NCBI GenBank assembly: GCA_963674965.2
Contig: CAXXFL010000006.1
Coordinates: 832,001 to 896,000 of the forward strand
Direction of reading: 5' to 3'
Source of the DNA: a bacterium
GTDB lineage: Bacteria > RBG-13-61-14 > DATKZS01
DNA length: 64,000 nt
The notes under the pieces are model-generated. The model did no database searches, was not told the origin of the DNA, and saw nothing but the letters and a program-made list of their open reading frames with translations. This document shows positions 1 through 64,000 of the stretch, piece by piece. How positions within the stretch are numbered: position 1 is the first letter of the stretch; each line of letters opens with the position of its first letter. The position numbers were made by a program, and so were the translations under genes.

Positions 1-3000
1 AGAAAAATCCAATTCATACTCGATTGGAAGCCATCCGGTCTCATAAAGGAAATCGGCGCCGGAACTGGAGTAAAGCGTCATTTCATCCAGCATCGCCCCG
101 AAGCCGCCGAAATAATTCCACGCGTCGTCCATTAAATAGGAGAAGTAGCTTGCATTGCCGGCTCCCGGTTCCTCATTGGTAAGGAAGTATAAATCGAAGG
201 CTATTTTCTCCACGCCCTCGGGAAGGGTGATCTCTTGAGACAACTCGATGTAATAGGGTCCGGTCCGGAGCGCCGCGAAATCGCTCCCGTCGGGGGAGGA
301 GACGCCGTCAAAAGTAGAGCCGACCTGGAAATATCCGCCCCAGAGGGAATCGTCGTCATATAATTGCCAGCCATAGTCTCCCTGCTCGAAACCTCCGTTG
401 GTAACGCCGGGCAGTTCCACTTCCTCCGGCGGGAGGGGGTACTCTCCCAAGGCGAAAATCTGGCCGTCGGAACTCGCGATCACCAGGTCGGCCTTGCCGT
501 CGCCGTTGATATCACCGGCGGCCGCGGAGGAAATCCCCGAGACGGGTATGGACCATTCAACCGAGCCGTCCTCCCCGTTAAGCGCGTATACCGTGGTCAC
601 GCCCGCTCCCTGGCAGATGACCTCGAGGGCGCCGTCGCCGTCCACGTCAAGCGCGATGGGAGACGACTTGACCGGTCCGATCGAGGTGAAGGACCACGCG
701 AGGGAGCCGTCCGAGTTAAAGGCGAAGACGCCGGGATTATCCTCTTTCTCCGATCCGACGACGACCTCGAGTCCCGGAGAGGACGGATCAAGGTCGGCGA
801 TGGCGGGAGAGGACATACCCGAAATCATAAGCCCCGGGTTCTCCTGGAAGGATGTCCACAGGACCGTCGGGGAGTCGCCGTCGGCTATGCTGAGGGCGAC
901 CAGGGCGTGGCTCGCGTCGCTCGTGGCCCCGTACTGTAGATAGACCACCTCGAGGACTCCGTCCATGTCGATATCCGAGACGGCGGGCGAGGACAGGACC
1001 GGGGCGGCCAGGGGTCCCGGCAGGCCGGAGACGTAGGGAGAGAAGCTCCAGGAAAGCGAGCCGTCAAGGTTGAAGGCGTGAACTCCGCCGATCATCCAGG
1101 CGCCGAGTTCGGGATGACAGGAGTCGCTTAACGCGCGCGCCCACCCGTATATAATTTCCGGTTCACCGTCACCGTCCAGGTCATGGACGGCCGCTGAGGA
1201 TGGACCTCCTCCCCTTATCTCGCCATAGGCCGGCTCGTTGGGGTCCGAGTCCAGTATGATATTATCGCTCGCGTCGTTGGGGTTCACGATCACGGCGTGA
1301 TCGCCGTTTACGAGGAAAACGTCACACCCGCCGCTCGATTGTTCCACTATATATCCAGGCTGGTAGGTAACGTAAGGGACCTGTGAGACGCCGGCCGGGA
1401 AAATAACGGGGGACGACAGCACGGGACCGCCCTGGATATAAAATCGCTCGACCTCCGCGAGATCGACGTCCAGAAGCTCCAGGTCGTAACCCTCCGCGGC
1501 CGGCAAAGAAACCAACAAGCCCACCTCGTAGCCGTGGATACCATTGTCGATTATTTCCCCGACGGCGGGAGTGGCCGAGGCGTGGACGTCGTGATTGATC
1601 GCCAGGGTCGCGCCGTCCACCCCGCTATAGACGAAGAGGCTTTCGCCGCCGAAGTTAAAGGAGTTGTCCCTGGTTACTATCACCACGTCGTTAACGCCGT
1701 CATGGTTCATGTCCGCGATAACTGGCGAAGCGTCGACCTCGGCCTCGAGGTACGCGGACCAGAGGACGTCCCCTGGACCGATGTCGGTCGAGAGAGACGA
1801 GGCGCCGGTGTTCGCCAGGTCCCCCCTGAATTTCGGCCAGGAGTCCAGGGGCTCGCGCTGAACGTATTCGAGGCGGACGATCTTAAGGTCCAACAAGGCC
1901 TCATCGATGGTGGAACCGCCGCCGAATGAAAACTCGTACTCGGCGGTGATGGGGTCGGACGCGCCGCCGACGGCGTTGTAAACGTCTTGATCGGTCCAGG
2001 CGGACAAGGACGCGTCAGTCCCGGTTATGGCAAGCATGGCGTGTTTGACGCCGTGGTGGCCGTTGCCAAGGTCGAGGACTTGACATTTTACGTGGTACTC
2101 GCCCGACTTTATCGTCTCGGGAATCTGGAAGACAAGCGGGAGGCTTTCGCCTCCGGTCCCGACCGATCCCGCGCCCTCGGCCAACCGGTTCGCGTAGCCC
2201 AGGTCGCTCCGGTCCATCTCGATGAAATACTCGAAATCCGTTTCCACGCCGCCCGCGTTGGCAAGGGTGAACTCGGCCGTGTCCCCCGCCGAGAGCGCGG
2301 TCCCCGAAAACGACAACTCGAGCTTGGAAGTAGGAACGTAATAGGCGAAGGTCTTTTCCAACTCTTCGCCGTTTGGAAGTGAAATCGATACGTCGATAAA
2401 GTGGACGCCGGAAATCGAGTCCGGCGGAATGGTCAAGGAATAGACGGCCGCGTAAGGAGTCACCGAAAGCTCGATGGTCTTATCGTCGACGAAACCTCCC
2501 AGATCGGCGGCCTCGACGTGGAAGTCGGCGGGGATGGTCCCACCGAACTCCGAGCCGGCGGTTATCGAGAACGTGACCTCAAGGACGTCTCCGGCTATAT
2601 AAGAGTCCTTGTCAAAAGAGGCGACAACGTCGGGATCGATCGGCGCGACGGTGAAGCTCGTGACCCATCCGATCGTGTCGCCCGAGGGTATGGTTGCCTC
2701 GACGTGGACCGGGTAGGTCCCGGGCGCGACGTCGTCCGGAAGCGACTCGAACGCCGTGACCGCGGCGGCGCCGGACGGGCCGCCGGGCGTCAGCTCGAGC
2801 TCGGCCGCGTCGGAGACGATCCCTAAATCCGGGACGTGGGCCCGGACGCTTACGGGTTGATGGAAGTTCCCCGGATTTACCATGCTTACGGTCACTTCCA
2901 ACTCGTCATGATACTTGACCCGCTGGTTGTCCTTTACTATCGATCCGGCCACCTGGGACAAGAGGGTCCGCGACCCCGACGCCGAATGGTTTAAGGGCCA

Positions 3001-6000
3001 TTCGATCCGGTAATCCAGGGTATATTCGCCAAAGGGAAGATCGGGGAACAGGAGCGGCAGAGTCATCATTCGAGTATCGACGATATCGGTCGACGCGGTA
3101 TGGCTCCAGATAACTCCGCTCATGGAATCCCTTAGCTCCGCCGTTATCAGCGCCTGGCTTGTATGACAGGCTTGATTGCTTCCCGCTACGATCATGGTGA
3201 TATCGTTCGTGGTACCCGCGTAGAGGACCGAATAATCCGAGCTTAAAGGCTCGATCGAAACGTATTCCTCCAGGCGAGGATAGAAGCTTGTATAACCGCC
3301 GAAGGGGAATTGGTAAGGCCTGTAGGTCAACTCGCCGCTTTCGATCTCGGCCTCGACCTTGTATCTTCCGTATGTCCAGGCGGGGTCGGTGGCAAATCCC
3401 GAGACCGCGTCGAGGTAACCGTTCGCGCCAATCTCGAAGGGAACGCTTTTTATATCGAGCGGCAAATCGTCGGGACTAAGGAGCGTTAAATGGATGACGC
3501 CCGAATGAGGGCTGGACTCCCGGTTATGTACGCCGACCTCGAGATCGAATGAATCCCCGAAATAAAAGCAGTCGGGAGACTCCTCCAGTCCGACGGAAAT
3601 ACTTGGATGATCGTTCAGCTTGATCTGGTATGAAATCACCGAAACGTGCCCAAGGTGGTCGGACAAACGGAAAGAAAGCGTTTGAGACGCGGCGTCCGTC
3701 GATATTTGGCCGCTGGGCGGCGCCGTTGTCCACGCTCCCGAGTCCACCTTGTATTCAGAGGTCTCGACTCCGACGTAGTCGTCCGATACATCGACGGACA
3801 GGACGAGCTCGCAAGTGTCGCCGCATTCGGGACCGGGCTGGACGTACGCCACAAGGCCATGGGCGTAGTAAGGCTCCGAAACGTCCGTTATGGCCATTTC
3901 CGGCGGCAGCGGGTCTACCACGACCTCGATGGTCTTCTTCTCTTCAACGTTGCCGGCCAGGTCGCGAGAGCGGTACGACAGGGTCTCCAGGCCCTCGAAA
4001 CCGAGACGGAAATCTCCCGTCACCGCGATCCAGTCTCCTTCCCCCACGCGATACTCCGTCACCGCGGTGGGCGAGAAGTTGTCCTCGGCTGAAAGGCCGA
4101 ATACCGTCTCCGGGCTGACGTACAAGGTGGCGCCGGACGAGTAGCTCGGATCGCCTATCAGCAACTCGCTGACCGGTGGAGAAAGGTCCACCAGGAAGGA
4201 CTTCGCGTTTAAAGTCGTCGTCCCGACAGAAAGCACGGCGGCGTAATAACCCTCGGTCCAGTCGTCAACGCTGAAGGCGTCGGAAAGGCTGATTGACTCT
4301 CCCCGTAAAAGGGTAACGACATGGGTCGATTCCGCCGCGACGGCCGTGTCCCCCTCCAATGGACGGATCGAAAGCCTCGCGTTAAGGTCCGTAAAATCGA
4401 CGTTGCCCACGTTCCTGAGACCGTATGACGCGGTCAAGGGGGCGCCGCTCCTTACATTGTCCGGCTCGAGGGTCAGCCGGGAGAAAAGCGCCTTGTCGAT
4501 CGAGTCCTGGAGGACCCGTACCGAAAGAGTCGATTCTCCAAGCGTCGTGCTCCCTTCATTGACGGTTACGGTGGCCGTGTAAATCCCCGCCTGATACGCG
4601 GCATGGATCACGTTAAAGGGAACGTCCATATGACCTCCCTTTACGAGCGAAGAGGTCTCCGCCTGATCCGAATACACAACCGCCGAGCCGTCGTCTAACA
4701 AAACAAAGTCCGCCGCCAGGGACGTGAAGGTATAATTCTCGCTGTCCGAATTTATTCGGGCGGTGAACTTCATCGTCTCGCTGGAGTTGTAAGACCCCGC
4801 GTCGGCCACGAGGGTCACGCTCAGGCTACGGTCGGCCTCCACCGTGAAGGGAAGGGCCAGGCTTTCCATAAGCGCGCCTTCCAAATCGTAAACCAGGACC
4901 GTAAACTCGTATGCTCCGGGTTGATATCCGTCGGTGTTCCAGATAAAGCTCGCGGCGGTTTCAGCCTCGACGTTGCTCGCGCTCCCCGAGCCTCTCACGG
5001 CGCCGCCCGCGTCCATGACTTTATAGGAAACGTTATAAAACGTCCTTCCCCCTTGGACGTCCATGATGGTATAGCCGCATATTACGTCGGTCCCCGCCGG
5101 ATATGAGACGCTATCCAAACTCGCCAATAACTCCACCCCGTCAACGGTTATGGAAATCGAATCGGAGCGGGGGCCTCGGTTATCGTTCGAGTCGATAGCC
5201 TCGGCGTATAGAATATTTTCGCCCTCGCCCAGGGTCACCGAGTCAAAGGCAAAGCCGCCCGAGGCGTCCGTATCAGTGGAAGCGGCCAACTCGGACCCGA
5301 TATACAGCTCCACCCTCGCGTCCGGCTCGGACGTTCCGGACACGTCGGTCACGCGTGAAGTGACGGTAATGGGCTGGCCGGTCTCGGTTGGGTACGTGAT
5401 CACGGGGGCCGCCGGCAACTCATGGTCGATAACGACGCTTCGCGTCAACAGGGCCTCATGGCCGTGGATATCCACGGCGGACAGGCGCAGGATATAATCG
5501 CCGTCAACGAGTCCGCCCGTGTCCCATCGCGCCAGGATTCCGTCTTCAACCGGCTCCAGGACCGGAGAGGGAGTGATGGAGAATAAGGAACCGCCCGGCG
5601 AGACGTATTCGAGCAGATAGCTCCCAAAGCCCTCGGCGTCCGCGGCCGTGCCCGTGATGGAGACCTCCCCAGTAAGCGCGGACCCCTCGCCCGGATAGGA
5701 AACGGCGAGGGTCGGGCCGCCGCCAAGATAATGGACGGATACTTCCTCGGAAACGGGACTCGAGGCCAGGTCCGCGAACGCCCTGGCCCGGAAGGTATTC
5801 AAGCCCGCGTTGAGCTCGACGCCCGAGAAGGCGAAGTTGCCTTGCGCGCCTTCCCGCGTGATAACCAACTCGTCAAAGGTGGGCGTAATAAATCTATCGC
5901 TGGAACTCATCTGGACGCGATACTGTAGATACCCGCCGTTTAGAGACTCGGGCAGGACTTGTCCGTTCACCAGCGTGGTCCATCCGCCCCAGGAGGAGGG

Positions 6001-9000
6001 ATCGGCCGCGTCGCCGCTTCTGACCGAGACCTCGATGGCCGTGCCCTCCGGGGTCGTCGAGGTCCATTGCGCGCGGCCAAAGTCGGTCTCGACCCCCAGG
6101 TCGATAGCGTCGGATATGAACTCGCCCGATTGAGCATACCCCGCGTAAACCTCGACCTCGGAGAGCGCGGCGCTCTTGCCATAGTGGCCGTCAAGATAGA
6201 CCCTCACGTGACCCGCCTTAATCAACTGGTCCGAGGGCATGACGTGAAGGCGCTCGGGATCGTCGGACTCGAGGAAGGCGTCCTCAACCAGGAGGGTCTC
6301 ATCCGCGGAAAAGTCGCCGGAGATACTCGACGTGATCCTGTATTCCCTGGTACCGAGAGCGGGGTCGGTCCCGTTTGCCAGCCTGATGGAGGAAAGGTCG
6401 TAAATACCTTCCAGGTCAACCTCTATCCAGCCGCCGTACTTGGTCAGGTTTTGCGACGTGTCGCCGTCGAACAGAACGCGAGCGGACCATTGCACGCCGC
6501 TTTGACTGGACGGCTTGCCCAGCGCCACGTTCACCCCCTGGCCATAAGACAGGGAAAGAAGCTCCGTGTCCCTCTCGGAATCCACGTTAGTGAAAGAGCC
6601 ATATACGCCCGTTGAGAAATCCCCCGCGCTCGATGGGTTTACGGCCGCGGAAGGTCCATCGCCGCCGTAAGTGTACGCGCTGGACGAAAACTCCCAGCCG
6701 GTCCAGTGACCGGAAACATCGAGTCCCTCGACGGCGGGGGTGACGCCCGGGTCGTCGCTCGAGAGGACCGCCCTAATCTGCCAGTACTCGCCAATGATAT
6801 CCGCGCTTACTCCCGCTCCGTTCTCGATTCGGACCCACTCCGACCAGCCCGCGTCCGGGACTTGACTGGCGCCGGCCCTGGCGTAAACGGCTACGCCGGT
6901 CCCATCGGCGAGGTCCTCGGCCCAGGAGATTTTATCGGCCGCCATCTCGAGTCCCGCGTCGAAGACCTCGGAGAGGAACTCGCCCGAGGTCTCGTACAAG
7001 GCGAATACCTCTACCTCGTCGAACCCGCCGCTGGTGACCTTGCCCAGGTACTCATAGGCGTCCACCACCTCGATCCGCAGATACCGCGCTCCCGACCTGA
7101 CCGCCGGCTGGACGTACGCCTCGGCCCCGCCCTCGCCGTAATAGGCATAGGGCATGACGCCCGAGCAAATGACGCGCTCCTCACCGGCGAAAGCCCCGGT
7201 CGAGGACGCCCATATCCGGAAGTTCTTCACGCCTCCGTTTTTAGCCGGCTTGTGCAGCCCGACCTTGAATATGGCGGGATAATACCGACCCAGGTCGATC
7301 CCGATCCAATAGGGGGAGTTACTGACGCCGGGACAAACCTCCCATCCTCGAGAACCGTCGTCCCAAATCCCGTCCGTTATGGCTTCGGCGAAATGAGGCC
7401 AGTCCCGCCCGCAGCCAGTGATAGGAATAACCGTTTTGCCCAGGGCAACGTTGGCGTCGGTCTCCGCCAGGCGCGCGGTTTTGCCGTTGTTGGCCACGCC
7501 CGTTCCCACATGCTCTCCCCTGGCCGGGTCTACAAGCCACTCCAGTTTCACCGCCGCCGAGTCGTCCTTGTCCACCTCCCCGACCTCGCGATATAGCTCG
7601 ACCCTGGTCGAATATCCCGAAAGGCCGGTAACGGATATGGGAGAGGCGTGGAACAAGTCGCCCTCCTCCGGACGCTCGATCGACGGCGCGTTCAAAGCGT
7701 CGGCCAGGGCCGCCGAGCCGGCGTTGTCCACGATAACTCCATCCACCGCGTACTCGGACTCGTTGCCCGCCAGGTCCCGGGCCTCGAGCCTGATGGAATA
7801 GGAACCGTCAACCACGTCCGAGACGTTCCACGTTCCCAGCGCGCCGTTCATGACCTCCTGAAGCGATTGGGAAGGGGGAATGGAAATCTCGGTCCACGAA
7901 GACCCGCCGAGCGAATAGGAAAGCTCGTATTCCTGGAAATTAAGGTCCGTCGCGCCGCCCTCAATTACTATCGAGGCGCTTTGCCTGGAGCCGGAAACGG
8001 GAGAAGAAATGTAAACGTCGGGCGGGGCGTCGTCCACGATCACCGTCGTCTCCGGGGAGGCCGACAAGGAAAAGACGCCGCTCGAGCCGTCGCCGAAGAT
8101 TTTGTAGACGCCCGTTATCTCCCGCACGAAACAGGGATTGGAAACCTCTCCCACCTTGGCCGGCTCGGAAACGAAGCCCAGACCGTCAAGGGAATAAAGC
8201 TCGTAAAGGACCGGACCGCCATCCTCGCTGACCGACGCCAGCATCGCGTATTGTCCGCCGCCGCGCCGCGAGACCTCGGCCGACAATATCTCGGTGGCCG
8301 AGGGGAAAGCGTCCAGGCCAAGCCTTGGCCCCTCTTCAAGCGTCCAACTCGAGCCGTCGTCGCTGATCGCCGAGTGGATCGCATTGCCCGAGCCGTCGTC
8401 GCCCACGAGGAAAAGCCTCTTCAGTCCGTCGTCCAGGCTGATTATCGACGGGCTTCCCATATAGGCAAAGCCCCAATCGTCCGCCTCGGCGAGGACCGCG
8501 TCGCGCTCGAGCGCGAGTCCGTCCTCGGAAATATAGCGGACCAGTCCGCTGGTGGTTTCGCCGTCCTCCACGACCAGAACCGAAAGGCTTCCGTCCCGCT
8601 CGGAAACGACAAACGGATCGCTTACGCCGGGGCCGGATATCCTGGTCCCGCTCTCCCTGGTCCAGGTTATCCCGCCGTCATTGGAAACGGCGCTGATGAT
8701 ATTGCCCACCAGGTCCGAGGCGTACATCCGATACTTGCCGTTGGACGCGGCGTAAACCGAGGGCGAACCGGCCAACTCCAGCGCCTCGCCGTCCTCATGA
8801 TATCCCGTCTCGGCGAAAAGCTCGGGCACGACGTTCTTTACGCCCACCGCCACGATCTTGTCTATCGAGGGCGTGTATTGCCCGGTGTAGCTCTCCAGCG
8901 CCGCCTCGATCTCGAGATACCGGCCCCTGACCGACAAGTCGGCGGAGCCCAGAACGCTCGAGTACTCGGACCACGCGGCAAGCTCAAGCTCGGCCAGGGT

Positions 9001-12000
9001 CTCGGCGCTTTTATAACGGGACTTCACCCCAGTGCCGAAAGGCCTCGACCCGTCCAAGATTAACTGCTTCCAAGCCGTGCCCTTCGAGCCGGAGTCGTAA
9101 ACCCCGGTCCACGTGCCTAAAGAATCGTACCTTGCCTTGATCGAGTACAGGTCGGAACCTTCTTGGCCCTTTACCAACAATTTTGGCATGCACCATTTAT
9201 ATATACCGTTAAATTCATACTGAACCGCAAGAGAGTCCAACTCGACTCGCGCCAGGCCGCCTTCGTGTCTCATGAGAATACCGTAATTGGGGTATTCTCC
9301 ATCGATCCATCCCTGGGCCACCTCGGAAAGATCGGAGGTGTACCAGTTGCCTCCAAATACTCCATCGCTTTCAGTGTTTACTGAAACCGGCTCCAGTTCG
9401 GACTCGGATGGGCGGTTGTTCCAGCTAAGCTCGTCAACCTCGTATTGGGACGTGAGCCTGTAAAATTTTACCTTGTCCGGGTCGAGAAGCGGGGCAAGGT
9501 GATAAAATCCGCCCTGATAATACTTGAGCCTCGCGTTATTTATCGGCGTCCCGGGAGCAATTCCCGTAAAGTCGAAAAACCAGTAAATCTCGCGGGACAA
9601 ACCGGGAAAGCCGTCCACAAGTCCGGTCCAGCCGATCCGCCGGTTATCAAATACTTTGAAGTGGTCATCCGGATCGAACCCATTGTCCGGATACTCCTCG
9701 GCAACGGTGATATGCGAGTCCCGCCGAAGTCGCAACTCGCCGTTAATGGTTATTCCGATCCCGTTGGACCCGAGTTGGCCCTCCCAAAACTCGCTCTCGC
9801 CGTCCCAGTACTTCGCGATCTGGAGACCGGGAACCAGCGCCCCCAGCTTGGCCGAGTACTCGCCGTCAGCGGCGGAAAGGCCCGTTACTATGTTCCGGCC
9901 GTTCCAGTCGATGCCCGTTGTCCCCGCCGCCAAAGGCCCGGGGGTGACTATCTCCTCGATCAGCGCGCCGCTTGCGTCGTAGATGTTCGCCATCACAACC
10001 GCGTCGTCCGACAGCCCGAAGGAAAGGCGGGTCTCGTCCTTGACGAAAGGCGAATAAAGAGGCGAGAACACCGGCGGATCGGAGGCCACCGACGAGAAAA
10101 TCACCGGCGACCGCAAGGGATTGAGAGACCTCTCCGCCCGGTTGTTGTCCTCGTTCGGCTCGATGATAAGGCCGGCCTCGTCCACCACCGCCACGACGGC
10201 CTCGGCGCCGCTCGGGTAATACCAGTCGAAAACCGCCTCCGCCTCGCCCATGCCGGGGACCGTGACCGTCGCCCCGTCCACCAAATATAGCTTGTCATCC
10301 GAGTCCTTCCAGTAAACCGACAGCCCCGCCCTCGCGCTCGAAACACCGAGGTTCCTGACCGTGACGGATATGGACGTCAACGAAAGCTCGGCCGGGACCT
10401 CCGGATCGAACTCCACGTCCGTCATCCAGACCGTAAGGTCCGCCGCGTTGATCTTAAGTCCCGCGTAGGCGTCGTTATTGTCCTCGTAAAGCTCGACTAT
10501 CGAGTCATCGGGATCGACCTCGAAGAACAGGGGTACCTCCCCGTAGGCGTCCCCCGGATCGAGCTGGAAGGCGACCGAGGTCGCGGAATCTCCCGCGATA
10601 TAGGACACGCTCTCCTCGTGGACCACTTCCCCCAGGAAATCCGGGTTGCCCTTGTAAACCCGCACCAATACGTCCGAGCCCCCCGCCGGGCCCCGGTTGT
10701 CCACGCGGACCGTCACGTCCGTCAACTGGCCGTAATTGGGGCAAGTCGGATTGAAGCTCACCGCGTCCGGACCGAGCGTAAAGTCCGGCTCGTAAGGCAC
10801 GATAAGCTCGAAAGCCGCGTTAATAAGGTTGTCCGAGCGCGTCGTCTCGAGGACTTTTTTGCCCTCGTCCACGTATCCGTAAAGAACGTGAGGGCCGCCC
10901 GTCTTAAGGTCCGGATGAAACTCGAAAACGAGCCGGGCCGTGGCCCCCGACTCGAGGCCCGAAAGAGAGTCGAAACCGACGTTCCAGTAAAGGGGGTTGT
11001 TCCCAATGTCCCACCCATAAGGATAATTAACCGGCTCGTCAATATAGAGGCTCACGCCGAAATTGTCCGTTACCGCCCGGTCCCCGTCGTTACCCACCAC
11101 CATGGTGAAGGTCACCGCGTCCTTGACGGTCGGCGACGTGGGAGACCACTCGAGGGACTGAACGTATAAATTGGGCCGGTCCAGGCCGTCAAGGTGCACA
11201 ACGGCGCTCGCCAGGTTGTTGGTCTCGTCCGATTCACCGACCTTCACCAGCGGCGAGGCCATAACCCAAATCTCGTGGTCCCCCACGTCCACCTCGTCCG
11301 TGGCCCAGACGCCGCTTACCGGAACGATCGCGCCCGACTCGAGGGTGTCCGAGTCGGCGAAGGAAACGATGATATTGGAACCGTCCTCCTCCGGCTCTCC
11401 CAGGTAAAAGCCGCCCTCGATCCCCCCAATGGGGACGCCGCCCGCGTTCGCGATCTGGGCGGACAAGCCGACCGCGGTTCCCTTGATCGGCTCGGACGGG
11501 TCGAAAACCGGGCCCGAGAAGACGGAAAGGTCCGCCCCGAAGACGTCCACCACCAACGAGTTGATCGCCGCGTTGTTGCCCGAGTCGCTCTCCGGAGCGG
11601 GCCAAAAGCCGGCTATCATCTGGAGGTTGACCTCGGCCTCGACGGCGTTGACCCCCGCCTTCGCCAGTATGGTCGAGGTCATCGTCACCCGTCCCCCGGC
11701 GGGGATCGACGCGATGACGTTGCTCACCAATATATCGCCGCTCGATACCTCCTGGGCCACGATGGGAACGTTGTAACCCGGCGTGTCGCCCAGGTTGTAA
11801 ACCTCGATCGAGACCGTGACCGCGTCATTAACCGACGGAGAGGACGGCGTGAAATGGATGCCCGAGGAAAATACCGCGAAGTCCGGGATCGAGTTCACCA
11901 GCGCCTCCACCCGAGCCGCGTTGTCAAGCTCGTTCGACTCGAATACGACGTCGCCCGCGTCCGCCACGACCTCCAGCGTCCAATCACCCGCGTGGCCCAG

Positions 12001-13800
12001 GGTGTTCCACTCGAAATCCACCGCCACGGACCCGCCGAGCAAAACGCCCGCGACCGTCGCCGAGTCCAGCGCCGTCCGCTCCTCGCCGCCAACCAGGTAA
12101 AGGACCGCGCTGAACGCGCCCGCGTCCGTATAGCCCGCGTTCCCGATCTTGGCCGCGACCGAGAGCGTGTCGCCGTCGTAGGCCGGGTCGGGAGAAATCG
12201 AAACCTCGGCCGCCTCCACCTCGAGGTTGGCCCGGTACCCGTGAAGCGCGAGAAGCGCCTCGGCCGTGACGTACTCGTCGCCCGCGAAGCTCCCGTTCGC
12301 CTCCTGAGCGGCAATAAGGTACTGAAGGCCAAGATCGATCTCCGGTTTGTAGTCTCCCGTCGCCTCCAGCGCCTTTATGGCCAGAGCCGTGTCGAGCGTT
12401 CTCCGTCCGGGCTCCAGGCCGAAGCTTCCGTCTCCGTTCTGGAGCGCCAGCGTCCAGGCAAGGGCCGCGTCCAGCGCCGCTCCCAACCCGTGAGCCTCGC
12501 GATACGGGGCAAGGGCCATGATGACCTCGGCCGTAGGCGACGTCGATGAATCCATGCCAGGGCCGAAACCGAACCCGCCGTCATCGTTGGCCGCGCCGGC
12601 GAGGTAATCGATGGCGGAAATGAGAGCGTCTCCTCCTATGCCCGCTCGGTCCATGGTCTTGATGGCCAGGGCCGTGACTACGGCGTCGCTCTTAAAGCCG
12701 CCGGCGGGGGCGAAACCGCCCGAGTCGGTAACGCTCGATGAGAGGAACGCCGAAAGCTCGGCCGCCGCGTCATTGCCGGCGCCGAGGAGCGAGTGAACGC
12801 GCCTGATTTCCTGGTCGCCGTTATAGACGAGGGCGGTCTCGAGATAAGTTACCGCGCCGGACTGGGTGGAAGGATGGGCCTGGTTAAGGCGAAGGGCCTC
12901 GAGGGCCGTCGAGGTGGTCTTCACCGCTCTCGAGGAATCTACCCAAAGGCCGGTTACGTCTCGAGCGTCTATTAAAAAGGAAAGGCCGTCGTTAACGTCT
13001 ATGGCCGTGCCGGATAGCGCCCAGACGCAAAGGGCCGTAGCGTAAAGGTCCGAGCCTTGGCCGGCGTATTGAATATTGCCCAGACCGTCCCGACCCAGGG
13101 ACCAGCCCCCATCGGAGTTTTTCATGGCGCCGAGGCTTTGGGCCGTGAGGTTTATGTCGTAAAGGTCGGCTCCGTGGGCCTTGAGGCAGAGGAGAGACCA
13201 GGCGGTCTCGGGAGGAGGGCCGAAGGAGCCGTCCGGCCGTCGATTGTCGAGGATAAAGGCGTAAGCCCTGCCGTTGGATGAGCCGGCCTCGTGGAGGGCC
13301 AGGGCGGCGATGGCCGTATCGAGGAGGTTGTGGCCGGGGCCGAAGCTGCCGTCGTCGTTCTGGAGGGTGAAGAGATAGTCCCTGGCGCCGGGGTCAGGTT
13401 GGCCCGAGCGGGACAGGGCGAGGAGGGAGAGGGCCGTCACCCGGATGGAGCCATAGGAGCCGTCGGGGAGATGGAGAGAAAGGAGGTGGGCGGCATTTGT
13501 CGGTTCGGGAGCGGCAAGGAGGAGAAAGGACGCCTCCTCAGCGTTGGCGGGCGAAATCGAGGTAAGGGAAGAGACGGCGTCCGTGACGTCGTGCCCATGG
13601 GCGCCGAGGGCGGCCGCGGCCAGCCCCGACCCCCGCGCGTCCACCACCGCCCCGAACCCGCCGTTCGGACCCGCCGCGCCCCGAAGCCATTCGACCCCCG
13701 CCGTAACCGCCGGGTCCTCCTCGGCCAGGCCCGGGAAAATCGGGAGCAAGATTAGCGCCTCGCAAGTGATCAAAAGCCATAAATACGATTTCAGTTTCAT
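1..13800 (-). CDS. Giant secreted multidomain protein, >4,600 aa, 3' end beyond window start: signal peptide, prenyltransferase/squalene-oxidase (QW) alpha-barrel repeats, 6 CARDB, FlgD-Ig, DNRLRE-like, beta-propeller, 2 discoidin-like, Ig-like and FG-GAP/PQQ-like repeats
   Basis: Translated by hand from ATG at 13800 (MKLKSYLWLLITCEALILLPIFPGLAEEDPAVTAGVEWL) to position 1 with no stop seen. No listed minus-strand ORF uses this frame, consistent with an unbroken frame. Motifs: LQNDDGSFG, NSDGGW, LQNGDGSFG, QEANGSF; ESNELDN, ESDETNN, ELYEDNN, EPNEDNN (CARDB ends); LSWNNRP..QGWIDGEYPNYGILM; NVALGK x2; DLDGDGEPEI, DINGDGKADLV. Confidence 0.9.
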   Translation of the reverse strand, partial: MKLKSYLWLLITCEALILLPIFPGLAEEDPAVTAGVEWLRGAAGPNGGFGAVVDARGSGLAAAALGAHGHDVTDAVSSLTSISPANAEEASFLLLAAPEPTNAAHLLSLHLPDGSYGSIRVTALSLLALSRSGQPDPGARDYLFTLQNDDGSFGPGHNLLDTAIAALALHEAGSSNGRAYAFILDNRRPDGSFGPPPETAWSLLCLKAHGADLYDINLTAQSLGAMKNSDGGWSLGRDGLGNIQYAGQGSDLYATALCVWALSGTAIDVNDGLSFLIDARDVTGLWVDSSRAVKTTSTALEALRLNQAHPSTQSGAVTYLETALVYNGDQEIRRVHSLLGAGNDAAAELSAFLSSSVTDSGGFAPAGGFKSDAVVTALAIKTMDRAGIGGDALISAIDYLAGAANDDGGFGFGPGMDSSTSPTAEVIMALAPYREAHGLGAALDAALAWTLALQNGDGSFGLEPGRRTLDTALAIKALEATGDYKPEIDLGLQYLIAAQEANGSFAGDEYVTAEALLALHGYRANLEVEAAEVSISPDPAYDGDTLSVAAKIGNAGYTDAGAFSAVLYLVGGEERTALDSATVAGVLLGGSVAVDFEWNTLGHAGDWTLEVVADAGDVVFESNELDNAARVEALVNSIPDFAVFSSGIHFTPSSPSVNDAVTVSIEVYNLGDTPGYNVPIVAQEVSSGDILVSNVIASIPAGGRVTMTSTILAKAGVNAVEAEVNLQMIAGFWPAPESDSGNNAAINSLVVDVFGADLSVFSGPVFDPSEPIKGTAVGLSAQIANAGGVPIGGIEGGFYLGEPEEDGSNIIVSFADSDTLESGAIVPVSGVWATDEVDVGDHEIWVMASPLVKVGESDETNNLASAVVHLDGLDRPNLYVQSLEWSPTSPTVKDAVTFTMVVGNDGDRAVTDNFGVSLYIDEPVNYPYGWDIGNNPLYWNVGFDSLSGLESGATARLVFEFHPDLKTGGPHVLYGYVDEGKKVLETTRSDNLINAAFELIVPYEPDFTLGPDAVSFNPTCPNYGQLTDVTVRVDNRGPAGGSDVLVRVYKGNPDFLGEVVHEESVSYIAGDSATSVAFQLDPGDAYGEVPLFFEVDPDDSIVELYEDNNDAYAGLKINAADLTVWMTDVEFDPEVPAELSLTSISVTVRNLGVSSARAGLSVYWKDSDDKLYLVDGATVTVPGMGEAEAVFDWYYPSGAEAVVAVVDEAGLIIEPNEDNNRAERSLNPLRSPVIFSSVASDPPVFSPLYSPFVKDETRLSFGLSDDAVVMANIYDASGALIEEIVTPGPLAAGTTGIDWNGRNIVTGLSAADGEYSAKLGALVPGLQIAKYWDGESEFWEGQLGSNGIGITINGELRLRRDSHITVAEEYPDNGFDPDDHFKVFDNRRIGWTGLVDGFPGLSREIYWFFDFTGIAPGTPINNARLKYYQGGFYHLAPLLDPDKVKFYRLTSQYEVDELSWNNRPSESELEPVSVNTESDGVFGGNWYTSDLSEVAQGWIDGEYPNYGILMRHEGGLARVELDSLAVQYEFNGIYKWCMPKLLVKGQEGSDLYSIKARYDSLGTWTGVYDSGSKGTAWKQLILDGSRPFGTGVKSRYKSAETLAELELAAWSEYSSVLGSADLSVRGRYLEIEAALESYTGQYTPSIDKIVAVGVKNVVPELFAETGYHEDGEALELAGSPSVYAASNGKYRMYASDLVGNIISAVSNDGGITWTRESGTRISGPGVSDPFVVSERDGSLSVLVVEDGETTSGLVRYISEDGLALERDAVLAEADDWGFAYMGSPSIISLDDGLKRLFLVGDDGSGNAIHSAISDDGSSWTLEEGPRLGLDAFPSATEILSAEVSRRGGGQYAMLASVSEDGGPVLYELYSLDGLGFVSEPAKVGEVSNPCFVREITGVYKIFGDGSSGVFSLSASPETTVIVDDAPPDVYISSPVSGSRQSASIVIEGGATDLNFQEYELSYSLGGSSWTEISIPPSQSLQEVMNGALGTWNVSDVVDGSYSIRLEARDLAGNESEYAVDGVIVDNAGSAALADALNAPSIERPEEGDLFHASPISVTGLSGYSTRVELYREVGEVDKDDSAAVKLEWLVDPARGEHVGTGVANNGKTARLAETDANVALGKTVIPITGCGRDWPHFAEAITDGIWDDGSRGWEVCPGVSNSPYWIGIDLGRYYPAIFKVGLHKPAKNGGVKNFRIWASSTGAFAGEERVICSGVMPYAYYGEGGAEAYVQPAVRSGARYLRIEVVDAYEYLGKVTSGGFDEVEVFALYETSGEFLSEVFDAGLEMAADKISWAEDLADGTGVAVYARAGASQVPDAGWSEWVRIENGAGVSADIIGEYWQIRAVLSSDDPGVTPAVEGLDVSGHWTGWEFSSSAYTYGGDGPSAAVNPSSAGDFSTGVYGSFTNVDSERDTELLSLSYGQGVNVALGKPSSQSGVQWSARVLFDGDTSQNLTKYGGWIEVDLEGIYDLSSIRLANGTDPALGTREYRITSSISGDFSADETLLVEDAFLESDDPERLHVMPSDQLIKAGHVRVYLDGHYGKSAALSEVEVYAGYAQSGEFISDAIDLGVETDFGRAQWTSTTPEGTAIEVSVRSGDAADPSSWGGWTTLVNGQVLPESLNGGYLQYRVQMSSSDRFITPTFDELVITREGAQGNFAFSGVELNAGLNTFRARAFADLASSPVSEEVSVHYLGGGPTLAVSYPGEGSALTGEVSITGTAADAEGFGSYLLEYVSPGGSLFSITPSPVLEPVEDGILARWDTGGLVDGDYILRLSAVDIHGHEALLTRSVVIDHELPAAPVITYPTETGQPITVTSRVTDVSGTSEPDARVELYIGSELAASTDTDASGGFAFDSVTLGEGENILYAEAIDSNDNRGPRSDSISITVDGVELLASLDSVSYPAGTDVICGYTIMDVQGGRTFYNVSYKVMDAGGAVRGSGSASNVEAETAASFIWNTDGYQPGAYEFTVLVYDLEGALMESLALPFTVEADRSLSVTLVADAGSYNSSETMKFTARINSDSENYTFTSLAADFVLLDDGSAVVYSDQAETSSLVKGGHMDVPFNVIHAAYQAGIYTATVTVNEGSTTLGESTLSVRVLQDSIDKALFSRLTLEPDNVRSGAPLTASYGLRNVGNVDFTDLNARLSIRPLEGDTAVAAESTHVVTLLRGESISLSDAFSVDDWTEGYYAAVLSVGTTTLNAKSFLVDLSPPVSELLIGDPSYSSGATLYVSPETVFGLSAEDNFSPTAVTEYRVGEGDWIAVTGDFRLGFEGLETLSYRSRDLAGNVEEKKTIEVVVDPLPPEMAITDVSEPYYAHGLVAYVQPGPECGDTCELVLSVDVSDDYVGVETSEYKVDSGAWTTAPPSGQISTDAASQTLSFRLSDHLGHVSVISYQIKLNDHPSISVGLEESPDCFYFGDSFDLEVGVHNRESSPHSGVIHLTLLSPDDLPLDIKSVPFEIGANGYLDAVSGFATDPAWTYGRYKVEAEIESGELTYRPYQFPFGGYTSFYPRLEEYVSIEPLSSDYSVLYAGTTNDITMIVAGSNQACHTSQALITAELRDSMSGVIWSHTASTDIVDTRMMTLPLLFPDLPFGEYTLDYRIEWPLNHSASGSRTLLSQVAGSIVKDNQRVKYHDELEVTVSMVNPGNFHQPVSVRAHVPDLGIVSDAAELELTPGGPSGAAAVTAFESLPDDVAPGTYPVHVEATIPSGDTIGWVTSFTVAPIDPDVVASFDKDSYIAGDVLEVTFSITAGSEFGGTIPADFHVEAADLGGFVDDKTIELSVTPYAAVYSLTIPPDSISGVHFIDVSISLPNGEELEKTFAYYVPTSKLELSFSGTALSAGDTAEFTLANAGGVETDFEYFIEMDRSDLGYANRLAEGAGSVGTGGESLPLVFQIPETIKSGEYHVKCQVLDLGNGHHGVKHAMLAITGTDASLSAWTDQDVYNAVGGASDPITAEYEFSFGGGSTIDEALLDLKIVRLEYVQREPLDSWPKFRGDLANTGASSLSTDIGPGDVLWSAYLEAEVDASPVIADMNHDGVNDVVIVTRDNSFNFGGESLFVYSGVDGATLAINHDVHASATPAVGEIIDNGIHGYEVGLLVSLPAAEGYDLELLDVDLAEVERFYIQGGPVLSSPVIFPAGVSQVPYVTYQPGYIVEQSSGGCDVFLVNGDHAVIVNPNDASDNIILDSDPNEPAYGEIRGGGPSSAAVHDLDGDGEPEIIYGWARALSDSCHPELGAWMIGGVHAFNLDGSLSWSFSPYVSGLPGPLAAPVLSSPAVSDIDMDGVLEVVYLQYGATSDASHALVALSIADGDSPTVLWTSFQENPGLMISGMSSPAIADLDPSSPGLEVVVGSEKEDNPGVFAFNSDGSLAWSFTSIGPVKSSPIALDVDGDGALEVICQGAGVTTVYALNGEDGSVEWSIPVSGISSAAAGDINGDGKADLVIASSDGQIFALGEYPLPPEEVELPGVTNGGFEQGDYGWQLYDDDSLWGGYFQVGSTFDGVSSPDGSDFAALRTGPYYIELSQEITLPEGVEKIAFDLYFLTNEEPGAGNASYFSYLMDDAWNYFGGFGAMLDEMTLYSSSGADFLYETGWLPIEYELDFS

Positions 13801-13873
13801 ACTTCAGCCCCTAATGTTTTATCTGTAATTTTTATACTCTCGCGGGTGACCCTTATTCAACACCGCCTATATG

Positions 13874-14716
13874 TCACATGTTATTAATTATTGTCAAAGC
13901 CTCTTGATATTGTTTTCTCTTATCATCATCGGATTCATCATTAATGTTTTGCTCAATAATATTTATTACATCATCCTTATATTGGCCTGAATTAGCAAGG
14001 GCAAAGGCCGCTGCCTTTCTTACATCAGGATCGATATCATTCAATTTAGGTATTAATGACATTACAGCTTTTCGAGATTTCGAGAGATGATATGAAAGAG
14101 TGTTTATAGCGACCTCGCGTACAATCGGCATTTTGTCATCAAGCTTTTCAATCAGAGTAGGGATAATAACGTCTTCATTTTTTCCAGCGTTACCAATAGC
14201 AATAATAGCTAGAGTTCTTATTGCATCATCATCGTCTTTAATTGAACCTAAAATATTATCTAACTCTGGCAGGGCTTTTTCTCCATAATATGAAAGTGAA
14301 ACTAAAGCGGAGCGTTTTATTCTATCGTCATTCGAGTCAATTTTCTGTGATATCATTGGTACCGTAGATGATGGTTTATATTTTAATTTGCCTAAAGATA
14401 TTATCGTCTTGGATTGAACTTCTACATCTTCGTCGTTAATACTATTAATCAACTTTGGGCCTATTATTTCGGAATATACTACGTATTGCCCTAGTACTGA
14501 AGCGGATTGGCGACGGTCTTCAATCTCGCCGTTTTCATATTTATCTAGCAATTTTATTACATTTCTTTTCCATCTGCATTCTCTTATTGCGGGAAAGATA
14601 TAGATATCTGAAGATATTATTAAAATAAATATTGTTGCCGAAAATATTGTTACAAACAAGATGAACGATCTTGATCTAATGGCTATTTTCATTACTCTCA
14701 CCAATTTTATTGACAT
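13874..14716 (-). CDS. HEAT-repeat protein with N-terminal membrane anchor
   Basis: Hydrophobic N-terminal segment; repeated motifs such as LNDIDPDVRKAAAFALA and LDDKMPIVREVAINTL; AT-rich like the neighbouring toxin/immunity cassette. Confidence 0.85.
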   Translation of the reverse strand: MSIKLVRVMKIAIRSRSFILFVTIFSATIFILIISSDIYIFPAIRECRWKRNVIKLLDKYENGEIEDRRQSASVLGQYVVYSEIIGPKLINSINDEDVEVQSKTIISLGKLKYKPSSTVPMISQKIDSNDDRIKRSALVSLSYYGEKALPELDNILGSIKDDDDAIRTLAIIAIGNAGKNEDVIIPTLIEKLDDKMPIVREVAINTLSYHLSKSRKAVMSLIPKLNDIDPDVRKAAAFALANSGQYKDDVINIIEQNINDESDDDKRKQYQEALTIINNM

Positions 14717-14744
14717 GAAACTATTTTCATTTATTTTTATTATA

Positions 14745-15068
14745 TTAATTACCCCATTTAAATAAACCGTAAAAATATATCCCGATATATACTAGCCAAG
14801 TTAGCAACGATAATGACATTAATAATATGGGCCCAACGTCATATATTGTTATATTGCTGTGGTCCAATAGAATCTTTCGACATCTAATGCTGACTAGGTA
14901 ATAAATTATAATAAATACCCCAAATACAGCGAAAGATTCCACTCCAAATAGTTCCGTTCTGAATGCTGCATAAAATGAGGTATTAATAATGAATGATATA
15001 AGCAAGATTGCTTGTATTATATTAATTGCAATCAATGATATCTTACACATTAAGCGGCTAGTTAGCAT
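14745..15068 (-). CDS. Small 3-TM membrane protein, probable immunity protein for the orphan Rhs tip
   Basis: Starts immediately after the orphan Rhs stop; three hydrophobic stretches; AT-rich. Confidence 0.7.
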   Translation of the reverse strand: MLTSRLMCKISLIAINIIQAILLISFIINTSFYAAFRTELFGVESFAVFGVFIIIYYLVSIRCRKILLDHSNITIYDVGPILLMSLSLLTWLVYIGIYFYGLFKWGN

Positions 15069-15069
15069 G

Positions 15070-16707
15070 TTAATCTCTCCTGTGATTTTCTTTCCATTCT
15101 TCCACTTTATCGTCCATTATCTTCTCAGCTTCCTTCGAGACATCTTCATTAATTGTATCAGACTGGTTATGTTCAGAAAGATACTCTCCAACTGCCATAC
15201 CTCCAGCCTCCGCGAGATCAATATACGCATCATTTCCAAGACCATACCCTGCTTTAACTAAAGTAATAATACGCACCATATTAATATTTCTACATCTTTG
15301 TTCCAATACCATCATATAGGCATCGTTATCTGCCCATAAATATTTAGCGCAATCGTCATTCCATTCGCAATAATGATCATCATCACAATTATTATTGTAT
15401 TTATTAAGAATTCCCTGCTTTATACCAATTTGACAGTATGCTCGAACTAATGGCTCATTTTTCATTGCTTTATCGCCTAGCATCGCGGCACCAATTGCCC
15501 AGAGTATTACAGATCCAATTACTATTACGATTGCCAGTTCAAATAAAGTAAACATTCCAGATGGGTCAGTGAAATCTATTGGGTCGCAATATGTGTAAAT
15601 ATATTTATGCAAACTTTTCGGGTAAACATATCTTCCACCAAAATTATCTGTAGAAACAAATCTTCCCGAAACGGGGTCGTAAAGTCTGGCTCTTAGATAA
15701 TAATATCTAAGATTAAAGTCATAGGCGTCTCCCGTAAAAAGATGAGAAGTAATTGTCTGGTCGGTTGCGAACAAAAACGATCCGAAAGCGAGATAGGAGA
15801 ACGCGTTTGTGGTAGTACCCGAATTGGAGGAAAGCGCCCGTGATGACCCCAGGCCGTCGTAATGGAAGAACGAGACCGCAGCCTTTTCCTGACTGATCAG
15901 ATCGTCTCCAAATGTATAAGCCACTTCTTCAACCTGTGCCGCGTCGGTTTCGCGGAGGGCTTGGGAGTAGCCGGTCTGGTTGTTGTTGTCTATCAGGAAG
16001 CGGGTGGCGCCGTCGGGCGTCCGCTTGTATATGCGCTCGCCGCGGAAGTCGTAGGCGTAGGCGGCGGCGAGGGCGGCGTCCTTGTCGGCGCGGGCCATCT
16101 TGTTCTCGAGGTCCCACTCGTAGGCCCAGGTTTCCGACGGCCCGGCCTTGCCGGCCATATTGCCATTATCGTCCCACGCGTACGGCGTGACTCCCGAGGC
16201 CGCTGACTCGGTGAGGAGCCGGTCGTTCGCGTCGTAGGCGTAGGCCGTGACCAGGCCGCCCGCGTTCATCTGCCGGCGGTTCCCGAAGGCGTCGTAGTCG
16301 TACTCGATCCAGTAGGTGCGGTCGGGCTCGGGGGAGGTCCGCGCCTCGCGGGTGAGCCGATACAGTTCGTCATACTCGTAGGCGCACTCGTCCTCGATCA
16401 CCGGCCGCTCGGCCGTGTCGCCCTCCGCCTCCTTCGGCTCTCGGTAGCGCTCGATGATCCCCGTCCGGTTCCCCGCCGGGCCCAGCGTGTACTCATAGCT
16501 CGATATCAGCCCGCCCGGCCCCGAGTTCTCGAGGTAGGTCAGGCGGTTCAACTCGTCGAACTCGTAAGTGGCCAGTGTCCCGTTCGGATAGGCCATGCTC
16601 TTTCGGTTGCCAATGGCGTCGTAGGCGTACTCCGTGATTCCGTTGTCGTCGGTCACGGTCGCGAGGCGGCCGAGCGCGTCATGGGCGTAGGTCACCACGT
16701 GCCCGCC
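15070..16707 (-). pseudogene. Orphan Rhs module: 3' Rhs repeats, core and a distinct Cys-rich C-terminal domain, lacking a genuine N-terminus
   Basis: 16480-16707 closely matches 19090-19320 of the main Rhs. It has FHYDGLGS, YYYLRARLYDP and DPIDFTDPSG motifs. The listed N-terminus (MAFDHFRG...) is an out-of-frame reading of a copy of the giant gene's start. Confidence 0.85.
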
Positions 16708-16805
16708 ATAGCCGCCGGGTCCTCCTCGGCCAGACCCGGGAAAATCGGGAGCAAGATTAGCGCCTCGAAAGTGATCAAAAGCCATAATAACGATTTCAGT
16801 TTCAT
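16702..16805 (-). repeat. 104-bp diverged copy of the start of the giant CARDB gene (13697-13800)
   Basis: Direct comparison shows the same length and few substitutions. Read from its ATG it encodes MKLKSLLWLLITFEALILLPIFPGLAEEDPAAMAGTW*. Confidence 0.92.
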
Positions 16806-17008
16806 TCTTTAGTTCCTATTTTATTTGCTCAAGATAATCTATTTTATCTAATTATCCCACAAAGCTCGTCTATTTAGACGACGGCCAGGGAGCAGGTCAT
16901 CCTCCGTCATAGTTAGAATTGGCCATCTCATTAATTAAAAAAAACCAAATATATCCCCCAAAAATCCCCTGACTTACAATTTATTACCACTATTTAAAGC
17001 AAATCATA

Positions 17009-17055
17009 ATGATCTGCTGGCTATGCTCGCCCACATAGGCGAGCTATGGGTTACT
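17009..17055 (+). repeat. Hairpin-containing dispersed repeat, copy C (diverged)
   Basis: atgatctgctggctatgctcgcccacataggcgagctatgggttact resembles 48028-48109 and 48731-48813; contains the stem GCTCGCC-6nt-GGCGAGC. Confidence 0.75.
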
Positions 17056-17202
17056 CGTTGATTTAAATATATATGTGGCCTCGGCCTCACTAAGCCCACA
17101 TCCCAAGCCATGCTTTCTCCGCTTACAAATCAGGCAAATTTTATTAAAATAGATCAATTTTTCGCCTATTATACAGTAATTCCTGAATATATTTTACTTC
17201 AA

Positions 17203-17619
17203 TTAGCCTTTATCAATGCCCGCAAGGGAGAAAAGAAAGTTGTCAATAAGTCTTAACACCTGTGATTGATAACTAGTAAAGCTAATATCTTCGTATCTTC
17301 CAATTAATTCATCTTTGCCAGTTGAATACCAATAAACTTCAACCGTTAAAGTAGGTCCATCTTTTATAAGTGCAATTTTCCATGGGTCATCTAGATAGTA
17401 GATAATTGATCTTTGAATATTTTTATCTATTGTTTCATAAAATGAATATATTAAGTTGTAAATGTAATCTTCTGCAACATTTTCTAATATATTGAATTCA
17501 TCAATATATATAGAAACGGAACCGACGGCAACCTCAATACAAAATGTTAATTCATTATAATATAATAACTCCTTATCAACATCAATATAATCCAGTTCAA
17601 TATGAATTTGCTTTTCCAT
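17203..17619 (-). CDS. Probable immunity protein for the main Rhs toxin
   Basis: Begins 6 nt after the Rhs stop; small, acidic, AT-rich. Confidence 0.75.
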   Translation of the reverse strand: MEKQIHIELDYIDVDKELLYYNELTFCIEVAVGSVSIYIDEFNILENVAEDYIYNLIYSFYETIDKNIQRSIIYYLDDPWKIALIKDGPTLTVEVYWYSTGKDELIGRYEDISFTSYQSQVLRLIDNFLFSLAGIDKG

Positions 17620-17625
17620 TTATCA

Positions 17626-20600
17626 TTACTCCGGTGGAAGTGATATGACTCCAGGTCCATCTGGCCAACTAGTGATTATTACCTTTGATTCATCGCTGAC
17701 AATAACATATATTTTTTCAACACCATCTTTTGGAACGTCAAGAACATATTCAATGCATTTATTCCCTTTGTTAGCTATTCCCGGTACTTCAGTACCATGG
17801 TCGACAGCATGAATAACCCATTCTTCGACTTCATGTTCAGTCCAACTTGCAGGGAATATATCTGTTTTGAATTTTCCCTTGCGCCAAAGGCCCTTTATAT
17901 GCCTGCCTACTATATGAAACCAACCGAATTTTGTGTTGCCCCGTAATAACGTGTACCCCTTCATGGAAACCCTTCTGATAGTACCAGAATCACCAGGGAT
18001 AATTGGGTCTGTAACCACCCCTATGAAAATGAGCATCCATTCCCACGTTGCTAATTGCTCCCCAGTATCGGGGTCTACGCCTGAATATAAGGACTGAACA
18101 TCTCTCAGCATGAAAAACAAGGTTAATGTGGCAAGGCTTTCTCCCATCATTAACAAATAATTCGATACTGCCATGGCAGCCAAATAGACTCTCACGGCAA
18201 TATTTGTCATTATCTCAATCAGGCTGTAGCCGGAATAATCCACAAACTGCAAAGGATTGTTTGATGTATATAAATATTTGTGAATACTCTTGGGATCATA
18301 TTCTTTTCCTAAATAATCATCTTGAGATATAAACCTTCCGGAAAAGGCATCATATAACCTCGCTCTAAAATAGTAGTATCCCAAATTAAAATCATACGCT
18401 TCTCCCGTAAAAAGATGGGTAATTATAGTGCTTCCTGTCCTGTCGAGCATACTCCCGAACGCGAGAAAATTAATAGTGTCAGTCACCTCGCGCGATGCTG
18501 ACGTCAGCGCCCGGGTCGAGCCGAGACCGTCGTAATGGAGATAGGAGACCTCCTGCCTTCCCTGGCTGATTAAATCGTCGCCGAAAGTATAATTGACAAG
18601 CTCCACGCCATCACTTACTTCACGCAAAGCCTGCGAATAACCGGTCCGGTTGTTATTGTCGATAAGATAAACAACAGATTCCGAGTCCGTGACCTTGTGA
18701 ATTCTTTCTCCCCTGAAGTCGTATGAATAGGATGACTCCTCTTGGCCGTCCTTTTCGGCGACTGTCATTTTATTTTCGAGGTCCCATTCGTATTGCCACG
18801 TCTCGCCAGTCGAGGCTTTACCCGTCATGTTACCGTTGTCATCCCACGTATACGACGTAATTCCCGAGGTTTCCGATTCGGTAAGGAGACGGTCGTTGTC
18901 GTCGTAGGCGTATGTCGTCAATACTCCGCCGACGTTCATATCGAGACGGTTGCCAAAAGCGTCGTAATCATATTCGATCCAATACGCGTTGTTTCCCGTC
19001 CTGCTCTCGCGAGTCAAGCGGTATAGATCGTCGTACTCGTAATCGTTCACGTCGCCATTATTTTCCTTGATGGAGACACGATTTCCGGATGGTCCCAGCG
19101 TGTAGGAGTAACTTGAAATGACGCCTTCCGGCCCCGAGTTTTCGAGGTAGGTCAGGCGGTTCAACTCGTCGAACTCGTAAGTCGCCAGGGTCCCGTTCGG
19201 ATAGGCCATGCTCTTTCGATTGCCCGCGGCGTCGTAGGTATACTCCGTGATTCCGTGGTCGTCGGTGACGGTCGCGAGGCGGCCGAGCGCGTCGTGGGCG
19301 TAGGTCACCACGTGCCCGCCCGAGTAGGTCGTCTCGACGAGGCCCCCGGCGATGTCGTATTTATAGGCGATGTACTGGCCGTCCTCCTTGTCGTCGCGGA
19401 GGAGCTGCCCGGTGACGTCGTCGTAGGTGAAGACGCGGTCCCGATACGGCTCGCCCGCGCCGAACTCGTAGCCGGTATAAATCACGCGGACGAGCTGGCC
19501 CCGGCCGTTGTATTGGCGTCCGATGGCCTTGCCGTCCGGATAGGTCCGGAGGGTCTCGCGCTTCATCTCGTCGAACTCGTAATTGACGGTCCGGCCGTTG
19601 AAGTCGGTATGGGACGATGCCATGCAGCAGTCCCGATATTCCCACGTCTCGGCCATGCCCTCGGGCAGGGTCCGCGAGGTCTTGCGGCCAAGCTCGTCGT
19701 AGGTAAAGGAGGTGACGTGCCCGTTGGGATCGACGATCGAGAGGAGGTTCCCGCCCGCGTCGTAGGCATAGCGGGTCTCTCCCCCCTCGGCGTCGTCCAC
19801 GCCGATGAGGCTACCCATCTCGTCGTAAAGAAACTCGGTCCTCACGCCCGCCTGGTCCACCTCGGCCACCTTCCTCCCCAACTCGTCATACTCGACGCTC
19901 GAGCGCGTCCCGTCCGGATATACCGTCGCCGTCTTCCGACCCGCCGCGTCGTACTCGCTCTCCCAGCGGTTGTCGTTGGCGTCGATCATCGCGACCTGCC
20001 TCCCAAGCTCATCGTACTCGTACGAGGTCTCGTTGCCAAGGGCGTCGATGACTTTTTTCGTACGTCCCAAAACGTCGTACTCTCTCTGACTGACGCCGCC
20101 GCGAGGGTCCTTGCTTTGCACCACCCGGCCAAGGGCGTCGTAAGCGCTCGAGGTCTCGGCCCCGTTGGCGCGGACGCTCTTCACGGCCCGGCCAAGCGCG
20201 TCGTAGAACGTACGCGAAGCCTGACCGGTCTTGTCCACGCTCATGACCACTCGGCCCTCGATATCGTAGACCGTTTCCGTGTGCGTCCCGTCTGGAGACC
20301 ACTGCTCGATGGCGCGGCCCTGGTCGTCGTACACGGTGAGGGTCTCGGCGCCGTTCGAGTCGATGACCGAGGTCTGGAGGCCGGCGGCGTTGTACTTGTA
20401 GGCGGTGGTCCGTCCGAGGGGGTCGGTGGTGGAGATGAGCCGTCCTTTTTTGTCGTACTCGCTGGTGGTCGCGTATCCGCGCCGGTCGATGCTGGAGACG
20501 GCGTTGCCCATGGCGTCGTAGGCGGTGGAGGTCACGACCGTCGCGGGGTTTCCCAGGTAGTCGGTGACGGTCATGGAGGTGGACACCCGGTTTCCCTTGT

Positions 20601-23600
20601 CGTCGTAGACGTAGGAGGTGGTGTCGCCCAGGGCGTTGGTGGTAAGTACCATGTTGCCGCTCGAGTCGTATTCGTAGAGGGTTTCGCTCCCGAGCTTGTC
20701 CACGGACCGCGTCAGGTTTCCGCGCGAGTCGTACTCGCTTGAGCTTACGTGATCGAGGGGGTCGGTAGCGGTGAGGAGTTGGCCCCTCGAGTTGTAGGCG
20801 TAGGTCCAGACGTTGTCCATGGCGTCGGTCTTTGTAAGCATGTTGCCTTTGGAGTCGTAGGTCCAGGAGGTGGCGGCGCCGAGGGCGTCGGTCTCGCCGG
20901 TCTTGTTGCCGTCGCCGTCGTACTCGTACTCGGTCCGGTGGCCGAGGGCGTTGGTCTCGGAGACCACGTTGCCGGCGGAGTCGTACTCGTAGACCGTGAC
21001 GTTGCCGAGGCGGTCCTTGATTACCTCCTGGCGGGCGCCGGGCCGGTGGTCGAACTCGACGCGCTCCCCGTCCGGGTCCACCACGGCAATGAGACGTCCC
21101 GACTCGTCGTACTCGTTCCTGGTGGCGCGGACGCCGGTGGGCGCGACTATGTCGGTCAGGTAGTGTGCCGCATAGGCGAACCTGGTGACGGCGCCGTCCT
21201 GGAGGGTGGTGGAGACGAGGTCGCCGCTCGCGTCGTATCGATAGGTCACCTGGTTTCCGGCCGGGTCGGTCAGGGCGGTGACGCGGCCGCCATGGGCCAG
21301 GTCGCGGGTAAAGGTCACCTCCTCGATACAGTCCGAGCAGTTCCGGCCCCACTCGTCGCAGGTGGACATATCGCAGCCGTAATGCACGCCGCCGCCGTCA
21401 AAGACCAGGCGGTTGCCGTTCAAGTCCTCGACACCCGTCAGGGCGGGCGACTCCCAGGCGATGGGAGCGTCGGTGATGGGGTCGCGATCGGTAACCTCCT
21501 TGACTATATTGTACTTCGTGCCGTCCCTGGTGGTCAGGATATAGCCGGGCACGACCGACTCCTGGTAGGGCGTGCCGTAGGTTGAGTAATCGTGGAAGAA
21601 GCCGAGTATCTGTCCGTTGAGGTTGTCGTAGAGAACGCGGTTGTCCTCCGACATCTCGAGGGTGTCGAACACGCCGGGCGGCGCCTCCCACGCGGCCCGC
21701 AGGGTGACGGGGTTTTGCTGGGTCAGCTTGTAGTAGAAGGTCACGCGCCTTCCGTCGGGGAGGTTGACGGTGACGTTCCTCGCGGCGTCCTCCTTTAAGT
21801 CTATGTCGCGGAGGAACATCTTCCAGCCATGGCCGAAGTCTCCCGCCTCGTCCCTCTCGATGGAGGAGTAGGTCCTTCCCACGGTGATGGACAGGCCGCC
21901 GAGGGGCACGGTCAAGTCCTCGAAGGAGATGGTGAAGAGGCCGATCTTAAGCTGGCCCGTGACGATGAACTCGGACAAAAGCTCGGACTCCCGGCCCTCG
22001 GCGTCGATGGCCGAGAGGCGGAGGACGTAGAAGTCGTTCTTCATGTTGGTGGGATCGAGGGCGGCGACGGCCCGCTCGGCCACCGGCTCGTCCCCTCCCG
22101 AGGCCAACTCGATAAAGGCGTCGGGATCGTAGGCCCCGACCTCGTCCAGGGCCTGGTACTCGAGCTTCCACGAGACCAGGTCCAGGTCGTTGACGGTGGC
22201 GACGACGTCGGCGGGCGCGGTGATGGAGTCGCCGTCGCCGGGCGAATGTATGGCCAGCATGGGCGGCTGGTTTACGATCTCGATGAAGAAGCCTTCCGAG
22301 GCAACATAGGAGCCGGTGGAGAGGGACGCGACGTACTCGCCGTTGGGGGCGGCCTCGCCGGTATCGAGTTTTCCGTCCCACTCGAGAAGGGCCTCCGTGC
22401 CGACGCCGCTGAAGGTTTTGAGGACCGTGTTCCCCGAGGCCGTCTCGAGGGTGATGGTCCAGTTGGAATGAGCGGTTATCTTGCCGGAAACGGTAAGGGT
22501 ATCGCTAACGCCGTCGCCGTTGGGGCTTACGACCTTCGGGGTTACCGAGAAGGCGTAGAGGCGGTTGTCCGCGATGACGCTTATCGAGTCCTGGCCTTTC
22601 CTTCCCCGCTCGTCATAGGCGCGGGCGGCGATGGTGAGGGTCCCGTTGTCGTAGCGCTGGGTGTCCAGGTCGAGCGAGTACTGGCCGTTGCCCTGGCCGG
22701 TTACGGTCTCGACGACCCGGCCGTTCACGAGGAATTCCAGCTTGGCCACGTCCCAGTCGTCGTTGGCGTCCGCCGTTACCTGTATCTCGCCGCTTACCTC
22801 TTGTCCGTTCTGGGGGGCCGTTATCGCGACGACGGGGGCGGCCTGTCCCTGGTCCTCATTTTGCACCGTGACCGAGTCGCCGGAGATGAGGCCCACGGAG
22901 TCGGTGGCGGTCAGCTTGATCCGGCACGGTCCGGCCGGGTAAAGGGAGGAGTCCACGAGGGCCAGGGTGGCGTTGTCGGCCGGGCTGAGGCGGGCGTCGA
23001 GGTTTTGCCACGGGTCGCCGTTGCAGCTTATGTCGAGGGAGTAGCCCATGAAGTGCTCGTCCTTCGCCGTTCCGGCCACGGCGAACACGCGGTCCACGGT
23101 CTGGCCGCCGACGGGGCTGGATATGATGGCGGTCGGCGGCGTGGCGTCGATCTCGATCCGGGCGCTCGCGGGCAGGGCCGCGATGGTCTTGCCCGCGGCG
23201 ACGGCGTTGGCCGTGACGGTGTAGACCCCGTCGTCGGCGACGGCCATGCTCTCGTCGGTCCCGTCCCACTCGAGGTCTATGAGCCGTCCCCGGCCGGAGA
23301 ATTCCTTAATTGGGGCGTCGGAGTCGTCGGTGATGGTCACGGTCCAGTCGGACTCGCGGGAGATGCCGCCCGTGATCCTGGCGGTATCGAGCTTGCCGCC
23401 ACCGCCGGGGGAGATGACGGCGGGCGACGCCGAGAACTGGACAATATTGGCCCGGTTGCTCAGGACGTCGATCACGCCCGATATGGCGATACCCGAGGCG
23501 ATATAGGTGACCTTGTCCAGTTCCTCCTTGTCCCGGAACCAGTCGTCTATGGCGCTGATGGCGGGGGAGTAGGACCAGGCCGCGGAGGTGGTGACCTCCT

Positions 23601-26328
23601 GGGCCAGGGTCATCCATCCGATTACCGGCTCGAGTATCTCGAGGTATTTGGACGAGTCGCCGGGAGTTATGAGGTCGGTCACGGTAAGGAACGCCGCCGG
23701 TCTGATGCCCCCCGCCAGTCCGCCCTCCATGAAGTATCCCGAGCCGCCCGTTTGCGGGTCGTGCACGATATAGCTCGCGCCCTTGTACCCGGCGTACTCG
23801 ATCTCGGCCGCCGGCGCCGTGACGATCATGCCGGAGCTTGCCGCGTTGGCCGCCTTGATCCTGACCTCGGGGGGCAGCGCCGTCATTTGCAGCATCGCGT
23901 CCTCGAAGTTGTCCGGCGTAAGCGTGTGGACGGGAACGCCATTCTTGTTGGCCGCGAGCAGGAGGTTGAGGGAGGAGGCCGCGCTCGCTCCCAGCGTCTG
24001 GGTAAGAACGTTATGCTCGAAGGCGGCTGAGGTCAGCCCGGCGATGGTCATGAACTGTTTCTCGTCCACCCGGTCCCCATTTATGGACACGGGCACGATG
24101 GCGTTCCTGTCGATGGAGAGGGCGAAACGGTTGGCCCTGGCGGCGGTGGGAACGCCGAAGGTCAGGTCTCGGTCGAGTTCGTAGCCGATGGTCAGGGCCG
24201 AGGGATGGCGCGTGGCCTTGACCTGGAGGGAGGAGGAGGCGATTTGGAGCATCCGGTCCAGTTCCTGGAAATAGGCGAGGCCGACCGCCTGCAGCGTCTT
24301 GCCGAGGACGGCGTCGAGGTCGTCGATCGCGGGAGAGCCGGACAATTCCTTTTCCAGGAGCCTTAATTCCCCGAGCCTGGCGTGAAGGTTTTCGACCGAT
24401 ACTCCCTGCGCGTCGAAAACGACAGCCACGTAGGAGCCGGCCAGTATGGGCCTGACCGCGCTGGACGACTCCAAGCCGGGACCGTCAAAGGTGATGGAAA
24501 TCGCCTGGTCCGAGGCCATCTGAACGGGATTCTGGCCCGCGGCCACGACTTCTCCGTCGATCGACAACCTGGGCAACACGTTAATGAGATAGGCGGGGAC
24601 CTCGTCTTCCCCGGCGAACTGATTGAGGATCAACTCGTCCTCGACGCCGGCGGGGACGTAGGAGACGCTCGCTATTTGGCGGCCAAGTGTCATTATGTCG
24701 GCCTGATAGGACAATTCGATCGAGTCGTCTGGATTGACGATCTGGATAGTAACGAAGTGCTTGATATCCTGCCCCAGGGACGACGACTCGACGGGCTCGC
24801 CGATCACGTCGTAGGGAAGAGAAGACGGCAGGGCCTGGAGGCTTTGCTCGATTATTTCTTTTTTCTGATATAGGTCCTCTGGAGAGCGGCCGTTGGCGCC
24901 CGCGAAACGCTCGACCCGAGAGCCCCAGCCGTCGATCTTCTCGACGATGAAGTCCTCGGGCACGTTGGTGGCGTACGAGTTTGCCTCGTCAATCGAGGAA
25001 GCGTCCTTGATAGAGACTATAAAGGAATTGGCGTCCACGCCCAGGGACGTGGCCACGTCGATATGGACACCATACTCGTGGAGCTTGTAACTCGGGTCCA
25101 GGTCTATCCAGTCCGAGCCGGGCTCTCCCGCGTCGGCTCCCCTGTGGGTCGAGTAAGGGACAAAGGCCCGGACCCAGGTATGCTCGAACTCGATGAACCG
25201 GCCGTTGCCAACGTCCTTAAGCTCGGCTTGTATGCCGTTGTCTCTCAAAACGTTCACGGAGCTTTGCGGGTCCAGGGAGCCTATCCAGGACCCGACTTTG
25301 TCCGCCGGGACTCTTATAACTCCGCTTACGTAGCGAGAGGGTATGCCGGCCTCGCGGAGCATGGATATTAGCAATGAAGCCTGATCTACGTCGTTTCCGT
25401 ATCCTGAAAGGAGCGCTCCTTCATTGCCCTGAATCGAGCCGGTTGAGGGAGTAAACTCCACCCGGTTGCGGACGTATTCGTAAATCCTGACGGGGTTGTT
25501 TTGCAATTGCTCCACCAGGTTCCTTATCCCGCCCGTCCGCGCGGTCTCGGGCGTCGCGGCCAGGTCGTCCTCAACCGGAGGAGACGCCGCCAGAGCCTTT
25601 TCGCCCAGCAAGACGTCGGTTAATACCGATGCAAGCCTTACGCCGTCCCCGGGATGGGCAAGGCTTAACTCGGTCGTTTGATTTGTCGCCAATGAATAAC
25701 GCGGAATTTGAGTCGGCAGATTTCCAGACTCGTATTGATTATCTATTCTGGCGCGATCAAAATGAGTGACCGCCTCGATGAGCTTATTGCCTTGATTCAG
25801 TATCCGGTTACGATAGTGGTTCCTTAAAAGACCGCGCAGCCAGAAATCGTCGCCCTGAAGATTATTGTAGCTTTCCGCTAATTCCAAAAGTTTGGGAAGA
25901 GTTTTTTCAAGAACTTCCAAGTCGCTGAAAATTCCAAGCTTGGCCGCGTCATGTCGCTTCATGGCCAGGTCGGGTAATCGCTTCTCCTTTATCATCGCGT
26001 CCAGCCTCGATAGCTTGCCGGTTATTGCGGCCCGATGATCGCTCAGAACGCCAAGGGCGGCCTCGATATTCGAGACCTCACTATCCAGCCTCTCGCCCAG
26101 CGCCGCGTGTCTCTGGAGGGATTTTACAAGCCAGCCCACCTGACTGACGAAAAGCCTGGGATCGTCCTTTGAATAGTCCACTTCCACGACGTCGCGCATC
26201 CATGATGGGATATGCTCGATGGAGCCTCGGCGAGGCGGAATTAGAAAGTCATGAAAAACCAGCGCCGTGGATATGAAAATTAATACGGCTATAGCCAGAG
26301 GTTTATTTCTTACGATCCTTGTTATCAT
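17626..26328 (-). CDS. Secreted Rhs polymorphic toxin: signal/anchor, transglutaminase-like domain, FlgD-Ig and Big domains, YD/Rhs repeats, Rhs core, PT-TG-like linker, EndoU-like toxin
   Basis: GNDVDQASLLISMLREAGIPSRYV..EHTWV..WIDLDPS; SPNGDGVSD..WDGK; many YxYD..G repeats; LHYDGLGS, YYYFRARLYD, NNPLQFVDYSG; GVDPDTGEQL; GWFHIVGRH..FPASW..IITSWP. RBS AGAGGA upstream. Confidence 0.92.
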   Translation of the reverse strand: MITRIVRNKPLAIAVLIFISTALVFHDFLIPPRRGSIEHIPSWMRDVVEVDYSKDDPRLFVSQVGWLVKSLQRHAALGERLDSEVSNIEAALGVLSDHRAAITGKLSRLDAMIKEKRLPDLAMKRHDAAKLGIFSDLEVLEKTLPKLLELAESYNNLQGDDFWLRGLLRNHYRNRILNQGNKLIEAVTHFDRARIDNQYESGNLPTQIPRYSLATNQTTELSLAHPGDGVRLASVLTDVLLGEKALAASPPVEDDLAATPETARTGGIRNLVEQLQNNPVRIYEYVRNRVEFTPSTGSIQGNEGALLSGYGNDVDQASLLISMLREAGIPSRYVSGVIRVPADKVGSWIGSLDPQSSVNVLRDNGIQAELKDVGNGRFIEFEHTWVRAFVPYSTHRGADAGEPGSDWIDLDPSYKLHEYGVHIDVATSLGVDANSFIVSIKDASSIDEANSYATNVPEDFIVEKIDGWGSRVERFAGANGRSPEDLYQKKEIIEQSLQALPSSLPYDVIGEPVESSSLGQDIKHFVTIQIVNPDDSIELSYQADIMTLGRQIASVSYVPAGVEDELILNQFAGEDEVPAYLINVLPRLSIDGEVVAAGQNPVQMASDQAISITFDGPGLESSSAVRPILAGSYVAVVFDAQGVSVENLHARLGELRLLEKELSGSPAIDDLDAVLGKTLQAVGLAYFQELDRMLQIASSSLQVKATRHPSALTIGYELDRDLTFGVPTAARANRFALSIDRNAIVPVSINGDRVDEKQFMTIAGLTSAAFEHNVLTQTLGASAASSLNLLLAANKNGVPVHTLTPDNFEDAMLQMTALPPEVRIKAANAASSGMIVTAPAAEIEYAGYKGASYIVHDPQTGGSGYFMEGGLAGGIRPAAFLTVTDLITPGDSSKYLEILEPVIGWMTLAQEVTTSAAWSYSPAISAIDDWFRDKEELDKVTYIASGIAISGVIDVLSNRANIVQFSASPAVISPGGGGKLDTARITGGISRESDWTVTITDDSDAPIKEFSGRGRLIDLEWDGTDESMAVADDGVYTVTANAVAAGKTIAALPASARIEIDATPPTAIISSPVGGQTVDRVFAVAGTAKDEHFMGYSLDISCNGDPWQNLDARLSPADNATLALVDSSLYPAGPCRIKLTATDSVGLISGDSVTVQNEDQGQAAPVVAITAPQNGQEVSGEIQVTADANDDWDVAKLEFLVNGRVVETVTGQGNGQYSLDLDTQRYDNGTLTIAARAYDERGRKGQDSISVIADNRLYAFSVTPKVVSPNGDGVSDTLTVSGKITAHSNWTITLETASGNTVLKTFSGVGTEALLEWDGKLDTGEAAPNGEYVASLSTGSYVASEGFFIEIVNQPPMLAIHSPGDGDSITAPADVVATVNDLDLVSWKLEYQALDEVGAYDPDAFIELASGGDEPVAERAVAALDPTNMKNDFYVLRLSAIDAEGRESELLSEFIVTGQLKIGLFTISFEDLTVPLGGLSITVGRTYSSIERDEAGDFGHGWKMFLRDIDLKEDAARNVTVNLPDGRRVTFYYKLTQQNPVTLRAAWEAPPGVFDTLEMSEDNRVLYDNLNGQILGFFHDYSTYGTPYQESVVPGYILTTRDGTKYNIVKEVTDRDPITDAPIAWESPALTGVEDLNGNRLVFDGGGVHYGCDMSTCDEWGRNCSDCIEEVTFTRDLAHGGRVTALTDPAGNQVTYRYDASGDLVSTTLQDGAVTRFAYAAHYLTDIVAPTGVRATRNEYDESGRLIAVVDPDGERVEFDHRPGARQEVIKDRLGNVTVYEYDSAGNVVSETNALGHRTEYEYDGDGNKTGETDALGAATSWTYDSKGNMLTKTDAMDNVWTYAYNSRGQLLTATDPLDHVSSSEYDSRGNLTRSVDKLGSETLYEYDSSGNMVLTTNALGDTTSYVYDDKGNRVSTSMTVTDYLGNPATVVTSTAYDAMGNAVSSIDRRGYATTSEYDKKGRLISTTDPLGRTTAYKYNAAGLQTSVIDSNGAETLTVYDDQGRAIEQWSPDGTHTETVYDIEGRVVMSVDKTGQASRTFYDALGRAVKSVRANGAETSSAYDALGRVVQSKDPRGGVSQREYDVLGRTKKVIDALGNETSYEYDELGRQVAMIDANDNRWESEYDAAGRKTATVYPDGTRSSVEYDELGRKVAEVDQAGVRTEFLYDEMGSLIGVDDAEGGETRYAYDAGGNLLSIVDPNGHVTSFTYDELGRKTSRTLPEGMAETWEYRDCCMASSHTDFNGRTVNYEFDEMKRETLRTYPDGKAIGRQYNGRGQLVRVIYTGYEFGAGEPYRDRVFTYDDVTGQLLRDDKEDGQYIAYKYDIAGGLVETTYSGGHVVTYAHDALGRLATVTDDHGITEYTYDAAGNRKSMAYPNGTLATYEFDELNRLTYLENSGPEGVISSYSYTLGPSGNRVSIKENNGDVNDYEYDDLYRLTRESRTGNNAYWIEYDYDAFGNRLDMNVGGVLTTYAYDDNDRLLTESETSGITSYTWDDNGNMTGKASTGETWQYEWDLENKMTVAEKDGQEESSYSYDFRGERIHKVTDSESVVYLIDNNNRTGYSQALREVSDGVELVNYTFGDDLISQGRQEVSYLHYDGLGSTRALTSASREVTDTINFLAFGSMLDRTGSTIITHLFTGEAYDFNLGYYYFRARLYDAFSGRFISQDDYLGKEYDPKSIHKYLYTSNNPLQFVDYSGYSLIEIMTNIAVRVYLAAMAVSNYLLMMGESLATLTLFFMLRDVQSLYSGVDPDTGEQLATWEWMLIFIGVVTDPIIPGDSGTIRRVSMKGYTLLRGNTKFGWFHIVGRHIKGLWRKGKFKTDIFPASWTEHEVEEWVIHAVDHGTEVPGIANKGNKCIEYVLDVPKDGVEKIYVIVSDESKVIITSWPDGPGVISLPPE

Positions 26329-26756
26329 GGTCCATCCTCTTTTAGATTTCTATACTTGCGACTAAAGGAATAAATCTTCCCGAATTCCGCCAAATTCCAT
26401 AATGGCTATTCTTTCCCTGGCGACTGAAAGGAACAAGACAATTGTTGATCCTTACATTATCCCTTCTGGCCGTTTGCCGGGCCTATAACGGCACTTGAGA
26501 ATCGATAATTTCGTTTTACTCGCCGGCTACTCCCCATGCGAAGCCGACGAAACTGGATTATTCAATTGAACTCTGTAAAGCAAGGATCAAGAACGTGGAG
26601 GCAAGAGTTGATCGTACCCTGATGGCTCAATAATAGAGTGATAACCAAAGAGGCCGTTAATTCCCTCGCCGTTTTCACCCGTTGCTCCATTCATTAATCC
26701 CTTTCTGGATTTTGCTCATAGAGTCCGCCTAATTCGATAAATACAAGAAAACGCTA

Positions 26757-27120
26757 CTACACTCGCGTTGGATATTCAAGCGTTTTATGGAAATTTTTTT
26801 GTTTTCTCATATTTCCATTTAATTTTAAGCACTTGGATATTACGGGAAGTGAGTCGATGATAAAAGGGATGTGTGGTCCGCGGACGAAAAGGGGCATAAG
26901 TTGATATTTCACTTGGTTCGCTTTTTCCTCCCACATGTCCGCGGGAATATTCCCGTCGTTCTCCAAAAGGATTTCATTCAATTCTTCCCAAGTGCAAAGT
27001 GGGACGGCGGTATTGGTTAGGATGTCCAGCCCAAGTAAAGTCTTCATTAATTATAAGAAGGTTATCCTGTTCTGTGTCGGAAGTTAAAGACTTCAACTTC
27101 TTACTATCATCCTTGCTCAT
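26757..27120 (-). pseudogene. Possible degraded or frameshifted gene at the end of the defence operon
   Basis: An ATG overlapping the DUF499 stop opens a 48-aa frame that overlaps the listed 96-aa ORF in another frame; no recognisable motif. Confidence 0.3.
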
Positions 27121-29894
27121 CAATATTTCTCGATGCTTACTTTCCCGCCAAGACCAAGGTCGTCCAAGGTCTGCAATATATCAGATTCAATATTGCCAGC
27201 CTGCAATGATGAAACAGTAAGGGAAATATCTAGCCCTATTCTAAGTTCTGAACCTTGCTTGAGCTTTGGAATAAGCTTGGTTCCGAGGCGGTTCCACACC
27301 TCGGGTGGTACTGATCCAGTTAAGTGGATCGAAACACTTTGAGGCTCTGTCCCAGGCGTTTCAAGCTCTCCAGCAGGGGTAGCGGTCTCTGTTTCAGAAA
27401 CCGGATGTTCAGGTTTGGGCGGTTCCTCTGGCACTACAGCCTGCCCATTTTTAAGTGCATCCGCCTTGTCTTTTTTCAAAAGAAAAATATTGGGATCGAA
27501 TGAGACCTCATCGGTCGAAATCATTTCTTTGAACCAAAGCCGCTCATAACTTCCATCCGCCTTTTTTCCTGAAGCCAAGCCGAAATCACCGGCGTCAACG
27601 AACTCAACGACCTTTCTTCTTAGTACGGCATCAGGATCGAGAAGCCTTGTCATGGCACCCGTCAGAAATGCCTGCCGCAGACTGGCAAGAGGCCACTCTC
27701 CTGAGTCCTTAAGTGCGGGTGGCCAATGTCTGTCTATGTAACCAGCTCCAACCCCTACGTTTAGAAGATCACGAGAGCGCAAAGCAGTCACTATCTTATC
27801 GCTTACGCTCTTGGCTTCACTGGAGTGTCCTTCCCCTAGGTCAATAACACGAAGCCCATCGGACTCTCCCGTATCAGCGATGACAAGGAAACGATATCCG
27901 CTCCATATCTCATCCATCGCGTCTTCTTTTATATCTCGGACCTTGACGGCTATTTCCGTCTTGTCTGCCTTGTCATAATCAGCACCCAAGGTCCCGTCCT
28001 TCACTTCCCGTTCAACCCTTCGCCAGGCTAGCCACAACTCGACCTTTTCCCTTAACTGGCGACCAGGACGTTTGAGGCACCAGATAAGTGCGCCGGGATA
28101 TAAACGATTTTCCTTGCCGCGCTTTATCATCCACTCGCGAACTTTCTCACGTAGCGGGCCATCTCCCGTCCATTCGAGATCAGGCTCCATTACCAGCAAA
28201 GTCAATTTGGGCGTGTCGCCTACCGTGCTCCCGTCTTCCGGGAAAAGAATCGGCAAAGCCCCATCCTTTTGAAATACTTCCTTGACCAATTCTCGCATCG
28301 TCGGTTTTATCTCGCTGTCTTCATCAAGAGATGCCTTTCGGTCACTCACCGCTTTCTTGATGTTGGCCTTGTGGAAAATCTTATAACCATCAGTCCCGGC
28401 CTTGCTTACGAAGAACCCCTTGCTCTCAAGCGCCATAGCCGCGTTGTCAATTGAAGTAGTCTCGATACGAGGCTCGCCCAAGGCGAAACGCAGTTCCGGC
28501 AGTCTGGCAACCTTGTCTGACTGGCCTCCACAGCATTCAAAAAAGATCGCTGTTCCGGCCCGGCGGTGGATGTCGAGAAGCGCTCCGCTGGTGTCCATGT
28601 CGAGCGCCCGGGCGTGGCTGTGCTTCCCTGACACGTCGGTCTCGATGGCAGTCGAGAGCCTGTTTTCCCCTGCTTGGCCTAGCACCACCGCTCTGAACTG
28701 CGGCTCATCAAGCGGTGCTGACCCCAATGTAATAAGTGATTCCTTCCTGGCCCGCTGATAGCCTTCCTGGTACGCGCAGGAAATCCATTGCGCCAGCATG
28801 GCCAATGTGCCCCTGGTCTGCTGATAATGAGGTAGCGCCTGCCACTTTCTCTGGAACACCGATAGCGTGGCGGGATGGAACGGATAACAAGTCTCGAATC
28901 GTTCTTTTAGAAATTCCTTTGCCTTCGACTCTGTGGTGGCCGTATCAACCGCTGTCCACTCAGACGGAAGTTGCGCACGGCGGTCAAAGCACCACTCGGC
29001 ATATTCTCTGGCGACCTTGGATCTGGCCTTGTCCGGCCCCAAATCTTCGAACAGGCGCTTGCGGATAACTTCGCTTATCTCGGCCTCGTCGTTAGCAAAC
29101 AGGTCCTTGGCCACTCGGTTGACCGCCTTGGTAATTCGATCTTGCCACTGCATGTCCCAGTCGGTCATTTCGATTTTGCTCCGAGGCAACGAGATGACCG
29201 CCGCACCCTCTTCAAAGCCAGTCATGGCCCGGACCACGTTGTCGATGAAGGAATAAAACGGTTCCGCCATGTCCCGGTGTCGGTTCAGAAAGTTCAAAAC
29301 CTCATCAAAAAGGATGAGCACCGGGGCGTTGGCTTTTTTGAATACCTTTATCAGGGCGTCCGTGCCCGGCGGCGCGGTCTTGGCTTTCGAACCCAAGGCT
29401 TCTACCCCTTCGGCCCCGGCAAGCTGTCTGGCTAGGTCAATCCAGGGGGTTTCCTTACCCTTTTCCGGGTCCCAGGCATTGCCCACGAAAACGGCAACCT
29501 TGGCCTTGGGCACCTTGGTGATCCCGGCCTGGCTTATAAGGTTGTCCACGCCAGGATATTTTTCTGACTTGCCGCCATTGCTGGTCAAATGATATAGAGC
29601 GGTCAGGGTATGGGTCTTGCCCCCGCCAAACTGAGTGACTAAAGACAGGACCGGAGGGCTGTTCAGGGTCTGTCCGCCCAGCCTTCTCAGCACCATGCCC
29701 GCATACTCGTTTAGAGCGCGGGTAAAACATGTCCGGGAGAAAAACTGCTTGGGGTCTTTGTAATCGTCCGGCGCAGTCCCGGCCACCACCTGCTCAAGCG
29801 CGATAGCGAACTCGTCCGGGTCAAAAGACCGGCCTTCCCGGACTTCTTTGCGAGGGGTTACCAGTTTGTACCAAGGGTCCATATAATTCTCCAC
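27120..29894 (-). CDS. DUF499 AAA+ ATPase of a restriction-like (BREX-related) defence system
   Basis: PRKEVREGRSFDPDEFA N-terminus, Walker A TQFGGGKTH, Walker B LILFDE, CYPFHP, QQTRGTL. Confidence 0.9.
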   Translation of the reverse strand: MENYMDPWYKLVTPRKEVREGRSFDPDEFAIALEQVVAGTAPDDYKDPKQFFSRTCFTRALNEYAGMVLRRLGGQTLNSPPVLSLVTQFGGGKTHTLTALYHLTSNGGKSEKYPGVDNLISQAGITKVPKAKVAVFVGNAWDPEKGKETPWIDLARQLAGAEGVEALGSKAKTAPPGTDALIKVFKKANAPVLILFDEVLNFLNRHRDMAEPFYSFIDNVVRAMTGFEEGAAVISLPRSKIEMTDWDMQWQDRITKAVNRVAKDLFANDEAEISEVIRKRLFEDLGPDKARSKVAREYAEWCFDRRAQLPSEWTAVDTATTESKAKEFLKERFETCYPFHPATLSVFQRKWQALPHYQQTRGTLAMLAQWISCAYQEGYQRARKESLITLGSAPLDEPQFRAVVLGQAGENRLSTAIETDVSGKHSHARALDMDTSGALLDIHRRAGTAIFFECCGGQSDKVARLPELRFALGEPRIETTSIDNAAMALESKGFFVSKAGTDGYKIFHKANIKKAVSDRKASLDEDSEIKPTMRELVKEVFQKDGALPILFPEDGSTVGDTPKLTLLVMEPDLEWTGDGPLREKVREWMIKRGKENRLYPGALIWCLKRPGRQLREKVELWLAWRRVEREVKDGTLGADYDKADKTEIAVKVRDIKEDAMDEIWSGYRFLVIADTGESDGLRVIDLGEGHSSEAKSVSDKIVTALRSRDLLNVGVGAGYIDRHWPPALKDSGEWPLASLRQAFLTGAMTRLLDPDAVLRRKVVEFVDAGDFGLASGKKADGSYERLWFKEMISTDEVSFDPNIFLLKKDKADALKNGQAVVPEEPPKPEHPVSETETATPAGELETPGTEPQSVSIHLTGSVPPEVWNRLGTKLIPKLKQGSELRIGLDISLTVSSLQAGNIESDILQTLDDLGLGGKVSIEKY

Positions 29895-29895
29895 A

Positions 29896-30294
29896 TTATG
29901 GATGATGTTCCGTTATTACCACTAATCCTGAAATGCCCTCGAAGTCCCGGGCATTGTGTGTTACCAAGGGACAACCATAAGCCAAGGCCGTTGCAGCAAT
30001 CATTGCATCGTCAACAGCTATAGGTTGGTGCCGGCGTTCAGTTCTTATGCGACCGTAGGTTTCACAGATGCCGGGCGAATATGGAATTACCAGGTAGCTC
30101 TTTAAAGTTTCTCTTAGCTTATTGACGTTGTTTTCTGACCAATTTTTCCTGAAAGCCCCTTCGAACATTTCCCCGACAGTCATGAATGAAATGGCAAGCG
30201 TGTTTCCCTCAAGGTGTTGGCGATACTGCTCCGCGAGAGTATGTCCCTTCATGAGATAGGAGACCACGTTCGTGTCCAATACCAGAGTAGCCAC
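29896..30294 (-). CDS. vapC: PIN-domain (VapC-like) ribonuclease toxin
   Basis: LVLDTNVVS, TVGE, DDAMIAATAL, LVTHNARDF. Confidence 0.92.
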   Translation of the reverse strand: MATLVLDTNVVSYLMKGHTLAEQYRQHLEGNTLAISFMTVGEMFEGAFRKNWSENNVNKLRETLKSYLVIPYSPGICETYGRIRTERRHQPIAVDDAMIAATALAYGCPLVTHNARDFEGISGLVVITEHHP

Positions 30295-30296
30295 GA

Positions 30297-31259
30297 TTAA
30301 GCCTCCCTGTGTTCAAGCCCCTTTGTAAATTGCAAGAACTGATCGAAGTCCTCATCATCAGCCCATAAATCGGAGCCTTTGCCGAGCACGTCTTCAAGTC
30401 TTCCGATAGCCTGGACGCTTTGTTCCGAGGCCAACTGCTCCAGGCTCTTGTCTTGCCAAAAATCTTCAGCGCTTATCCTCTCGAAATCATCGCCCTCCAC
30501 TGTTAATGGTTCAATGTCTTGTATTTTAATGCTAGTAATGCGGCCTGTATCGGGATTTTCTTTTGTCTCTCCCGTAATCCGAACATAGTTCCTAAGATTG
30601 TTACAAACCGTTTCCTCAAGTGACTCATCGAACTCGCATACAATGGGCTCAGCCGCAGGGGGATGAATTCTGCATTTTTCCGAGTTTTGTCTAAAATCGG
30701 CCATCAGAAGACGCCCCTCCACGGTGCGAAGGCTGCTTACCGGGCCGTGTATGCGTTCGATTACTTGACGCTGGACCTCCTGATTATAACTGAAGTTCCT
30801 TTTCAACCGTTGAGTCTTGGACTCGGCTTCTATCTCGGTAATCCCGCGGCCAAGCAGTCCGCCCAACCCTTTGAGGCTTCTAAGCACTCCCGTATCGTAT
30901 CCAGCTGGTAAAGGGCTGCCGTTACTTCCGATCTGGTCGATCCCCTCCAGGAGTTTCTCGACCGCTTCGACTCCCAGGTCCATGGGCTCGAACTGCTCGC
31001 GAGGCAGGTCGAAGCCAATCTCGAAACTCCCCTGGTTCATGGCCACGACTTCGAGCGCGCAGCTTTTCTTTATGTCCTGGGGCCTGCGCCCCGGACGCCC
31101 GCTATCTTGATGCCCGGCCAATACCAATGCGGCCCTCTGCACTGCGGCCTGGACGTTTTTACCTAGAGTGATGAGGTCTTCCAGGGAAATCTTCCCGTTC
31201 TCGGTCGCCGGTCCCTTGGCCCTAATGATCAGGATCGGTTCTGATTTATTTTTAGTCAT
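30297..31259 (-). CDS. Hypothetical protein with an acidic, antitoxin-like C-terminus
   Basis: Directly upstream of the PIN gene; tail DFWQDKSLEQLASEQSV..WADDEDFDQFL resembles small antitoxins that precede PIN genes. Confidence 0.6.
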   Translation of the reverse strand: MTKNKSEPILIIRAKGPATENGKISLEDLITLGKNVQAAVQRAALVLAGHQDSGRPGRRPQDIKKSCALEVVAMNQGSFEIGFDLPREQFEPMDLGVEAVEKLLEGIDQIGSNGSPLPAGYDTGVLRSLKGLGGLLGRGITEIEAESKTQRLKRNFSYNQEVQRQVIERIHGPVSSLRTVEGRLLMADFRQNSEKCRIHPPAAEPIVCEFDESLEETVCNNLRNYVRITGETKENPDTGRITSIKIQDIEPLTVEGDDFERISAEDFWQDKSLEQLASEQSVQAIGRLEDVLGKGSDLWADDEDFDQFLQFTKGLEHREA

Positions 31260-33167
31260 GATTAGTTTCCTCTCTATCTCGGAACGGCTAACAACATTGC
31301 GTCAAGAAGACGTTTTTCTTCGCTCTCCTTAGGATACAACGCCGTGAGCGCGTTTGCGAGGCGCAGGAAATCGGGGCCTCGGTCTATTTCGGCCTTGAGA
31401 TGGGCGCGGAGGGCGTTGGTCTGGCCGGAGGATTGGAGAAGCATGGCAGCATGGATGCGGTCCAGGGTGGTCGCGGCGCGGGTCCGGCTGATGTCCTCTT
31501 CGGAGAGGGCCTGGTCGGAACGCTTTCTTTTGCCTCGCCCTTTTACCTTGGGCGCGATGGGTTCATCCGGGAAGAGATCGAGCTGGCGGGCGCCGGTCCG
31601 GTCTTCCTCTAGGCGAGATGCAACGGCCTGGGCTCCCTCTTTGCCGAATAGCTGTTTGGCCCGGTCCTTTACCGGGATCAGGCGAACCACGCCCTTCTCG
31701 GTCTTGATGACCCGGTCTTCCCATTCCTCCAGGTGGATGCCAAGAGGCTGGGCAAAACGGCGGACCACGTCGAAGATAAGCGAATAGCCCCCGGACTTGG
31801 TTTTTTTGGGGGCTTCATCCTCTTCGTCCACCTCATCGTCATCATCGGTCCCGGCTTTTGCGGCTTTTCCGTTGTCGCCACCGTTGGTGGCCTGGAGGGT
31901 CCATAGGAACAGGGCGGTGAGACGGGCGTCTTCCTCCACGGCCCCGGCTGCTCCCGCTGTGTTGGTGGCCTTGCCCTCGGCCGCGCCCAACACCTGCTCA
32001 AGCGCGATCCTGCCTACAACCTCCCACACCTTCATCAGGTAGTCAGCAAGCTCGACCTTCTTGCCTTCGGCGGTTTCGACCCTCTCATATCGGGAATAAA
32101 TTTCCAGGGCAGGGCCAATACAGGCGAACACAAGGTCCGCGCCCCGCACGCCCTCGTTCTGTAACCGCTCCATCCAGTCCCGCACCCGAGGAGTCAATTC
32201 ACGAAGGACATTTCCCCAATCGCCAATACCAGCGTCTTCTGAACGGGGACGGCAAACAAGATGGACACTTGTTGCAAGAGCGGCAGAGTCACGTGATCTA
32301 AGCCGATTTGGTCTTTCTGTTGCTACTGGCCATGATGCAGTTATCACCCATCCTCCTTTTATTACTCCTGATAAAAGTGCTTCCCATCCTTCTGTTGTCT
32401 TATGGGCAAATACGATTGACCCAATACCTTCACTGTTAAGTACTCTACTACCCTCTTTAAATACGACTGACATTTGGCTTTCAAAAAAATCACGATCTTT
32501 TGGGCGACCCTCAAAATCTCTTGTCTCGTCCTGGACAATTTCATTTGTCTTGGGGGAAAGAGTATTTGATTGATCAAATGGATCGCGAAGCAAATCTTTA
32601 TCGGGCACGGTTCGTTTGAGCCATGCAAAGAAGAAATCCGACAAATCAGAATAAGGCACTGCATCATAATATGGAGGATCAGTAAACCAAATGGATGCAC
32701 TTTTATCTGGCAGGGGAGAAATCCTTGCATCCGAACACTCAGCTTGCCCAGGAAATGGCAAAGGGACAAAATCCTGAACCGCTTGTGACTTTACACCTAA
32801 ACCATGTAGGAAGCTACCGGTCGAATCAGAAAGTACAGCAGCTTCAGCAAAATCCCATAACATTGGAAGAGCTTGTCTTCCGAATACTCCGAGAATAGTT
32901 TCCATATATGGCTCTGGGCTCCACCTACAAAGAGTTGAATTCCTCTCTACCGTATGATTAAGCATGAGAGACAATAAATTACCTGTTGATCTTGATTTTT
33001 GCCCTTCATGCCAAATTAGTTCTGCGAGCACTTTCAACGCGATATTCTGTCTCGCTGAAAACAAGTCTCCCCATTGGAGCATGCCATATCTCTGCACCCT
33101 GAATCCAAGAGTCCCAATAGGGGGCAACGGAATGTGTCAAGCAAAATGAGACACGCCTTTCCTGAAT

Positions 33168-34184
33168 TTAGTGTGGCAAACTGTTTATTTCCTCCGGTTT
33201 CGCCGGTGGGTTGATCCACGCTTTGCCGGGCAACTCCGGCGCCGTCGGCGGTCTTTTCACGAAGCGCTCCGGTTTTTTTTCATAGGCGTGGTCGAGCGTT
33301 TTTTGCCTGGCGGCCACGATCTCGCTCGCCATTCCGTAATGGACCATCTCGGGCGTCATCAGGCCGATCCCGGTGTGCCGATGCTCGCGGTTGTACCAAT
33401 CGAAAAACTTCACGCAAAAGGCCCTGGCGTCCTCGATGGAGCCGAACCGGCTCGGGAACTCGGGCCGGTACTTCATGGTCTTGAACTGGCTTTCCGAGTA
33501 GGGGTTGTCGTCGGACACGTGGGGCCGCGAGTGGCTCTTGGTCACGCCCAGGTCGGCCATCAAGAAGGCCACCGGCTTTGATTTCATCGAACTCCCCCGG
33601 TCGGCGTGGATGGTGAGTTGTCCCGGCTCGATCCCCTGTTTTCGGATGCTGTCCCCGATCAGGCGGCGGGCCAGCTCCGCGCTCTCGCGTCCGGCGATCA
33701 TCCATCCCACCACGCAGCGGCTGAAGATGTCCATGATCACGTAGAGTTGGTAGCAGGTCCATTTGGCCGGTCCCTTGAGCTTGGTGACGTCCCAGGACCA
33801 GACCTGGTTGGGGGCCTCGGCCAGCAACTCGGGTTTTTTGTATCGGGGACGCCGAAGCTGGTTGCGCCGCTCCCTGACTTCCTTTTCCGAGTCGAGGACG
33901 CGGTACATGGTGCGGACCGAGCACAGCCATGTCCCCTCGTCCAGGAGCGTTGCCCAGACCTCGCGGGGGGCCTTGTCGGCAAAGCGCTCGGAGTGGAGTC
34001 CGTCCAGCACCCGGCGCCGCTCGTCCTCGCTCAACGACCTTGCCGGCTTGGCCGCGCGCCTCGGCGGCGGAGGCCCGAAGGGAATTTTAGCGCGACGATT
34101 AAACGTTGCTCGCGACAGGCCCAGGGCCTCGCAGGCGGCCTTGGCGCCGACCCGGGGAGCGGCCGTGCTTGCCGATTCCATCAT
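33168..34184 (-). CDS. IS3-family transposase OrfB (rve/DDE)
   Basis: PNQVWSWDVT, MDIFSR, IHADRGS, DNPYSESQFKTMK. Confidence 0.93.
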   Translation of the reverse strand: MMESASTAAPRVGAKAACEALGLSRATFNRRAKIPFGPPPPRRAAKPARSLSEDERRRVLDGLHSERFADKAPREVWATLLDEGTWLCSVRTMYRVLDSEKEVRERRNQLRRPRYKKPELLAEAPNQVWSWDVTKLKGPAKWTCYQLYVIMDIFSRCVVGWMIAGRESAELARRLIGDSIRKQGIEPGQLTIHADRGSSMKSKPVAFLMADLGVTKSHSRPHVSDDNPYSESQFKTMKYRPEFPSRFGSIEDARAFCVKFFDWYNREHRHTGIGLMTPEMVHYGMASEIVAARQKTLDHAYEKKPERFVKRPPTAPELPGKAWINPPAKPEEINSLPH

Positions 34185-34720
34185 TCGCTCTCTTCGCCGG
34201 GCGGCTTGGCCAGGGGTATCCCCAGCAGATCGGCAACTTTTTTTTGGAAGTCGATTATCATCTCGGCCTGTTCGAGCCGCTTTTGGAGCTTCCCGTTCTC
34301 GCGCTCGAGGCGGGCCACTTCATCGGCCAGCGGGTTTTTGGCCTTGGGCTTGCGGCCCCGCTTTACGGGCGAAAGCGCTTTCAAGGCCCCCTCGTCCCGC
34401 TGCTTGCGCCAGGCCGTCAGGTGCGACGAATAAAGGCCCTCCCGGCGCAGCAGGGCGCCGACCTCGCCATGCCCCGAGCAGGCGTCGGCCTTCCCGAGGA
34501 TTGCGAGCTTGTAAGCCGCGGTGAAGCGCCGCCGGGCGGGCTTTTCCGGGACCTCCGGCTCGGGAAGAATGATCGGCGCCCCCACCCGCTCGGGCCGCTT
34601 GGCAGGAGTGTCCTCCGGCTCGGCCGTCCCGGTTGGGGAGACTCCGGTCGCCCTACGGGCTCCCTCCGTCTCCCCAACAATCCCTGCCTTCTTCCTGTCT
34701 TCATCCATCTCTCTATACAT
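34181..34720 (-). CDS. IS3-family OrfA (HTH)
   Basis: RRRFTAAYKLAIL..GALLRREGLYSSHL..W; an A8G run at 34237-34245 whose -1 frame is open into orfB. Confidence 0.88.
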   Translation of the reverse strand: MYREMDEDRKKAGIVGETEGARRATGVSPTGTAEPEDTPAKRPERVGAPIILPEPEVPEKPARRRFTAAYKLAILGKADACSGHGEVGALLRREGLYSSHLTAWRKQRDEGALKALSPVKRGRKPKAKNPLADEVARLERENGKLQKRLEQAEMIIDFQKKVADLLGIPLAKPPGEESE

Positions 34721-35956
34721 CCTAATACCTCCCCCGCCCTACAGTAATTTAACATAGGGGAAGTGTCTCATCTACGTTGGCACAGAGGGCAAAGGCTCAT
34801 CCGGTATAGGCGACAACCCATTCGGGAGTTTTTCTTTCGAGATTTTCTCAAGCCTTTTTGTCGCTTTCCATATAGCTTTATAATCCCGATCATCAGGCAA
34901 GCGATAATGTCGGCCCTTCTCACCGGGTTTTAGTGTAACCACTGCCAGGAGTCTTGCGCCACCAGTCCGTTTACCTTTGCCGTTGAAAATTGTGTCGGCT
35001 CCTCCTCGTTGTTCCGATAGCTGTGCCCGGACCCGGTCTGGCTGAAGGACGGAGCCGCAGGCCAGGCATTTGGCTTTTGCCCTGCTAACGGTTCCAGAGG
35101 GAATTTCAGAGTCTTTTTTCGGCTCGAAAATCTCGAACTCGATCTCGGGCGGTCCCTTTTTAGGCTTTACTACTTTATATTTCAAGGCCCGTTTGCGCTT
35201 TGGTTTCTTGCAGAGCCAGAAGGACCGCATGAGCGGGATTTCGGCTCCACAATTGGGGGCCTCGCATTTGACGGTCCTCGCCCATAGGTAGGCGATAGGC
35301 TTGGCCCCGTCCGGGTCGTCGGGGTAGAACTCCTTGAGTTCTTTTTCAGCCTTTTCCTTGATCTCCTGTCCGACCTTCCGGAGTTCATCGGCCAGTTCGG
35401 GTCCGTGCCGGGGAATATCCTCCAGCAAGACCTTTTGGATAAGGCATGCCACGGGATTGAGGTCAGAGGCAAAGGCATCACACCCAAGACGCAGGGCCTC
35501 AAGAGGGATCGAGCCTCCACCGGCGAAAGGGTCCACCACCAGGGGAGTCTCGTCCGGGTGAGCGGCCTTGACCAACGCTCTTCCGCAGGCAAGATAGTCC
35601 GGGTCCGAAGAGTTGTCCCAGTTGGCGAAGTCACCAATGAACTTTAGCAGGACTTTTCTCAGGCCCTCGTCCTTTTTAACATCCTTGCTCCATGACGCAG
35701 GCCCTATGGGCAGTCCAACAGCGCCTTTCTCGCCCCTTCCTTGAACGCTTCCGGGCACTCGGGATCGCAAGGGTCCGGCAGCAACAGCCCCATCAACACG
35801 GCCCGACAAGCCGCCAGCGGCCTCCTCGCCCACCACAGATGCAGCGTGGAAGGATGCCCATGCCTGATCGACTTCTCCCTCGCCGAATGCCTCGACACCT
35901 CGGCAATCGGAAAATCCACCTCAATCAGTCTTTTGCATTCTTTGGGGATCAAATCA

Positions 35957-37201
35957 CTACTCCCGCCGCCCACTTGCCATTACCGCGTCGGATTCACTGA
36001 CCAATCTGGTATCTCTCAGGGCCTCCATAACTCTTCTCATGAATTTCTCGTCTCGCAAGGATTCATAAGTAACGTCTTTAAAAACGACTTTTATCTCCAT
36101 GTTTTTAGCCGTTCTCCCCGCTTTTATAAATTCATAATTGATATCACAAACAAGAAAATCTTCAATATCCTTTTCCGAGATAATATCGCCCCGCAATCTG
36201 ATATATTTGTCGGGAGGGTTCTGCTTCACGGCCGGTAGCAGGGCTTTGGTCAATGCATCGACATTTTTTTTCACGTGGTCCTTAAGAATATTCTTAATCC
36301 CCTCCTGAAAAGCCTCGACCTCATTTTTTAACTTATCGACTTCTTCCTCGAACTTTTCCTTGTTTACGCGGAGGATAATATTGCCATAATTGGCAATGGG
36401 TACAAGATACCTATCGGCGATTTCTTTCCTGTGGTCCATCAGGGATTTCTCGGATATCTTTTTCCCGTTTTTTTCAATGACGAGGTCCGATTGCTCCACG
36501 AGATTAAAGTGGGCCTGGAACTGACTCTTAATTTCCTTTTCCCTTGCCAATCCTACAAGATCGCTGGGGATGGGTACCCTTTTCCGAGATATGTTACATC
36601 CGGTCATGGTGAACTCGACAAACTGGAACTTCGATGTATAAATCCTTATCTGGCGAGCAAGATCGAATTTTAAAGGAGGGCTTTGTTGGAGGTCGGCCTC
36701 GACGGCTTTTATCCTTTTCGCGTCCACCGGAGTAGCCTCAGATATGCTCCGACTCCTGGAGTCTTCATCCAATCTAATCTCCGACGAAAGGCCCGCGGGA
36801 GTCTCTCCAATTATTATTGCATTGGGACGCTCTTGATTGGTTGATCCCGCCTCAATCAAGAGTGGGGTGGGACTGTAAATAAGAGTTGTGTTGTCGCAGA
36901 TGAGGACGCCAATCCTGATGCCGGGCTGATGATAGACTGTTGTGCCCATTTTATTTGCCGCGTCGTTTAATACTTGCAGCCCTTCAAGAGTGCCGTAACC
37001 AAGTCGGCACACTTCAGGGTCAATATCAATAATAACTTGAACCGCTTCTCCGCGATTTAAGCGAAACCAAGCCTCATGGATTGCTGTTGCTACCGGCTCT
37101 GACACGCCCGGCGCCATGTAGAAGACCATATCTCGAGCGGTCTTTATCAGGCTGATAATAAGGTCGTCATCGACATTGGTTATTGCGGGTCCGTTTCCCA
37201 T
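35957..37201 (-). CDS. Hypothetical protein in the defence operon; possible degenerate PLD-like N-terminus plus coiled coil
   Basis: Co-oriented between helicase and methylase; [21 protein letters not shown] pattern without a canonical HKD. Start placed at the ATG following GGAG. Confidence 0.65.
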
Positions 37202-37217
37202 TGATTCCACCCCCGAT

Positions 37218-40200
37218 TCAAATATGATCACCTTTGATAGAATTTACGGGCAACTGATAATGCGCGACTTTAGTGACCTCTTTCCAATCCAGCCTTGCCG
37301 GGTCTTTAATAGGCTCCTTGAGCGTGGGCGCGCTCTTGCAATTAGTCACAACATAGAGCCAATAGCAATCGCGTCGGTCTTCTGCCACTCGCCGTTCGTT
37401 GGGAGTGAGGATAACGGCGCCGGATTCCGCTCCGATCCCTTTGACTTCGATAAGCCGAAGATCGCCGGAGTTGAGGTCCAGGCTGGTAACATCATAGCCT
37501 AGATTTTTCTCGGATACGTCATATACCCGTCGGCCCTGGGCCTGTTCATGCTCCATGACCACGCGCATGGCGATCATCTCGGTTTCTTTGTCCGGCCTGA
37601 GATTTTTCATCTCGGGCTTTTCCCGGTCCGGATGGGGAAGAATGAGCGCGGAAGTGAGACGTTCAATGCCCTGGAGGGTTAGAGATCGCTGCCTTGCCAA
37701 TTCCTCGCGTCGTTTTTCTCTTCGGGCCATCAACTCGGCATGTCTTGCTTCGGCCTGAGCCAGACGGCCTTCGGCTCCTTGCATCTTGCTTTCGATGTCT
37801 TCCTGGGCCTTGCCGATCTCCTCATCTACCTTGCCCAGCAATTCAGTCAAGGACAATTCGACATGGGCCGCTATCCTCTCGACCTCTTCAAGCCTTTCCT
37901 TGCGGACCGTTTCGATGAATTCCGTGAGGGCATTCTGATTCAGGAAAGATGTCGCCTCGGGCACCGAAACAAGGTTCGGCAGTTGTGAGGGTGGATTCTC
38001 GACCGGCAGCATGTTCCCGAGAATGCCAGGTTCATGGAGTCGCACTCCACCATTATCCGTCAGCCCCAGACAGAAGAGTCTTTCATGAACGATCTTTCCC
38101 ATGCCGTCCACTACCTTGGCCCGATAAAAGTCCAGGCGCTCGGGCTGATCATGGGATAGCGAGTAATAGCAAGCTCCCTTTCCGAAATGGGCGATGGCCT
38201 GGGTGTAGGTTTCCCGTCGAATAGCCTCGAACAGGGGATGGCCGGGGGTGATCCACTCAAGGCGGTTTTTCTCGGCAGTTTCCCGGTCGGTCGAGCATCT
38301 TGGATAGCGATTTGAGAGTGGCGGCAGTTTCCAGTCATCATCCTGCTCGTATCTTCGGAGGGCGGGAGGAGTTCTGGACGGATCAAAGGTGTGCCGAAGC
38401 TTTTCCACGAAGGTGATCTTTATGGGCATGAAATCGGATGCTTCCTTCATGAAGCGGGCGATGGTTTCCGGCACAACCCTACGCTCCTGAGCGCGGGCTC
38501 TTCTCTCGATCAGCATGGCTAGGTTCAAATTCTTGGTGGCCAGTCCTTCGAGAGCTGTTTGGCAAATCGAGCGGAATTTATCCTCGTCCATGGGCTTAAG
38601 GATACGATCTTCTAGATCGGCATCTCCGAGACGGCCCGCATAGTATTCACGAAGTATGCGTTCTATATGTGCTGGCGGCAAAACCTCACCTACAACGTTA
38701 AAAACCGTATCGTTTTCCAAGGCGTCCCGAATGCTCTGGAGCTTTTCAAGGAGCCTTTCAAGTACTCGGCCCTCGATAGTGTTGGTGGCGACAAAGTTCC
38801 AAATGAAGCAGGGATATAGCTGTCCATAACGATGGATGCGGCCCATCCGTTGTTCGAGACGGTTGGGGTTCCAGGGGATGTCATAGTTGAACATAATGTT
38901 GCAGCACTGGAGGTTGATTCCTTCCCCGGCTGCCTCGGTGGCGACCAAAACCTGGATGTTCCCTTCCTTGAACTGTTGCTCCATGAAGATGCGGGTTCCG
39001 GGGATGTCCCGGTCTCCCGGCTTCATACCGCCGTGGATGTGACCCGTGGAGAAGCCCCAGTCCTTGAGGCACTCAATGAGGTAGTTCAAAGTGTCCTTGA
39101 ACTCGGTGAAGATAAGAAGTCGCTTGTTCTTGTCTTCGTAGAAGCCCTCGTCTTTCAGAAGGTTTTTCAGCTTGGTGAGTTTGGCCTCGCACCCCATGTC
39201 CACGACCTTTTGGGCCTGCTTTGCCAAAACTCTGAGTTCCTCGATCTCTTCCTTGATGAGGTCGGCATTATTGGTCATGGTGATGGCTTCGATGAGTTTC
39301 TCGAACTTCTCCTGCTCGGCCTCCTCCATCTCTTCCCAATCTTCTTGGTCCGGGATGGTGGGCGGGGCATGAGCGACCATCTCTTTAGCGTCTTTGAGTT
39401 TGTTCTCAAGACGATTGGCGCGGTTCTCAAGAGAGTTCTTTAGAGCTGCGGTGCTTGAGGCCAAGCGGCGCTGGTAGAGTGACATTAGGAAGCCAACTGC
39501 ACGGGCGCGGGGATCATCTCCAGCCTCGGCAGCTTTGGTGGCGTTGCGCTTAACGAATCGAGTGACTTCCTTGTAAAGAGTCATCTCATCGCCGTCTATT
39601 TTGAAATCTGCCGTGTTGGGTATTCGTTTGGTGAAGATAGGTCTAGCTTTCCAGTTCCCTTCCTCGTCTTTCTCCGGGAAGTAGAACATGGCTTCCTTGG
39701 TGCGGCGAAGATAAAAGGGAGCGCGCCGCTTCTGCATTGCTTCCTCAATGGACTTGACATCAGCATAGACATCTTTGTCGAGGAGTTGCAGGAAAAGAGT
39801 GAAGTTTGCCGGCACGCCTTTGTGAGGAGTCGCGGTAAGCATCAGCATGTGATCGGCTGTGTCCCTAAGCAGTTCGCCCAGGGCGTATCGTGCCGTCTTC
39901 TTCGAAGGGGGCGACCATGACATCCGATGGGCCTCGTCGATGATGACCAGATCCCAATGGACCTGTTTGAGGCCGGGTAGAATCTCTTCGCGCTTGGCCA
40001 GATCGAGGGAGGTTATGACCTGGTTTTTCTCCAGCCATTCATTAACGCCATATTGTTCCCTGATGTCAGTTCCCTTAAGAGGAGTGAAGTTCTCGCGGAA
40101 CTTGTCCCACAGTTCACGCTTCCATTGAAAGGATAGGTTCGCCGGGCATACAATCAGGATGCGTTCGCAAAGCCCCCTGAGTTTTAGCTCACGGATTAGT

Positions 40201-40622
40201 AGGCCGGACATGATCGTCTTGCCCGCCCCGGCATCATCAGCCAGAAGAAATCGTACCTGAGCGAGCTTGAGCATGTAATCATAGACGGCCTCAAGCTGGT
40301 GAGGCAGAGGATCAACCCTGGAGATGGAAAGTCCAAAGTAAGGGTCGAACTCCCAGGCAATACCCAGAGAGTAAGCGTCGAGGCCGAGCTTCAAAAGTCT
40401 TCCATTGCCTTCATAAGTGCAACCGGCTTCCTGAACAGTAATATATTCCAGATCATGTGATGAAATTGTGACGCGTCGGAACTGCTCGGTCTTGATGCCT
40501 ACGAGACCTACAATCCAGCTATCCATTCCATTGGGCTTGACGGTCTCAACCCTCATTGGTTCGTTGAATAACGGGCCGGATACAATGCAATCGCCGTGAA
40601 ATGGAGACTTTAAAGAATTCAT
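37218..40622 (-). CDS. SNF2-family helicase with C-terminal DUF3883 (PD-(D/E)XK) nuclease-like domain
   Basis: LADDAGAGKT, IIDEAH, LTATPH, ATEAAGEGINLQ, EQRMGRIHRYGQ; tail GYDVTS..IEVKG..LTPNE. Confidence 0.93.
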   Translation of the reverse strand: MNSLKSPFHGDCIVSGPLFNEPMRVETVKPNGMDSWIVGLVGIKTEQFRRVTISSHDLEYITVQEAGCTYEGNGRLLKLGLDAYSLGIAWEFDPYFGLSISRVDPLPHQLEAVYDYMLKLAQVRFLLADDAGAGKTIMSGLLIRELKLRGLCERILIVCPANLSFQWKRELWDKFRENFTPLKGTDIREQYGVNEWLEKNQVITSLDLAKREEILPGLKQVHWDLVIIDEAHRMSWSPPSKKTARYALGELLRDTADHMLMLTATPHKGVPANFTLFLQLLDKDVYADVKSIEEAMQKRRAPFYLRRTKEAMFYFPEKDEEGNWKARPIFTKRIPNTADFKIDGDEMTLYKEVTRFVKRNATKAAEAGDDPRARAVGFLMSLYQRRLASSTAALKNSLENRANRLENKLKDAKEMVAHAPPTIPDQEDWEEMEEAEQEKFEKLIEAITMTNNADLIKEEIEELRVLAKQAQKVVDMGCEAKLTKLKNLLKDEGFYEDKNKRLLIFTEFKDTLNYLIECLKDWGFSTGHIHGGMKPGDRDIPGTRIFMEQQFKEGNIQVLVATEAAGEGINLQCCNIMFNYDIPWNPNRLEQRMGRIHRYGQLYPCFIWNFVATNTIEGRVLERLLEKLQSIRDALENDTVFNVVGEVLPPAHIERILREYYAGRLGDADLEDRILKPMDEDKFRSICQTALEGLATKNLNLAMLIERRARAQERRVVPETIARFMKEASDFMPIKITFVEKLRHTFDPSRTPPALRRYEQDDDWKLPPLSNRYPRCSTDRETAEKNRLEWITPGHPLFEAIRRETYTQAIAHFGKGACYYSLSHDQPERLDFYRAKVVDGMGKIVHERLFCLGLTDNGGVRLHEPGILGNMLPVENPPSQLPNLVSVPEATSFLNQNALTEFIETVRKERLEEVERIAAHVELSLTELLGKVDEEIGKAQEDIESKMQGAEGRLAQAEARHAELMARREKRREELARQRSLTLQGIERLTSALILPHPDREKPEMKNLRPDKETEMIAMRVVMEHEQAQGRRVYDVSEKNLGYDVTSLDLNSGDLRLIEVKGIGAESGAVILTPNERRVAEDRRDCYWLYVVTNCKSAPTLKEPIKDPARLDWKEVTKVAHYQLPVNSIKGDHI

Positions 40623-40840
40623 TTGCCAACCTTTCGGGCATTTTTATCTCGATCTTTGTCATCACCACCAGATTTTACCCACTGATCAATTTCTTCTTTA
40701 CGGAATTTCCAAAGACGACCAACCTTATGAGCTGGCATGCTCTTGCGAGATATCCACTTATATACCGTGTCCCGCTTCACACCAAGGTAGGCAGCTATCT
40801 CATCCACGGAAAGCCGGCGATCTCCTATGGTGTCAATCAT
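40619..40840 (-). CDS. Excisionase-like HTH DNA-binding protein, first gene of the defence operon
   Basis: LSVDEIAAYLGVKRDTVYKWI..PAHKVGRLWKF..EIDQW; stop overlaps the helicase ATG (ATGA). Confidence 0.88.
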   Translation of the reverse strand: MIDTIGDRRLSVDEIAAYLGVKRDTVYKWISRKSMPAHKVGRLWKFRKEEIDQWVKSGGDDKDRDKNARKVGK

Positions 40841-40855
40841 TCCTATTCTCCAAGC

Positions 40856-40893
40856 CATATAGCCAACCACAAGGACTTGTCAACGGTTGACAA
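40856..40893 (-). promoter_or_regulatory. Candidate sigma70 promoter with a palindromic operator over the -35
   Basis: Minus strand TTGACA-16nt-TATATG upstream of the HTH gene; perfect inverted repeat TTGTCAAC-G-GTTGACAA at 40877-40893. Confidence 0.5.
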
Positions 40894-41289
40894 CGTTGTA
40901 GTTCAAGCAATCTGTCCAACAAATCGGATTTGAACTATCCCAATCATAACAGGAGCGTATGCCATGTCAAGATGGAGTACCCAATAGTTTTTTATGTAAC
41001 GCGAAATCTCGTTACGGCCAACTTAGTATTCTATGAGTGTTTTGCCAATTCTTTCTCTTTTCTTCGAAGATTAAAAGCCAAGTAACTGATATTTTGCATT
41101 TTTTACCACACTAAATATAAGCAAAGCACTCTATTGTAAGTATTATTGCATCCAGGCTTAAATCCCTCCAACCTATCAATCGCCGGGAGCATCACCTCCG
41201 GATCGTCAAAGGTCAGAAGCTTCCCCGACACGCGGCGCCAATCGCTCGTGGGCTGGTCTTTGGGGAGAAGATGGGGGTGTTGGGCCAGT

Positions 41290-41443
41290 TTTTCGGCGAA
41301 GCGCCGTTCATAGCCGATTCCTGTCGGTGGGAACGTCCAGTTGGGCGATCACTTGGCCTTGCATGCCGATCGCCTTTATTCTACAATTTCGACAAGGACA
41401 CGTCGATGCCCACGAACGTATTACAATCATTTAGTTTCTCCAT
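41290..41443 (-). pseudogene. 5' remnant of an IS110-family transposase
   Basis: MEKLNDCNTFVGIDVSLSKL*, then a shifted frame IKAIGMQGQVIAQLDVPTDRNRL*, matching the N-terminal FVGIDVS pattern of IS110 DEDD domains. Confidence 0.5.
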
Positions 41444-41680
41444 AACGGGCTCTCGCGGTAATGGTTTTGCAAGCTTCATTTTACCAGAGCGTCCGTCTTT
41501 TAAAATATCATCCTGGCCGAGCTTCCGCTGAAGCGGATACGGACAAACGTGCTGGAGGAATAGATAACAAATGGGCGCTTGAAATACTCGAGAACAGGAG
41601 CATTCCATTTATTCGTAATGAAATCAGCTTGAAGTTAAACCTGTAATAGGGCGCCGTTCGTCAGCTAAGGGGGTCAAAAA

Positions 41681-42496
41681 ATGGTATTTAACCTTAAAGA
41701 TGAAAAAGATTTTCGGGCATATCAAGAGCGCATGGAGATTGAGATGAAAAAAGACTGTAGTTTTTATTACAAATCAAACAAGACTTTCAATAATTTCTTC
41801 TACTATCTCACAATTGACGCCAATAATACTTATTACTCTGATGATAAAGCAAGTGCAGAAGACAAAACATTTGCGATACTTAAGAAAAAATCAATCAAGG
41901 AAGTCTGGCATCATATGTTATACCGTGACATGCCAGATGAGGTATCTATTAAAGAGGACACGGCCCGGTACGCCGCGTATATGCTTATCCGCAGTCAGAG
42001 GTGTGAGCGATATATACAAATTGACAAAAATGCCGCCAGGGTGCGCCAGAGCGGAAAAATTGAGGGTCATCATGCAGAAGAAATGGCATATGCGGTATAT
42101 GAAGCAAAGAATTGGGTGCATCAATGGGTCAGGGATGACAATATTGATAAATTGATTGAGCTTGGAGAGGCCCTCGAACAAATGCGCGCAAAAATCAATG
42201 GCAACACAAATATAGGGCGACGCTATTTTTGTTATATGTACTGGAATTATTGCAGAAAACTATTCCAAAGGTCGGGCGAGCAAATTCCGTTCCAAGAATT
42301 CATGTTTTATAAACTTAAGGCTTTAGGACTTGAAATGCCGAATACAAAGACCATTCCCCGTAACAAACAGGGTGAGCCGAATGGCGAGCCAATCTTGGAT
42401 GATAATCCCGAATCATTCGGAGCTTACTATCGTTCTAAACTAAAACTATCCGACAACTCCGATTCCCCAATAATAACCTGTACTGAATGGCAATAA
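41681..42496 (+). CDS. Hypothetical protein, AT-rich, upstream of the replication module
   Basis: 271-aa ORF with upstream GGGGG RBS; no recognised motif. Confidence 0.65.
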   Translation: MVFNLKDEKDFRAYQERMEIEMKKDCSFYYKSNKTFNNFFYYLTIDANNTYYSDDKASAEDKTFAILKKKSIKEVWHHMLYRDMPDEVSIKEDTARYAAYMLIRSQRCERYIQIDKNAARVRQSGKIEGHHAEEMAYAVYEAKNWVHQWVRDDNIDKLIELGEALEQMRAKINGNTNIGRRYFCYMYWNYCRKLFQRSGEQIPFQEFMFYKLKALGLEMPNTKTIPRNKQGEPNGEPILDDNPESFGAYYRSKLKLSDNSDSPIITCTEWQ

Positions 42497-42641
42497 ACCA
42501 TTTAAATGTAACGCTTTTTTACAGGCCAAACGAAATATTTATTGTTCACTAAACGAAATTTTTTTTTTTCGTTTAGTGACTACCTTTTCTTTCTTCTCTA
42601 TACTGCGTAAACAAGCTAACGAAACCATTATGGAGCAAGAA

Positions 42642-42860
42642 ATGAAAGGTGAGTATTATACGGTTAAAGAAGCCGCAATCCGGCTTGGCGTGTCGAGCAA
42701 GACGATCTACAACTGGATTCACAAGGGCCTGTTCCCCGCCACCAATATGTCCCCTCGCCCTGGCAAACCATGCTTGAGGATCAAAAAGCAACGGTTGGAG
42801 GCTTTTGAACAAGCCCGAGAGACAAGAAGCGAGGGTGATATAAATAATGAGAAAAAATGA
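42642..42860 (+). CDS. Excisionase-like HTH protein
   Basis: YYTVKEAAIRLGVSSKTIYNWIHKGLFPA; GGAG upstream of the chosen ATG. Confidence 0.85.
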   Translation: MKGEYYTVKEAAIRLGVSSKTIYNWIHKGLFPATNMSPRPGKPCLRIKKQRLEAFEQARETRSEGDINNEKK

Positions 42861-45111
42861 GGCGGCAATGGTTGCGACGCCCGATGAAGATGCCCGCGTA
42901 ATGCGCGTCCGGGAGGTTGAGGCCGGGCACGGGAGGGGATGGTCTTTCTTACCTCTTATCGGGAAGAAGCCTTGCCATAAAAAATGGTCCAAGGCTCAGC
43001 GGGAAACCCTGGACGAGGCGAGGGCATGGGCCAAGAGTGGAAATATCGGCTTACGCTGCGGCGCTGCATCTGGGGGCTTGGTCGTTTTGGATGTAGACCC
43101 CGGCGCGGACTTGACTACGCTACCTCAACTGCCGGAGACGGTTGAGGTAACGACTGGGCGCGGGCGCCACTATTATTTCTCATCCAACGGCTACAAGGTA
43201 GGAAACAGTGCCGGCAAGTTGGGACCTAACCTGGACATCCGGGGCGAAGGCGGCCAGGTGGTCTTCCCTGGCAGCATTCATCCTGAAACCGGCAATGTCT
43301 ATTGCTGGGCGGACGGCCGCTCTCCTGACCAGATCGAGCTCGCTCCGCTCCCGGCATGGATAGTAGAGAGGCTCGCTGCAAAACAGACCCGAAAACGAGC
43401 CTCGAAAACGACTGGCGCTTATGGACAAGCCGCGCTTGAAAGAGAGGCCGCTCGCGTCCGTGAGGCGCTGGAAGGCACGCGCAACGACACCCTGAATGAA
43501 GCATCGTACAACCTGGGCCAGCTTTTTGCCGGCGGCTTGTTGGAACGCGGCCTAATTATTAACGAACTGCTAGACGCCGCTCTCGCGGCCGGCCTCTCCG
43601 AACATGAGGCCAGGTCCACCATTGATAGTGGCCTCAAGGCCGGCGAGCAAAAACCTCGGAAGGCCCCTGCTAAAAAGGATAATCAGCCAGCCCCAGTCAA
43701 CTTTTCATCGCCCCCCTCCTCAATGGATCAGGGTATGGCCGTCGGCCAGACCAGGCCAAAGGCCTTTGCGTTAACCGATCTGGGCAATGCAGAGCGACTC
43801 GTCCAGAAGCATGGGGATAACATTCGCTACTCCTATGAGAAAAATCGCTGGCTCTTTTGGGATGGCTCCCGCTGGACTTGGGACCCGGGCGATAAAATTA
43901 TGCAAAGAGCAAAAGACGTTGCCCGCGGCATCTACGCTGAAGCGGAGTCGGAACCTGACTCGGATGCCCGAAAAAAAATTGCCGGTCATGCACGTACATC
44001 GGAGTCAAAGCATAGGTTAAAGGCATTGGCGTCATTGGCTAAATCCGAGCCTGGAATCCCGATCAAGCTGGATGCTCTGGACGCCGACCCTTGGCTCCTG
44101 AACGTAAATAACGGGACCCTTGCTTTGCGGTCTGGGGAACTCCGACCTCACGACCGGAGGGACATGCTCACTGGCTTATGTCCCGTCGCTTTCTATCCTT
44201 ATGCGGTCTGCCCGACCTGGGACGGCTTCTTGAATAAAATAATGGCCGGCAACGCTGACCTTGTAGCCTGGCTTCAGGAGGCGGTCGGTTATTCCATGAC
44301 CGGACTCACGGATGAACGGGTCATTTTCGTATGCCACGGCTCCGGCATGAACGGAAAAAGTATTTTCTTGAGCACGCTTGCTGAGATTATGGGCAACTAT
44401 GCTCAACGGGCCATAACCGAGACATTTTTTGTCTCAAAGCACGTTAACGGCGCGAGGAATGACATCGCCCGTCTCCGCGGCGCTCGCTTTGTCTATGCGT
44501 CAGAGTCGGAACAGGGGAGTCGGCTGGCCGAATCTCTTGTCAAGGATATTAGCGGTGGCGAGAAGATAGCGGCCCGCTTTCTCTACGGTGAGTACTTTGA
44601 CTTCATGCCCACCTTCAAACTTTGGCTTGGCACGAACCATAAACCCACCGTCAGGGGGACAGATCCCGCGATTTGGGACCGGATCAGATTAATCCCGTTC
44701 AATGTCCGCATCAAGGACAGCGAGAAAAAGCCCCGGCGCGAAATCATGGCGGCGCTGCAAAATGAATGGCCTGGCATCTTGGCCTGGGCCGCGCGGGGGT
44801 GTTTGAAATGGTACAGGCGTGGAGCGCTTCCCAACTGTCAGGAAATCACAGCGGCGGTTAGGGACTACCGCGACGACATGGACTTCCTGAAGGCTTTCAT
44901 CAAGGATCGATGCTTGACCGGTCCGGAGTTCCGGGAGTCCATCTCAAATCTATACGATGCCTTTAGAACTTGGGTGGACGCCTCTGGAGAGGTGGAGGCG
45001 CAAGTGTCGAAGCGCGAGTTTGGCGTCCGCCTATCCGAGCGGGGTTTCATTAAGGGAAGAACCGGCCAGAGTCGTTTTTGGAGTGGGATTAAGCTACGGG
45101 ATGACGCATGA
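42847..45111 (+). CDS. Bifunctional primase-polymerase fused to a P4/D5-type SF3 helicase
   Basis: NIGLRCG..VVLDVD..TGRGRHYYF..DIRGEGGQVVFPGSIH; LTDLGNAERL, LLNVNNGTL; Walker A GSGMNGKS; TNHKP..AIWDRIRLIPF. Confidence 0.93.
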   Translation: MRKNEAAMVATPDEDARVMRVREVEAGHGRGWSFLPLIGKKPCHKKWSKAQRETLDEARAWAKSGNIGLRCGAASGGLVVLDVDPGADLTTLPQLPETVEVTTGRGRHYYFSSNGYKVGNSAGKLGPNLDIRGEGGQVVFPGSIHPETGNVYCWADGRSPDQIELAPLPAWIVERLAAKQTRKRASKTTGAYGQAALEREAARVREALEGTRNDTLNEASYNLGQLFAGGLLERGLIINELLDAALAAGLSEHEARSTIDSGLKAGEQKPRKAPAKKDNQPAPVNFSSPPSSMDQGMAVGQTRPKAFALTDLGNAERLVQKHGDNIRYSYEKNRWLFWDGSRWTWDPGDKIMQRAKDVARGIYAEAESEPDSDARKKIAGHARTSESKHRLKALASLAKSEPGIPIKLDALDADPWLLNVNNGTLALRSGELRPHDRRDMLTGLCPVAFYPYAVCPTWDGFLNKIMAGNADLVAWLQEAVGYSMTGLTDERVIFVCHGSGMNGKSIFLSTLAEIMGNYAQRAITETFFVSKHVNGARNDIARLRGARFVYASESEQGSRLAESLVKDISGGEKIAARFLYGEYFDFMPTFKLWLGTNHKPTVRGTDPAIWDRIRLIPFNVRIKDSEKKPRREIMAALQNEWPGILAWAARGCLKWYRRGALPNCQEITAAVRDYRDDMDFLKAFIKDRCLTGPEFRESISNLYDAFRTWVDASGEVEAQVSKREFGVRLSERGFIKGRTGQSRFWSGIKLRDDA

Positions 45112-45203
45112 CACAAGTGACTTATTTTTTATAAACCTCTATAAGAAGAAAAATAGAGAGTAAAGTTTTATAGAAACAACGTCATCATGCGTCATACGTC
45201 ATC
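45100..45203. other. Putative replication origin of the element
   Basis: ATGACGCATGA (45101-45111) and its reverse complement TCATGCGTCAT (45185-45195), with extra TGAC/GTCA units, around an AT-rich core directly after the primase gene. Confidence 0.6.
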
Positions 45204-45317
45204 GGAAGGTCAAAGGCGCGCTAATAAACGGTTTTGACACAGCGAAGGGAGCCAAGCTCCTTGAGAATAATCTGAATTGGGTCCGCTCAACGACTGTTAA
45301 GTGCAGGAGGTTGTGTC

Positions 45318-45689
45318 ATGATGGAATCAGAGAAGGATGAAGGTCAAAGGGACCGTGTTCCGGCCGTGCTTGACGGACACGGGGAAGGTGGGGCAGGAAT
45401 GGCGGGTGGCCAAGATGGGACGAAGGCCGGGTCGGGTGAGGTGATATGCCTTGCGGGGCTGGACCCGGACGCGATCCTGGACGAGACGGCTCTGGCTGGC
45501 GCGCTGGGGGTATGCGTTCGGACCTTGCGGCGCATGGTGGTTAGGCACGAGTTGCCCCCGCCCTTTAAGGCGGCTGGACGTTCGAGGTGGTTCGCGGGCA
45601 GGGTCCTGGAGCACTTCAAACGGGCGGCGGAGCGCAAGGAAAAAGAGGCTGAACGGGCCGCCGCGAAAATTAGATCAATTTCTCCTTGA
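45318..45689 (+). CDS. AlpA-like HTH regulator
   Basis: LAGALGVCVRTLRRMV..ELPPPFK..RSRW; AGGAGG upstream. Confidence 0.75.
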   Translation: MMESEKDEGQRDRVPAVLDGHGEGGAGMAGGQDGTKAGSGEVICLAGLDPDAILDETALAGALGVCVRTLRRMVVRHELPPPFKAAGRSRWFAGRVLEHFKRAAERKEKEAERAAAKIRSISP

Positions 45690-45723
45690 TAAATGTATAT
45701 ACCTATGTCATGGTGTTGGCAAG

Positions 45724-45900
45724 ATGGCCAAGAAGGAAAGCAAGATGGGTCGCCCCTGGAAATCTCTTGAGAAGAGGTCCGAGATTGTGATCCTCCGCGT
45801 GACGCCCGGCGAGAAGCAGGTGCTCATCGAGGAATCGGATAAAAGCGGGGAAACCGTCTCCGAGGTTTTAATGCGCCCCTGGCGCAAGGAAGGAAGGTAG
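45724..45900 (+). CDS. Small ribbon-helix-helix-like DNA-binding protein
   Basis: MGRP..KRSEIVILRVTPGEKQVL..SGETVSEVL; ends 3 nt before the integrase ATG. Confidence 0.65.
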   Translation: MAKKESKMGRPWKSLEKRSEIVILRVTPGEKQVLIEESDKSGETVSEVLMRPWRKEGR

Positions 45901-45903
45901 TAC

Positions 45904-47157
45904 ATGGCAACGGTTTTTCGGACCTTCAAGTCCAAAAGGAACCCGGCGACCGGGAAGCGCGTCCCGGTCCTGGACGCCAAGGGACGTCCGATCCCGCATG
46001 AGCGCTGGCGATTCGAGTACACGGATTATCAGGGCAGGCGCCGGACCGCGAGCGGGTCCGCGTCTAAGGCACAGACAACGGCGCTGGCGGCGCGGGTCCA
46101 GGCGCGGGAGGACGAAATCAGACGCGGTTTCCGTCCGGCTCCCAAGCGCGAGGATGAGCACGCCCTCCGGCCTATTGAGAAGGTCATTGAGGAATACCTC
46201 GATTATGGCGCGGCCTGCGGAGGCCTGCGGGGGAAACCTTGGGGCCCGGTCCATCTCCGGCGCAAAGCCGCGACCCTCGAATGGTGGGTGGGAAAGCTCA
46301 ACTTGAAGGTGCTCGGGGACTTGAACGGCAACATCCTGGCGCGGGTCGAACAAATCCTCCGCGATTACCACCGAAAGGGCCGGACGGGGAAAACCTGCCG
46401 CAATCAAGCGGAAGCGTTAAGGAGTTTTTGCCGATGGTGCGTGAAACTGTCCTACCTGGGCCAGGATCCATTGCAGAGTCTTTCTCAATACGACGCCAGC
46501 CCGACCACTATCCGGCGGGCATTCACGCCGGAAGAATGCGAAAGACTCCTCCTGGCCGCTCCTCCCGACCGGAGACTGATATATGCCGTAGCGCTTGCCT
46601 CTGGCCTTAGGGCGAACGAGATTAGAAGCCTGCGGGTCATGGACCTCGACGTCGTTAACAAGGGGCTCCATCTTTCCGAGAACTGGACCAAGAACCGGAG
46701 GGGCGGCTTCCAACCTCTGCCCCTGGACCTGGTGGACCAGCTTGCCCAATCAGCGCGAGGCAAGGACGTTGCCGCGCCCCTTCTGTTTAATGCCTCACGG
46801 CGCGATTTTACGCGACTGATGGACGACGACCTAAAGGCGGCGGACATCAAGAAACGCGGGCCAGGCGGTGTGGTGTGTTTCCACTCACTTCGCCACAGCT
46901 TCATAAACATACTCTTGGAGCAGGGCGCCGGCGCCAAAGAGGTGCAGGACCTGGCGCGGCACCAGACGCTCAGTATGACCATGAACCACTACGCAAAGTC
47001 CAGCATGAAGCGAAAGCGAGAGTTAGCGGAAAAACTGGGGGAAACCATTAATATCCCGGAACTTCCCATAACCGGTCCGGAACGGAAAGTGGTGGGTCTT
47101 GAAACCCATGATTATCATGAAGGAATTCTGGCTCCCCGGAAGCAACTCTCTTCATAA
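45904..47157 (+). CDS. int: Tyrosine recombinase / integrase
   Basis: SGLRANE, TKN, FHSLRHSF, LARH..MTMNHY catalytic pattern. Confidence 0.93.
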   Translation: MATVFRTFKSKRNPATGKRVPVLDAKGRPIPHERWRFEYTDYQGRRRTASGSASKAQTTALAARVQAREDEIRRGFRPAPKREDEHALRPIEKVIEEYLDYGAACGGLRGKPWGPVHLRRKAATLEWWVGKLNLKVLGDLNGNILARVEQILRDYHRKGRTGKTCRNQAEALRSFCRWCVKLSYLGQDPLQSLSQYDASPTTIRRAFTPEECERLLLAAPPDRRLIYAVALASGLRANEIRSLRVMDLDVVNKGLHLSENWTKNRRGGFQPLPLDLVDQLAQSARGKDVAAPLLFNASRRDFTRLMDDDLKAADIKKRGPGGVVCFHSLRHSFINILLEQGAGAKEVQDLARHQTLSMTMNHYAKSSMKRKRELAEKLGETINIPELPITGPERKVVGLETHDYHEGILAPRKQLSS

Positions 47158-47350
47158 CGTTCTATTTTGGAGAAAATATCAAAAAATGTAGGCGCCGATG
47201 GGAGTTACACGCGAGTGGGGAAAGAAAGCCGGTGAGAAATAATTTAACGAAGGTTTCCCAACTAAAAGACTAATTGAAGGGGTAAAGGAAATGCCGGAGG
47301 TCCATTTCTCCAGGAAAGATTTCGGCGACTCCTTCGTAACTCGTGGCCGC

Positions 47351-47939
47351 GACCCATTATCGAAGCGCACCGTGTACGTCCCCGCGTCCAGCGCGCCCGC
47401 CACGGACAGCTTGAGAGTGTCGCCCTCCTCGAGCTCGTCGGACCAGGTGTCGCCGTCGCCGAGGGTCAGCTCGCCGATGGCGCTCTCGGCCAGGAGCCGT
47501 AGCCGCGCCGCGTCCAGCTCGGGCGTCGCCGAGTCCCCCTCTCCCGGCCCGCAGAGCACGGTCTCGCCGCTCATGACGGAGGTCACGCCGTCGCACAGCC
47601 CGTCGCCGTCGGTATCGGGATTCAGGGGATTGGTGTAGAAGTAGCCCGAGTTCAGGTATTCCTCGAGGTTGGTCCTCCCGTCGCCGTCGGGGTCATCGGC
47701 CGCGTCGTCCACCAGCGGGTCCAGCCCGGCCACGACCTCCCAATAATCGTCGATCCCGTCCCCGTCCGAGTCGGCCAACCTCGGGTCCGTCCCCAGCCTC
47801 GCCTCGATAATCGCCGCCATCCCGTCCCCGTCATAATCCGCCACCGCCTCATCGCACTCCACCACCACCGGATCGAACCCCAAGCTATCCGCATACTCCA
47901 CCTCCCACCAGTCCGTGAAGCCGTCAAAGTCGGAATCGG
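47351..47939 (-). pseudogene. Truncated duplicate of the pre-core region of the giant lipoprotein-Rhs gene (50594-51185)
   Basis: Near-identical DNA over [38 protein letters not shown], more diverged toward YTVRFDNGS; no core or toxin follows. Confidence 0.9.
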
Positions 47940-48027
47940 CGGAAAGAATAATGACAAGTTTTCAAAGAACGTAGTTACATCATTATCGACAACCTAAGCA
48001 GAGGTCATCCTTTGGAAACGATTCTCT

Positions 48028-48109
48028 ATGACCTGCTCGCTATGCTCGCCCATATAGCAGAGCTATATGGGTTACTTATATTTAAGACCCTTTTGTGGGT
48101 TACCTGTTG
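48028..48109 (+). repeat. Hairpin-containing dispersed repeat, copy A
   Basis: Nearly identical to 48731-48813; stem CCCATATAGC-AGA-GCTATATGGG and repeated GGGTTAC. Confidence 0.88.
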
Positions 48110-48392
48110 CGAGCTTGTAAGCCGCGGTGAAGCGCCGCCGGGCGGGCTTTTCCGGGACCTCCGGGTCGGGAAGAATGATCGGCGGACATCCCCGCTCGGG
48201 CCGCTTGGCCGGAGTGTCATCCGGCTCGGCCGTCCCGGTTGGGGAGACTCCGGTCGCCCTACGGGCTCCCTCCGTCTCCCCAACAATCCCTGCCTTCTTC
48301 CCGTCTTCATCCATCTCTCTATACATCCTAATACCTCCCCCGCCCTACAGTAATTTAACATAGGGGAAGTGTCTCATCTACGTTGGCACAGA
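48107..48392 (-). mobile_element. Truncated second copy of the IS3-family element (left end and 5' orfA)
   Basis: 286 bp matching 34501-34786 with a few substitutions. Confidence 0.92.
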
Positions 48393-48734
48393 GGGTACAT
48401 CCATATTACCAGCGCCGACGTAAAGGACAGGTATTTGTCCAAGCTTGGCCTGGAGAAGAGCGATAATGTAAGCCAACTGAACCCCAAGATATGCCCCCAT
48501 TGCAAGCATCCAAACCTTTTTAACGCCTCGATATGTGAGTATTGCGGTAATGTTCTCGACGATGATATTGGCATACAAATGGATGACAGGATGATCTCGA
48601 TGAGGAAATTCCTTCACGCTCTCAGCCAAGACAGTTACGTGAGATACAGGATCGAGGAGATGGCCAAGGACAACGCTAAGTTCAGGACGGTAATAGAGAG
48701 CATTGGCCATGGGCAGGAAAATCAATCTCAATGA
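48393..48734 (+). pseudogene. C-terminal remnant of a tyrosine integrase with a zinc-ribbon tail
   Basis: YIHITSADVKDRYL followed by ICPHCKHPN..ICEYCGNVL, resembling the YxHLS..CPRC..N..CxxCG tail of archaeal-type integrases; the 5' part is replaced by the IS end. Confidence 0.65.
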
Positions 48735-48813
48735 CCTTCTCGCTATGCTCGCCCATATAGCAGAGCTATATGGGTTACTTATATTTTATAACCCTTTTGT
48801 GGGTTACCTGTTG
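48731..48813 (+). repeat. Hairpin-containing dispersed repeat, copy B
   Basis: As copy A; lies between the integrase remnant and the convergent immunity gene. Confidence 0.88.
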
Positions 48814-48838
48814 GGTTACATCTAAAGCTACCCGCTTA

Positions 48839-49387
48839 CTATTTTTCTCGCGCTATTGGATTTCTCAAAACCTCTTCACAATTAGGGCATTTTACCATTG
48901 GATACCCAAGAGTGTCCTCCCATGACTCAGTACAGATCGGGCACATAACCCAATGATCTGCAAGAAGATTTGCAGGTGGTTTCGAATTGTCCAGATAGGC
49001 TAATTTCCTTATTTCCGCCCTTTGCATAAGAGTTCTCATAGGTTCTGGGTAGTCTTCTCCATCCCATATTCGTGAATAAGCCTCAGGGCTTTTAGAAATA
49101 ATTTCAGGCCCATAAATCACTCGTATATGATCATTAAAAACTTTACATACCCAATCATCAGGGATTGAAAAGTCGAAAATATCAAATAAGAATAGTGGCA
49201 ATGCACTTGCTATCGCTTCACCTACCAATAAAAGCACTTTACAAATACCATTATCATTAATTGTCAAGGCATGCACTTCATAATCATTGTCTTTCTTGAT
49301 TGGAAGAACTGTTTTCTTTGAGTTATGTGATACCATTAAGTACCAGTCAGAATTTTCGTAGTCAGTTATTTTTGCTCTTACAATCAT
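48839..49387 (-). CDS. Probable immunity protein with C-terminal zinc ribbon
   Basis: ATGA overlap with the toxin stop; AT-rich; [12 protein letters not shown]. Confidence 0.78.
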
Positions 49388-52300
49388 TTTTTCATACCTT
49401 TATCATCTACGATTTTAAAATCATCCATTTCAAGCGTATTTTCATTATATACGTAATGGACGTTAACGTCACCGTAAGGACTTTTATGTACATACTGGTA
49501 TTTTTTCCATCCATCTTTTGCATCCCATCTACCATCTCCCATTGGACATTCTTCTATCCAGTCTCCTTTTCCTGGATTGGCCATTACCTCATCAATAGCA
49601 AGTTTCTCCCTTAAATTTCTTGGCGCATATCTTCCTTTTGATGGATTGATAGTTGAACCGCGGCCAAGAGGACCTTTCGATACGCTTGTTTCTGCTGCAA
49701 CTTCACTTTCTGCGGCAAGGCCTTTCCCAGAAATAGATTTTGCGCCTTCCGCAAGCATATATACACCCAGGCAAGTTCGAATGGTGTAATAAGCCAGATA
49801 GTATGATTGTTCTTCTTCTGGAAGAGCCATAAAATCGTCATATATCTTATCATAGTTCTCTCCGATATAAATTGCTGACTCACCCATGTCGATAATATCC
49901 TCAATAATCACCCCTATTGCGCTTTGCGATCTGTTTGGATCTATAGAATCAAGGACACCTTTAGGTATATCAATAATGCTATCTCCAACGCCCCACATAG
50001 CCCAGCCAGTGTTTTTTGCAATTTGGACGGCAGCTTCATCCGATCCTGTTGGTCTAAGAGAGCTTTTCGAAGCCCAATCTGAATATCCAGGCTCTCCCGC
50101 TTGACCACTTGCATCATTATATACAAAAGGGTTGTTATAAGCGTACGCGTATTGATTAAAGAACCCCGGTACCGGATCCACGCTCACGAACCTCCCCAGG
50201 TCCGGGTCGTACCAGCGGGCGCCGAGTTGGTAGAGGCCGACGTCATTATCTTGTCGGCGGCCGACGAAGCCGTGGGTAATAGCGTCGTTATTAATGGTGA
50301 TGGGCCGGTAGGGAGAGCCGGCGAAGTCGCCTCCGAAGGGGAGGTAGGCGCGGCGCCAGACGGTCTCGCCGTCGGAGTTGGTGGCGACCACCGGGGAGTG
50401 GAGACCGTAGTGGAGGTAGAGGCGCTGGGTGAGGTTGACGGTGGTCGTGCCCGAGTCGAGGAGGCTCGCGCCCGAGTCGTCGGCAATGTCCACCCAAAAG
50501 ATGCTTGTTTCATCGTCCCAAAGGTCGCTTATGTCCACGATAACATAGGTCGCGCCCTCGGATACGGCTACTTCGATCTCGTGAACCGATCCCGAACCGT
50601 TATCGAACCGTACCGTATAAGTGCCCGCGTCCAGGCTTGAGGTCACGGCCAGCCGGAGCACCGTGTCTCCCTCCTCAAGCTCATCCGCCCAGGTGTCGCC
50701 GTAGCCCAGGGTTATTTCCCCGATCCCACTTTCGATCATAAGCCGTAGCCGCGCCGCGTCCCACTCGGAAGTTGTCGAGTCCCCCTCTCCCGGCCCGCAA
50801 AGCTGAGTCGCGCCGTCCATAACGGTAGTCACGCCGTCGCACAGCCCGTCGCCGTCGGTATCGGGATTCAGGGGATTGGTGTAGAAGTAGCCCGAGTTCA
50901 GGTACTCCTCGAGGTTGGTCCTCCCGTCGCCGTCGGGGTCATCGGCCGCGTCGTCCACCAGCGGGTCCAGCCCGGCCACGACCTCCCAATAATCGTCGAT
51001 CCCGTCCCCATCCGAGTCGGCCAACAGCGGGTCCGTCCCCAGCCTCGCCTCGATAATGGCCGCCATCCCGTCCCCGTCATAATCCACCACAGCCTCATTG
51101 CAATTTACCACCTCCGGGTCGAAGCCAAGGGTGTTGGAGTACTCGACCTCCCACCCGTCCGTGAAGCCGTCAAAGTCGGAATCGGGGGAGCGGGGATTCA
51201 AATCGGACATGCAAAATACATAGTTATAATACATGTCCTCAAATAACGGATTGCCAAGATATGGATTACACTCGACAATATCAGTGACTTGATCCCCATC
51301 GGAATCGGTTGTACTTAAATTGGCGGACATGGGATCGAGGCCGTACTCTAATTCCCAACCATCAGGCAAATCGTCCGTGTCGCTGTCCATAAGTTCAGGA
51401 TAGGTGCCTAGGGCGTAAAGCTCCAGTCCATCTGAGAGGCCGTCCCCGTCGGTATCGTCCCAGTCAAGATGCATTGAAACCCACCAAGGGTTGTCGGCAA
51501 GATCGTAAAAAGGGCTTATGTAATAGTATTCTGTGAAATCATCGACGTAATCCTCATCTGTGTCGGGTTTGAATGGGTCACTAAAATAAGAATCCAATAT
51601 CCAACACTCTTGCATATTAGTCACTCCATCCCCGTCAGAGTCCTGCAATGTGTCCGAGACTAATATATTGGTTCCATAGTGATACTCAAAATAGTCATTA
51701 CAGGAATCCCCATCAAAGTCCCATGCGTCAGGTTCAGTTCCGAGTATATATGAAGTTCTTGCCTCCAAGATGCCATTATTGAGAACTTTATACGAATCAC
51801 CTTTCGTTGGATCCAGTTCAGGGTAGTAAAGTACCTCCCAGCCGTCCGGCATTCCGTCCCCGTCGGTGTCGGGGTTGGTAAAACTTGAGGAGTAAGTAGA
51901 ATACTCAACTAGATTGCTGAGACCGTCCTGGTCGAGGTCAGTGTACGCGTCGGAGGAGTCGTTCGGGTCAAGGCCAAATAGAGCCTCGTCATAGTCATCT
52001 ATCCCATCGCCGTCCGAGTCCACCGTTGTATCGGAGGCGTCCACGTAGAGTTCCTCGATATATAGCAGTTCGTCTTCATCCTGGTCCGCGAAATAGGATG
52101 GATTACCATAAGCCTCGGCCACGTTCATAAGCGAGTACTTAACGTGGTACACGTCGGTTGGGTCTTTTTCCACCCACATGACATGGAGATACTTTCTATT
52201 GGGACTGGCTTTAATCCTTGCCAGAATGGCCTGGTTTTCAGGGTTGGATATAAGGATCGGCGGTCGCCAAGTGGTGGAATCCAGCGGTAAGTCTTTGTAA

Positions 52301-55300
52301 TAATGGGTTTTTACTTCTTCGTTTGAGTAGAGAATGACCGACCTTGTCTGACCCGAACCCACGGGAGTTTCGACCACGGCTTTCCATACCGCGTGGTACC
52401 TCTCTCCAATTGTCTCGTCCACGAAGGCGACGGGCTTTTCCGTTTGTTTTACATAGTCCGGGAAATGGGAGATACTTTGCAACTCGATGCTATCCCAATC
52501 CTCAAGTTCATCGCCGTATCCATCCATTATGTCGTACTTGACCGTCCATCCATCTAACTCGCCCGTAAACGTAAATCCAGGCTGATGATTGTAGGCCAGA
52601 TATGGGCCAATCAGAGAATTCAAGTAATAATCTAATATCTTATATTTTCTAATCCAAGTTTGATCTCCCAATGATAAGTACATACTACAAGTTGAAGGGC
52701 CGCTAAGTTCCCATTCCAACCCCAGAGGGTAGGTATCTATTTTATCGACGGAATTATATTCAGAGCGCAAAGACCCCCATTCAACGTATGGATATGTTGA
52801 AGTATAGCTACTTTCAGGGAAATAATAATCATACGATATTTTTGAAGGGTCTGCGGCGTTGTTCCTTTTGGCCGCGAAAAGGAAATTACCCGTGAAACTG
52901 CCATAACCGGTGGTGTCCGACTCGCTCGCCAAGGCGGGGGCGAACATATCATCGAAGTCCCAGCATACTGGGATTATAGTAATCGTATCAGCATCATACA
53001 GGCAGACGCTGACTTTATTGGTGTCTCCCGCCGTTACGAAAGGCAAAGCGAAGAGATAGTCTTGGTCATTAATGTCCGAGGCGGCCATGAAATCGCCAGG
53101 CGACAGAACCCATTCGGCGATAGCCTCCCCCCTTTGATATTGGCCGCTGACCATGACGCTGTTTCCCTTAACGATCATCGTTTTATTGATCCACTGGGTA
53201 TTTCCATTTTCATAAGCGTAAAACAAGCTGACCAGGGTCGTCTCGCTTGGCGCTATGTCCGCTAAAAACGCTTCGTTTACCGTGCTACCAACGGTGAATT
53301 CGACGGACATTTGGGGATAGGTCAAGCCGGATAAGGTATAGTAGTCGTCACTGGGATCGGAGACGCTGTTCCCGATATTAATCTCCACTCCGTCGGGGTC
53401 TCCTCCTCCGTCCGTGTCGAAGTTGACGGGACTGGTGAACGTTACATAAAGTTCTTGATAGTCGGATAATCCGTCGTGATCCGTGTCGGCCAGAGTGGGG
53501 TTGAGGTCGCAGGCCGTGGCTCCTCCAATGCACACGTTAATATAAGGGTGGTAGGCGGTGCTTCCATCGAAGGAGGTATCGCCGTCAAAGGAAATTTCCT
53601 GTAGGTCGGTAAGGCCGTCTCCGTCGGTGTCGTTGGAACTGGGGTTGGTACCGAACCTGTACTCCCAGATATTGGAGATGGAGTCCGAGTCGGGGTCGGC
53701 GGTCAGGTCATCGTCCACCGTGGGATGTAGGTACATAAGTTCCCAATAGTCCCCAAGGAAGTCTCCGTCTGAGTCGCTCGAGAGTGGATCGAGGGCGTTG
53801 GCGTCGTCGCAAGTGCCGCCGCAAGTCTGATAAGGCTCAAGGAATAATGCGCAACATTCCTCAATATTAGTAATGCCATCGCCGTCAGAGTCAACTTCGG
53901 CGTCTTTCACCAGGGGATCGAGACCGACGGAGACCTCCCAATTGTCATCCATCCCATCATGGTCCGTATCCTTGTGATAGGGGTTGGTCCCGGCCAGGTA
54001 CTCGCCCAAGGTGTTCAGGCCGTCCGAGTCGAAATCCTGGAGCGTGTCGCTGGTGATGGGTCCCGTGTTCCATATGCGCTCCCATCCATCGGGGAGCAGG
54101 TCGCCGTCGGTGTCAACTCTGCATGGGCTGGTCTCGGTATTGCCGTCAAGAGCGCCGTCCTGGTCCATATCCTCAAGGCCGTCGGGAATGCCGTCTCCGT
54201 CAGAGTCCTGATTGCCGGGAGAGATCGTGCATCCAATTCCGACGGTAAAGCCATATAGCGCCTGGGTTTCAAGGTAATCTCTGATTCCGTCGATATCGGA
54301 GTCCGCGCTTCTGGGATTAATGGAGAGTTCGTATTCCTGGAGGTTGGTCAGGGTATCGCCGTCAAGGTCGCCCGTCGAGTCGTCAATCGTGGGGTCCAGG
54401 CCATAAAGGATTTCCCAGTCGTCCGGCATGCCGTCGGAATCGCTGTCCGTGGCGCCAGGCAGCGTCCCATGAAGGTACTCTGTCCGATCGCTCAATCCGT
54501 CCTGGTCAGCGTCCGCCGCGCATGAATTAAGGACGAGGATACTCAAGTTATTCGTTAATTCCCATCCATCGGGGAGACCGTCTCCATCGGTATCCATATT
54601 ATAGGGATCGGACTCCGTAGCGTCCACGACGTAATTGCCATTTACGTCCTCCCCGGTGGACCCGTCGTTTAAAATGCCGTCTCCATCCATGTCGTTAAAC
54701 ACGTATATGGGCGGCTTGCCTTCATTAATCAGTTCCTGCTCGTCATCGACGCTATTGCCGTTTTTATCGCTTGTTCCGTTGGGATTCGTCATATAGAAAT
54801 ATTCGTCGCCGTCGTTATACCCGTCGTCGTCCGAGTCGTCATCTTGCGGGTCCGTGCCGAGGAGTAATTCCTCATAATCGTTCAGTCCGTCACCGTCCTC
54901 GTCGGCGAGACAAGGGTCGGTCTCGCCCGCGTCCTCTTCTACTCCGTCGGGTATGCCGTCACCGTCGGTGTCGGGGTTGGCCGGGTCGAGACAACCGCTG
55001 GACTGGGTCTCGAAGTAGTCCGAAAGATTATCATCGTCCGTGTCCTGCTCGATCGGGCTACAACGGTAATTCATAATGATCGCGCCGGTCATTTCGATTT
55101 CGTACCCATCATTAAGTCCGTCCTCGTCCGAGTCAGCGACGTTTGGGTTGGTATAGACCTTTAAGGTATGGCCGTCACTAGGGCACCCGGCGAGAGCGTC
55201 GCATGAGGCCCCCTTGTAGAGCAGGAACTCCTGGAGGTTGGTGAGGCCGTCGGAGTCCCAGTCCGTGTCCCCGTCCTGGACATGGGGATTCAGGCCCCAG

Positions 55301-58300
55301 AAGACCTCCCACCCGTCGTCCATGCCGTCGCCGTCGGTATCTGCCAGACATGGGTTGGTCTCCGTATCACCGTCAAGGACGCCGTCAAGGTCTATATCCT
55401 CGAGTCCATCGGGAATGCCGTCGCCGTCACTGTCGGGATTCGTGGGCACGATGGTGCAACCCATTCCGACCGTCAGGCCGTAGATGGCCGTGGTTTCCTG
55501 ATAATCGCTCAGTCCGTCGGCGTCCGTGTCGGTGGAATTAGGAGAAGTCCCCAGCGTTACTTCAACGCTGTCTATAAGGGAGTCTCCGTCGGAATTGGAA
55601 GTCGCGTCTCCCGGATCGGTGCCCAGTGCAAGTTCTTCCAGGTCGGACACGCCATCTTCGTCGCTGTCGGCAACGTAAGGATTAGTGCCGTTTTGCGCCT
55701 CGTATAGATTGTCCACTCCGTCGCCATCCGGATCGGCTATCGTGGCGCTGGACAATATAGTCAAAGCATCGAAGGGGTCCAGGGGATCAAGAGAGTATTG
55801 TCTCTCATAAGCGTCATTCATTCCGTCGCTGTCGCTGTCTGCCCGGCAGGGGTTGGTTTCTCCCTCATCAACCTCGAAATCGAGGTCGGCGTCCTCGCCG
55901 TTGGAGCACAATAAAGTGGAACCGTCATAAACGGAGGTGTTTCCATCGCATAATCCGTCTCCATCGGAGTCGGGATCGCTCGGAGATGTGCAATAGTCAT
56001 ATTCAGCCGCGTCGCCCAATGCATCGCCATCAGTGTCAACAAGCGTGGGGTCGGTGTTGGCCGTCATTATTTCGACGTAGTCCGATAACGAATCGCCATC
56101 CGTGTCCGTTAGTAGAGGGTTCGAACCGAAATCGACCTCTACACCATCAGAGAGATCGTCTCCATCCGTGTCTTCCTTGCAGGGATCAGTCTCGCCCGCG
56201 TCAACTTCCCCGTCATTATCCTGGTCCTCGCCCATGGTCCGACCGTCTATTAAGCCGTCATCATCCGAGTCGTCGTCGATAGGGCTTGTGCAGTAGCCGA
56301 TTTCCACGTCATCGTCCAGTCCATCGCCATCTGAATCCGCCAGCTGGGGATTCGTGTAGTTGTCCTCCTCGCTGGAGTTGATAACTCCGTCCCCGTCCGG
56401 GTCCTCGAGGTCGTCCGTGATGGAATTACTATCGCTGTCCGCGATGTAAGGGTCATATCCGTATTCGATCTCCCAAGCGTCGCTAAGTCCGTCGGAGTCC
56501 GAGTCGTCGTCGGCGGTGAAGATGAAATCTATTGCGTCCACGCCGGGGCTGCCGGCGGTGGATGAATGCACGGTAATCCGATGCCTTTTACGAGGCAACA
56601 GGACCTCTGTCCGATAATTAGTAGAGTTCTGGGAATTGAACTCGTCGATCAAGTCCTCCCAAGAGATGGTGAAACTCTTCTCCAGGCCCTTGTAATGAAA
56701 TAGATAGACGTCAAGGTCCGAATTCGTGTCGCCTGGAAGCAATTGCTCCTCGCTGGAAAAGAGTATCCATTCGTTTTCCTCGTCCATGGAGACGAGAGGC
56801 GGAGCGTCGCCGGCAGAGGCGATAACGGGTTCGGTCGTGATCGCGTAGCCCCACGCGTTATAGGTCCTGTCGTCGGCGTATCTCGTGGGTTGGAGGAGGA
56901 AGTAGTTATATCCGGACGTGACCGTGTCTCCCGAAAAATTATGATTGGAAAGGACCAGAACGTCGATATTGCCGTTACCGTCAGGCAAGGATACACCGGC
57001 GGGGATAACCGTAACGCCGGGAGAGGCGTTGGTTATCTGTTCAATCTCGTTATAGACGGCGGTGTCGCCGCTGAGCCTCCTATAAACGAAAAGCTCGGTG
57101 GAGACAGAGTCTCCATCATTGGAAAATCCGTCTATTCCGCCGTAATTCCCGTTGGAACTGAAGTAAATCGACTGTAATGAATCGTCGGCAATAACTGGAT
57201 AATCGTTGGTCACGGTGGACCCGGAATCAGTGACTTGGTGAACGCCCACTCCGTATTCCCCATAGTAGAAAATTTCATAGTTGTAGTCCGAGTTGCCGAC
57301 CGACGCGTCCCAGTCCTCGGCGGAAACGAACGCCACGTATTCGCCGTTGGTAGTCGAGGACAAGCGTGGATTAATTCCTTGCTGATGCAAAGTAGTGCCC
57401 TGGACGATATTTACACAGCCAATGGGGTATGGCCCTCCGACGTCACTGTAAGTACATCTGAGGAGTTCATAATGATCGAGCGTGTCGCCGGCTGAAGAGT
57501 TTTCCGTCCAAAAGAAGAAAATATTTTCATAGGAAAGAACGGCGTCATAATTTGGCTCGCCCCTGGTGTCCCCGAAAAGATCGCTGGTAGTGACCTGAAA
57601 CAGGCCCTCGCTCTCGTCCCAAAAATACAATTCTCCATCAGTGGACGTTTCACCGTCCTCAAGGTCCTGGCGAGACCAGAACACGGCCTGATCACCCGCG
57701 TTGTTGGGTGAAATACTATGGCTGGCGAGCGCCTGAGCGTCGTCGCGGCCCACGGTAAACGAGGTCAGCGCGTCCGTGGAATATCCGTCAACCGTCAGGT
57801 CGGTCCGGTAGACCTGAAAGACATTGTCGGTGGTCCCGTCCTGCGCCCAATAGAACATGTATTGGCCATTCCTCGACATGGCGGGAGCGAGGACCGTTGA
57901 CGAAAACAAGGGCATGGAAAGACTGGAAAGAGGCTTAAGCTCGTCGGTTATTTCCACGCCCATCTCGGAGCCGATCAAGTCGGTCCAGTGGTCCATGGTT
58001 ATGCGGACCTCGTCCACGTCCGGCGTGGCCCTCACGGTCAAGTAGCTCTCCGAGTACGCCGCTTTATGATAGGAATATGTAACTGGTTCGTCGATAACGA
58101 CCGGTCCGACGCGCCCTTTTACTTCATAGACCTTAACGTATGTGGGATGATCACTGTAAAAGCCGGCGTGGAAAACGTCCCGCTCGACGACGTCTTCCTC
58201 AAGTATTTGGAAGGTCGAGTCCGAGGGAAGAACGATGGCCTTGCCAAACGCGTTGATTGGGGGAGGAGAAACAAGAAGGACGTCCGATAACTCTCCGTCC

Positions 58301-59244
58301 ATTGAAATGGTCGCTCCCGAGCCTGGACCATAGGTAACGTCGTAATAGTTCTGAGGACGAGAGTAAATCCAAAAATGGTACTCGATATCGAGAGGCATTC
58401 CCGAGGAAGCGCCGATCTCGATTTTTCTGTTATTTCTGACTATTACGCTGGGATTGCCGATTGAAGGGCCGTCAAACGGGGCATGGAGATCGTCGTCGTG
58501 CCAGAAAACCTCATAGGGAATATAAGACAGGTTGAGAACAGGCTCGGAACTTCCAAGAGTAAACGTCGAGTGAGGAGGCATGGGCATGTATAAAAGGGAG
58601 TCGCCGGAAAGCCCCGAGCCGCTCGCCGGATAAACGTGGCTCAAAGTGGGATGTTTCGCGTTATTCGCGAAGTCGCGCACGATGAAATAATTGATTACGT
58701 CGCCGCTTGATTGATTCTCTTCCGAGTCATGGAATATCTTATCAATTACCAGTTTATACGCGAACGCTCCTTCATAATCGTCCATTCCGTGCCACAGCGT
58801 GTCATCGTCAACGAGGCCCACGTAGAGCTTGTCGCTATAGCCGGACTCGCACTCGGTCGTGGACGCCCAAATAGTACCGGTGAAATAAGCGCCGCTGGAA
58901 AGGGAGTCCCATGACTTTGTAAAGCAATAATCGAAGTTAAAGACGGATTGACTGGGAGTGAGGTAAGAATCGAAATTTGTAACGGTCTGCCCGTAAAGCT
59001 CAAGATCAGACAAGGTCACCGTGTCGTCGTCAACGCACCTGTCGAAAAACACCACGAGTCTATGCTGGTTGTCCTCCATGGACGGGTCCAGGATTTCCAC
59101 GTTCTTGCCGAGAGACATTACCTCCGTGTAAGCCGGGCCAAGTCCCTTGACAAAGCTGTTCTGATTGGCTCCACAGCCTACAATTACCGCCGCTAGAAAA
59201 AATATGACGAAGATCGCCGCCGCTTTCATTACCTTTAACTTCAT
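49384..59244 (-). CDS. Giant lipoprotein (~3,286 aa): TolB-like propeller, dozens of DxDGDG(L/M/I)xDxxE putative Ca-binding repeats, isolated Rhs core, C-terminal toxin
   Basis: AAGGAG before ATG 59244; [24 protein letters not shown] lipobox-like; [22 protein letters not shown]; core [40 protein letters not shown]-rich tip [25 protein letters not shown]. Confidence 0.9.
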
Positions 59245-59267
59245 GGCTTCGCTCCTTGTTTCCTTGC

Positions 59268-60083
59268 CTACTTGCATATCGATCGCTCGGCGTTCTCGGG
59301 ATCGAGAATCAAGAGGTGCTCGTTTAGCGACTCGAATAACTCCCTGGGGATACACTCCGATGAGACCGAAGAGGAAAGGGAGCGCCTGGTCGGAATGGTG
59401 GACTCGGCTAGCGCCTTCTCGACCGGAGAGACTAACGTCTCGCCCGTTAGCTTTTCAAGGGCCTCGGAAGCCGCCGTCTGGACAAGGAGCGACGCGTCGG
59501 TCTTCATGGCTAACTCAAGGGGGGACTTGAACTCGATGTAGCCGCTCGCCCCCAGTGAGCGCGCGGCCGAGGCTCGGACCACCGCGCTCTTATCGCGAAA
59601 TAGGGCCTTGCGGAGAGGCTCGAGGGAGGCAACAGCCGCCGCTCGGTCTTCCTCGGCCTTGCTTAGTTCGGCCAAGGCCGCCGCCGCCAGGGTCCTTGTG
59701 GCCAGGTCATGATTATTATCTCCACCTTCGAAAATATCGGTGAGCGAATCAATGGATTCATTAGCCTCAGCCTTGTTTTTGGAAGAGGCGAGTCCGCGTA
59801 TTTTCGCCCGCAGATTGGTTTCTCCAACGGGGGAGCGTTGTATGCCCTTCCTCGGCTCTTTGCGCTCGGTTGCGGTATTGGCGGGGACAGCCCGTTCTTT
59901 CACCGATGAGGATGAAGCTTGTTTTCCTGAAACTGCCGCGCCGGCGTCGCCGTCCGAGCCGGTCCTATCCATTCCTTGGCCGCAGCCCATGGAGGCCGCT
60001 ATGAATATTGAAAATAGAAACGCCAACGCGAGGCCAGTGGCTTTGTTAATAGTGATCCAGTTCCAGCAAGATAACCTTTTCAT
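59268..60083 (-). CDS. HEAT-repeat lipoprotein
   Basis: [56 protein letters not shown]. Confidence 0.85.
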
Positions 60084-60106
60084 TTTATCCTCCTCTCCTT
60101 CTTCGA

Positions 60107-63100
60107 CTAAAACTGGGCCACCATCTGGCCGTTGGCGTATACGTACAACTTGCGGCTGATCAGCCGGAAGTCGCTAAGTCGGAAGGTCTTCTCGCATAGC
60201 ATTCGACCGCCTGGATCGTAGAAGTAGACAGTCGCCTCCTCCTCGGTCACCTTCAGGAATTTGTTTCCACCGGCGGTGTAATAGATTTTGACCTTGCCGT
60301 CGTCGGCGTCAACCAGCCGGTCGAAAAGATCGAAGCCGTACTTGTGCGTGGGCGTCTGGATAACGTTTCCACGAGAGTCGTGTACGTAATCTCCGATGGT
60401 TGGACCGTCAGTGGATGTATCACCGGCCTCCACAGAGGAGAGACGATTGAGATTGTCGTAGTAGTAATGATAGGACTCTGATGATCCCGGGTCCCATGTC
60501 AAGTCCTTAGATTCTCGATTACCTCTACGATCAAAACCATAGGCAACGTGCAAAAATGGCTCTACTGTAGTATTTCCAGCAAAATAAGACACATCGGAAA
60601 GATGCTGTTCCTTGTCGTAAGAGGCGTTAATTTTTAAAGCGGGTGCGCCATAAGGACCGATTTTAGCATTAAGCGGATTTAGGTAATTGTCGAAATTCAA
60701 GAAGGTGCCGTTGAAATAATTATAGCCGTATTGTTCTCTCCAATATGCGTATGCACCCGCTGGATTTATCAACATAATATCATTTGCAACGTCACTCCTG
60801 TCGGGAGACTGGGCTAAAGTGCGAATGTCTATCTGTGTTATAACGCCAAGGCCGTACAACTGATAAATGTCAGTTACCACGTCGTTTCCATAGCTAAGTC
60901 GCTTCAACGAGCCGTCAGGCTGATACTCTATGGCATCCATTATGTCATCGGAGCCGCTCTTAGCTATCGAGACCACCCTGCCTAGAAGGTCGCGAGTAAG
61001 GGTAATGGTCATGTCGCCGTCATAGTCCGACGACGTTATCTCGCCGTATTCGTTATAATCGTATTTAATATCGAAGTCGGCGTAATTAACTCCCATGGAA
61101 GTGGGGATTGTATAATGTATTGAAACCTCGTCAAGAAGAGGGGCCGAGTTGTTGTAATCGTAATCAATATCGTAGGAAACCTGGTTCCAGTCTCCCTCCT
61201 CCTTGGTCAGGCTGCCCGATCCCGAGTGATAGGTAAACTTGTAAAGAGGCTGATTGACGCCAACGGCCTGGATTTGCGTCACCCGATCGGCTCGGTCATA
61301 AGTCATGTTAACCACCGCGTTGTCCGAGGCCCTGATCGACGTTATCCGGCCTCTAGAGTCGCGCGTGAACCTCCTCTGGCCGGACTCGGGACTGTATGTG
61401 CCGATAACGTTTCCCTTGGCGTCGTAAGTGAATTCACGGTCCCCAATGCCGGCCCCGCTCTCCTCGGATATGGAAAGAAGCTCGCCCTTTGAGCCATAGT
61501 TATATTTAAACTTGCGAGGAGTAGGCCCGCCGCTCACGATCGGACCCTCGCGTTCCGTCATGTATAGTTCTCCCGGACTCGGACCCTTATAGATTTCCTT
61601 ATAACTGGTGGCGTAGGTTTCATGCTTACAAAGATACGAGCCGGAAACGCAGTCCACTGTAATATCGACTTCCAAACCGGAACTACCCGCCGCTCCATAC
61701 TCGTACGTTACGTACCTGCCGAACTTGCCCGATTCTCCAGTCTGGTCCGTTGAAAAAGCCGGTCTGCCAAAGGCGTCGTGGGCGCTGATGGATAGCGCTC
61801 CAATTGGATAGCTGTTATCGTCAATGTTTTCCGAGGTCACGGGCGAAAAAATATTCCTGGGCGCGCCGCATAAATCGCGCTCAACAAATTGCGCGAGAGT
61901 GTAGCCGTCGTCCGTTTCAACCTCGGTTTTCCAAGTCCTCCCCCAACCGTCGAGGTATTCGGTTAGCTCGCGACCGCCCGTAACGCTCTTTCGTTGTTTG
62001 GCGTAATAAAAATGATTGAGGTTGCCTTGGGAAGGGCCGTCAGTTGTGCTCGTGCCGGCCAAATAAGTTATCTCCGTGTCCTCGATATCACCGGGACGGA
62101 TAATGGACTTGAGACGACCAACGTTGTCATAAACGTATTGATATGAGAGCTCGTCGCCGCCGGCGTTAGGCACCGTTATTTGGGTCGCCTGTCCTAAAGC
62201 GTTATACGTCAAATCACCCGTCAAAGCTTCATCATAAAGCTTCACGGTCTGGGGGCGACCATTAACATAATCCTCGTACGCGTTTTTTACCGAGTCGTCG
62301 CCCGTGGCGTTGGTTACGTTTCCACCTGAGTCGTACTCCAGGCTTAGAGCGCTCATGTCAACCACTGAGGCCTGGAGGAGGCCATTAGTCATGTCCGTTC
62401 TGTACGTTCCAAGGTTGCCCGCGCCGCCGTTCAGGCTGGAGTCCGCGTTAGTCGTCACGCCGATCATGTAGGTGTCCCCGCTTACCTGGGCCTCGTGACT
62501 GAACTTGTAATTGCTCGTCCTCGAATAGCCCCCTCCTCCATCCATATATGACAAGACTTTCCCGGGGGAGTTATATATATTGAAATCGCTCGCCTCCATG
62601 TGATAGGTAACGCCGTCGCGAATAATTTGCACGCTGGAAATGGCCGGAATCGTGGGAGTCGGATCGATAAAATGTCGAGATAAGCCGCCAACGTCCCTGT
62701 CATAATAGACGTGGTAAGGAGTTGAAGAGCTCGAATTGTCGGATATCAACCGGATGCCATGCAAAAAGGGAGAGGGCAGACCAATCCAATTATATTCCAC
62801 GTCACTCAATGAAAAACTATCGCCACCGTCTCGAACGCCAAAAGTCTTTAATGCTTTAAGAAGATGCACGCGCCAAATCGAGCCGTTCTCGTTTATAGAG
62901 GGAGTGTCATAGTAATAATATTCCTTTTTCACGGAATGGAAGTGATTTTTTATATCCGTTTCGCCAGGCACGTAATCGGCGAAACATCGCAATATATGAG
63001 GATCATCGCCGTCCATCAGCTTGTCGATTTCTATCGTGGTCTTCAAGGTGCCCGCCTGATCTCCCGTGCCAACCCTCTTCATCGCGCTGAAAGCGTCAAA

Positions 63101-64000
63101 CCTGGCCCTTGCATAGGTCTCTGTCCCGGTTCTTATATAATTGGTTTCATATCGTTGATACGCGGAATTCCAGATTTCTATAGTGGGAAAATAACTGTTC
63201 CCATATAAAATCTGCGGATCATATTCAACCACGGTGTAGCTATAGGATACGTCGGCGCTCCATGGGGAGACAATTCGCTTCACGTCGCCTATATAACAAC
63301 TAATAACCACATCGCCTCCCAAGCATTGTTCATCAGAAAAACAGTATTCAATTTGCCGGTCTCCACAATATGAGACGCAATCGCAATATCCATTATCTCC
63401 AACTCCATAGAACGTGGCGGGCTCGAAATGCCAATGATCAGAAACTATATCGGGATCAAGATCGGTTGGAATACTGTTGCCGAATTCAACGACGGCCGCC
63501 TGGTCCAAAACGAAAGTGTCCACTAGTTGATAGTCGCTGGGGCCAACGTGGTGCAACGGGACATCGTTATCATAAAGAGGAGTATAAAATGATTCAGGCA
63601 CCACGTGGTAAATATAATAACGGCTGTAAAGAAGCGTTTCGTTTTGGCTGACCTCAAGCCTTTTAAGCTTTCCCGCCGGCCGGTTGGTCTTACGACACAC
63701 CAGGGTGTTTCCGTTCATGCATTCTATATTATTATATTGCGATATCTGGCTTGACACGTCCTCGTATTTGAAGTCGACTTTATAAATGGTATTGCCCGCT
63801 CCCTCGAGAGTCACTTTTTCAGGCATATTATAGAAACCGTAAATCGCCTCTTTATCCTCCTCAAGGTAATCTATGGTAACTTTAGAACCGTTTGGATAGT
63901 CGACCTCAACAAGCTTTAGCCTTACAGGTTCCCACGGCGGTGGAATATGACCCGACGTAAGCTTGTACGTCTTCTTGGTTCCATCAGGAAGGAAAAGGCG
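60107..64000 (-). CDS. YD/Rhs-repeat shell protein lacking the Rhs core (5' end beyond window)
   Basis: The frame stays open upstream of 63826 to the window edge (RLFLPDGTKKTY...). Repeats YNALGQ, YDNVGRL, YDAKGNV..SPESG, YYYDNLNRL, FDLFDRL; ends YFYDPGGRML..KLYVYANGQMVAQF*. Confidence 0.9.
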   Translation of the reverse strand, partial: RLFLPDGTKKTYKLTSGHIPPPWEPVRLKLVEVDYPNGSKVTIDYLEEDKEAIYGFYNMPEKVTLEGAGNTIYKVDFKYEDVSSQISQYNNIECMNGNTLVCRKTNRPAGKLKRLEVSQNETLLYSRYYIYHVVPESFYTPLYDNDVPLHHVGPSDYQLVDTFVLDQAAVVEFGNSIPTDLDPDIVSDHWHFEPATFYGVGDNGYCDCVSYCGDRQIEYCFSDEQCLGGDVVISCYIGDVKRIVSPWSADVSYSYTVVEYDPQILYGNSYFPTIEIWNSAYQRYETNYIRTGTETYARARFDAFSAMKRVGTGDQAGTLKTTIEIDKLMDGDDPHILRCFADYVPGETDIKNHFHSVKKEYYYYDTPSINENGSIWRVHLLKALKTFGVRDGGDSFSLSDVEYNWIGLPSPFLHGIRLISDNSSSSTPYHVYYDRDVGGLSRHFIDPTPTIPAISSVQIIRDGVTYHMEASDFNIYNSPGKVLSYMDGGGGYSRTSNYKFSHEAQVSGDTYMIGVTTNADSSLNGGAGNLGTYRTDMTNGLLQASVVDMSALSLEYDSGGNVTNATGDDSVKNAYEDYVNGRPQTVKLYDEALTGDLTYNALGQATQITVPNAGGDELSYQYVYDNVGRLKSIIRPGDIEDTEITYLAGTSTTDGPSQGNLNHFYYAKQRKSVTGGRELTEYLDGWGRTWKTEVETDDGYTLAQFVERDLCGAPRNIFSPVTSENIDDNSYPIGALSISAHDAFGRPAFSTDQTGESGKFGRYVTYEYGAAGSSGLEVDITVDCVSGSYLCKHETYATSYKEIYKGPSPGELYMTEREGPIVSGGPTPRKFKYNYGSKGELLSISEESGAGIGDREFTYDAKGNVIGTYSPESGQRRFTRDSRGRITSIRASDNAVVNMTYDRADRVTQIQAVGVNQPLYKFTYHSGSGSLTKEEGDWNQVSYDIDYDYNNSAPLLDEVSIHYTIPTSMGVNYADFDIKYDYNEYGEITSSDYDGDMTITLTRDLLGRVVSIAKSGSDDIMDAIEYQPDGSLKRLSYGNDVVTDIYQLYGLGVITQIDIRTLAQSPDRSDVANDIMLINPAGAYAYWREQYGYNYFNGTFLNFDNYLNPLNAKIGPYGAPALKINASYDKEQHLSDVSYFAGNTTVEPFLHVAYGFDRRGNRESKDLTWDPGSSESYHYYYDNLNRLSSVEAGDTSTDGPTIGDYVHDSRGNVIQTPTHKYGFDLFDRLVDADDGKVKIYYTAGGNKFLKVTEEEATVYFYDPGGRMLCEKTFRLSDFRLISRKLYVYANGQMVAQF

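Follow-up and report, generated by a model that had tools for sequence, protein, structure and literature searches.

Unrelated Rhs toxin tips share a leader module that resembles the type IV pilin N-terminus at the autocleavage site

Two Rhs genes on the minus strand of the window (the whole stretch of bacterial DNA analysed, 64,000 nucleotides) raise the question of why otherwise unrelated toxin tips open alike at the point where Rhs proteins are cut. The original prediction read the shared opening as a type IV pilin N-terminus, by which the released toxins would mimic pilin. The features concerned are:

14745..15068, minus strand: candidate immunity gene of the orphan tip, 107 aa, a membrane protein with three hydrophobic segments
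15070..16785, minus strand: orphan Rhs fragment, 571 aa (RHS_repeat 72.8 bits)
15073..15477, minus strand: remainder of the orphan tip, largely polar and rich in Cys
15478..15552, minus strand: orphan tip leader, FTLFELAIVIVIGSVILWAIGAAML, a transmembrane-like helix (KD 2.37)
15553..15795, minus strand: orphan RHS repeat-associated core domain, ending DPSG-M
16478..16707, minus strand: orphan recombination anchor, 89% nucleotide identity to positions 19091-19320 of the main Rhs
17203..17619, minus strand: candidate immunity gene of the main tip (by position only), 138 aa, soluble, low GC
17626..26328, minus strand: main Rhs gene, 2900 aa (RHS_repeat 357, Transglut_core 47.7, Big_7 52.1, DUF6531 29.2 bits)
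17629..18156, minus strand: rest of the main tip, PT-TG-like pre-toxin region and EndoU-like nuclease
18157..18228, minus strand: main tip leader, Y-SLIEIMTNIAVRVYLAAMAVSNY, a weakly hydrophobic helix (KD 1.64)
18229..18462, minus strand: main RHS repeat-associated core domain (aspartyl autoprotease plug), ending ...FVDYSG
49384..59355, minus strand: another full-length Rhs (3323 aa) from a different clade, serving as negative control within the window

The main Rhs runs from an N-terminal signal-anchor through a transglutaminase core, Big_7 and Ig-like domains and a DUF6531 plug to the RHS repeats, and contains no PAAR, VgrG or LXG domain. The orphan consists of a core of ~410 aa and a 161-aa tip and cannot by itself make a whole cocoon; its anchor, at 89% identity, would allow displacement of its tip into the main gene. 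Translation of 15070..16785(-) gave ...CDPIDFTDPSG-M-FTLFELAIVIVIGSVILWAIGAAML... (D codon 15567-15565), and that of 17626..26328(-) gave ...NNPLQFVDYSG-Y-SLIEIMTNIAVRVYLAAMAV... (D codon 18240-18238), confirming both tip sequences and their positions as originally predicted. The tips are indeed otherwise unrelated: BLASTP found no alignment between them at E<=10, and blastn similarity of the two genes ends at 15591/18264, before the junction. In the main tip, residues 38-73 match PT-TG (21.7 bits) and residues 113-190 EndoU_bacteria (21.0 bits), each just under its Pfam cut-off (23.5 and 25.3, respectively). The rest of the orphan tip matched no family, and its homologue search returned only itself. 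The gene downstream of the orphan encodes a protein with three transmembrane segments and that downstream of the main tip a soluble protein, in which we found no hydrophobic segment and no family match.

We compared the junctions to Rhs proteins for which cleavage sites have been reported. The core model TIGR03696 ends one residue after the glycine. It matches the orphan with 50 bits (residues 331-411, profile 1-76 of 76), its last position falling on the residue after G, and the main core with 49.8 bits (P0002 residues 247-324, profile 3-75 of 76), in whose translation R..D..D residues are visible. Published cuts fall at the same place: Rhs1 is cleaved at D1338...|A1343, Tse5 at L1168|I1169 (PMC10684867), Streptococcus suis WapA at TDPSG-H|I by Edman sequencing (PMC12704120) and mosquito SGS1 at 2733|2734, one residue after DPDG (PMC9935623). 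Weak pilin-family matches begin at G+2 in P0001, P0133, P0097, P0056, P0153 and P0106. The shared element thus opens where Rhs proteins cut, and we infer that the orphan and main Rhs are cleaved there as well. Under this usual cut the orphan tip would start F-T-L-F-E, as originally predicted. The main tip would start S-L-I-E, and the predicted G|Y-S-L-I-E would need a different cut; hmmalign fits the main tip to the family module by deleting a single residue, that of the F position (SGY-SLIE), which puts it out of register with the orphan tip by one residue.

The element is a position-specific feature of many relatives. We sampled the 150 nearest core-end relatives and found 149 junctions, two of which (P0005 and P0008) belong to tips of this genome. 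Starting two residues past the DPxG glycine, the 149 tips carry F (85), S/T (98), L/I/V (114), any residue and E (43), followed, when numbered from G, by I at +13 (71), G at +15 (46), I at +16 (55) and L at +17 (76), in the register of FTLIELMIVVAIIGIL. Another set, 68 tips drawn from named genomes, has F in 38/68, S/T in 42/68 and E in 16/68. The exact motif x-[FY]-[ST]-[LIV]-x-E directly follows G in 20/149 tips and occurs at 3 of 24,523 other positions in the same tips, an enrichment of ~1100-fold at a fixed position, in which the counts overstate the number of independent events because the sequences are related. In this genome, 6/6 tips of the clade open with a hydrophobic 19-mer (KD 1.64-3.05), and a looser motif is found in 3/6 of them vs 0/24 tips of other Rhs clades. 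The main tip leader scores 8.8 bits on the tip HMM, and the control Rhs tip (after ...NDASG, ~50104) lacks the module, at -2.1 bits. The module fades in more distant relatives (loose motif 3/32, exact 2/32). Full-length relatives (16/16) have adhesin-type N-terminal regions and lack PAAR, VgrG and LXG, and the ~25 residues that follow the cut lie outside every Pfam and NCBIfam model. The leader helix is a conserved module, apparently undescribed so far, in a large set of Rhs toxins of the surface-adhesin type.

To which proteins is this module most similar? An HMM of tip residues 2-24, run on 64,904 six-frame ORFs of this genome, placed pilin N-termini at ranks 1-4, 6, 9 and 20, with HMM position 1 on F1 and best E-values of 6.2e-4 and 2.7e-3. 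An HMM built from the 101 least hydrophobic tips ranked two major pilins first and second (E 0.004 and 0.022), and the same ranks, in register, were reached with columns 8-24 only, thus without FTLxE (E ~1). The tip profile matched in 21/21 other genomes, and the top loci examined there, each from another genome, were K-G|FTLIELMIVVAIIGILAAIAIP pilins with profile position 1 on F1 in 12/12 cases. In hhalign, tips and pilins aligned with probabilities of 95%, 92.8% and 60.8%, vs 0.1-8.3% for five shuffled controls, the pilin set being chosen partly by the tip profile itself. In the search with the 101 least hydrophobic tips, three column-shuffled control HMMs reached top scores of 8.1-10.7 bits and retrieved zero pilins. 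A chance resemblance, or a generic hydrophobic helix without specific pilin likeness, might be argued from the official prepilin HMMs, which stay below threshold, and from the ease with which hydrophobic helices produce weak N_methyl matches. This explanation is highly improbable and already contradicted by the fixed-position enrichment, by the failure of the shuffled controls and by pilins, not other membrane helices, topping the tip-only profiles, always in register. At the level of sequence, the shared element is specifically pilin-alpha1N-like, and the module follows the alpha1N helix of mature major type IV pilins position by position, as a degenerate copy.

Likeness is distinct from membership in the prepilin family, which we rejected for the tips. 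PF07963 and TIGR02532, the models by which the pilin character was to be recognized, stayed under cut-off in every tip tested; PF07963 was absent at E<=0.1 in 115/115 relatives, at E<=0.01 in 16/16 full-length relatives and from the precomputed Pfam lists of 48/48 relatives. Even the orphan leader, which of the six tips in this genome comes closest to the prepilin motif, reaches 14.9 bits with PF07963 (cut-off 21.2) and 13.9-14.0 with TIGR02532 (cut-off 16.3). Glu5 is weakly conserved, being present in less than one third of the tips, most modules are amphipathic with a hydrophobic stripe, and the main tip is out of register. Of the original interpretation, a pilin-like, homologue-enriched element at the cut site therefore stands, whereas the prepilin models, Glu5, the transmembrane character and the register of the main tip speak against its further reach, and no feature of the sequence ties the element to a pilus or pseudopilus machine or to prepilin peptidase.

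True pilin mimicry would mean that autocleavage stands in for prepilin peptidase and uncovers the N-terminus of a mature pilin. The toxin would join the cytoplasmic-membrane pilin pool and be handled by the T4P/T2SS platform, ATPases and prepilin peptidase/methylase, with T4P/T2SS components serving as entry route or receptor, or the toxin as a poison subunit. We regard this as improbable and unsupported. In its favor, the likeness to major type IV pilins covers ~22 positions, including I12-x-G14-I15-L16, and so goes beyond FTLxE, and the module starts at the known cut site, so that F becomes residue 1. P0097 matches GspG over 47 residues (E 6.5e-4, 19.7 bits), P0045 (YTLTALSLAVAIIGILATIAIP) and P0157 (WTVIDTMMTIGIIGILLALATAP) are very pilin-like, and the genome has one prepilin peptidase as well as T4P and T2SS genes. 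However, all curated prepilin models are under cut-off, and the pilin-like stretch lies four residues off the cut site in P0045 and one in the main Rhs. According to a review, Glu5 is almost invariably present in pilins and alpha1N is defined by 21 predominantly hydrophobic residues; 29% of our tips have Glu5, and most modules are broken by polar residues, even Arg. The same source states that Glu5 mutants can still co-assemble with wild-type pilin, so the weak conservation is not fatal to mimicry. With the N-in, C-out topology of pilins, nuclease domains would end up in the periplasm. Pilus or T2SS genes do not adjoin the Rhs genes of the window, and the clade is also present in Clostridia and Anaerolineae records. 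Pilins and T2SS pseudopilins (class III signal peptide) share with the tips an F-T/S-L-x-E start after a cut near a conserved Gly and a following hydrophobic or small-residue helix with I12, G14, I15 and L16. Unlike in pilins, the Rhs element is internal, 410 to ~2700 residues into the protein, has its Gly at -2 rather than -1, lacks a basic leader and is presumably cut outside the cytoplasm, by the Rhs autoprotease, whereas prepilin peptidase cuts on the cytoplasmic face. We detected no pilin globular domain in the Rhs tips.

At least 10 toxin families follow the module, which tracks the core clade and not the toxin type; they include nucleases, deaminases, an M23 peptidase and a cell-wall hydrolase, which act in different compartments. 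This distribution would fit a module that works only in the producer, as the P' side of the autocleavage site or as a docking helix by which the N-terminus of the cargo is fixed to the C-terminal plug or inner cocoon wall, and that aids loading and timed release without acting in the target cell. Its resemblance to pilins would in that case reflect convergence, combining an aromatic P1' residue for the aspartyl protease with a small-residue packing helix. The mostly amphipathic modules directly adjoin the protease domain, and the SGS1 post-cut segment touches the shell via hydrophobic patches (PMC9935623). We nevertheless consider this reading rather unlikely: T6SS-type and other Rhs clades cleave without the module, as do the other-clade tips here, the S. 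suis WapA tip starts IWKTLTNAY (PMC12704120), and both the full transmembrane-like helices of the close subfamily and the pilin likeness reaching positions 12-21 are left unexplained.

The explanation we prefer, and to which we give an even chance of being correct, is a conserved post-cleavage leader or pre-toxin helix of T6SS-independent, Sec-exported, adhesin-type Rhs/YD toxins, probably acting in membrane insertion or translocation. Here, the Rhs aspartyl autoprotease would cut one residue after the DPxG glycine, and the new N-terminus would be the module, F-[S/T]-L-x-[E/S]-h-x-h-h-x-x-I-x-G-I-L, which in this genome's subfamily is a full transmembrane-like helix. The helix may be kept in the hydrophobic cocoon lumen and, once released, could partition into the cytoplasmic membrane of the target cell. 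It would either anchor Cys-rich tips, whose site of action is probably the periplasm or the membrane (orphan type), or start the import of cytoplasm-acting nucleases (EndoU-like main tip). Where the environment is apolar, the charge of the free alpha-amino group could be neutralised by an acidic residue one helical turn away, as has been proposed for Glu5 and Phe1 of pilins. The pilin likeness may thus reflect a physical solution common to both, or a pilin segment captured long ago, and is not proof that the machinery is hijacked. Since only 16/149 tips have transmembrane-like helices (just 3 of these 16 with Glu at the Glu5 place), membrane spanning cannot be the universal role of the module, and because the toxins act in different compartments, a common step such as packaging or cocoon exit fits better than inner-membrane crossing.

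Hydrophobic cargo in Rhs shells has precedents in SGS1 and Tse5. The solved structures nearest to the core end are SGS4 (E 2e-8) and SGS1 (E 5.2e-6) (PDB 9on3 and 8fjp), mosquito Rhs/YD shells of bacterial type with C-terminal helices. In SGS1, hydrophobic helices, predicted to be TM, follow the cleavage site immediately and are kept inside the shell (PMC9935623). In this eukaryotic salivary protein, six predicted TM helices lie within ~230 residues and a bacterial-type toxin domain is lacking; the first helix, IAVTLVLMIIGAIVG, does not have the F-T-L-x-E start. The hydrophobic, pore-forming CT of Pseudomonas aeruginosa Tse5 is enclosed within the cocoon and shows spontaneous partitioning into lipid (PMC10684867); unlike in our tips, the entire CT is a membrane toxin, delivered by the T6SS via PAAR, and the report describes no conserved leader common to unrelated toxins. 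S. suis WapA-CT1 is a Sec-dependent, T6SS-independent surface Rhs with a conserved TDPSG and a pre-toxin segment before the toxin, yet this cell-wall-anchored protein of a Gram-positive species releases an N-terminus that is not pilin-like (PMC12704120).

Among polymorphic toxins, further pre-toxin or entry modules are the CdiA-CT entry domains and prePAAR TM domains, and Bacillus WapA is another WapA-type Sec-dependent Rhs toxin. The PT-TG and PT-HINT pre-toxin modules likewise sit between a delivery scaffold and interchangeable toxins and are conserved independently of the toxin. They differ from the leader in position: in the main tip the PT-TG match does not begin before residue 38, and PT-HINT is found ~80 residues downstream in relatives.

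Two Rhs genes in the window encode the proteins compared here:

17626..26328 (-), main Rhs, 2900 aa, with an N-terminal signal-anchor, a transglutaminase core, Ig-like domains, a DUF6531 plug and RHS repeats
15070..16785 (-), orphan Rhs fragment, 571 aa, comprising a core of ~410 aa and a 161-aa tip, the C-terminal toxin segment beyond the predicted self-cleavage junction

The RHS_repeat score is 357.3 bits in the main Rhs and 72.8 bits in the orphan, and both proteins pass the cut-off of 32.5 for the RHS repeat-associated core model TIGR03696 (orphan 50.0 bits, main 49.8 bits). A domain scan found no PAAR, VgrG or LXG in the main Rhs. The Arg and the two Asp residues of the Rhs autoprotease (RxR...YD...D-x-x-G) can be read off both translations, in LRARLYDPVSGRF...TDPSG of the orphan and FRARLYDAFSGRF...VDYSG of the main Rhs; their roles are taken from the account of Tc toxins and of the mosquito Rhs/YD shell protein SGS1 in PMC9935623. 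The G+C content of both cassettes is 0.24-0.45 versus ~0.65 in the core, with the drop beginning a few hundred bases upstream of the junction. Orphan and main gene share a 230-nt anchor at 89% identity, which then declines to 66%, and the alignment is over before the junction is reached. The main tip has an EndoU nuclease match near threshold and is followed by a 138-aa soluble ORF; the orphan tip is Cys-rich and without family, with a 107-aa membrane protein containing three hydrophobic segments downstream. Judged from sequence, the two genes appear to follow the polymorphic-toxin layout of variable tip, candidate immunity ORF and orphan cassette with a recombination anchor.

The original prediction held that two otherwise unrelated tips both mimic the mature N-terminus of a type IV pilin. 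Indeed, BLASTP does not align orphan and main tip at E<=10. Among longer proteins, a word-based search recovered only the orphan tip itself and nothing for the main tip, and the ESM Atlas returned no usable match to the orphan tip. A PT-TG match (PF14449, 21.7 bits, below the cut-off of 23.5) is found in the main tip at residues 38-73 (window 18010..18117(-)) and none in the orphan tip. Because this PT-TG-like region spans residues 38-73 only, it leaves the first ~25 residues, which we term the module or leader helix, uncovered; as it starts at residue 38, the helix is a separate element ahead of the known pre-toxin domain.

Translation reproduced the predicted junctions, ...FTDPSG-M-FTLFELAIVIVIGSVILWAIG... 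in the orphan (D at 15567) and ...FVDYSG-Y-SLIEIMTNIAVRVYLAAMAV... in the main Rhs (D at 18240). The TIGR03696 match stops at orphan residue 411, the M after G (profile position 76 of 76), and at the G in the main Rhs. A weak match to the prepilin model TIGR02532 starts at orphan residue 412, directly abutting TIGR03696, and the same abutment of TIGR03696 and a pilin family recurs in five relatives of the core end chosen for their pilin-like look (P0133, P0097, P0056, P0153, P0106). Cuts have been reported for four Rhs-type proteins: the toxin of Photorhabdus Rhs1 begins at A1343, after D1338-P-L-G-L; the type VI effector Tse5 is cut at L1168|I1169, with D1164 as the catalytic residue (PMC10684867); the Sec-dependent toxin WapA of S. 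suis is cut after H2716 of TDPSG-H, as seen by Edman sequencing (PMC12704120); and SGS1 is cut at 2733|2734, after D2729-P-D-G-Q (PMC9935623). By analogy with these four cases, the window Rhs proteins would cleave themselves one residue after G. The end of the core model and the published cuts at G+1 thus imply that F would become residue 1 in orphan-type tips. In the main tip the F position is deleted in the alignment to the tip family, and the predicted start is S-L-I-E; the G|Y-S-L-I-E start that had been proposed would require a different cut.

We examined conservation of the module in a phmmer search with the orphan core end plus helix against a database of 1.84 billion representatives, which gave 87,039 matches at E<=1e-3. 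The best 150 of these were analyzed, and the junction could be placed in 149.

Residues after the junction glycine (n=149, from the best 150 of 87,039 matches)
+1, variable
+2, F 85
+3, S 50, T 48
+4, L 76, I 27, V 11
+6, E 43, S 34, Q 14
+13, I 71
+15, G 46
+16, I 55
+17, L 76

The exact pattern x-[FY]-[ST]-[LIV]-x-E is found at the junction in 20/149 tips (from the best 150 of 87,039) versus 3/24,523 positions elsewhere in the tips, so the enrichment of F/Y-S/T-L-x-E expected after the glycine is borne out in homologues; 54/149 tips of the same set fit a looser pattern. In 68 further tips, taken independently from the genomes of named species, F occurs in 38, S/T in 42 and E in 16, and four match exactly. 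With distance the module thins out, to three loose and two exact matches among 32 remoter relatives. A search for related loci found none with a single-protein query and gave matches with an alignment query.

In the 6.5-Mb genome the junction could be read for 30 Rhs core ends; six of these belong to the clade of the two window genes, their identity to the core end of the orphan being 59-100%.

Starts of the six same-clade tips
1, G-M-FTLFEL
2, G-Y-SLIEIM
3, G-Y-FNLIKL
4, G-F-FTLMELLIAVVII
5, G-Y-FTIYEIMIAI
6, G-N-MPSLISLIVAL

A hydrophobic 19-mer opens all six tips, and none of the 24 other-clade tips has the pattern, including that of a second full-length Rhs at window 49384..59355. Scores with a profile HMM of the tips are 6.8-13.0 bits for the six versus <=5.7 bits for the 24 others. 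Outside the window, the 30-core-end set includes arrays of ~2-kb orphan modules at C2:79-100 kb, C6:735-750 kb, C2:10-14 kb and C4:370-381 kb (C2, C4 and C6 being contigs of this genome, G000), and some tips occur, unchanged or almost so, in two of the arrays, with identity throughout the ~70 residues shown (for example C6:735574 with C2:97910, and C6:749345 with C2:100277). Elsewhere on C6, BLASTP shows a weak relationship (E 7e-5) between tips C6_476329 and C6_479852, and the ORFs downstream of them (7267-7812(-) and 10832-11356(-) of locus L001) encode single-anchor proteins with a common motif, LWHKYNPLYK / LWYRYNPLY; judged from sequence, these tips and ORFs resemble a diverged family of toxin-immunity pairs.

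Numbered from F, the module reads F1-[ST]2-L3-x-[E/S]5...I12-x-G14-I15-L16, which places it in register with FTLIELMIVVAIIGILAAIAIP, the N-terminus of the major pilins that this genome encodes. An HMM built from tip residues 2-24 of the 149 sequences, run against all 64,904 six-frame ORFs of the genome that reach 50 aa, placed pilin N-termini at ranks 1-4, 6, 9 and 20, with F1 aligned to HMM position 1 each time; the lowest E-values, both to pilins, were 6.2e-4 and 2.7e-3. The two major pilins also ranked 1 and 2 with an HMM from the 101 least hydrophobic tips (E 0.004 and 0.022), and so they did with an HMM from the 68 named-genome tips (E 0.046 and 0.13). A tip HMM lacking its first six columns still found both at ranks 1 and 2 and in register, at E ~1; one of the first six positions alone is too short for any ranking. 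Three column-shuffled HMMs, controls for the 101-tip search, peaked at 8.1-10.7 bits and found no pilins. A profile of 67 named-genome tips matched in 21/21 genomes, the closest from the same family and the most distant sharing only the domain, and all 12 of the top loci that were read are K-G|FTLIELMIVVAIIGILAAIAIP pilins. In hhalign comparisons with 19 pilins, the tips reached 95%, the amphipathic tips 92.8% and the named set 60.8%, versus 0.1-8.3% for five shuffled controls; since the 19 pilins were partly selected by the tip profile, these probabilities are generous. A chance origin of the likeness is very improbable in our judgment and can be excluded for practical purposes. Some relatives have tips far more pilin-like than those in the window: P0045, with the architecture of the main Rhs, reads RISP-YTLTALSLAVAIIGILATIAIP, shifted by four residues and carrying an Ala in the place of Glu5; P0097 has a GspG match over 47 residues (E 6.5e-4), below the cut-off; and P0157 reads WTVIDTMMTIGIIGILLALATAP.

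Membership in the prepilin family, on the other hand, fails. The N_methyl models that had been proposed as a test of the segments after DPxG score below cut-off in the orphan tip (PF07963 14.9 bits, cut-off 21.2; TIGR02532 13.9-14.0 bits, cut-off 16.3) and find no match in the main tip. The other four same-clade tips do not pass either, three scoring 7.4-11.9 bits with the prepilin HMMs and one being without match; by comparison, the genome's bona fide pilins reach 28.2-41.6 bits. PF07963 was found at E<=0.1 in none of the 115 relatives scanned out of the 150 representatives (lengths up to 696 aa), in 0/16 full-length relatives at E<=0.01 and in 0/48 relatives with precomputed Pfam lists. Glu5, described as 'almost invariably' present in bacterial pilins (PMC4471445), is weakly conserved in the tips, occurring in 43/149 relatives (29%; from the best 150 of 87,039) and in 16/68 named-genome tips (24%). 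It is present in the orphan counting from F, in the main tip only with a cut directly after G, and in three of the six same-clade tips in the family register. Pilins carry ~21 mostly hydrophobic residues behind the cut; the orphan fits this pattern (KD 2.37), and the main tip, which contains Arg and Asn, is marginal (KD 1.64). By our own criterion 16/149 relatives (from the best 150 of 87,039) have transmembrane-like helices, only three of the 16 with Glu at position 5. The prepilin domain is defined by a short hydrophilic N-terminal leader ending in Gly(-1) (PMC4471445), whereas in the Rhs tips the motif is internal, there is no leader peptide, and the Gly is at -2, F being the second residue behind it both in the orphan and in the consensus of the family.

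The genome encodes one prepilin peptidase (PF01478), type II secretion and type IV pilus genes and a T6SS sheath gene; its only nine N_methyl matches rule out a PVC-type bacterium with hundreds of prepilin-like proteins. None of these genes adjoins the window Rhs genes, and we saw no link between the PF01478 peptidase and the Rhs tips. A type IV pilus minor-pilin operon at C6:459,000-466,000 (locus L095; PilY1 of 1405 aa, PilX and two N_methyl proteins) lies ~8 kb from an orphan Rhs cluster at C6:473-480 kb. We considered and rejected a functional tie between the two: the operon is an ordinary PilY1/PilX/minor-pilin operon, isoamylase, SIMPL and ComF-like genes unrelated to it lie between, and the proximity is probably a coincidence.

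True pilin mimicry, for which the likeness itself is the sole argument, seems unlikely to us. Its fullest version, which we find slightly more doubtful again, would have the built-in aspartyl protease of a wide clade of surface-displayed Rhs toxins replace the prepilin peptidase and unmask a mature type IV pilin alpha1N at the toxin N-terminus, so that the toxin could join the pilin pool in the cytoplasmic membrane of the target and be recognized by type IV filament machinery. That machinery could then serve the unmasked toxin as entry receptor or translocon, or the toxin could act as a poison subunit. Mimicry would be the most interesting outcome if true, and in that case the module would be a pilin segment captured long ago.

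The records of the clade carry the labels Desulfobacteraceae (best match), many Gammaproteobacteria, Cyanobacteria, Clostridia, Omnitrophota, Acidobacteria, Anaerolineae, Verrucomicrobiota, Pirellulales, Myxococcota and Maribacter. A long adhesin-type N-terminal region (PKD, He_PIG, Big_9, cadherin-like, FG-GAP, VWA, SLH, PASTA or transglutaminase domains) is present in each of the 16 full-length relatives that were scanned, and T6SS, T5SS and T7SS markers were found in none of the 16. Behind the module we found the toxin families AHH, Ntox43, NucA/NucB, CdiA_C, MafB19 deaminase, Tox-PL-2, M23, Aspzincin, cell-wall hydrolase and EndoU, often with PT-HINT between module and toxin domain. The nearest solved structures are the mosquito proteins SGS4 and SGS1; the latter has, as its own feature, predicted transmembrane helices directly after the protease site, inside the shell against hydrophobic patches (PMC9935623). 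With moderate confidence, we regard the module as a conserved leader helix that follows the cut in an Rhs clade independent of the T6SS; the helix is transmembrane-like in the subfamily of this genome and would be stored in the cocoon and, once released by autocleavage, put to use at a membrane. A role in docking or cleavage on the producer side is a tentative alternative to which we assign a lower probability; it stays alive because the module precedes both periplasm-acting and cytoplasm-acting toxins and is amphipathic in most members.

The module, which would become the new N-terminus of the toxin on autocleavage, is common to toxins of many unrelated activities and thus offers a concrete handle on how Rhs toxins delivered without a type VI system pass from the surface of the producer into a neighbour, one that can be mutated, swapped and followed biochemically. 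Our full-text literature search found neither a position-by-position likeness of Rhs tips to the mature type IV pilin end nor any paper connecting Rhs tips with prepilin-type motifs, and the words 'pilin' and 'prepilin' are absent from the accessible portion of the 2012 polymorphic-toxin survey. The likeness could reflect mimicry, common descent or a shared physical solution for burying a free N-terminus; under each, the module is a family-wide pre-toxin element without a model in current domain libraries. A Bdellovibrio paper ties Bd0109, a protein with YD repeats, to the regulation of pili and refers to a Myxococcus YD-repeat mutant with a pilus retraction defect; we take these cases, unrelated to toxin tips, as leads only.

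Three further regions surround the two Rhs genes:

1..13800 (-), giant open frame of >4600 aa that continues past the window edge, with CARDB, FG-GAP, F5/8 type C and Ig-like domains
13874..14716 (-), low-GC gene of 280 aa with one N-terminal hydrophobic segment and HEAT repeats, directly downstream of the putative immunity gene of the orphan
27120..47157, mobile or defence-like island upstream of the main Rhs

The giant frame is a surface adhesin adjoining the Rhs cassettes. The island contains a DUF499 protein, a PIN protein, an rve integrase with an HTH transposase, a methyltransferase-like protein, an SNF2 helicase with NOV_C, a primase-polymerase with D5_N and a tyrosine integrase.

Follow-up and report, generated by a model that had tools for sequence, protein, structure and literature searches.

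Putative division of an Rhs-type toxin protein between a coreless YD-repeat shell and the tip of a giant lipoprotein

Results

Organization of the operon

The window (the whole stretch of 64,000 nucleotides analysed), from a bacterium whose phylum has few sampled genomes, carries on its minus strand four closely packed genes, encoding a YD-repeat shell, a HEAT-repeat lipoprotein, a giant protein with TSP3-like repeats and an immunity candidate. Judged from the sequence, we read this operon, with moderate confidence, as a polymorphic toxin system of the Rhs type that is specific to its lineage, works without a T6SS and has its Rhs protein divided over two polypeptides, their assembly in trans being the best reading. 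All coordinates of the operon and of the truncated orphan cassette given below refer to the minus strand.

The coreless YD-shell gene, of which the window holds the 3' 3.9 kb (60107..64000), extends past the window end to G000:C6:896681 (whole gene G000:C6:892107-896681; about 1,524 aa). Its product starts MKLKYASVKVILMAALAVVVIPSAKVMA, with a Sec-type signal, and ends ..KLYVYANGQMVAQF, followed by TAG at 60107-60109, where the earlier note had placed the stop. It matches RHS_repeat (Pfam; E = 2.5e-9) and TIGR01643 (E = 7.5e-7), gives no match to TIGR03696 (Rhs core), and ends before the core position. An AF2 model of aa 369-1568 resembles Rhs cages (Foldseek E = 2e-24; VIA Z 16-18), and the N-terminal ~600 residues form a large extra region of no known family and no assigned fold, which could have a separate role of its own. 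The ATG of the second gene (59268..60083), 23 nt past the YD stop, is preceded by the RBS AAGGAGAGGAGG; the gene encodes a HEAT-repeat probable lipoprotein of 271 aa (HEAT_2, E = 1.1e-11; lipobox-like ..AASMGC).

The giant lipoprotein gene has its longest ORF at 49384-59355, from a GTG at 59355, and residue numbers follow this 3,323-aa frame; translation probably begins at the ATG at 59244, downstream of AAGGAG, which gives a gene of 49384..59244 and a protein of 3,286 aa. A signal peptide with the lipobox IVGC (Cys61; 59173..59244) was identified by reading the sequence. TSP3-like Ca-binding repeats form two blocks, of which the first (aa 949-1990; 53386..56511) contains 33 of the 44 D.D.D[GNS] motifs and the second (aa 2446-2889; 50689..52020) the other 11, with TSP3_bac matching in seven stretches (Pfam; E = 1.1e-17). 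Assignment of the giant to CglD or MtsD, TSP3 lipoproteins of myxobacteria, was rejected, as only the repeat stretches match and the scores (313.6 and 153.6 bits) fall below the NCBIfam equivalog cut-offs (400 and 800, respectively). Between the blocks lies a repeat-free middle of no known family (aa about 1991-2445; 52021..53385), the first ~300 residues of which are the most paralog-variable part outside the toxin (27-43% identity over aa 2001-2300). The second block is followed by a pre-core domain (aa about 2890-2977; 50425..50688), modelled by AF2 as a small beta-sandwich (pLDDT 55-71) and occupying the position that the YD repeats take in canonical Rhs.

The last 346 aa of the giant are Rhs core and toxin. 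The Rhs C-terminal conserved piece and core (aa 2978-3084; 50104..50424) scored 55.5 bits with TIGR03696 (cut-off 32.5; aa 3006-3085) and contain both catalytic Asp, in VSVD(3060)P ... NNPFVYND(3081)ASG; at the cleavage-motif position P-x4-D-x-x-G is present, with DASG instead of DPxG. Predicted by itself from a shallow alignment, the core reached a pLDDT of about 25, a value that weighs little for or against its folding. Behind it lies a polymorphic C-terminal toxin region of 239 aa (49387..50103), of no known family and with a GC content down to 0.38. The TGA of the giant overlaps the ATG of the 182-aa immunity candidate (48839..49387) as ATGA; the candidate ends in a CxxC..CxxC zinc ribbon, and the operon junctions suggest translational coupling. 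These data confirm the observations of the earlier note, which had described good RBSs, a lipoprotein of ~3,290 aa devoid of YD repeats (RHS_repeat is absent from the giant at E <= 0.01, Pfam), a switch to an Rhs piece at 50424, and a toxin followed by an overlapping immunity gene; the HMM scan that it had proposed returned RHS_repeat on the YD protein and TIGR03696 on the giant.

Position of the break

Using the canonical Rhs protein encoded within the window (17626-26328) as a reference, aa 1473-1537 of the YD protein align to its residues 2490-2561 (score 68; 200 shuffles gave 34+-5.6, maximum 56), which maps the YD end to about residue 2592, and aa 2980-3084 of the giant align to 2596-2700 (38% identity; score 132, shuffles 36+-5.5). 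The gap between the YD end and the start of the conserved piece on the giant is thus at most about 4 residues. The solved cages agree with this location: aligned to them, the YD model ends at residue 1235 of RhsA, 1243 of Tse15, 1311 of the S. bongori Rhs and 567 of 668 of YenC. As a passage of PMC8765631 places the cleavage of RhsA after W1350, and the title of the Tse15 structure entry gives 1369/1391 for the cleavage Asp, some 100-150 plug residues are absent from the YD protein, against which the giant supplies 107 residues of the plug piece. At the level of sequence and model, this supports the claim that the YD protein and the conserved piece on the giant complement each other as halves of one Rhs protein.

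Toxin cassettes

The core of the giant belongs to a subfamily that comprises 17 of the 32 Rhs cores of the genome. The genome holds 14 orphan cassettes, which copy the TSP3 tail of the giant (the last ~150 aa of the second block), its pre-core and its core, and then diverge. No RHS_repeat was detected at E <= 0.001 in any of 17 cassettes, all of which diverge abruptly after DxxG into 11 toxin types with toxin regions of 217-247 aa, which supports the reading of the giant as a TSP3-repeat lipoprotein that bears a polymorphic toxin. Known domains were found in a few of the cassette toxins (1 HNH, 1 Col-Pyo_DNase and 2 PT-TG). The catalytic Asp pair is retained in 15/17 cassettes and in 4/4 metagenome homologs. 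The cleavage motif reads D[AGSDN]xG in 17/17 cassettes, the Pro of DPxG being replaced by A/G/S/D/N, so that self-cleavage by these cores is only putative. The cassettes recombine onto the giant gene and not onto the YD gene. A truncated orphan cassette of 240 aa (47179..47901), with a TSP3 tail and the start of the pre-core followed by unrelated sequence, adjoins an integrase, and the same fragment lies at the end of locus B.

Paralogous loci and other genomes

The order YD-HEAT-giant is found in all three loci of the genome that contain it (A, B and C), a threefold recurrence that excludes chance, and in each the core is on the giant and none is on the YD protein. The HEAT protein is kept in all three (72% and 98% identity). 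A second, unrelated HEAT protein precedes a different giant (7,101 aa) without a core, so that a role in helping giant proteins is suggested no less than one as chaperone of the cage. Long YD frames (>900 aa) without a core are restricted, in this genome, to the three that adjoin giants. The dN/dS values of the three YD paralogs (0.176, 0.192 and 0.174, at dS 0.8-1.7) show that purifying selection acts on the coreless YD genes, and the last 14 residues are identical in all three proteins.

Elsewhere, four metagenome proteins carry the pre-core/core fusion and a toxin, without a shell on the same protein. The full operon was found neither in 40 relatives, nor in the other 12 genomes of the phylum, nor among the best 80 loci of a scan that covered 185,579 species genomes, and the fusion too was absent from every other genome searched. 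With regard to the concern that the arrangement is unique to this assembly, the layout thus occurs three times in the genome and the fusion in four metagenome proteins, while the full operon is in no second genome searched.

Comparison with known systems

The system shares with T6SS Rhs effectors (Pseudomonas protegens RhsA, Acinetobacter Tse15 and Salmonella bongori Rhs) the YD-repeat cocoon fold, the conserved C-terminal piece, in which 21 residues separate the two Asp, the variable toxin, the adjoining immunity gene and the orphan cassettes. In contrast, shell and plug-toxin are here two polypeptides, encoded 9.7 kb apart, the motif is DASG rather than DPxG, and the orphans have, in place of YD repeats, a TSP3 tail with the pre-core. 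PAAR, VgrG, prePAAR and DUF6531 were not found in the operon proteins (Pfam), nor was an N-terminal cleavage motif of the P[VIL]xxxxGE type known from T6SS Rhs effectors; PAAR and VgrG are missing from the window, as the earlier note had stated, the 1 PAAR and 3 VgrG matches of the genome, as well as TssC, all lying elsewhere. Sec and lipoprotein signals, on the YD protein and the giant, respectively, stand in place of T6SS loading, and a T6SS-delivered effector was rejected. A canonical single-chain Rhs was likewise rejected: shell, toxin, immunity gene and orphans are present, but the core is not contiguous with the shell in 3/3 loci.

To our knowledge, TcB-TcC is the only known two-chain cocoon, and it is split within the shell, not at the plug. 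It resembles the assembly envisaged here in that an Rhs cocoon is formed from two separately encoded proteins, but TcC keeps half the shell together with the core, whereas the second chain here is without any YD repeat. SpvB, TcdB_mid and beta-propeller matches and a TcA partner were absent from the four operon proteins, and a Tc BC component was rejected, as both the YD protein and the giant lack PF03534 and PF12256 and the core-bearing chain is devoid of YD repeats. In Tc toxins, according to a passage of PMC8765631, the toxin is enclosed in the two-protein cocoon and cut by an aspartyl protease.

CdiA has a very long stalk of repeats with a variable middle, and a short conserved motif precedes its exchangeable C-terminal toxin; an immunity gene and orphan arrays belong to the system as well. 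The giant has a similar long repeat stalk, a variable middle, an exchangeable toxin, an immunity gene and orphan toxin-immunity cassettes, but a lipid anchor in place of the TpsB partner, an Rhs core in place of VENN, and a separate cage gene; CdiA/two-partner secretion was rejected, since no TPS, FHA or VENN/pre-toxin family was found in the giant (Pfam, E <= 0.01; segments, E <= 0.5). Gram-positive WapA-like Rhs toxins are described, in an excerpt of PMC12704120, as exported by the Sec route with no T6SS, which is the likeness to the present system; unlike it, WapA is one chain with the shell contiguous with the core, and the present organism, having T6SS genes, is presumably diderm. Polymorphic toxins are also linked to lipoproteins in Neisseria, where a conserved lipoprotein, MafA, is encoded upstream of MafB (PMC3482391, in part), and in myxobacteria, whose SitA toxins are lipoproteins (PMC5562445, in part); this likeness is one of type, and both are without an Rhs part or giant stalk.

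Discussion

Among the alternatives to assembly in trans, we give next to no credence to an assembly or annotation artefact, whereby a contiguous Rhs gene would have been wrongly broken or chimerically joined. The constant region, present in about 20 copies, is difficult to assemble and short-read contigs break there, but the same junctions recur at three loci, which lie on two contigs and have diverged in sequence (60-75% protein identity), and contigs from two runs of one sample (possibly the source of the assembly and then not independent) covered 30/30 bins with no 60.1-50.4 kb join. It is also improbable that the layout is an evolutionary leftover, in which a rearrangement shortened the Rhs gene and attached a core-toxin cassette to the end of the giant adhesin next to it, so that the YD genes would be remnants kept by gene conversion and not by function. 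Such a history would suit loci full of IS elements, integrases and recombinases, the IS-split YD gene of locus C, the 100% identity of giants A and C over their first ~1,000 aa, from which recent conversion follows, and locus D, also in the window, whose order Rhs - orphan - HEAT - giant looks like a plausible ancestor layout. It sits poorly with YD dN/dS values of 0.17-0.19 at that divergence, with two of three frames intact, with the identical YD ends and with the retained operon spacing and RBSs. The earlier note's case against simple decay is strengthened by the three paralogous operons and these dN/dS values, while its statement that all frames are intact holds for loci A and B and fails for locus C.

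A less improbable, though in our view still unlikely, alternative is that the parts act independently: the core on the giant would be a stand-alone self-cleaving module for toxin release, and the YD protein an adhesin or a cage without content that has a separate role, much as the teneurin shell is a scaffold, and that is co-expressed only as serving the same surface structure. The metagenome proteins with pre-core, core and toxin but no shell on the same chain, which are known as single proteins, are in line with this, as is the large additional N-terminal region of the YD protein. Yet the YD protein ends exactly at the core boundary, the only long coreless YD frames of the genome adjoin giants, and we know of no function for an open cage without a plug. 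Precedents from structure point both ways, since teneurin shells carry no cargo, while in all solved Rhs cages the conserved C-terminal piece belongs to the cage and seals it (both from passages of PMC8765631).

Under assembly in trans, the first gene would provide a Sec-exported YD-repeat shell without a C-terminal plug/protease, and the third a lipid-anchored, Ca-binding TSP3 giant whose tip combines a beta-sandwich, the missing plug/aspartyl-protease piece and an exchangeable toxin of ~230 aa, with the fourth gene supplying the immunity protein. The Sec signal of the YD protein and the lipobox of the giant imply that both are exported across the inner membrane, after which the plug piece would enter the shell through its open C-terminal mouth; the toxin would be enclosed in trans, and the two conserved Asp would then cut it off behind D-x-x-G. 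The HEAT lipoprotein may aid export, anchoring or assembly of the giant, and the stalk would hold the warhead outside the cell for contact-dependent delivery. As the core is nearly invariant, one shell gene could serve any cassette. Several points count against such a cage, among them that the N-terminus of the plug must exit it to reach the stalk, that the only known two-chain precedent, TcB-TcC, is split elsewhere, and that the full operon was found in no other genome searched. Only tentatively, we suggest a new mode of contact-dependent delivery, with a Ca-stiffened lipoprotein stalk, an Rhs warhead at its tip and a cage provided in trans by a secreted protein, one shell loading any of a dozen plug-toxin cassettes.

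A two-protein Rhs layout with plug and toxin on the tip of a lipoprotein seems to be undescribed, and the three-copy operon could reveal how Rhs-type cages are loaded. If shell and plug-toxin are indeed separate chains, mixing both proteins would give a direct test of an open structural question, namely how the toxin enters a cage of the Rhs/Tc/teneurin type and whether a pre-made shell can be closed by the C-terminal plug. The system would then prove, by a natural example, that a free plug is able to close and load an Rhs cage post-translationally, and would explain the unusual orphan design, with recombination of cassettes onto the stalk gene and a cage gene that stays constant. A separable cage and plug might also find use as a protein container. 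Overall, a lipid-anchored repeat stalk would join T6SS spikes, Tc injectors and Gram-positive wall proteins among the known carriers of Rhs toxins.

Results

A coreless YD-repeat gene and a giant gene bearing the Rhs core

The minus strand of the window (G000:C6:832001-896000; G000 is the genome studied, C6 one of its contigs) carries four genes in tandem, encoding a YD-repeat protein, a HEAT-repeat protein, a giant TSP3-repeat lipoprotein and a 182-aa open reading frame (ORF). The YD-repeat protein stops at 60107 with the C-terminal end ..KLYVYANGQMVAQF*; its frame extends past the window and, by reading of the sequence, its likely start, preceded by GGAGG, reads MKLKYASVKVILMAALAVVVIPSAKVMA, a Sec-type signal. 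The HEAT-repeat protein (271 aa; 59268-60083), which has the lipobox-like AASMGC, starts 23 nt past the YD stop and is preceded by AAGGAGAGGAGG. The likeliest start of the giant (49384-59244) is the ATG at 59244, with AAGGAG before it and 21 nt past the HEAT stop, giving 3,286 aa and the lipobox IVGC (residues are numbered here in the longest frame, 3,323 aa, from GTG 59355). Finally, the ATG of the 182-aa ORF (48839-49387), the immunity candidate, overlaps the TGA of the giant as ATGA. The four genes are a co-transcribable unit, and the YD protein and the giant are predicted to carry Sec and lipoprotein export signals. Type VI secretion (T6SS) parts were absent from the window, and T6SS delivery was rejected on account of the signal peptides. 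The YD proteins lack the N-terminal cleavage motif P[VIL]xxxxGE, and membership of the giant in CglD/MtsD was likewise rejected, its scores falling under the cut-off.

The earlier note had claimed that a coreless YD gene is accompanied by a giant bearing an isolated core and toxin, the giant switching to this conserved piece at 50424. Both observations were confirmed by Pfam and NCBIfam matches and by the position of the first residue of the piece, R2978, which is window 50424. RHS_repeat/TIGR01643 gave one clear match on the YD protein, and RHS_repeat none on the giant at E<=0.01, where TSP3_bac was the sole Pfam family (7 stretches); the Rhs-associated core model TIGR03696 matched giant aa 3006-3085 with 55.5 bits (cut-off 32.5). 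The giant also contains 44 D.D.D[GNS] motifs arranged in two blocks, which make up a Ca-repeat stalk.

A predicted cage without its plug

The AlphaFold2 (AF2) model of YD aa 369-1568 was poor at the front, but its C-terminal ~470 residues had pLDDT 70-94. Foldseek ranked Tse15, the S. bongori Rhs and Tse5 highest, followed by teneurins and TcB-TcC (E ~1e-24 to 1e-13), and VIA re-alignment against Rhs and Tc cages gave Z scores of 13-18. The last residue of the model pairs with residue 1243 of Tse15, 1235 of RhsA, 1311 of the S. bongori Rhs, 567/668 of YenC and 541/660 of TccC2, ahead of the plug in these cages. RhsA is cleaved behind W1350 (PMC8765631), and the cleavage Asp of Tse15 are given in the PDB title as 1369 and 1391. 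On the strength of this model, therefore, the YD protein is predicted to be a cage lacking its plug, with some 100-150 plug residues missing. The plug piece on the giant counts 107 residues (R2978-G3084), and its D3060 and D3081 are spaced 21 residues apart. The AF2 model of a 584-aa cassette (TSP3 tail, pre-core domain, core and toxin) had a mean pLDDT of 34, the pre-core sandwich alone reaching 55-71, and was too poor for a fold search.

A canonical contiguous Rhs encoded in the window (17626-26328, minus strand) served as an internal ruler. This 2,900-aa protein comprises a transglutaminase core, Big_7, a CHU_C-like domain, DUF6531, 24 RHS_repeat stretches, PT-TG and an EndoU toxin. YD aa 1473-1537 aligned with its residues 2490-2561 (score 68, versus 34+-5.6 and a maximum of 56 in 200 shuffles), and the 31 YD residues after aa 1537 extend to about residue 2592; giant aa 2980-3084 aligned with residues 2596-2700 at 38% identity (score 132, versus 36+-5.5 in shuffles). 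By eye, the canonical ..LVNYTFGDDLISQ|GRQEVSYLHYDGLGST.. corresponds to the YD end ..KLYVYANGQMVAQF* plus the conserved piece of the giant. Since the two alignments meet at ~2592/2596, the proteins are adjoining, non-overlapping parts of one Rhs, and the break between what had earlier been described as complementary halves is located to within about 4 residues.

Three paralogous loci and a pool of exchangeable cassettes

By tblastn and ORF maps, a coreless YD gene followed by HEAT and a core-bearing giant was found at three loci: locus A in the window; locus B (C6:748616-763775), followed by 5 orphan cassettes; and locus C (C2:63536-80060), followed by 9 orphan cassettes. At locus C an IS element with a 338-aa transposase (G000:C2:65284-66710) splits the YD gene into frames of 582 and 892 aa; both the HEAT gene and the giant gene of that locus are intact. 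Apart from the three that adjoin these giants, no long YD frame in the genome lacks a core; three others with YD repeats alone are short (466, 201 and 250 aa; C6:474-479k and C5:173k) and fragment-like.

The genome holds 32 TIGR03696 matches, 17 of which belong to the giant/cassette subfamily (3 giants and 14 orphans). These 17 cassettes are near-identical over the TSP3 tail, pre-core and core up to NNPFxYxDxxG, past which they diverge abruptly into 11 toxin types, as judged by 5-mer sharing, with toxin regions of 217-247 aa throughout. A Pfam scan of the 17 found TSP3_bac in 10, PT-TG in 2, HNH in 1, a colicin/pyocin DNase in 1 and RHS_repeat in none. Because the cassettes carry the TSP3 tail, pre-core and core but no RHS_repeat, the unit that recombines is the stalk tip rather than the cage gene. 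The reverse is seen in the orphan downstream of the canonical Rhs (locus D; 15070-16785, minus strand), which carries three YD repeats ahead of its core. Of the 15 cores outside this subfamily, 8 share an open frame with a YD match; for the 7 others the frame is short (233-402 aa).

Two further sites outside the three loci, G000:C1:910798-912221 and C1:1464719-1464907, retain remnants of the constant part of the cassettes, with TSP3 tail, pre-core and part of the core. A truncated orphan cassette in the window (47179-47901) adjoins genes for a 754-aa primase-helicase of the Prim-Pol/D5 type and a 417-aa tyrosine integrase, the region spanning 42847-47901. An identical 240-aa truncated cassette ends locus B (G000:C6:733182-733904), beside a different recombinase, which suggests a shared insertion or a duplicated end. 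Elsewhere in the window, a minus-strand cluster (27120-40622) that may be a defence-type island combines ORFs without a family match with a 924-aa DUF499 protein, an rve-type transposase and a 1,134-aa SNF2/helicase protein bearing NOV_C.

The locus A toxin region matched no Pfam family at E<=0.1 and, by sequence against the PDB, designed repeat proteins only (E>=0.016); MafB-like polymorphic toxin clusters in the ESM Atlas, at 0.92 and with few shared features, offer a lead only. The immunity candidate gave only weak zinc-ribbon hints. Save for stray TSP3 and one chance match, no Pfam family was found at E<=0.5 in the non-repeat parts of the giant or the YD N-terminal region.

Selection, divergence and assembly support

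Simple decay of a once contiguous Rhs had been argued against earlier, and the three loci of the same order, together with the ratios of substitution, uphold that argument. By the Nei-Gojobori method, dN/dS between the YD paralogs was 0.176 (A-B), 0.192 (A-C) and 0.174 (B-C), with dS of 0.8-1.7 and A-B near saturation; for A-B it was 0.27 in HEAT and 0.20 in the giant. From the YD values, the coreless cage genes have been maintained by selection since divergence of the loci. Compared in 50-residue blocks, the C-terminal ~120 residues of the YD proteins rank with the best conserved (82-100% identity). Over their first ~1,000 aa giants A and C show 100% identity (window 56300-59244; G000:C2:70251-73250), whereas identity between the YD genes of these loci is only ~75% and the two giants carry different toxins, which points to mosaic gene conversion between the loci. 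The middle of the giants (aa 2001-2300) shows only 27-43% identity between paralogs; such a variable middle would suit a target-binding part.

An assembly artefact would be a further, very unlikely explanation of the split. Short-read contigs from two runs of one sample covered all 30 bins of 48800-64000, a 1,453-base contig equalled the window without difference over 48800-50209 (immunity gene, toxin and into the core), and no joint between 60.1 kb and 50.4 kb was present in the contigs of that sample. These contigs, from one study and broken in repeats, probably derive from the source sample of the assembly itself, and the three divergent loci therefore carry more weight in favour of the assembly.

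Distribution outside the genome

With the pre-core and core as query, a word-index search of 5.8 billion proteins returned, among proteins of 1,827-5,816 aa, the giant itself and 32 others, 31 of them with YD-type Pfam domains and one (P0027) with only a weak DUF6443. The C-terminal half of the YD protein returned itself and paralog B only, the next best match being 25% identical, and giant aa 60-1000 returned itself alone among proteins of 1,827-5,816 aa, in a collection that is incomplete for G000 (giants B and C were not returned; YD paralog B was). HMMER against 1.84 billion representatives gave 13 matches to the pre-core and core at E<=1e-30: the giant, 8 with the lengths of G000 cassettes (their identity being taken from length) and 4 metagenome singletons (P0083-P0086; ENA or JGI). 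The singletons, on contigs of 1.4-11.4 kb and at 45-55% identity, share the pre-core, the H.G[LI](H/G)(S/G)P strand and D[AR][SN]G, have no RHS_repeat and, in P0086, also include the TSP3 tail.

Among the matches listed from 40 relatives, none outside G000 spanned the pre-core and core, and in the 13 genomes of the phylum in the collection searched, pre-core and YD family each occurred in 1. At 6.5 Mb, G000 exceeds the other 12 species genomes in size; G000 and several relatives have numerous TSP3-repeat open frames of 2,000-8,000 aa. A TSP3-tail motif scan of 185,579 species genomes revealed, at the best 80 of 594 stretches, neither an adjoining pre-core or core nor YD or HEAT homologs. The 80 loci retained from a JGI metagenome scan yielded 75 parsed core-bearing frames (DPxG in 68, S/G/T/A in 7), none of which showed the H.GLHSP signature or matched as far as the pre-core.

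Discussion

We lean, with modest confidence, towards assembly of shell and plug-toxin in trans. The plug would enter the open C-terminal mouth of the shell after export; the toxin would be enclosed there and then cut behind DxxG, and the stalk would present the loaded cage for contact-dependent delivery. As the core is nearly invariant, one shell might serve all cassettes.

The HEAT lipoprotein is kept in all three loci. A second HEAT protein (280 aa; 13874-14716, minus strand), with no sequence similarity to that of the operon, immediately precedes a giant ORF of 7,101 aa that has CARDB repeats but lacks an Rhs core (window 1-13800, minus strand; to G000:C6:824495). HEAT protein and giant may be a recurring pair in G000, and the HEAT lipoprotein of the operon may therefore assist giant proteins in general.

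The operon is built from the same parts as Rhs polymorphic toxins, but the shell-core contiguity that defines these is absent from it. TcB-TcC also consists of two chains; here, however, the split falls at a different place and Tc domains are lacking. Like CdiA, the giant combines a stalk, a variable middle and an exchangeable tip with orphans, yet it has no TPS/FHA parts. None of the papers listed by full-text literature searches describes a shell/core split or a TSP3-Rhs core fusion, and the parts covered of Zhang et al. (2012) mention neither thrombospondin nor a TSP3-core fusion. If the cage is truly assembled in trans, the arrangement would be of high interest for the Rhs/Tc/teneurin field.
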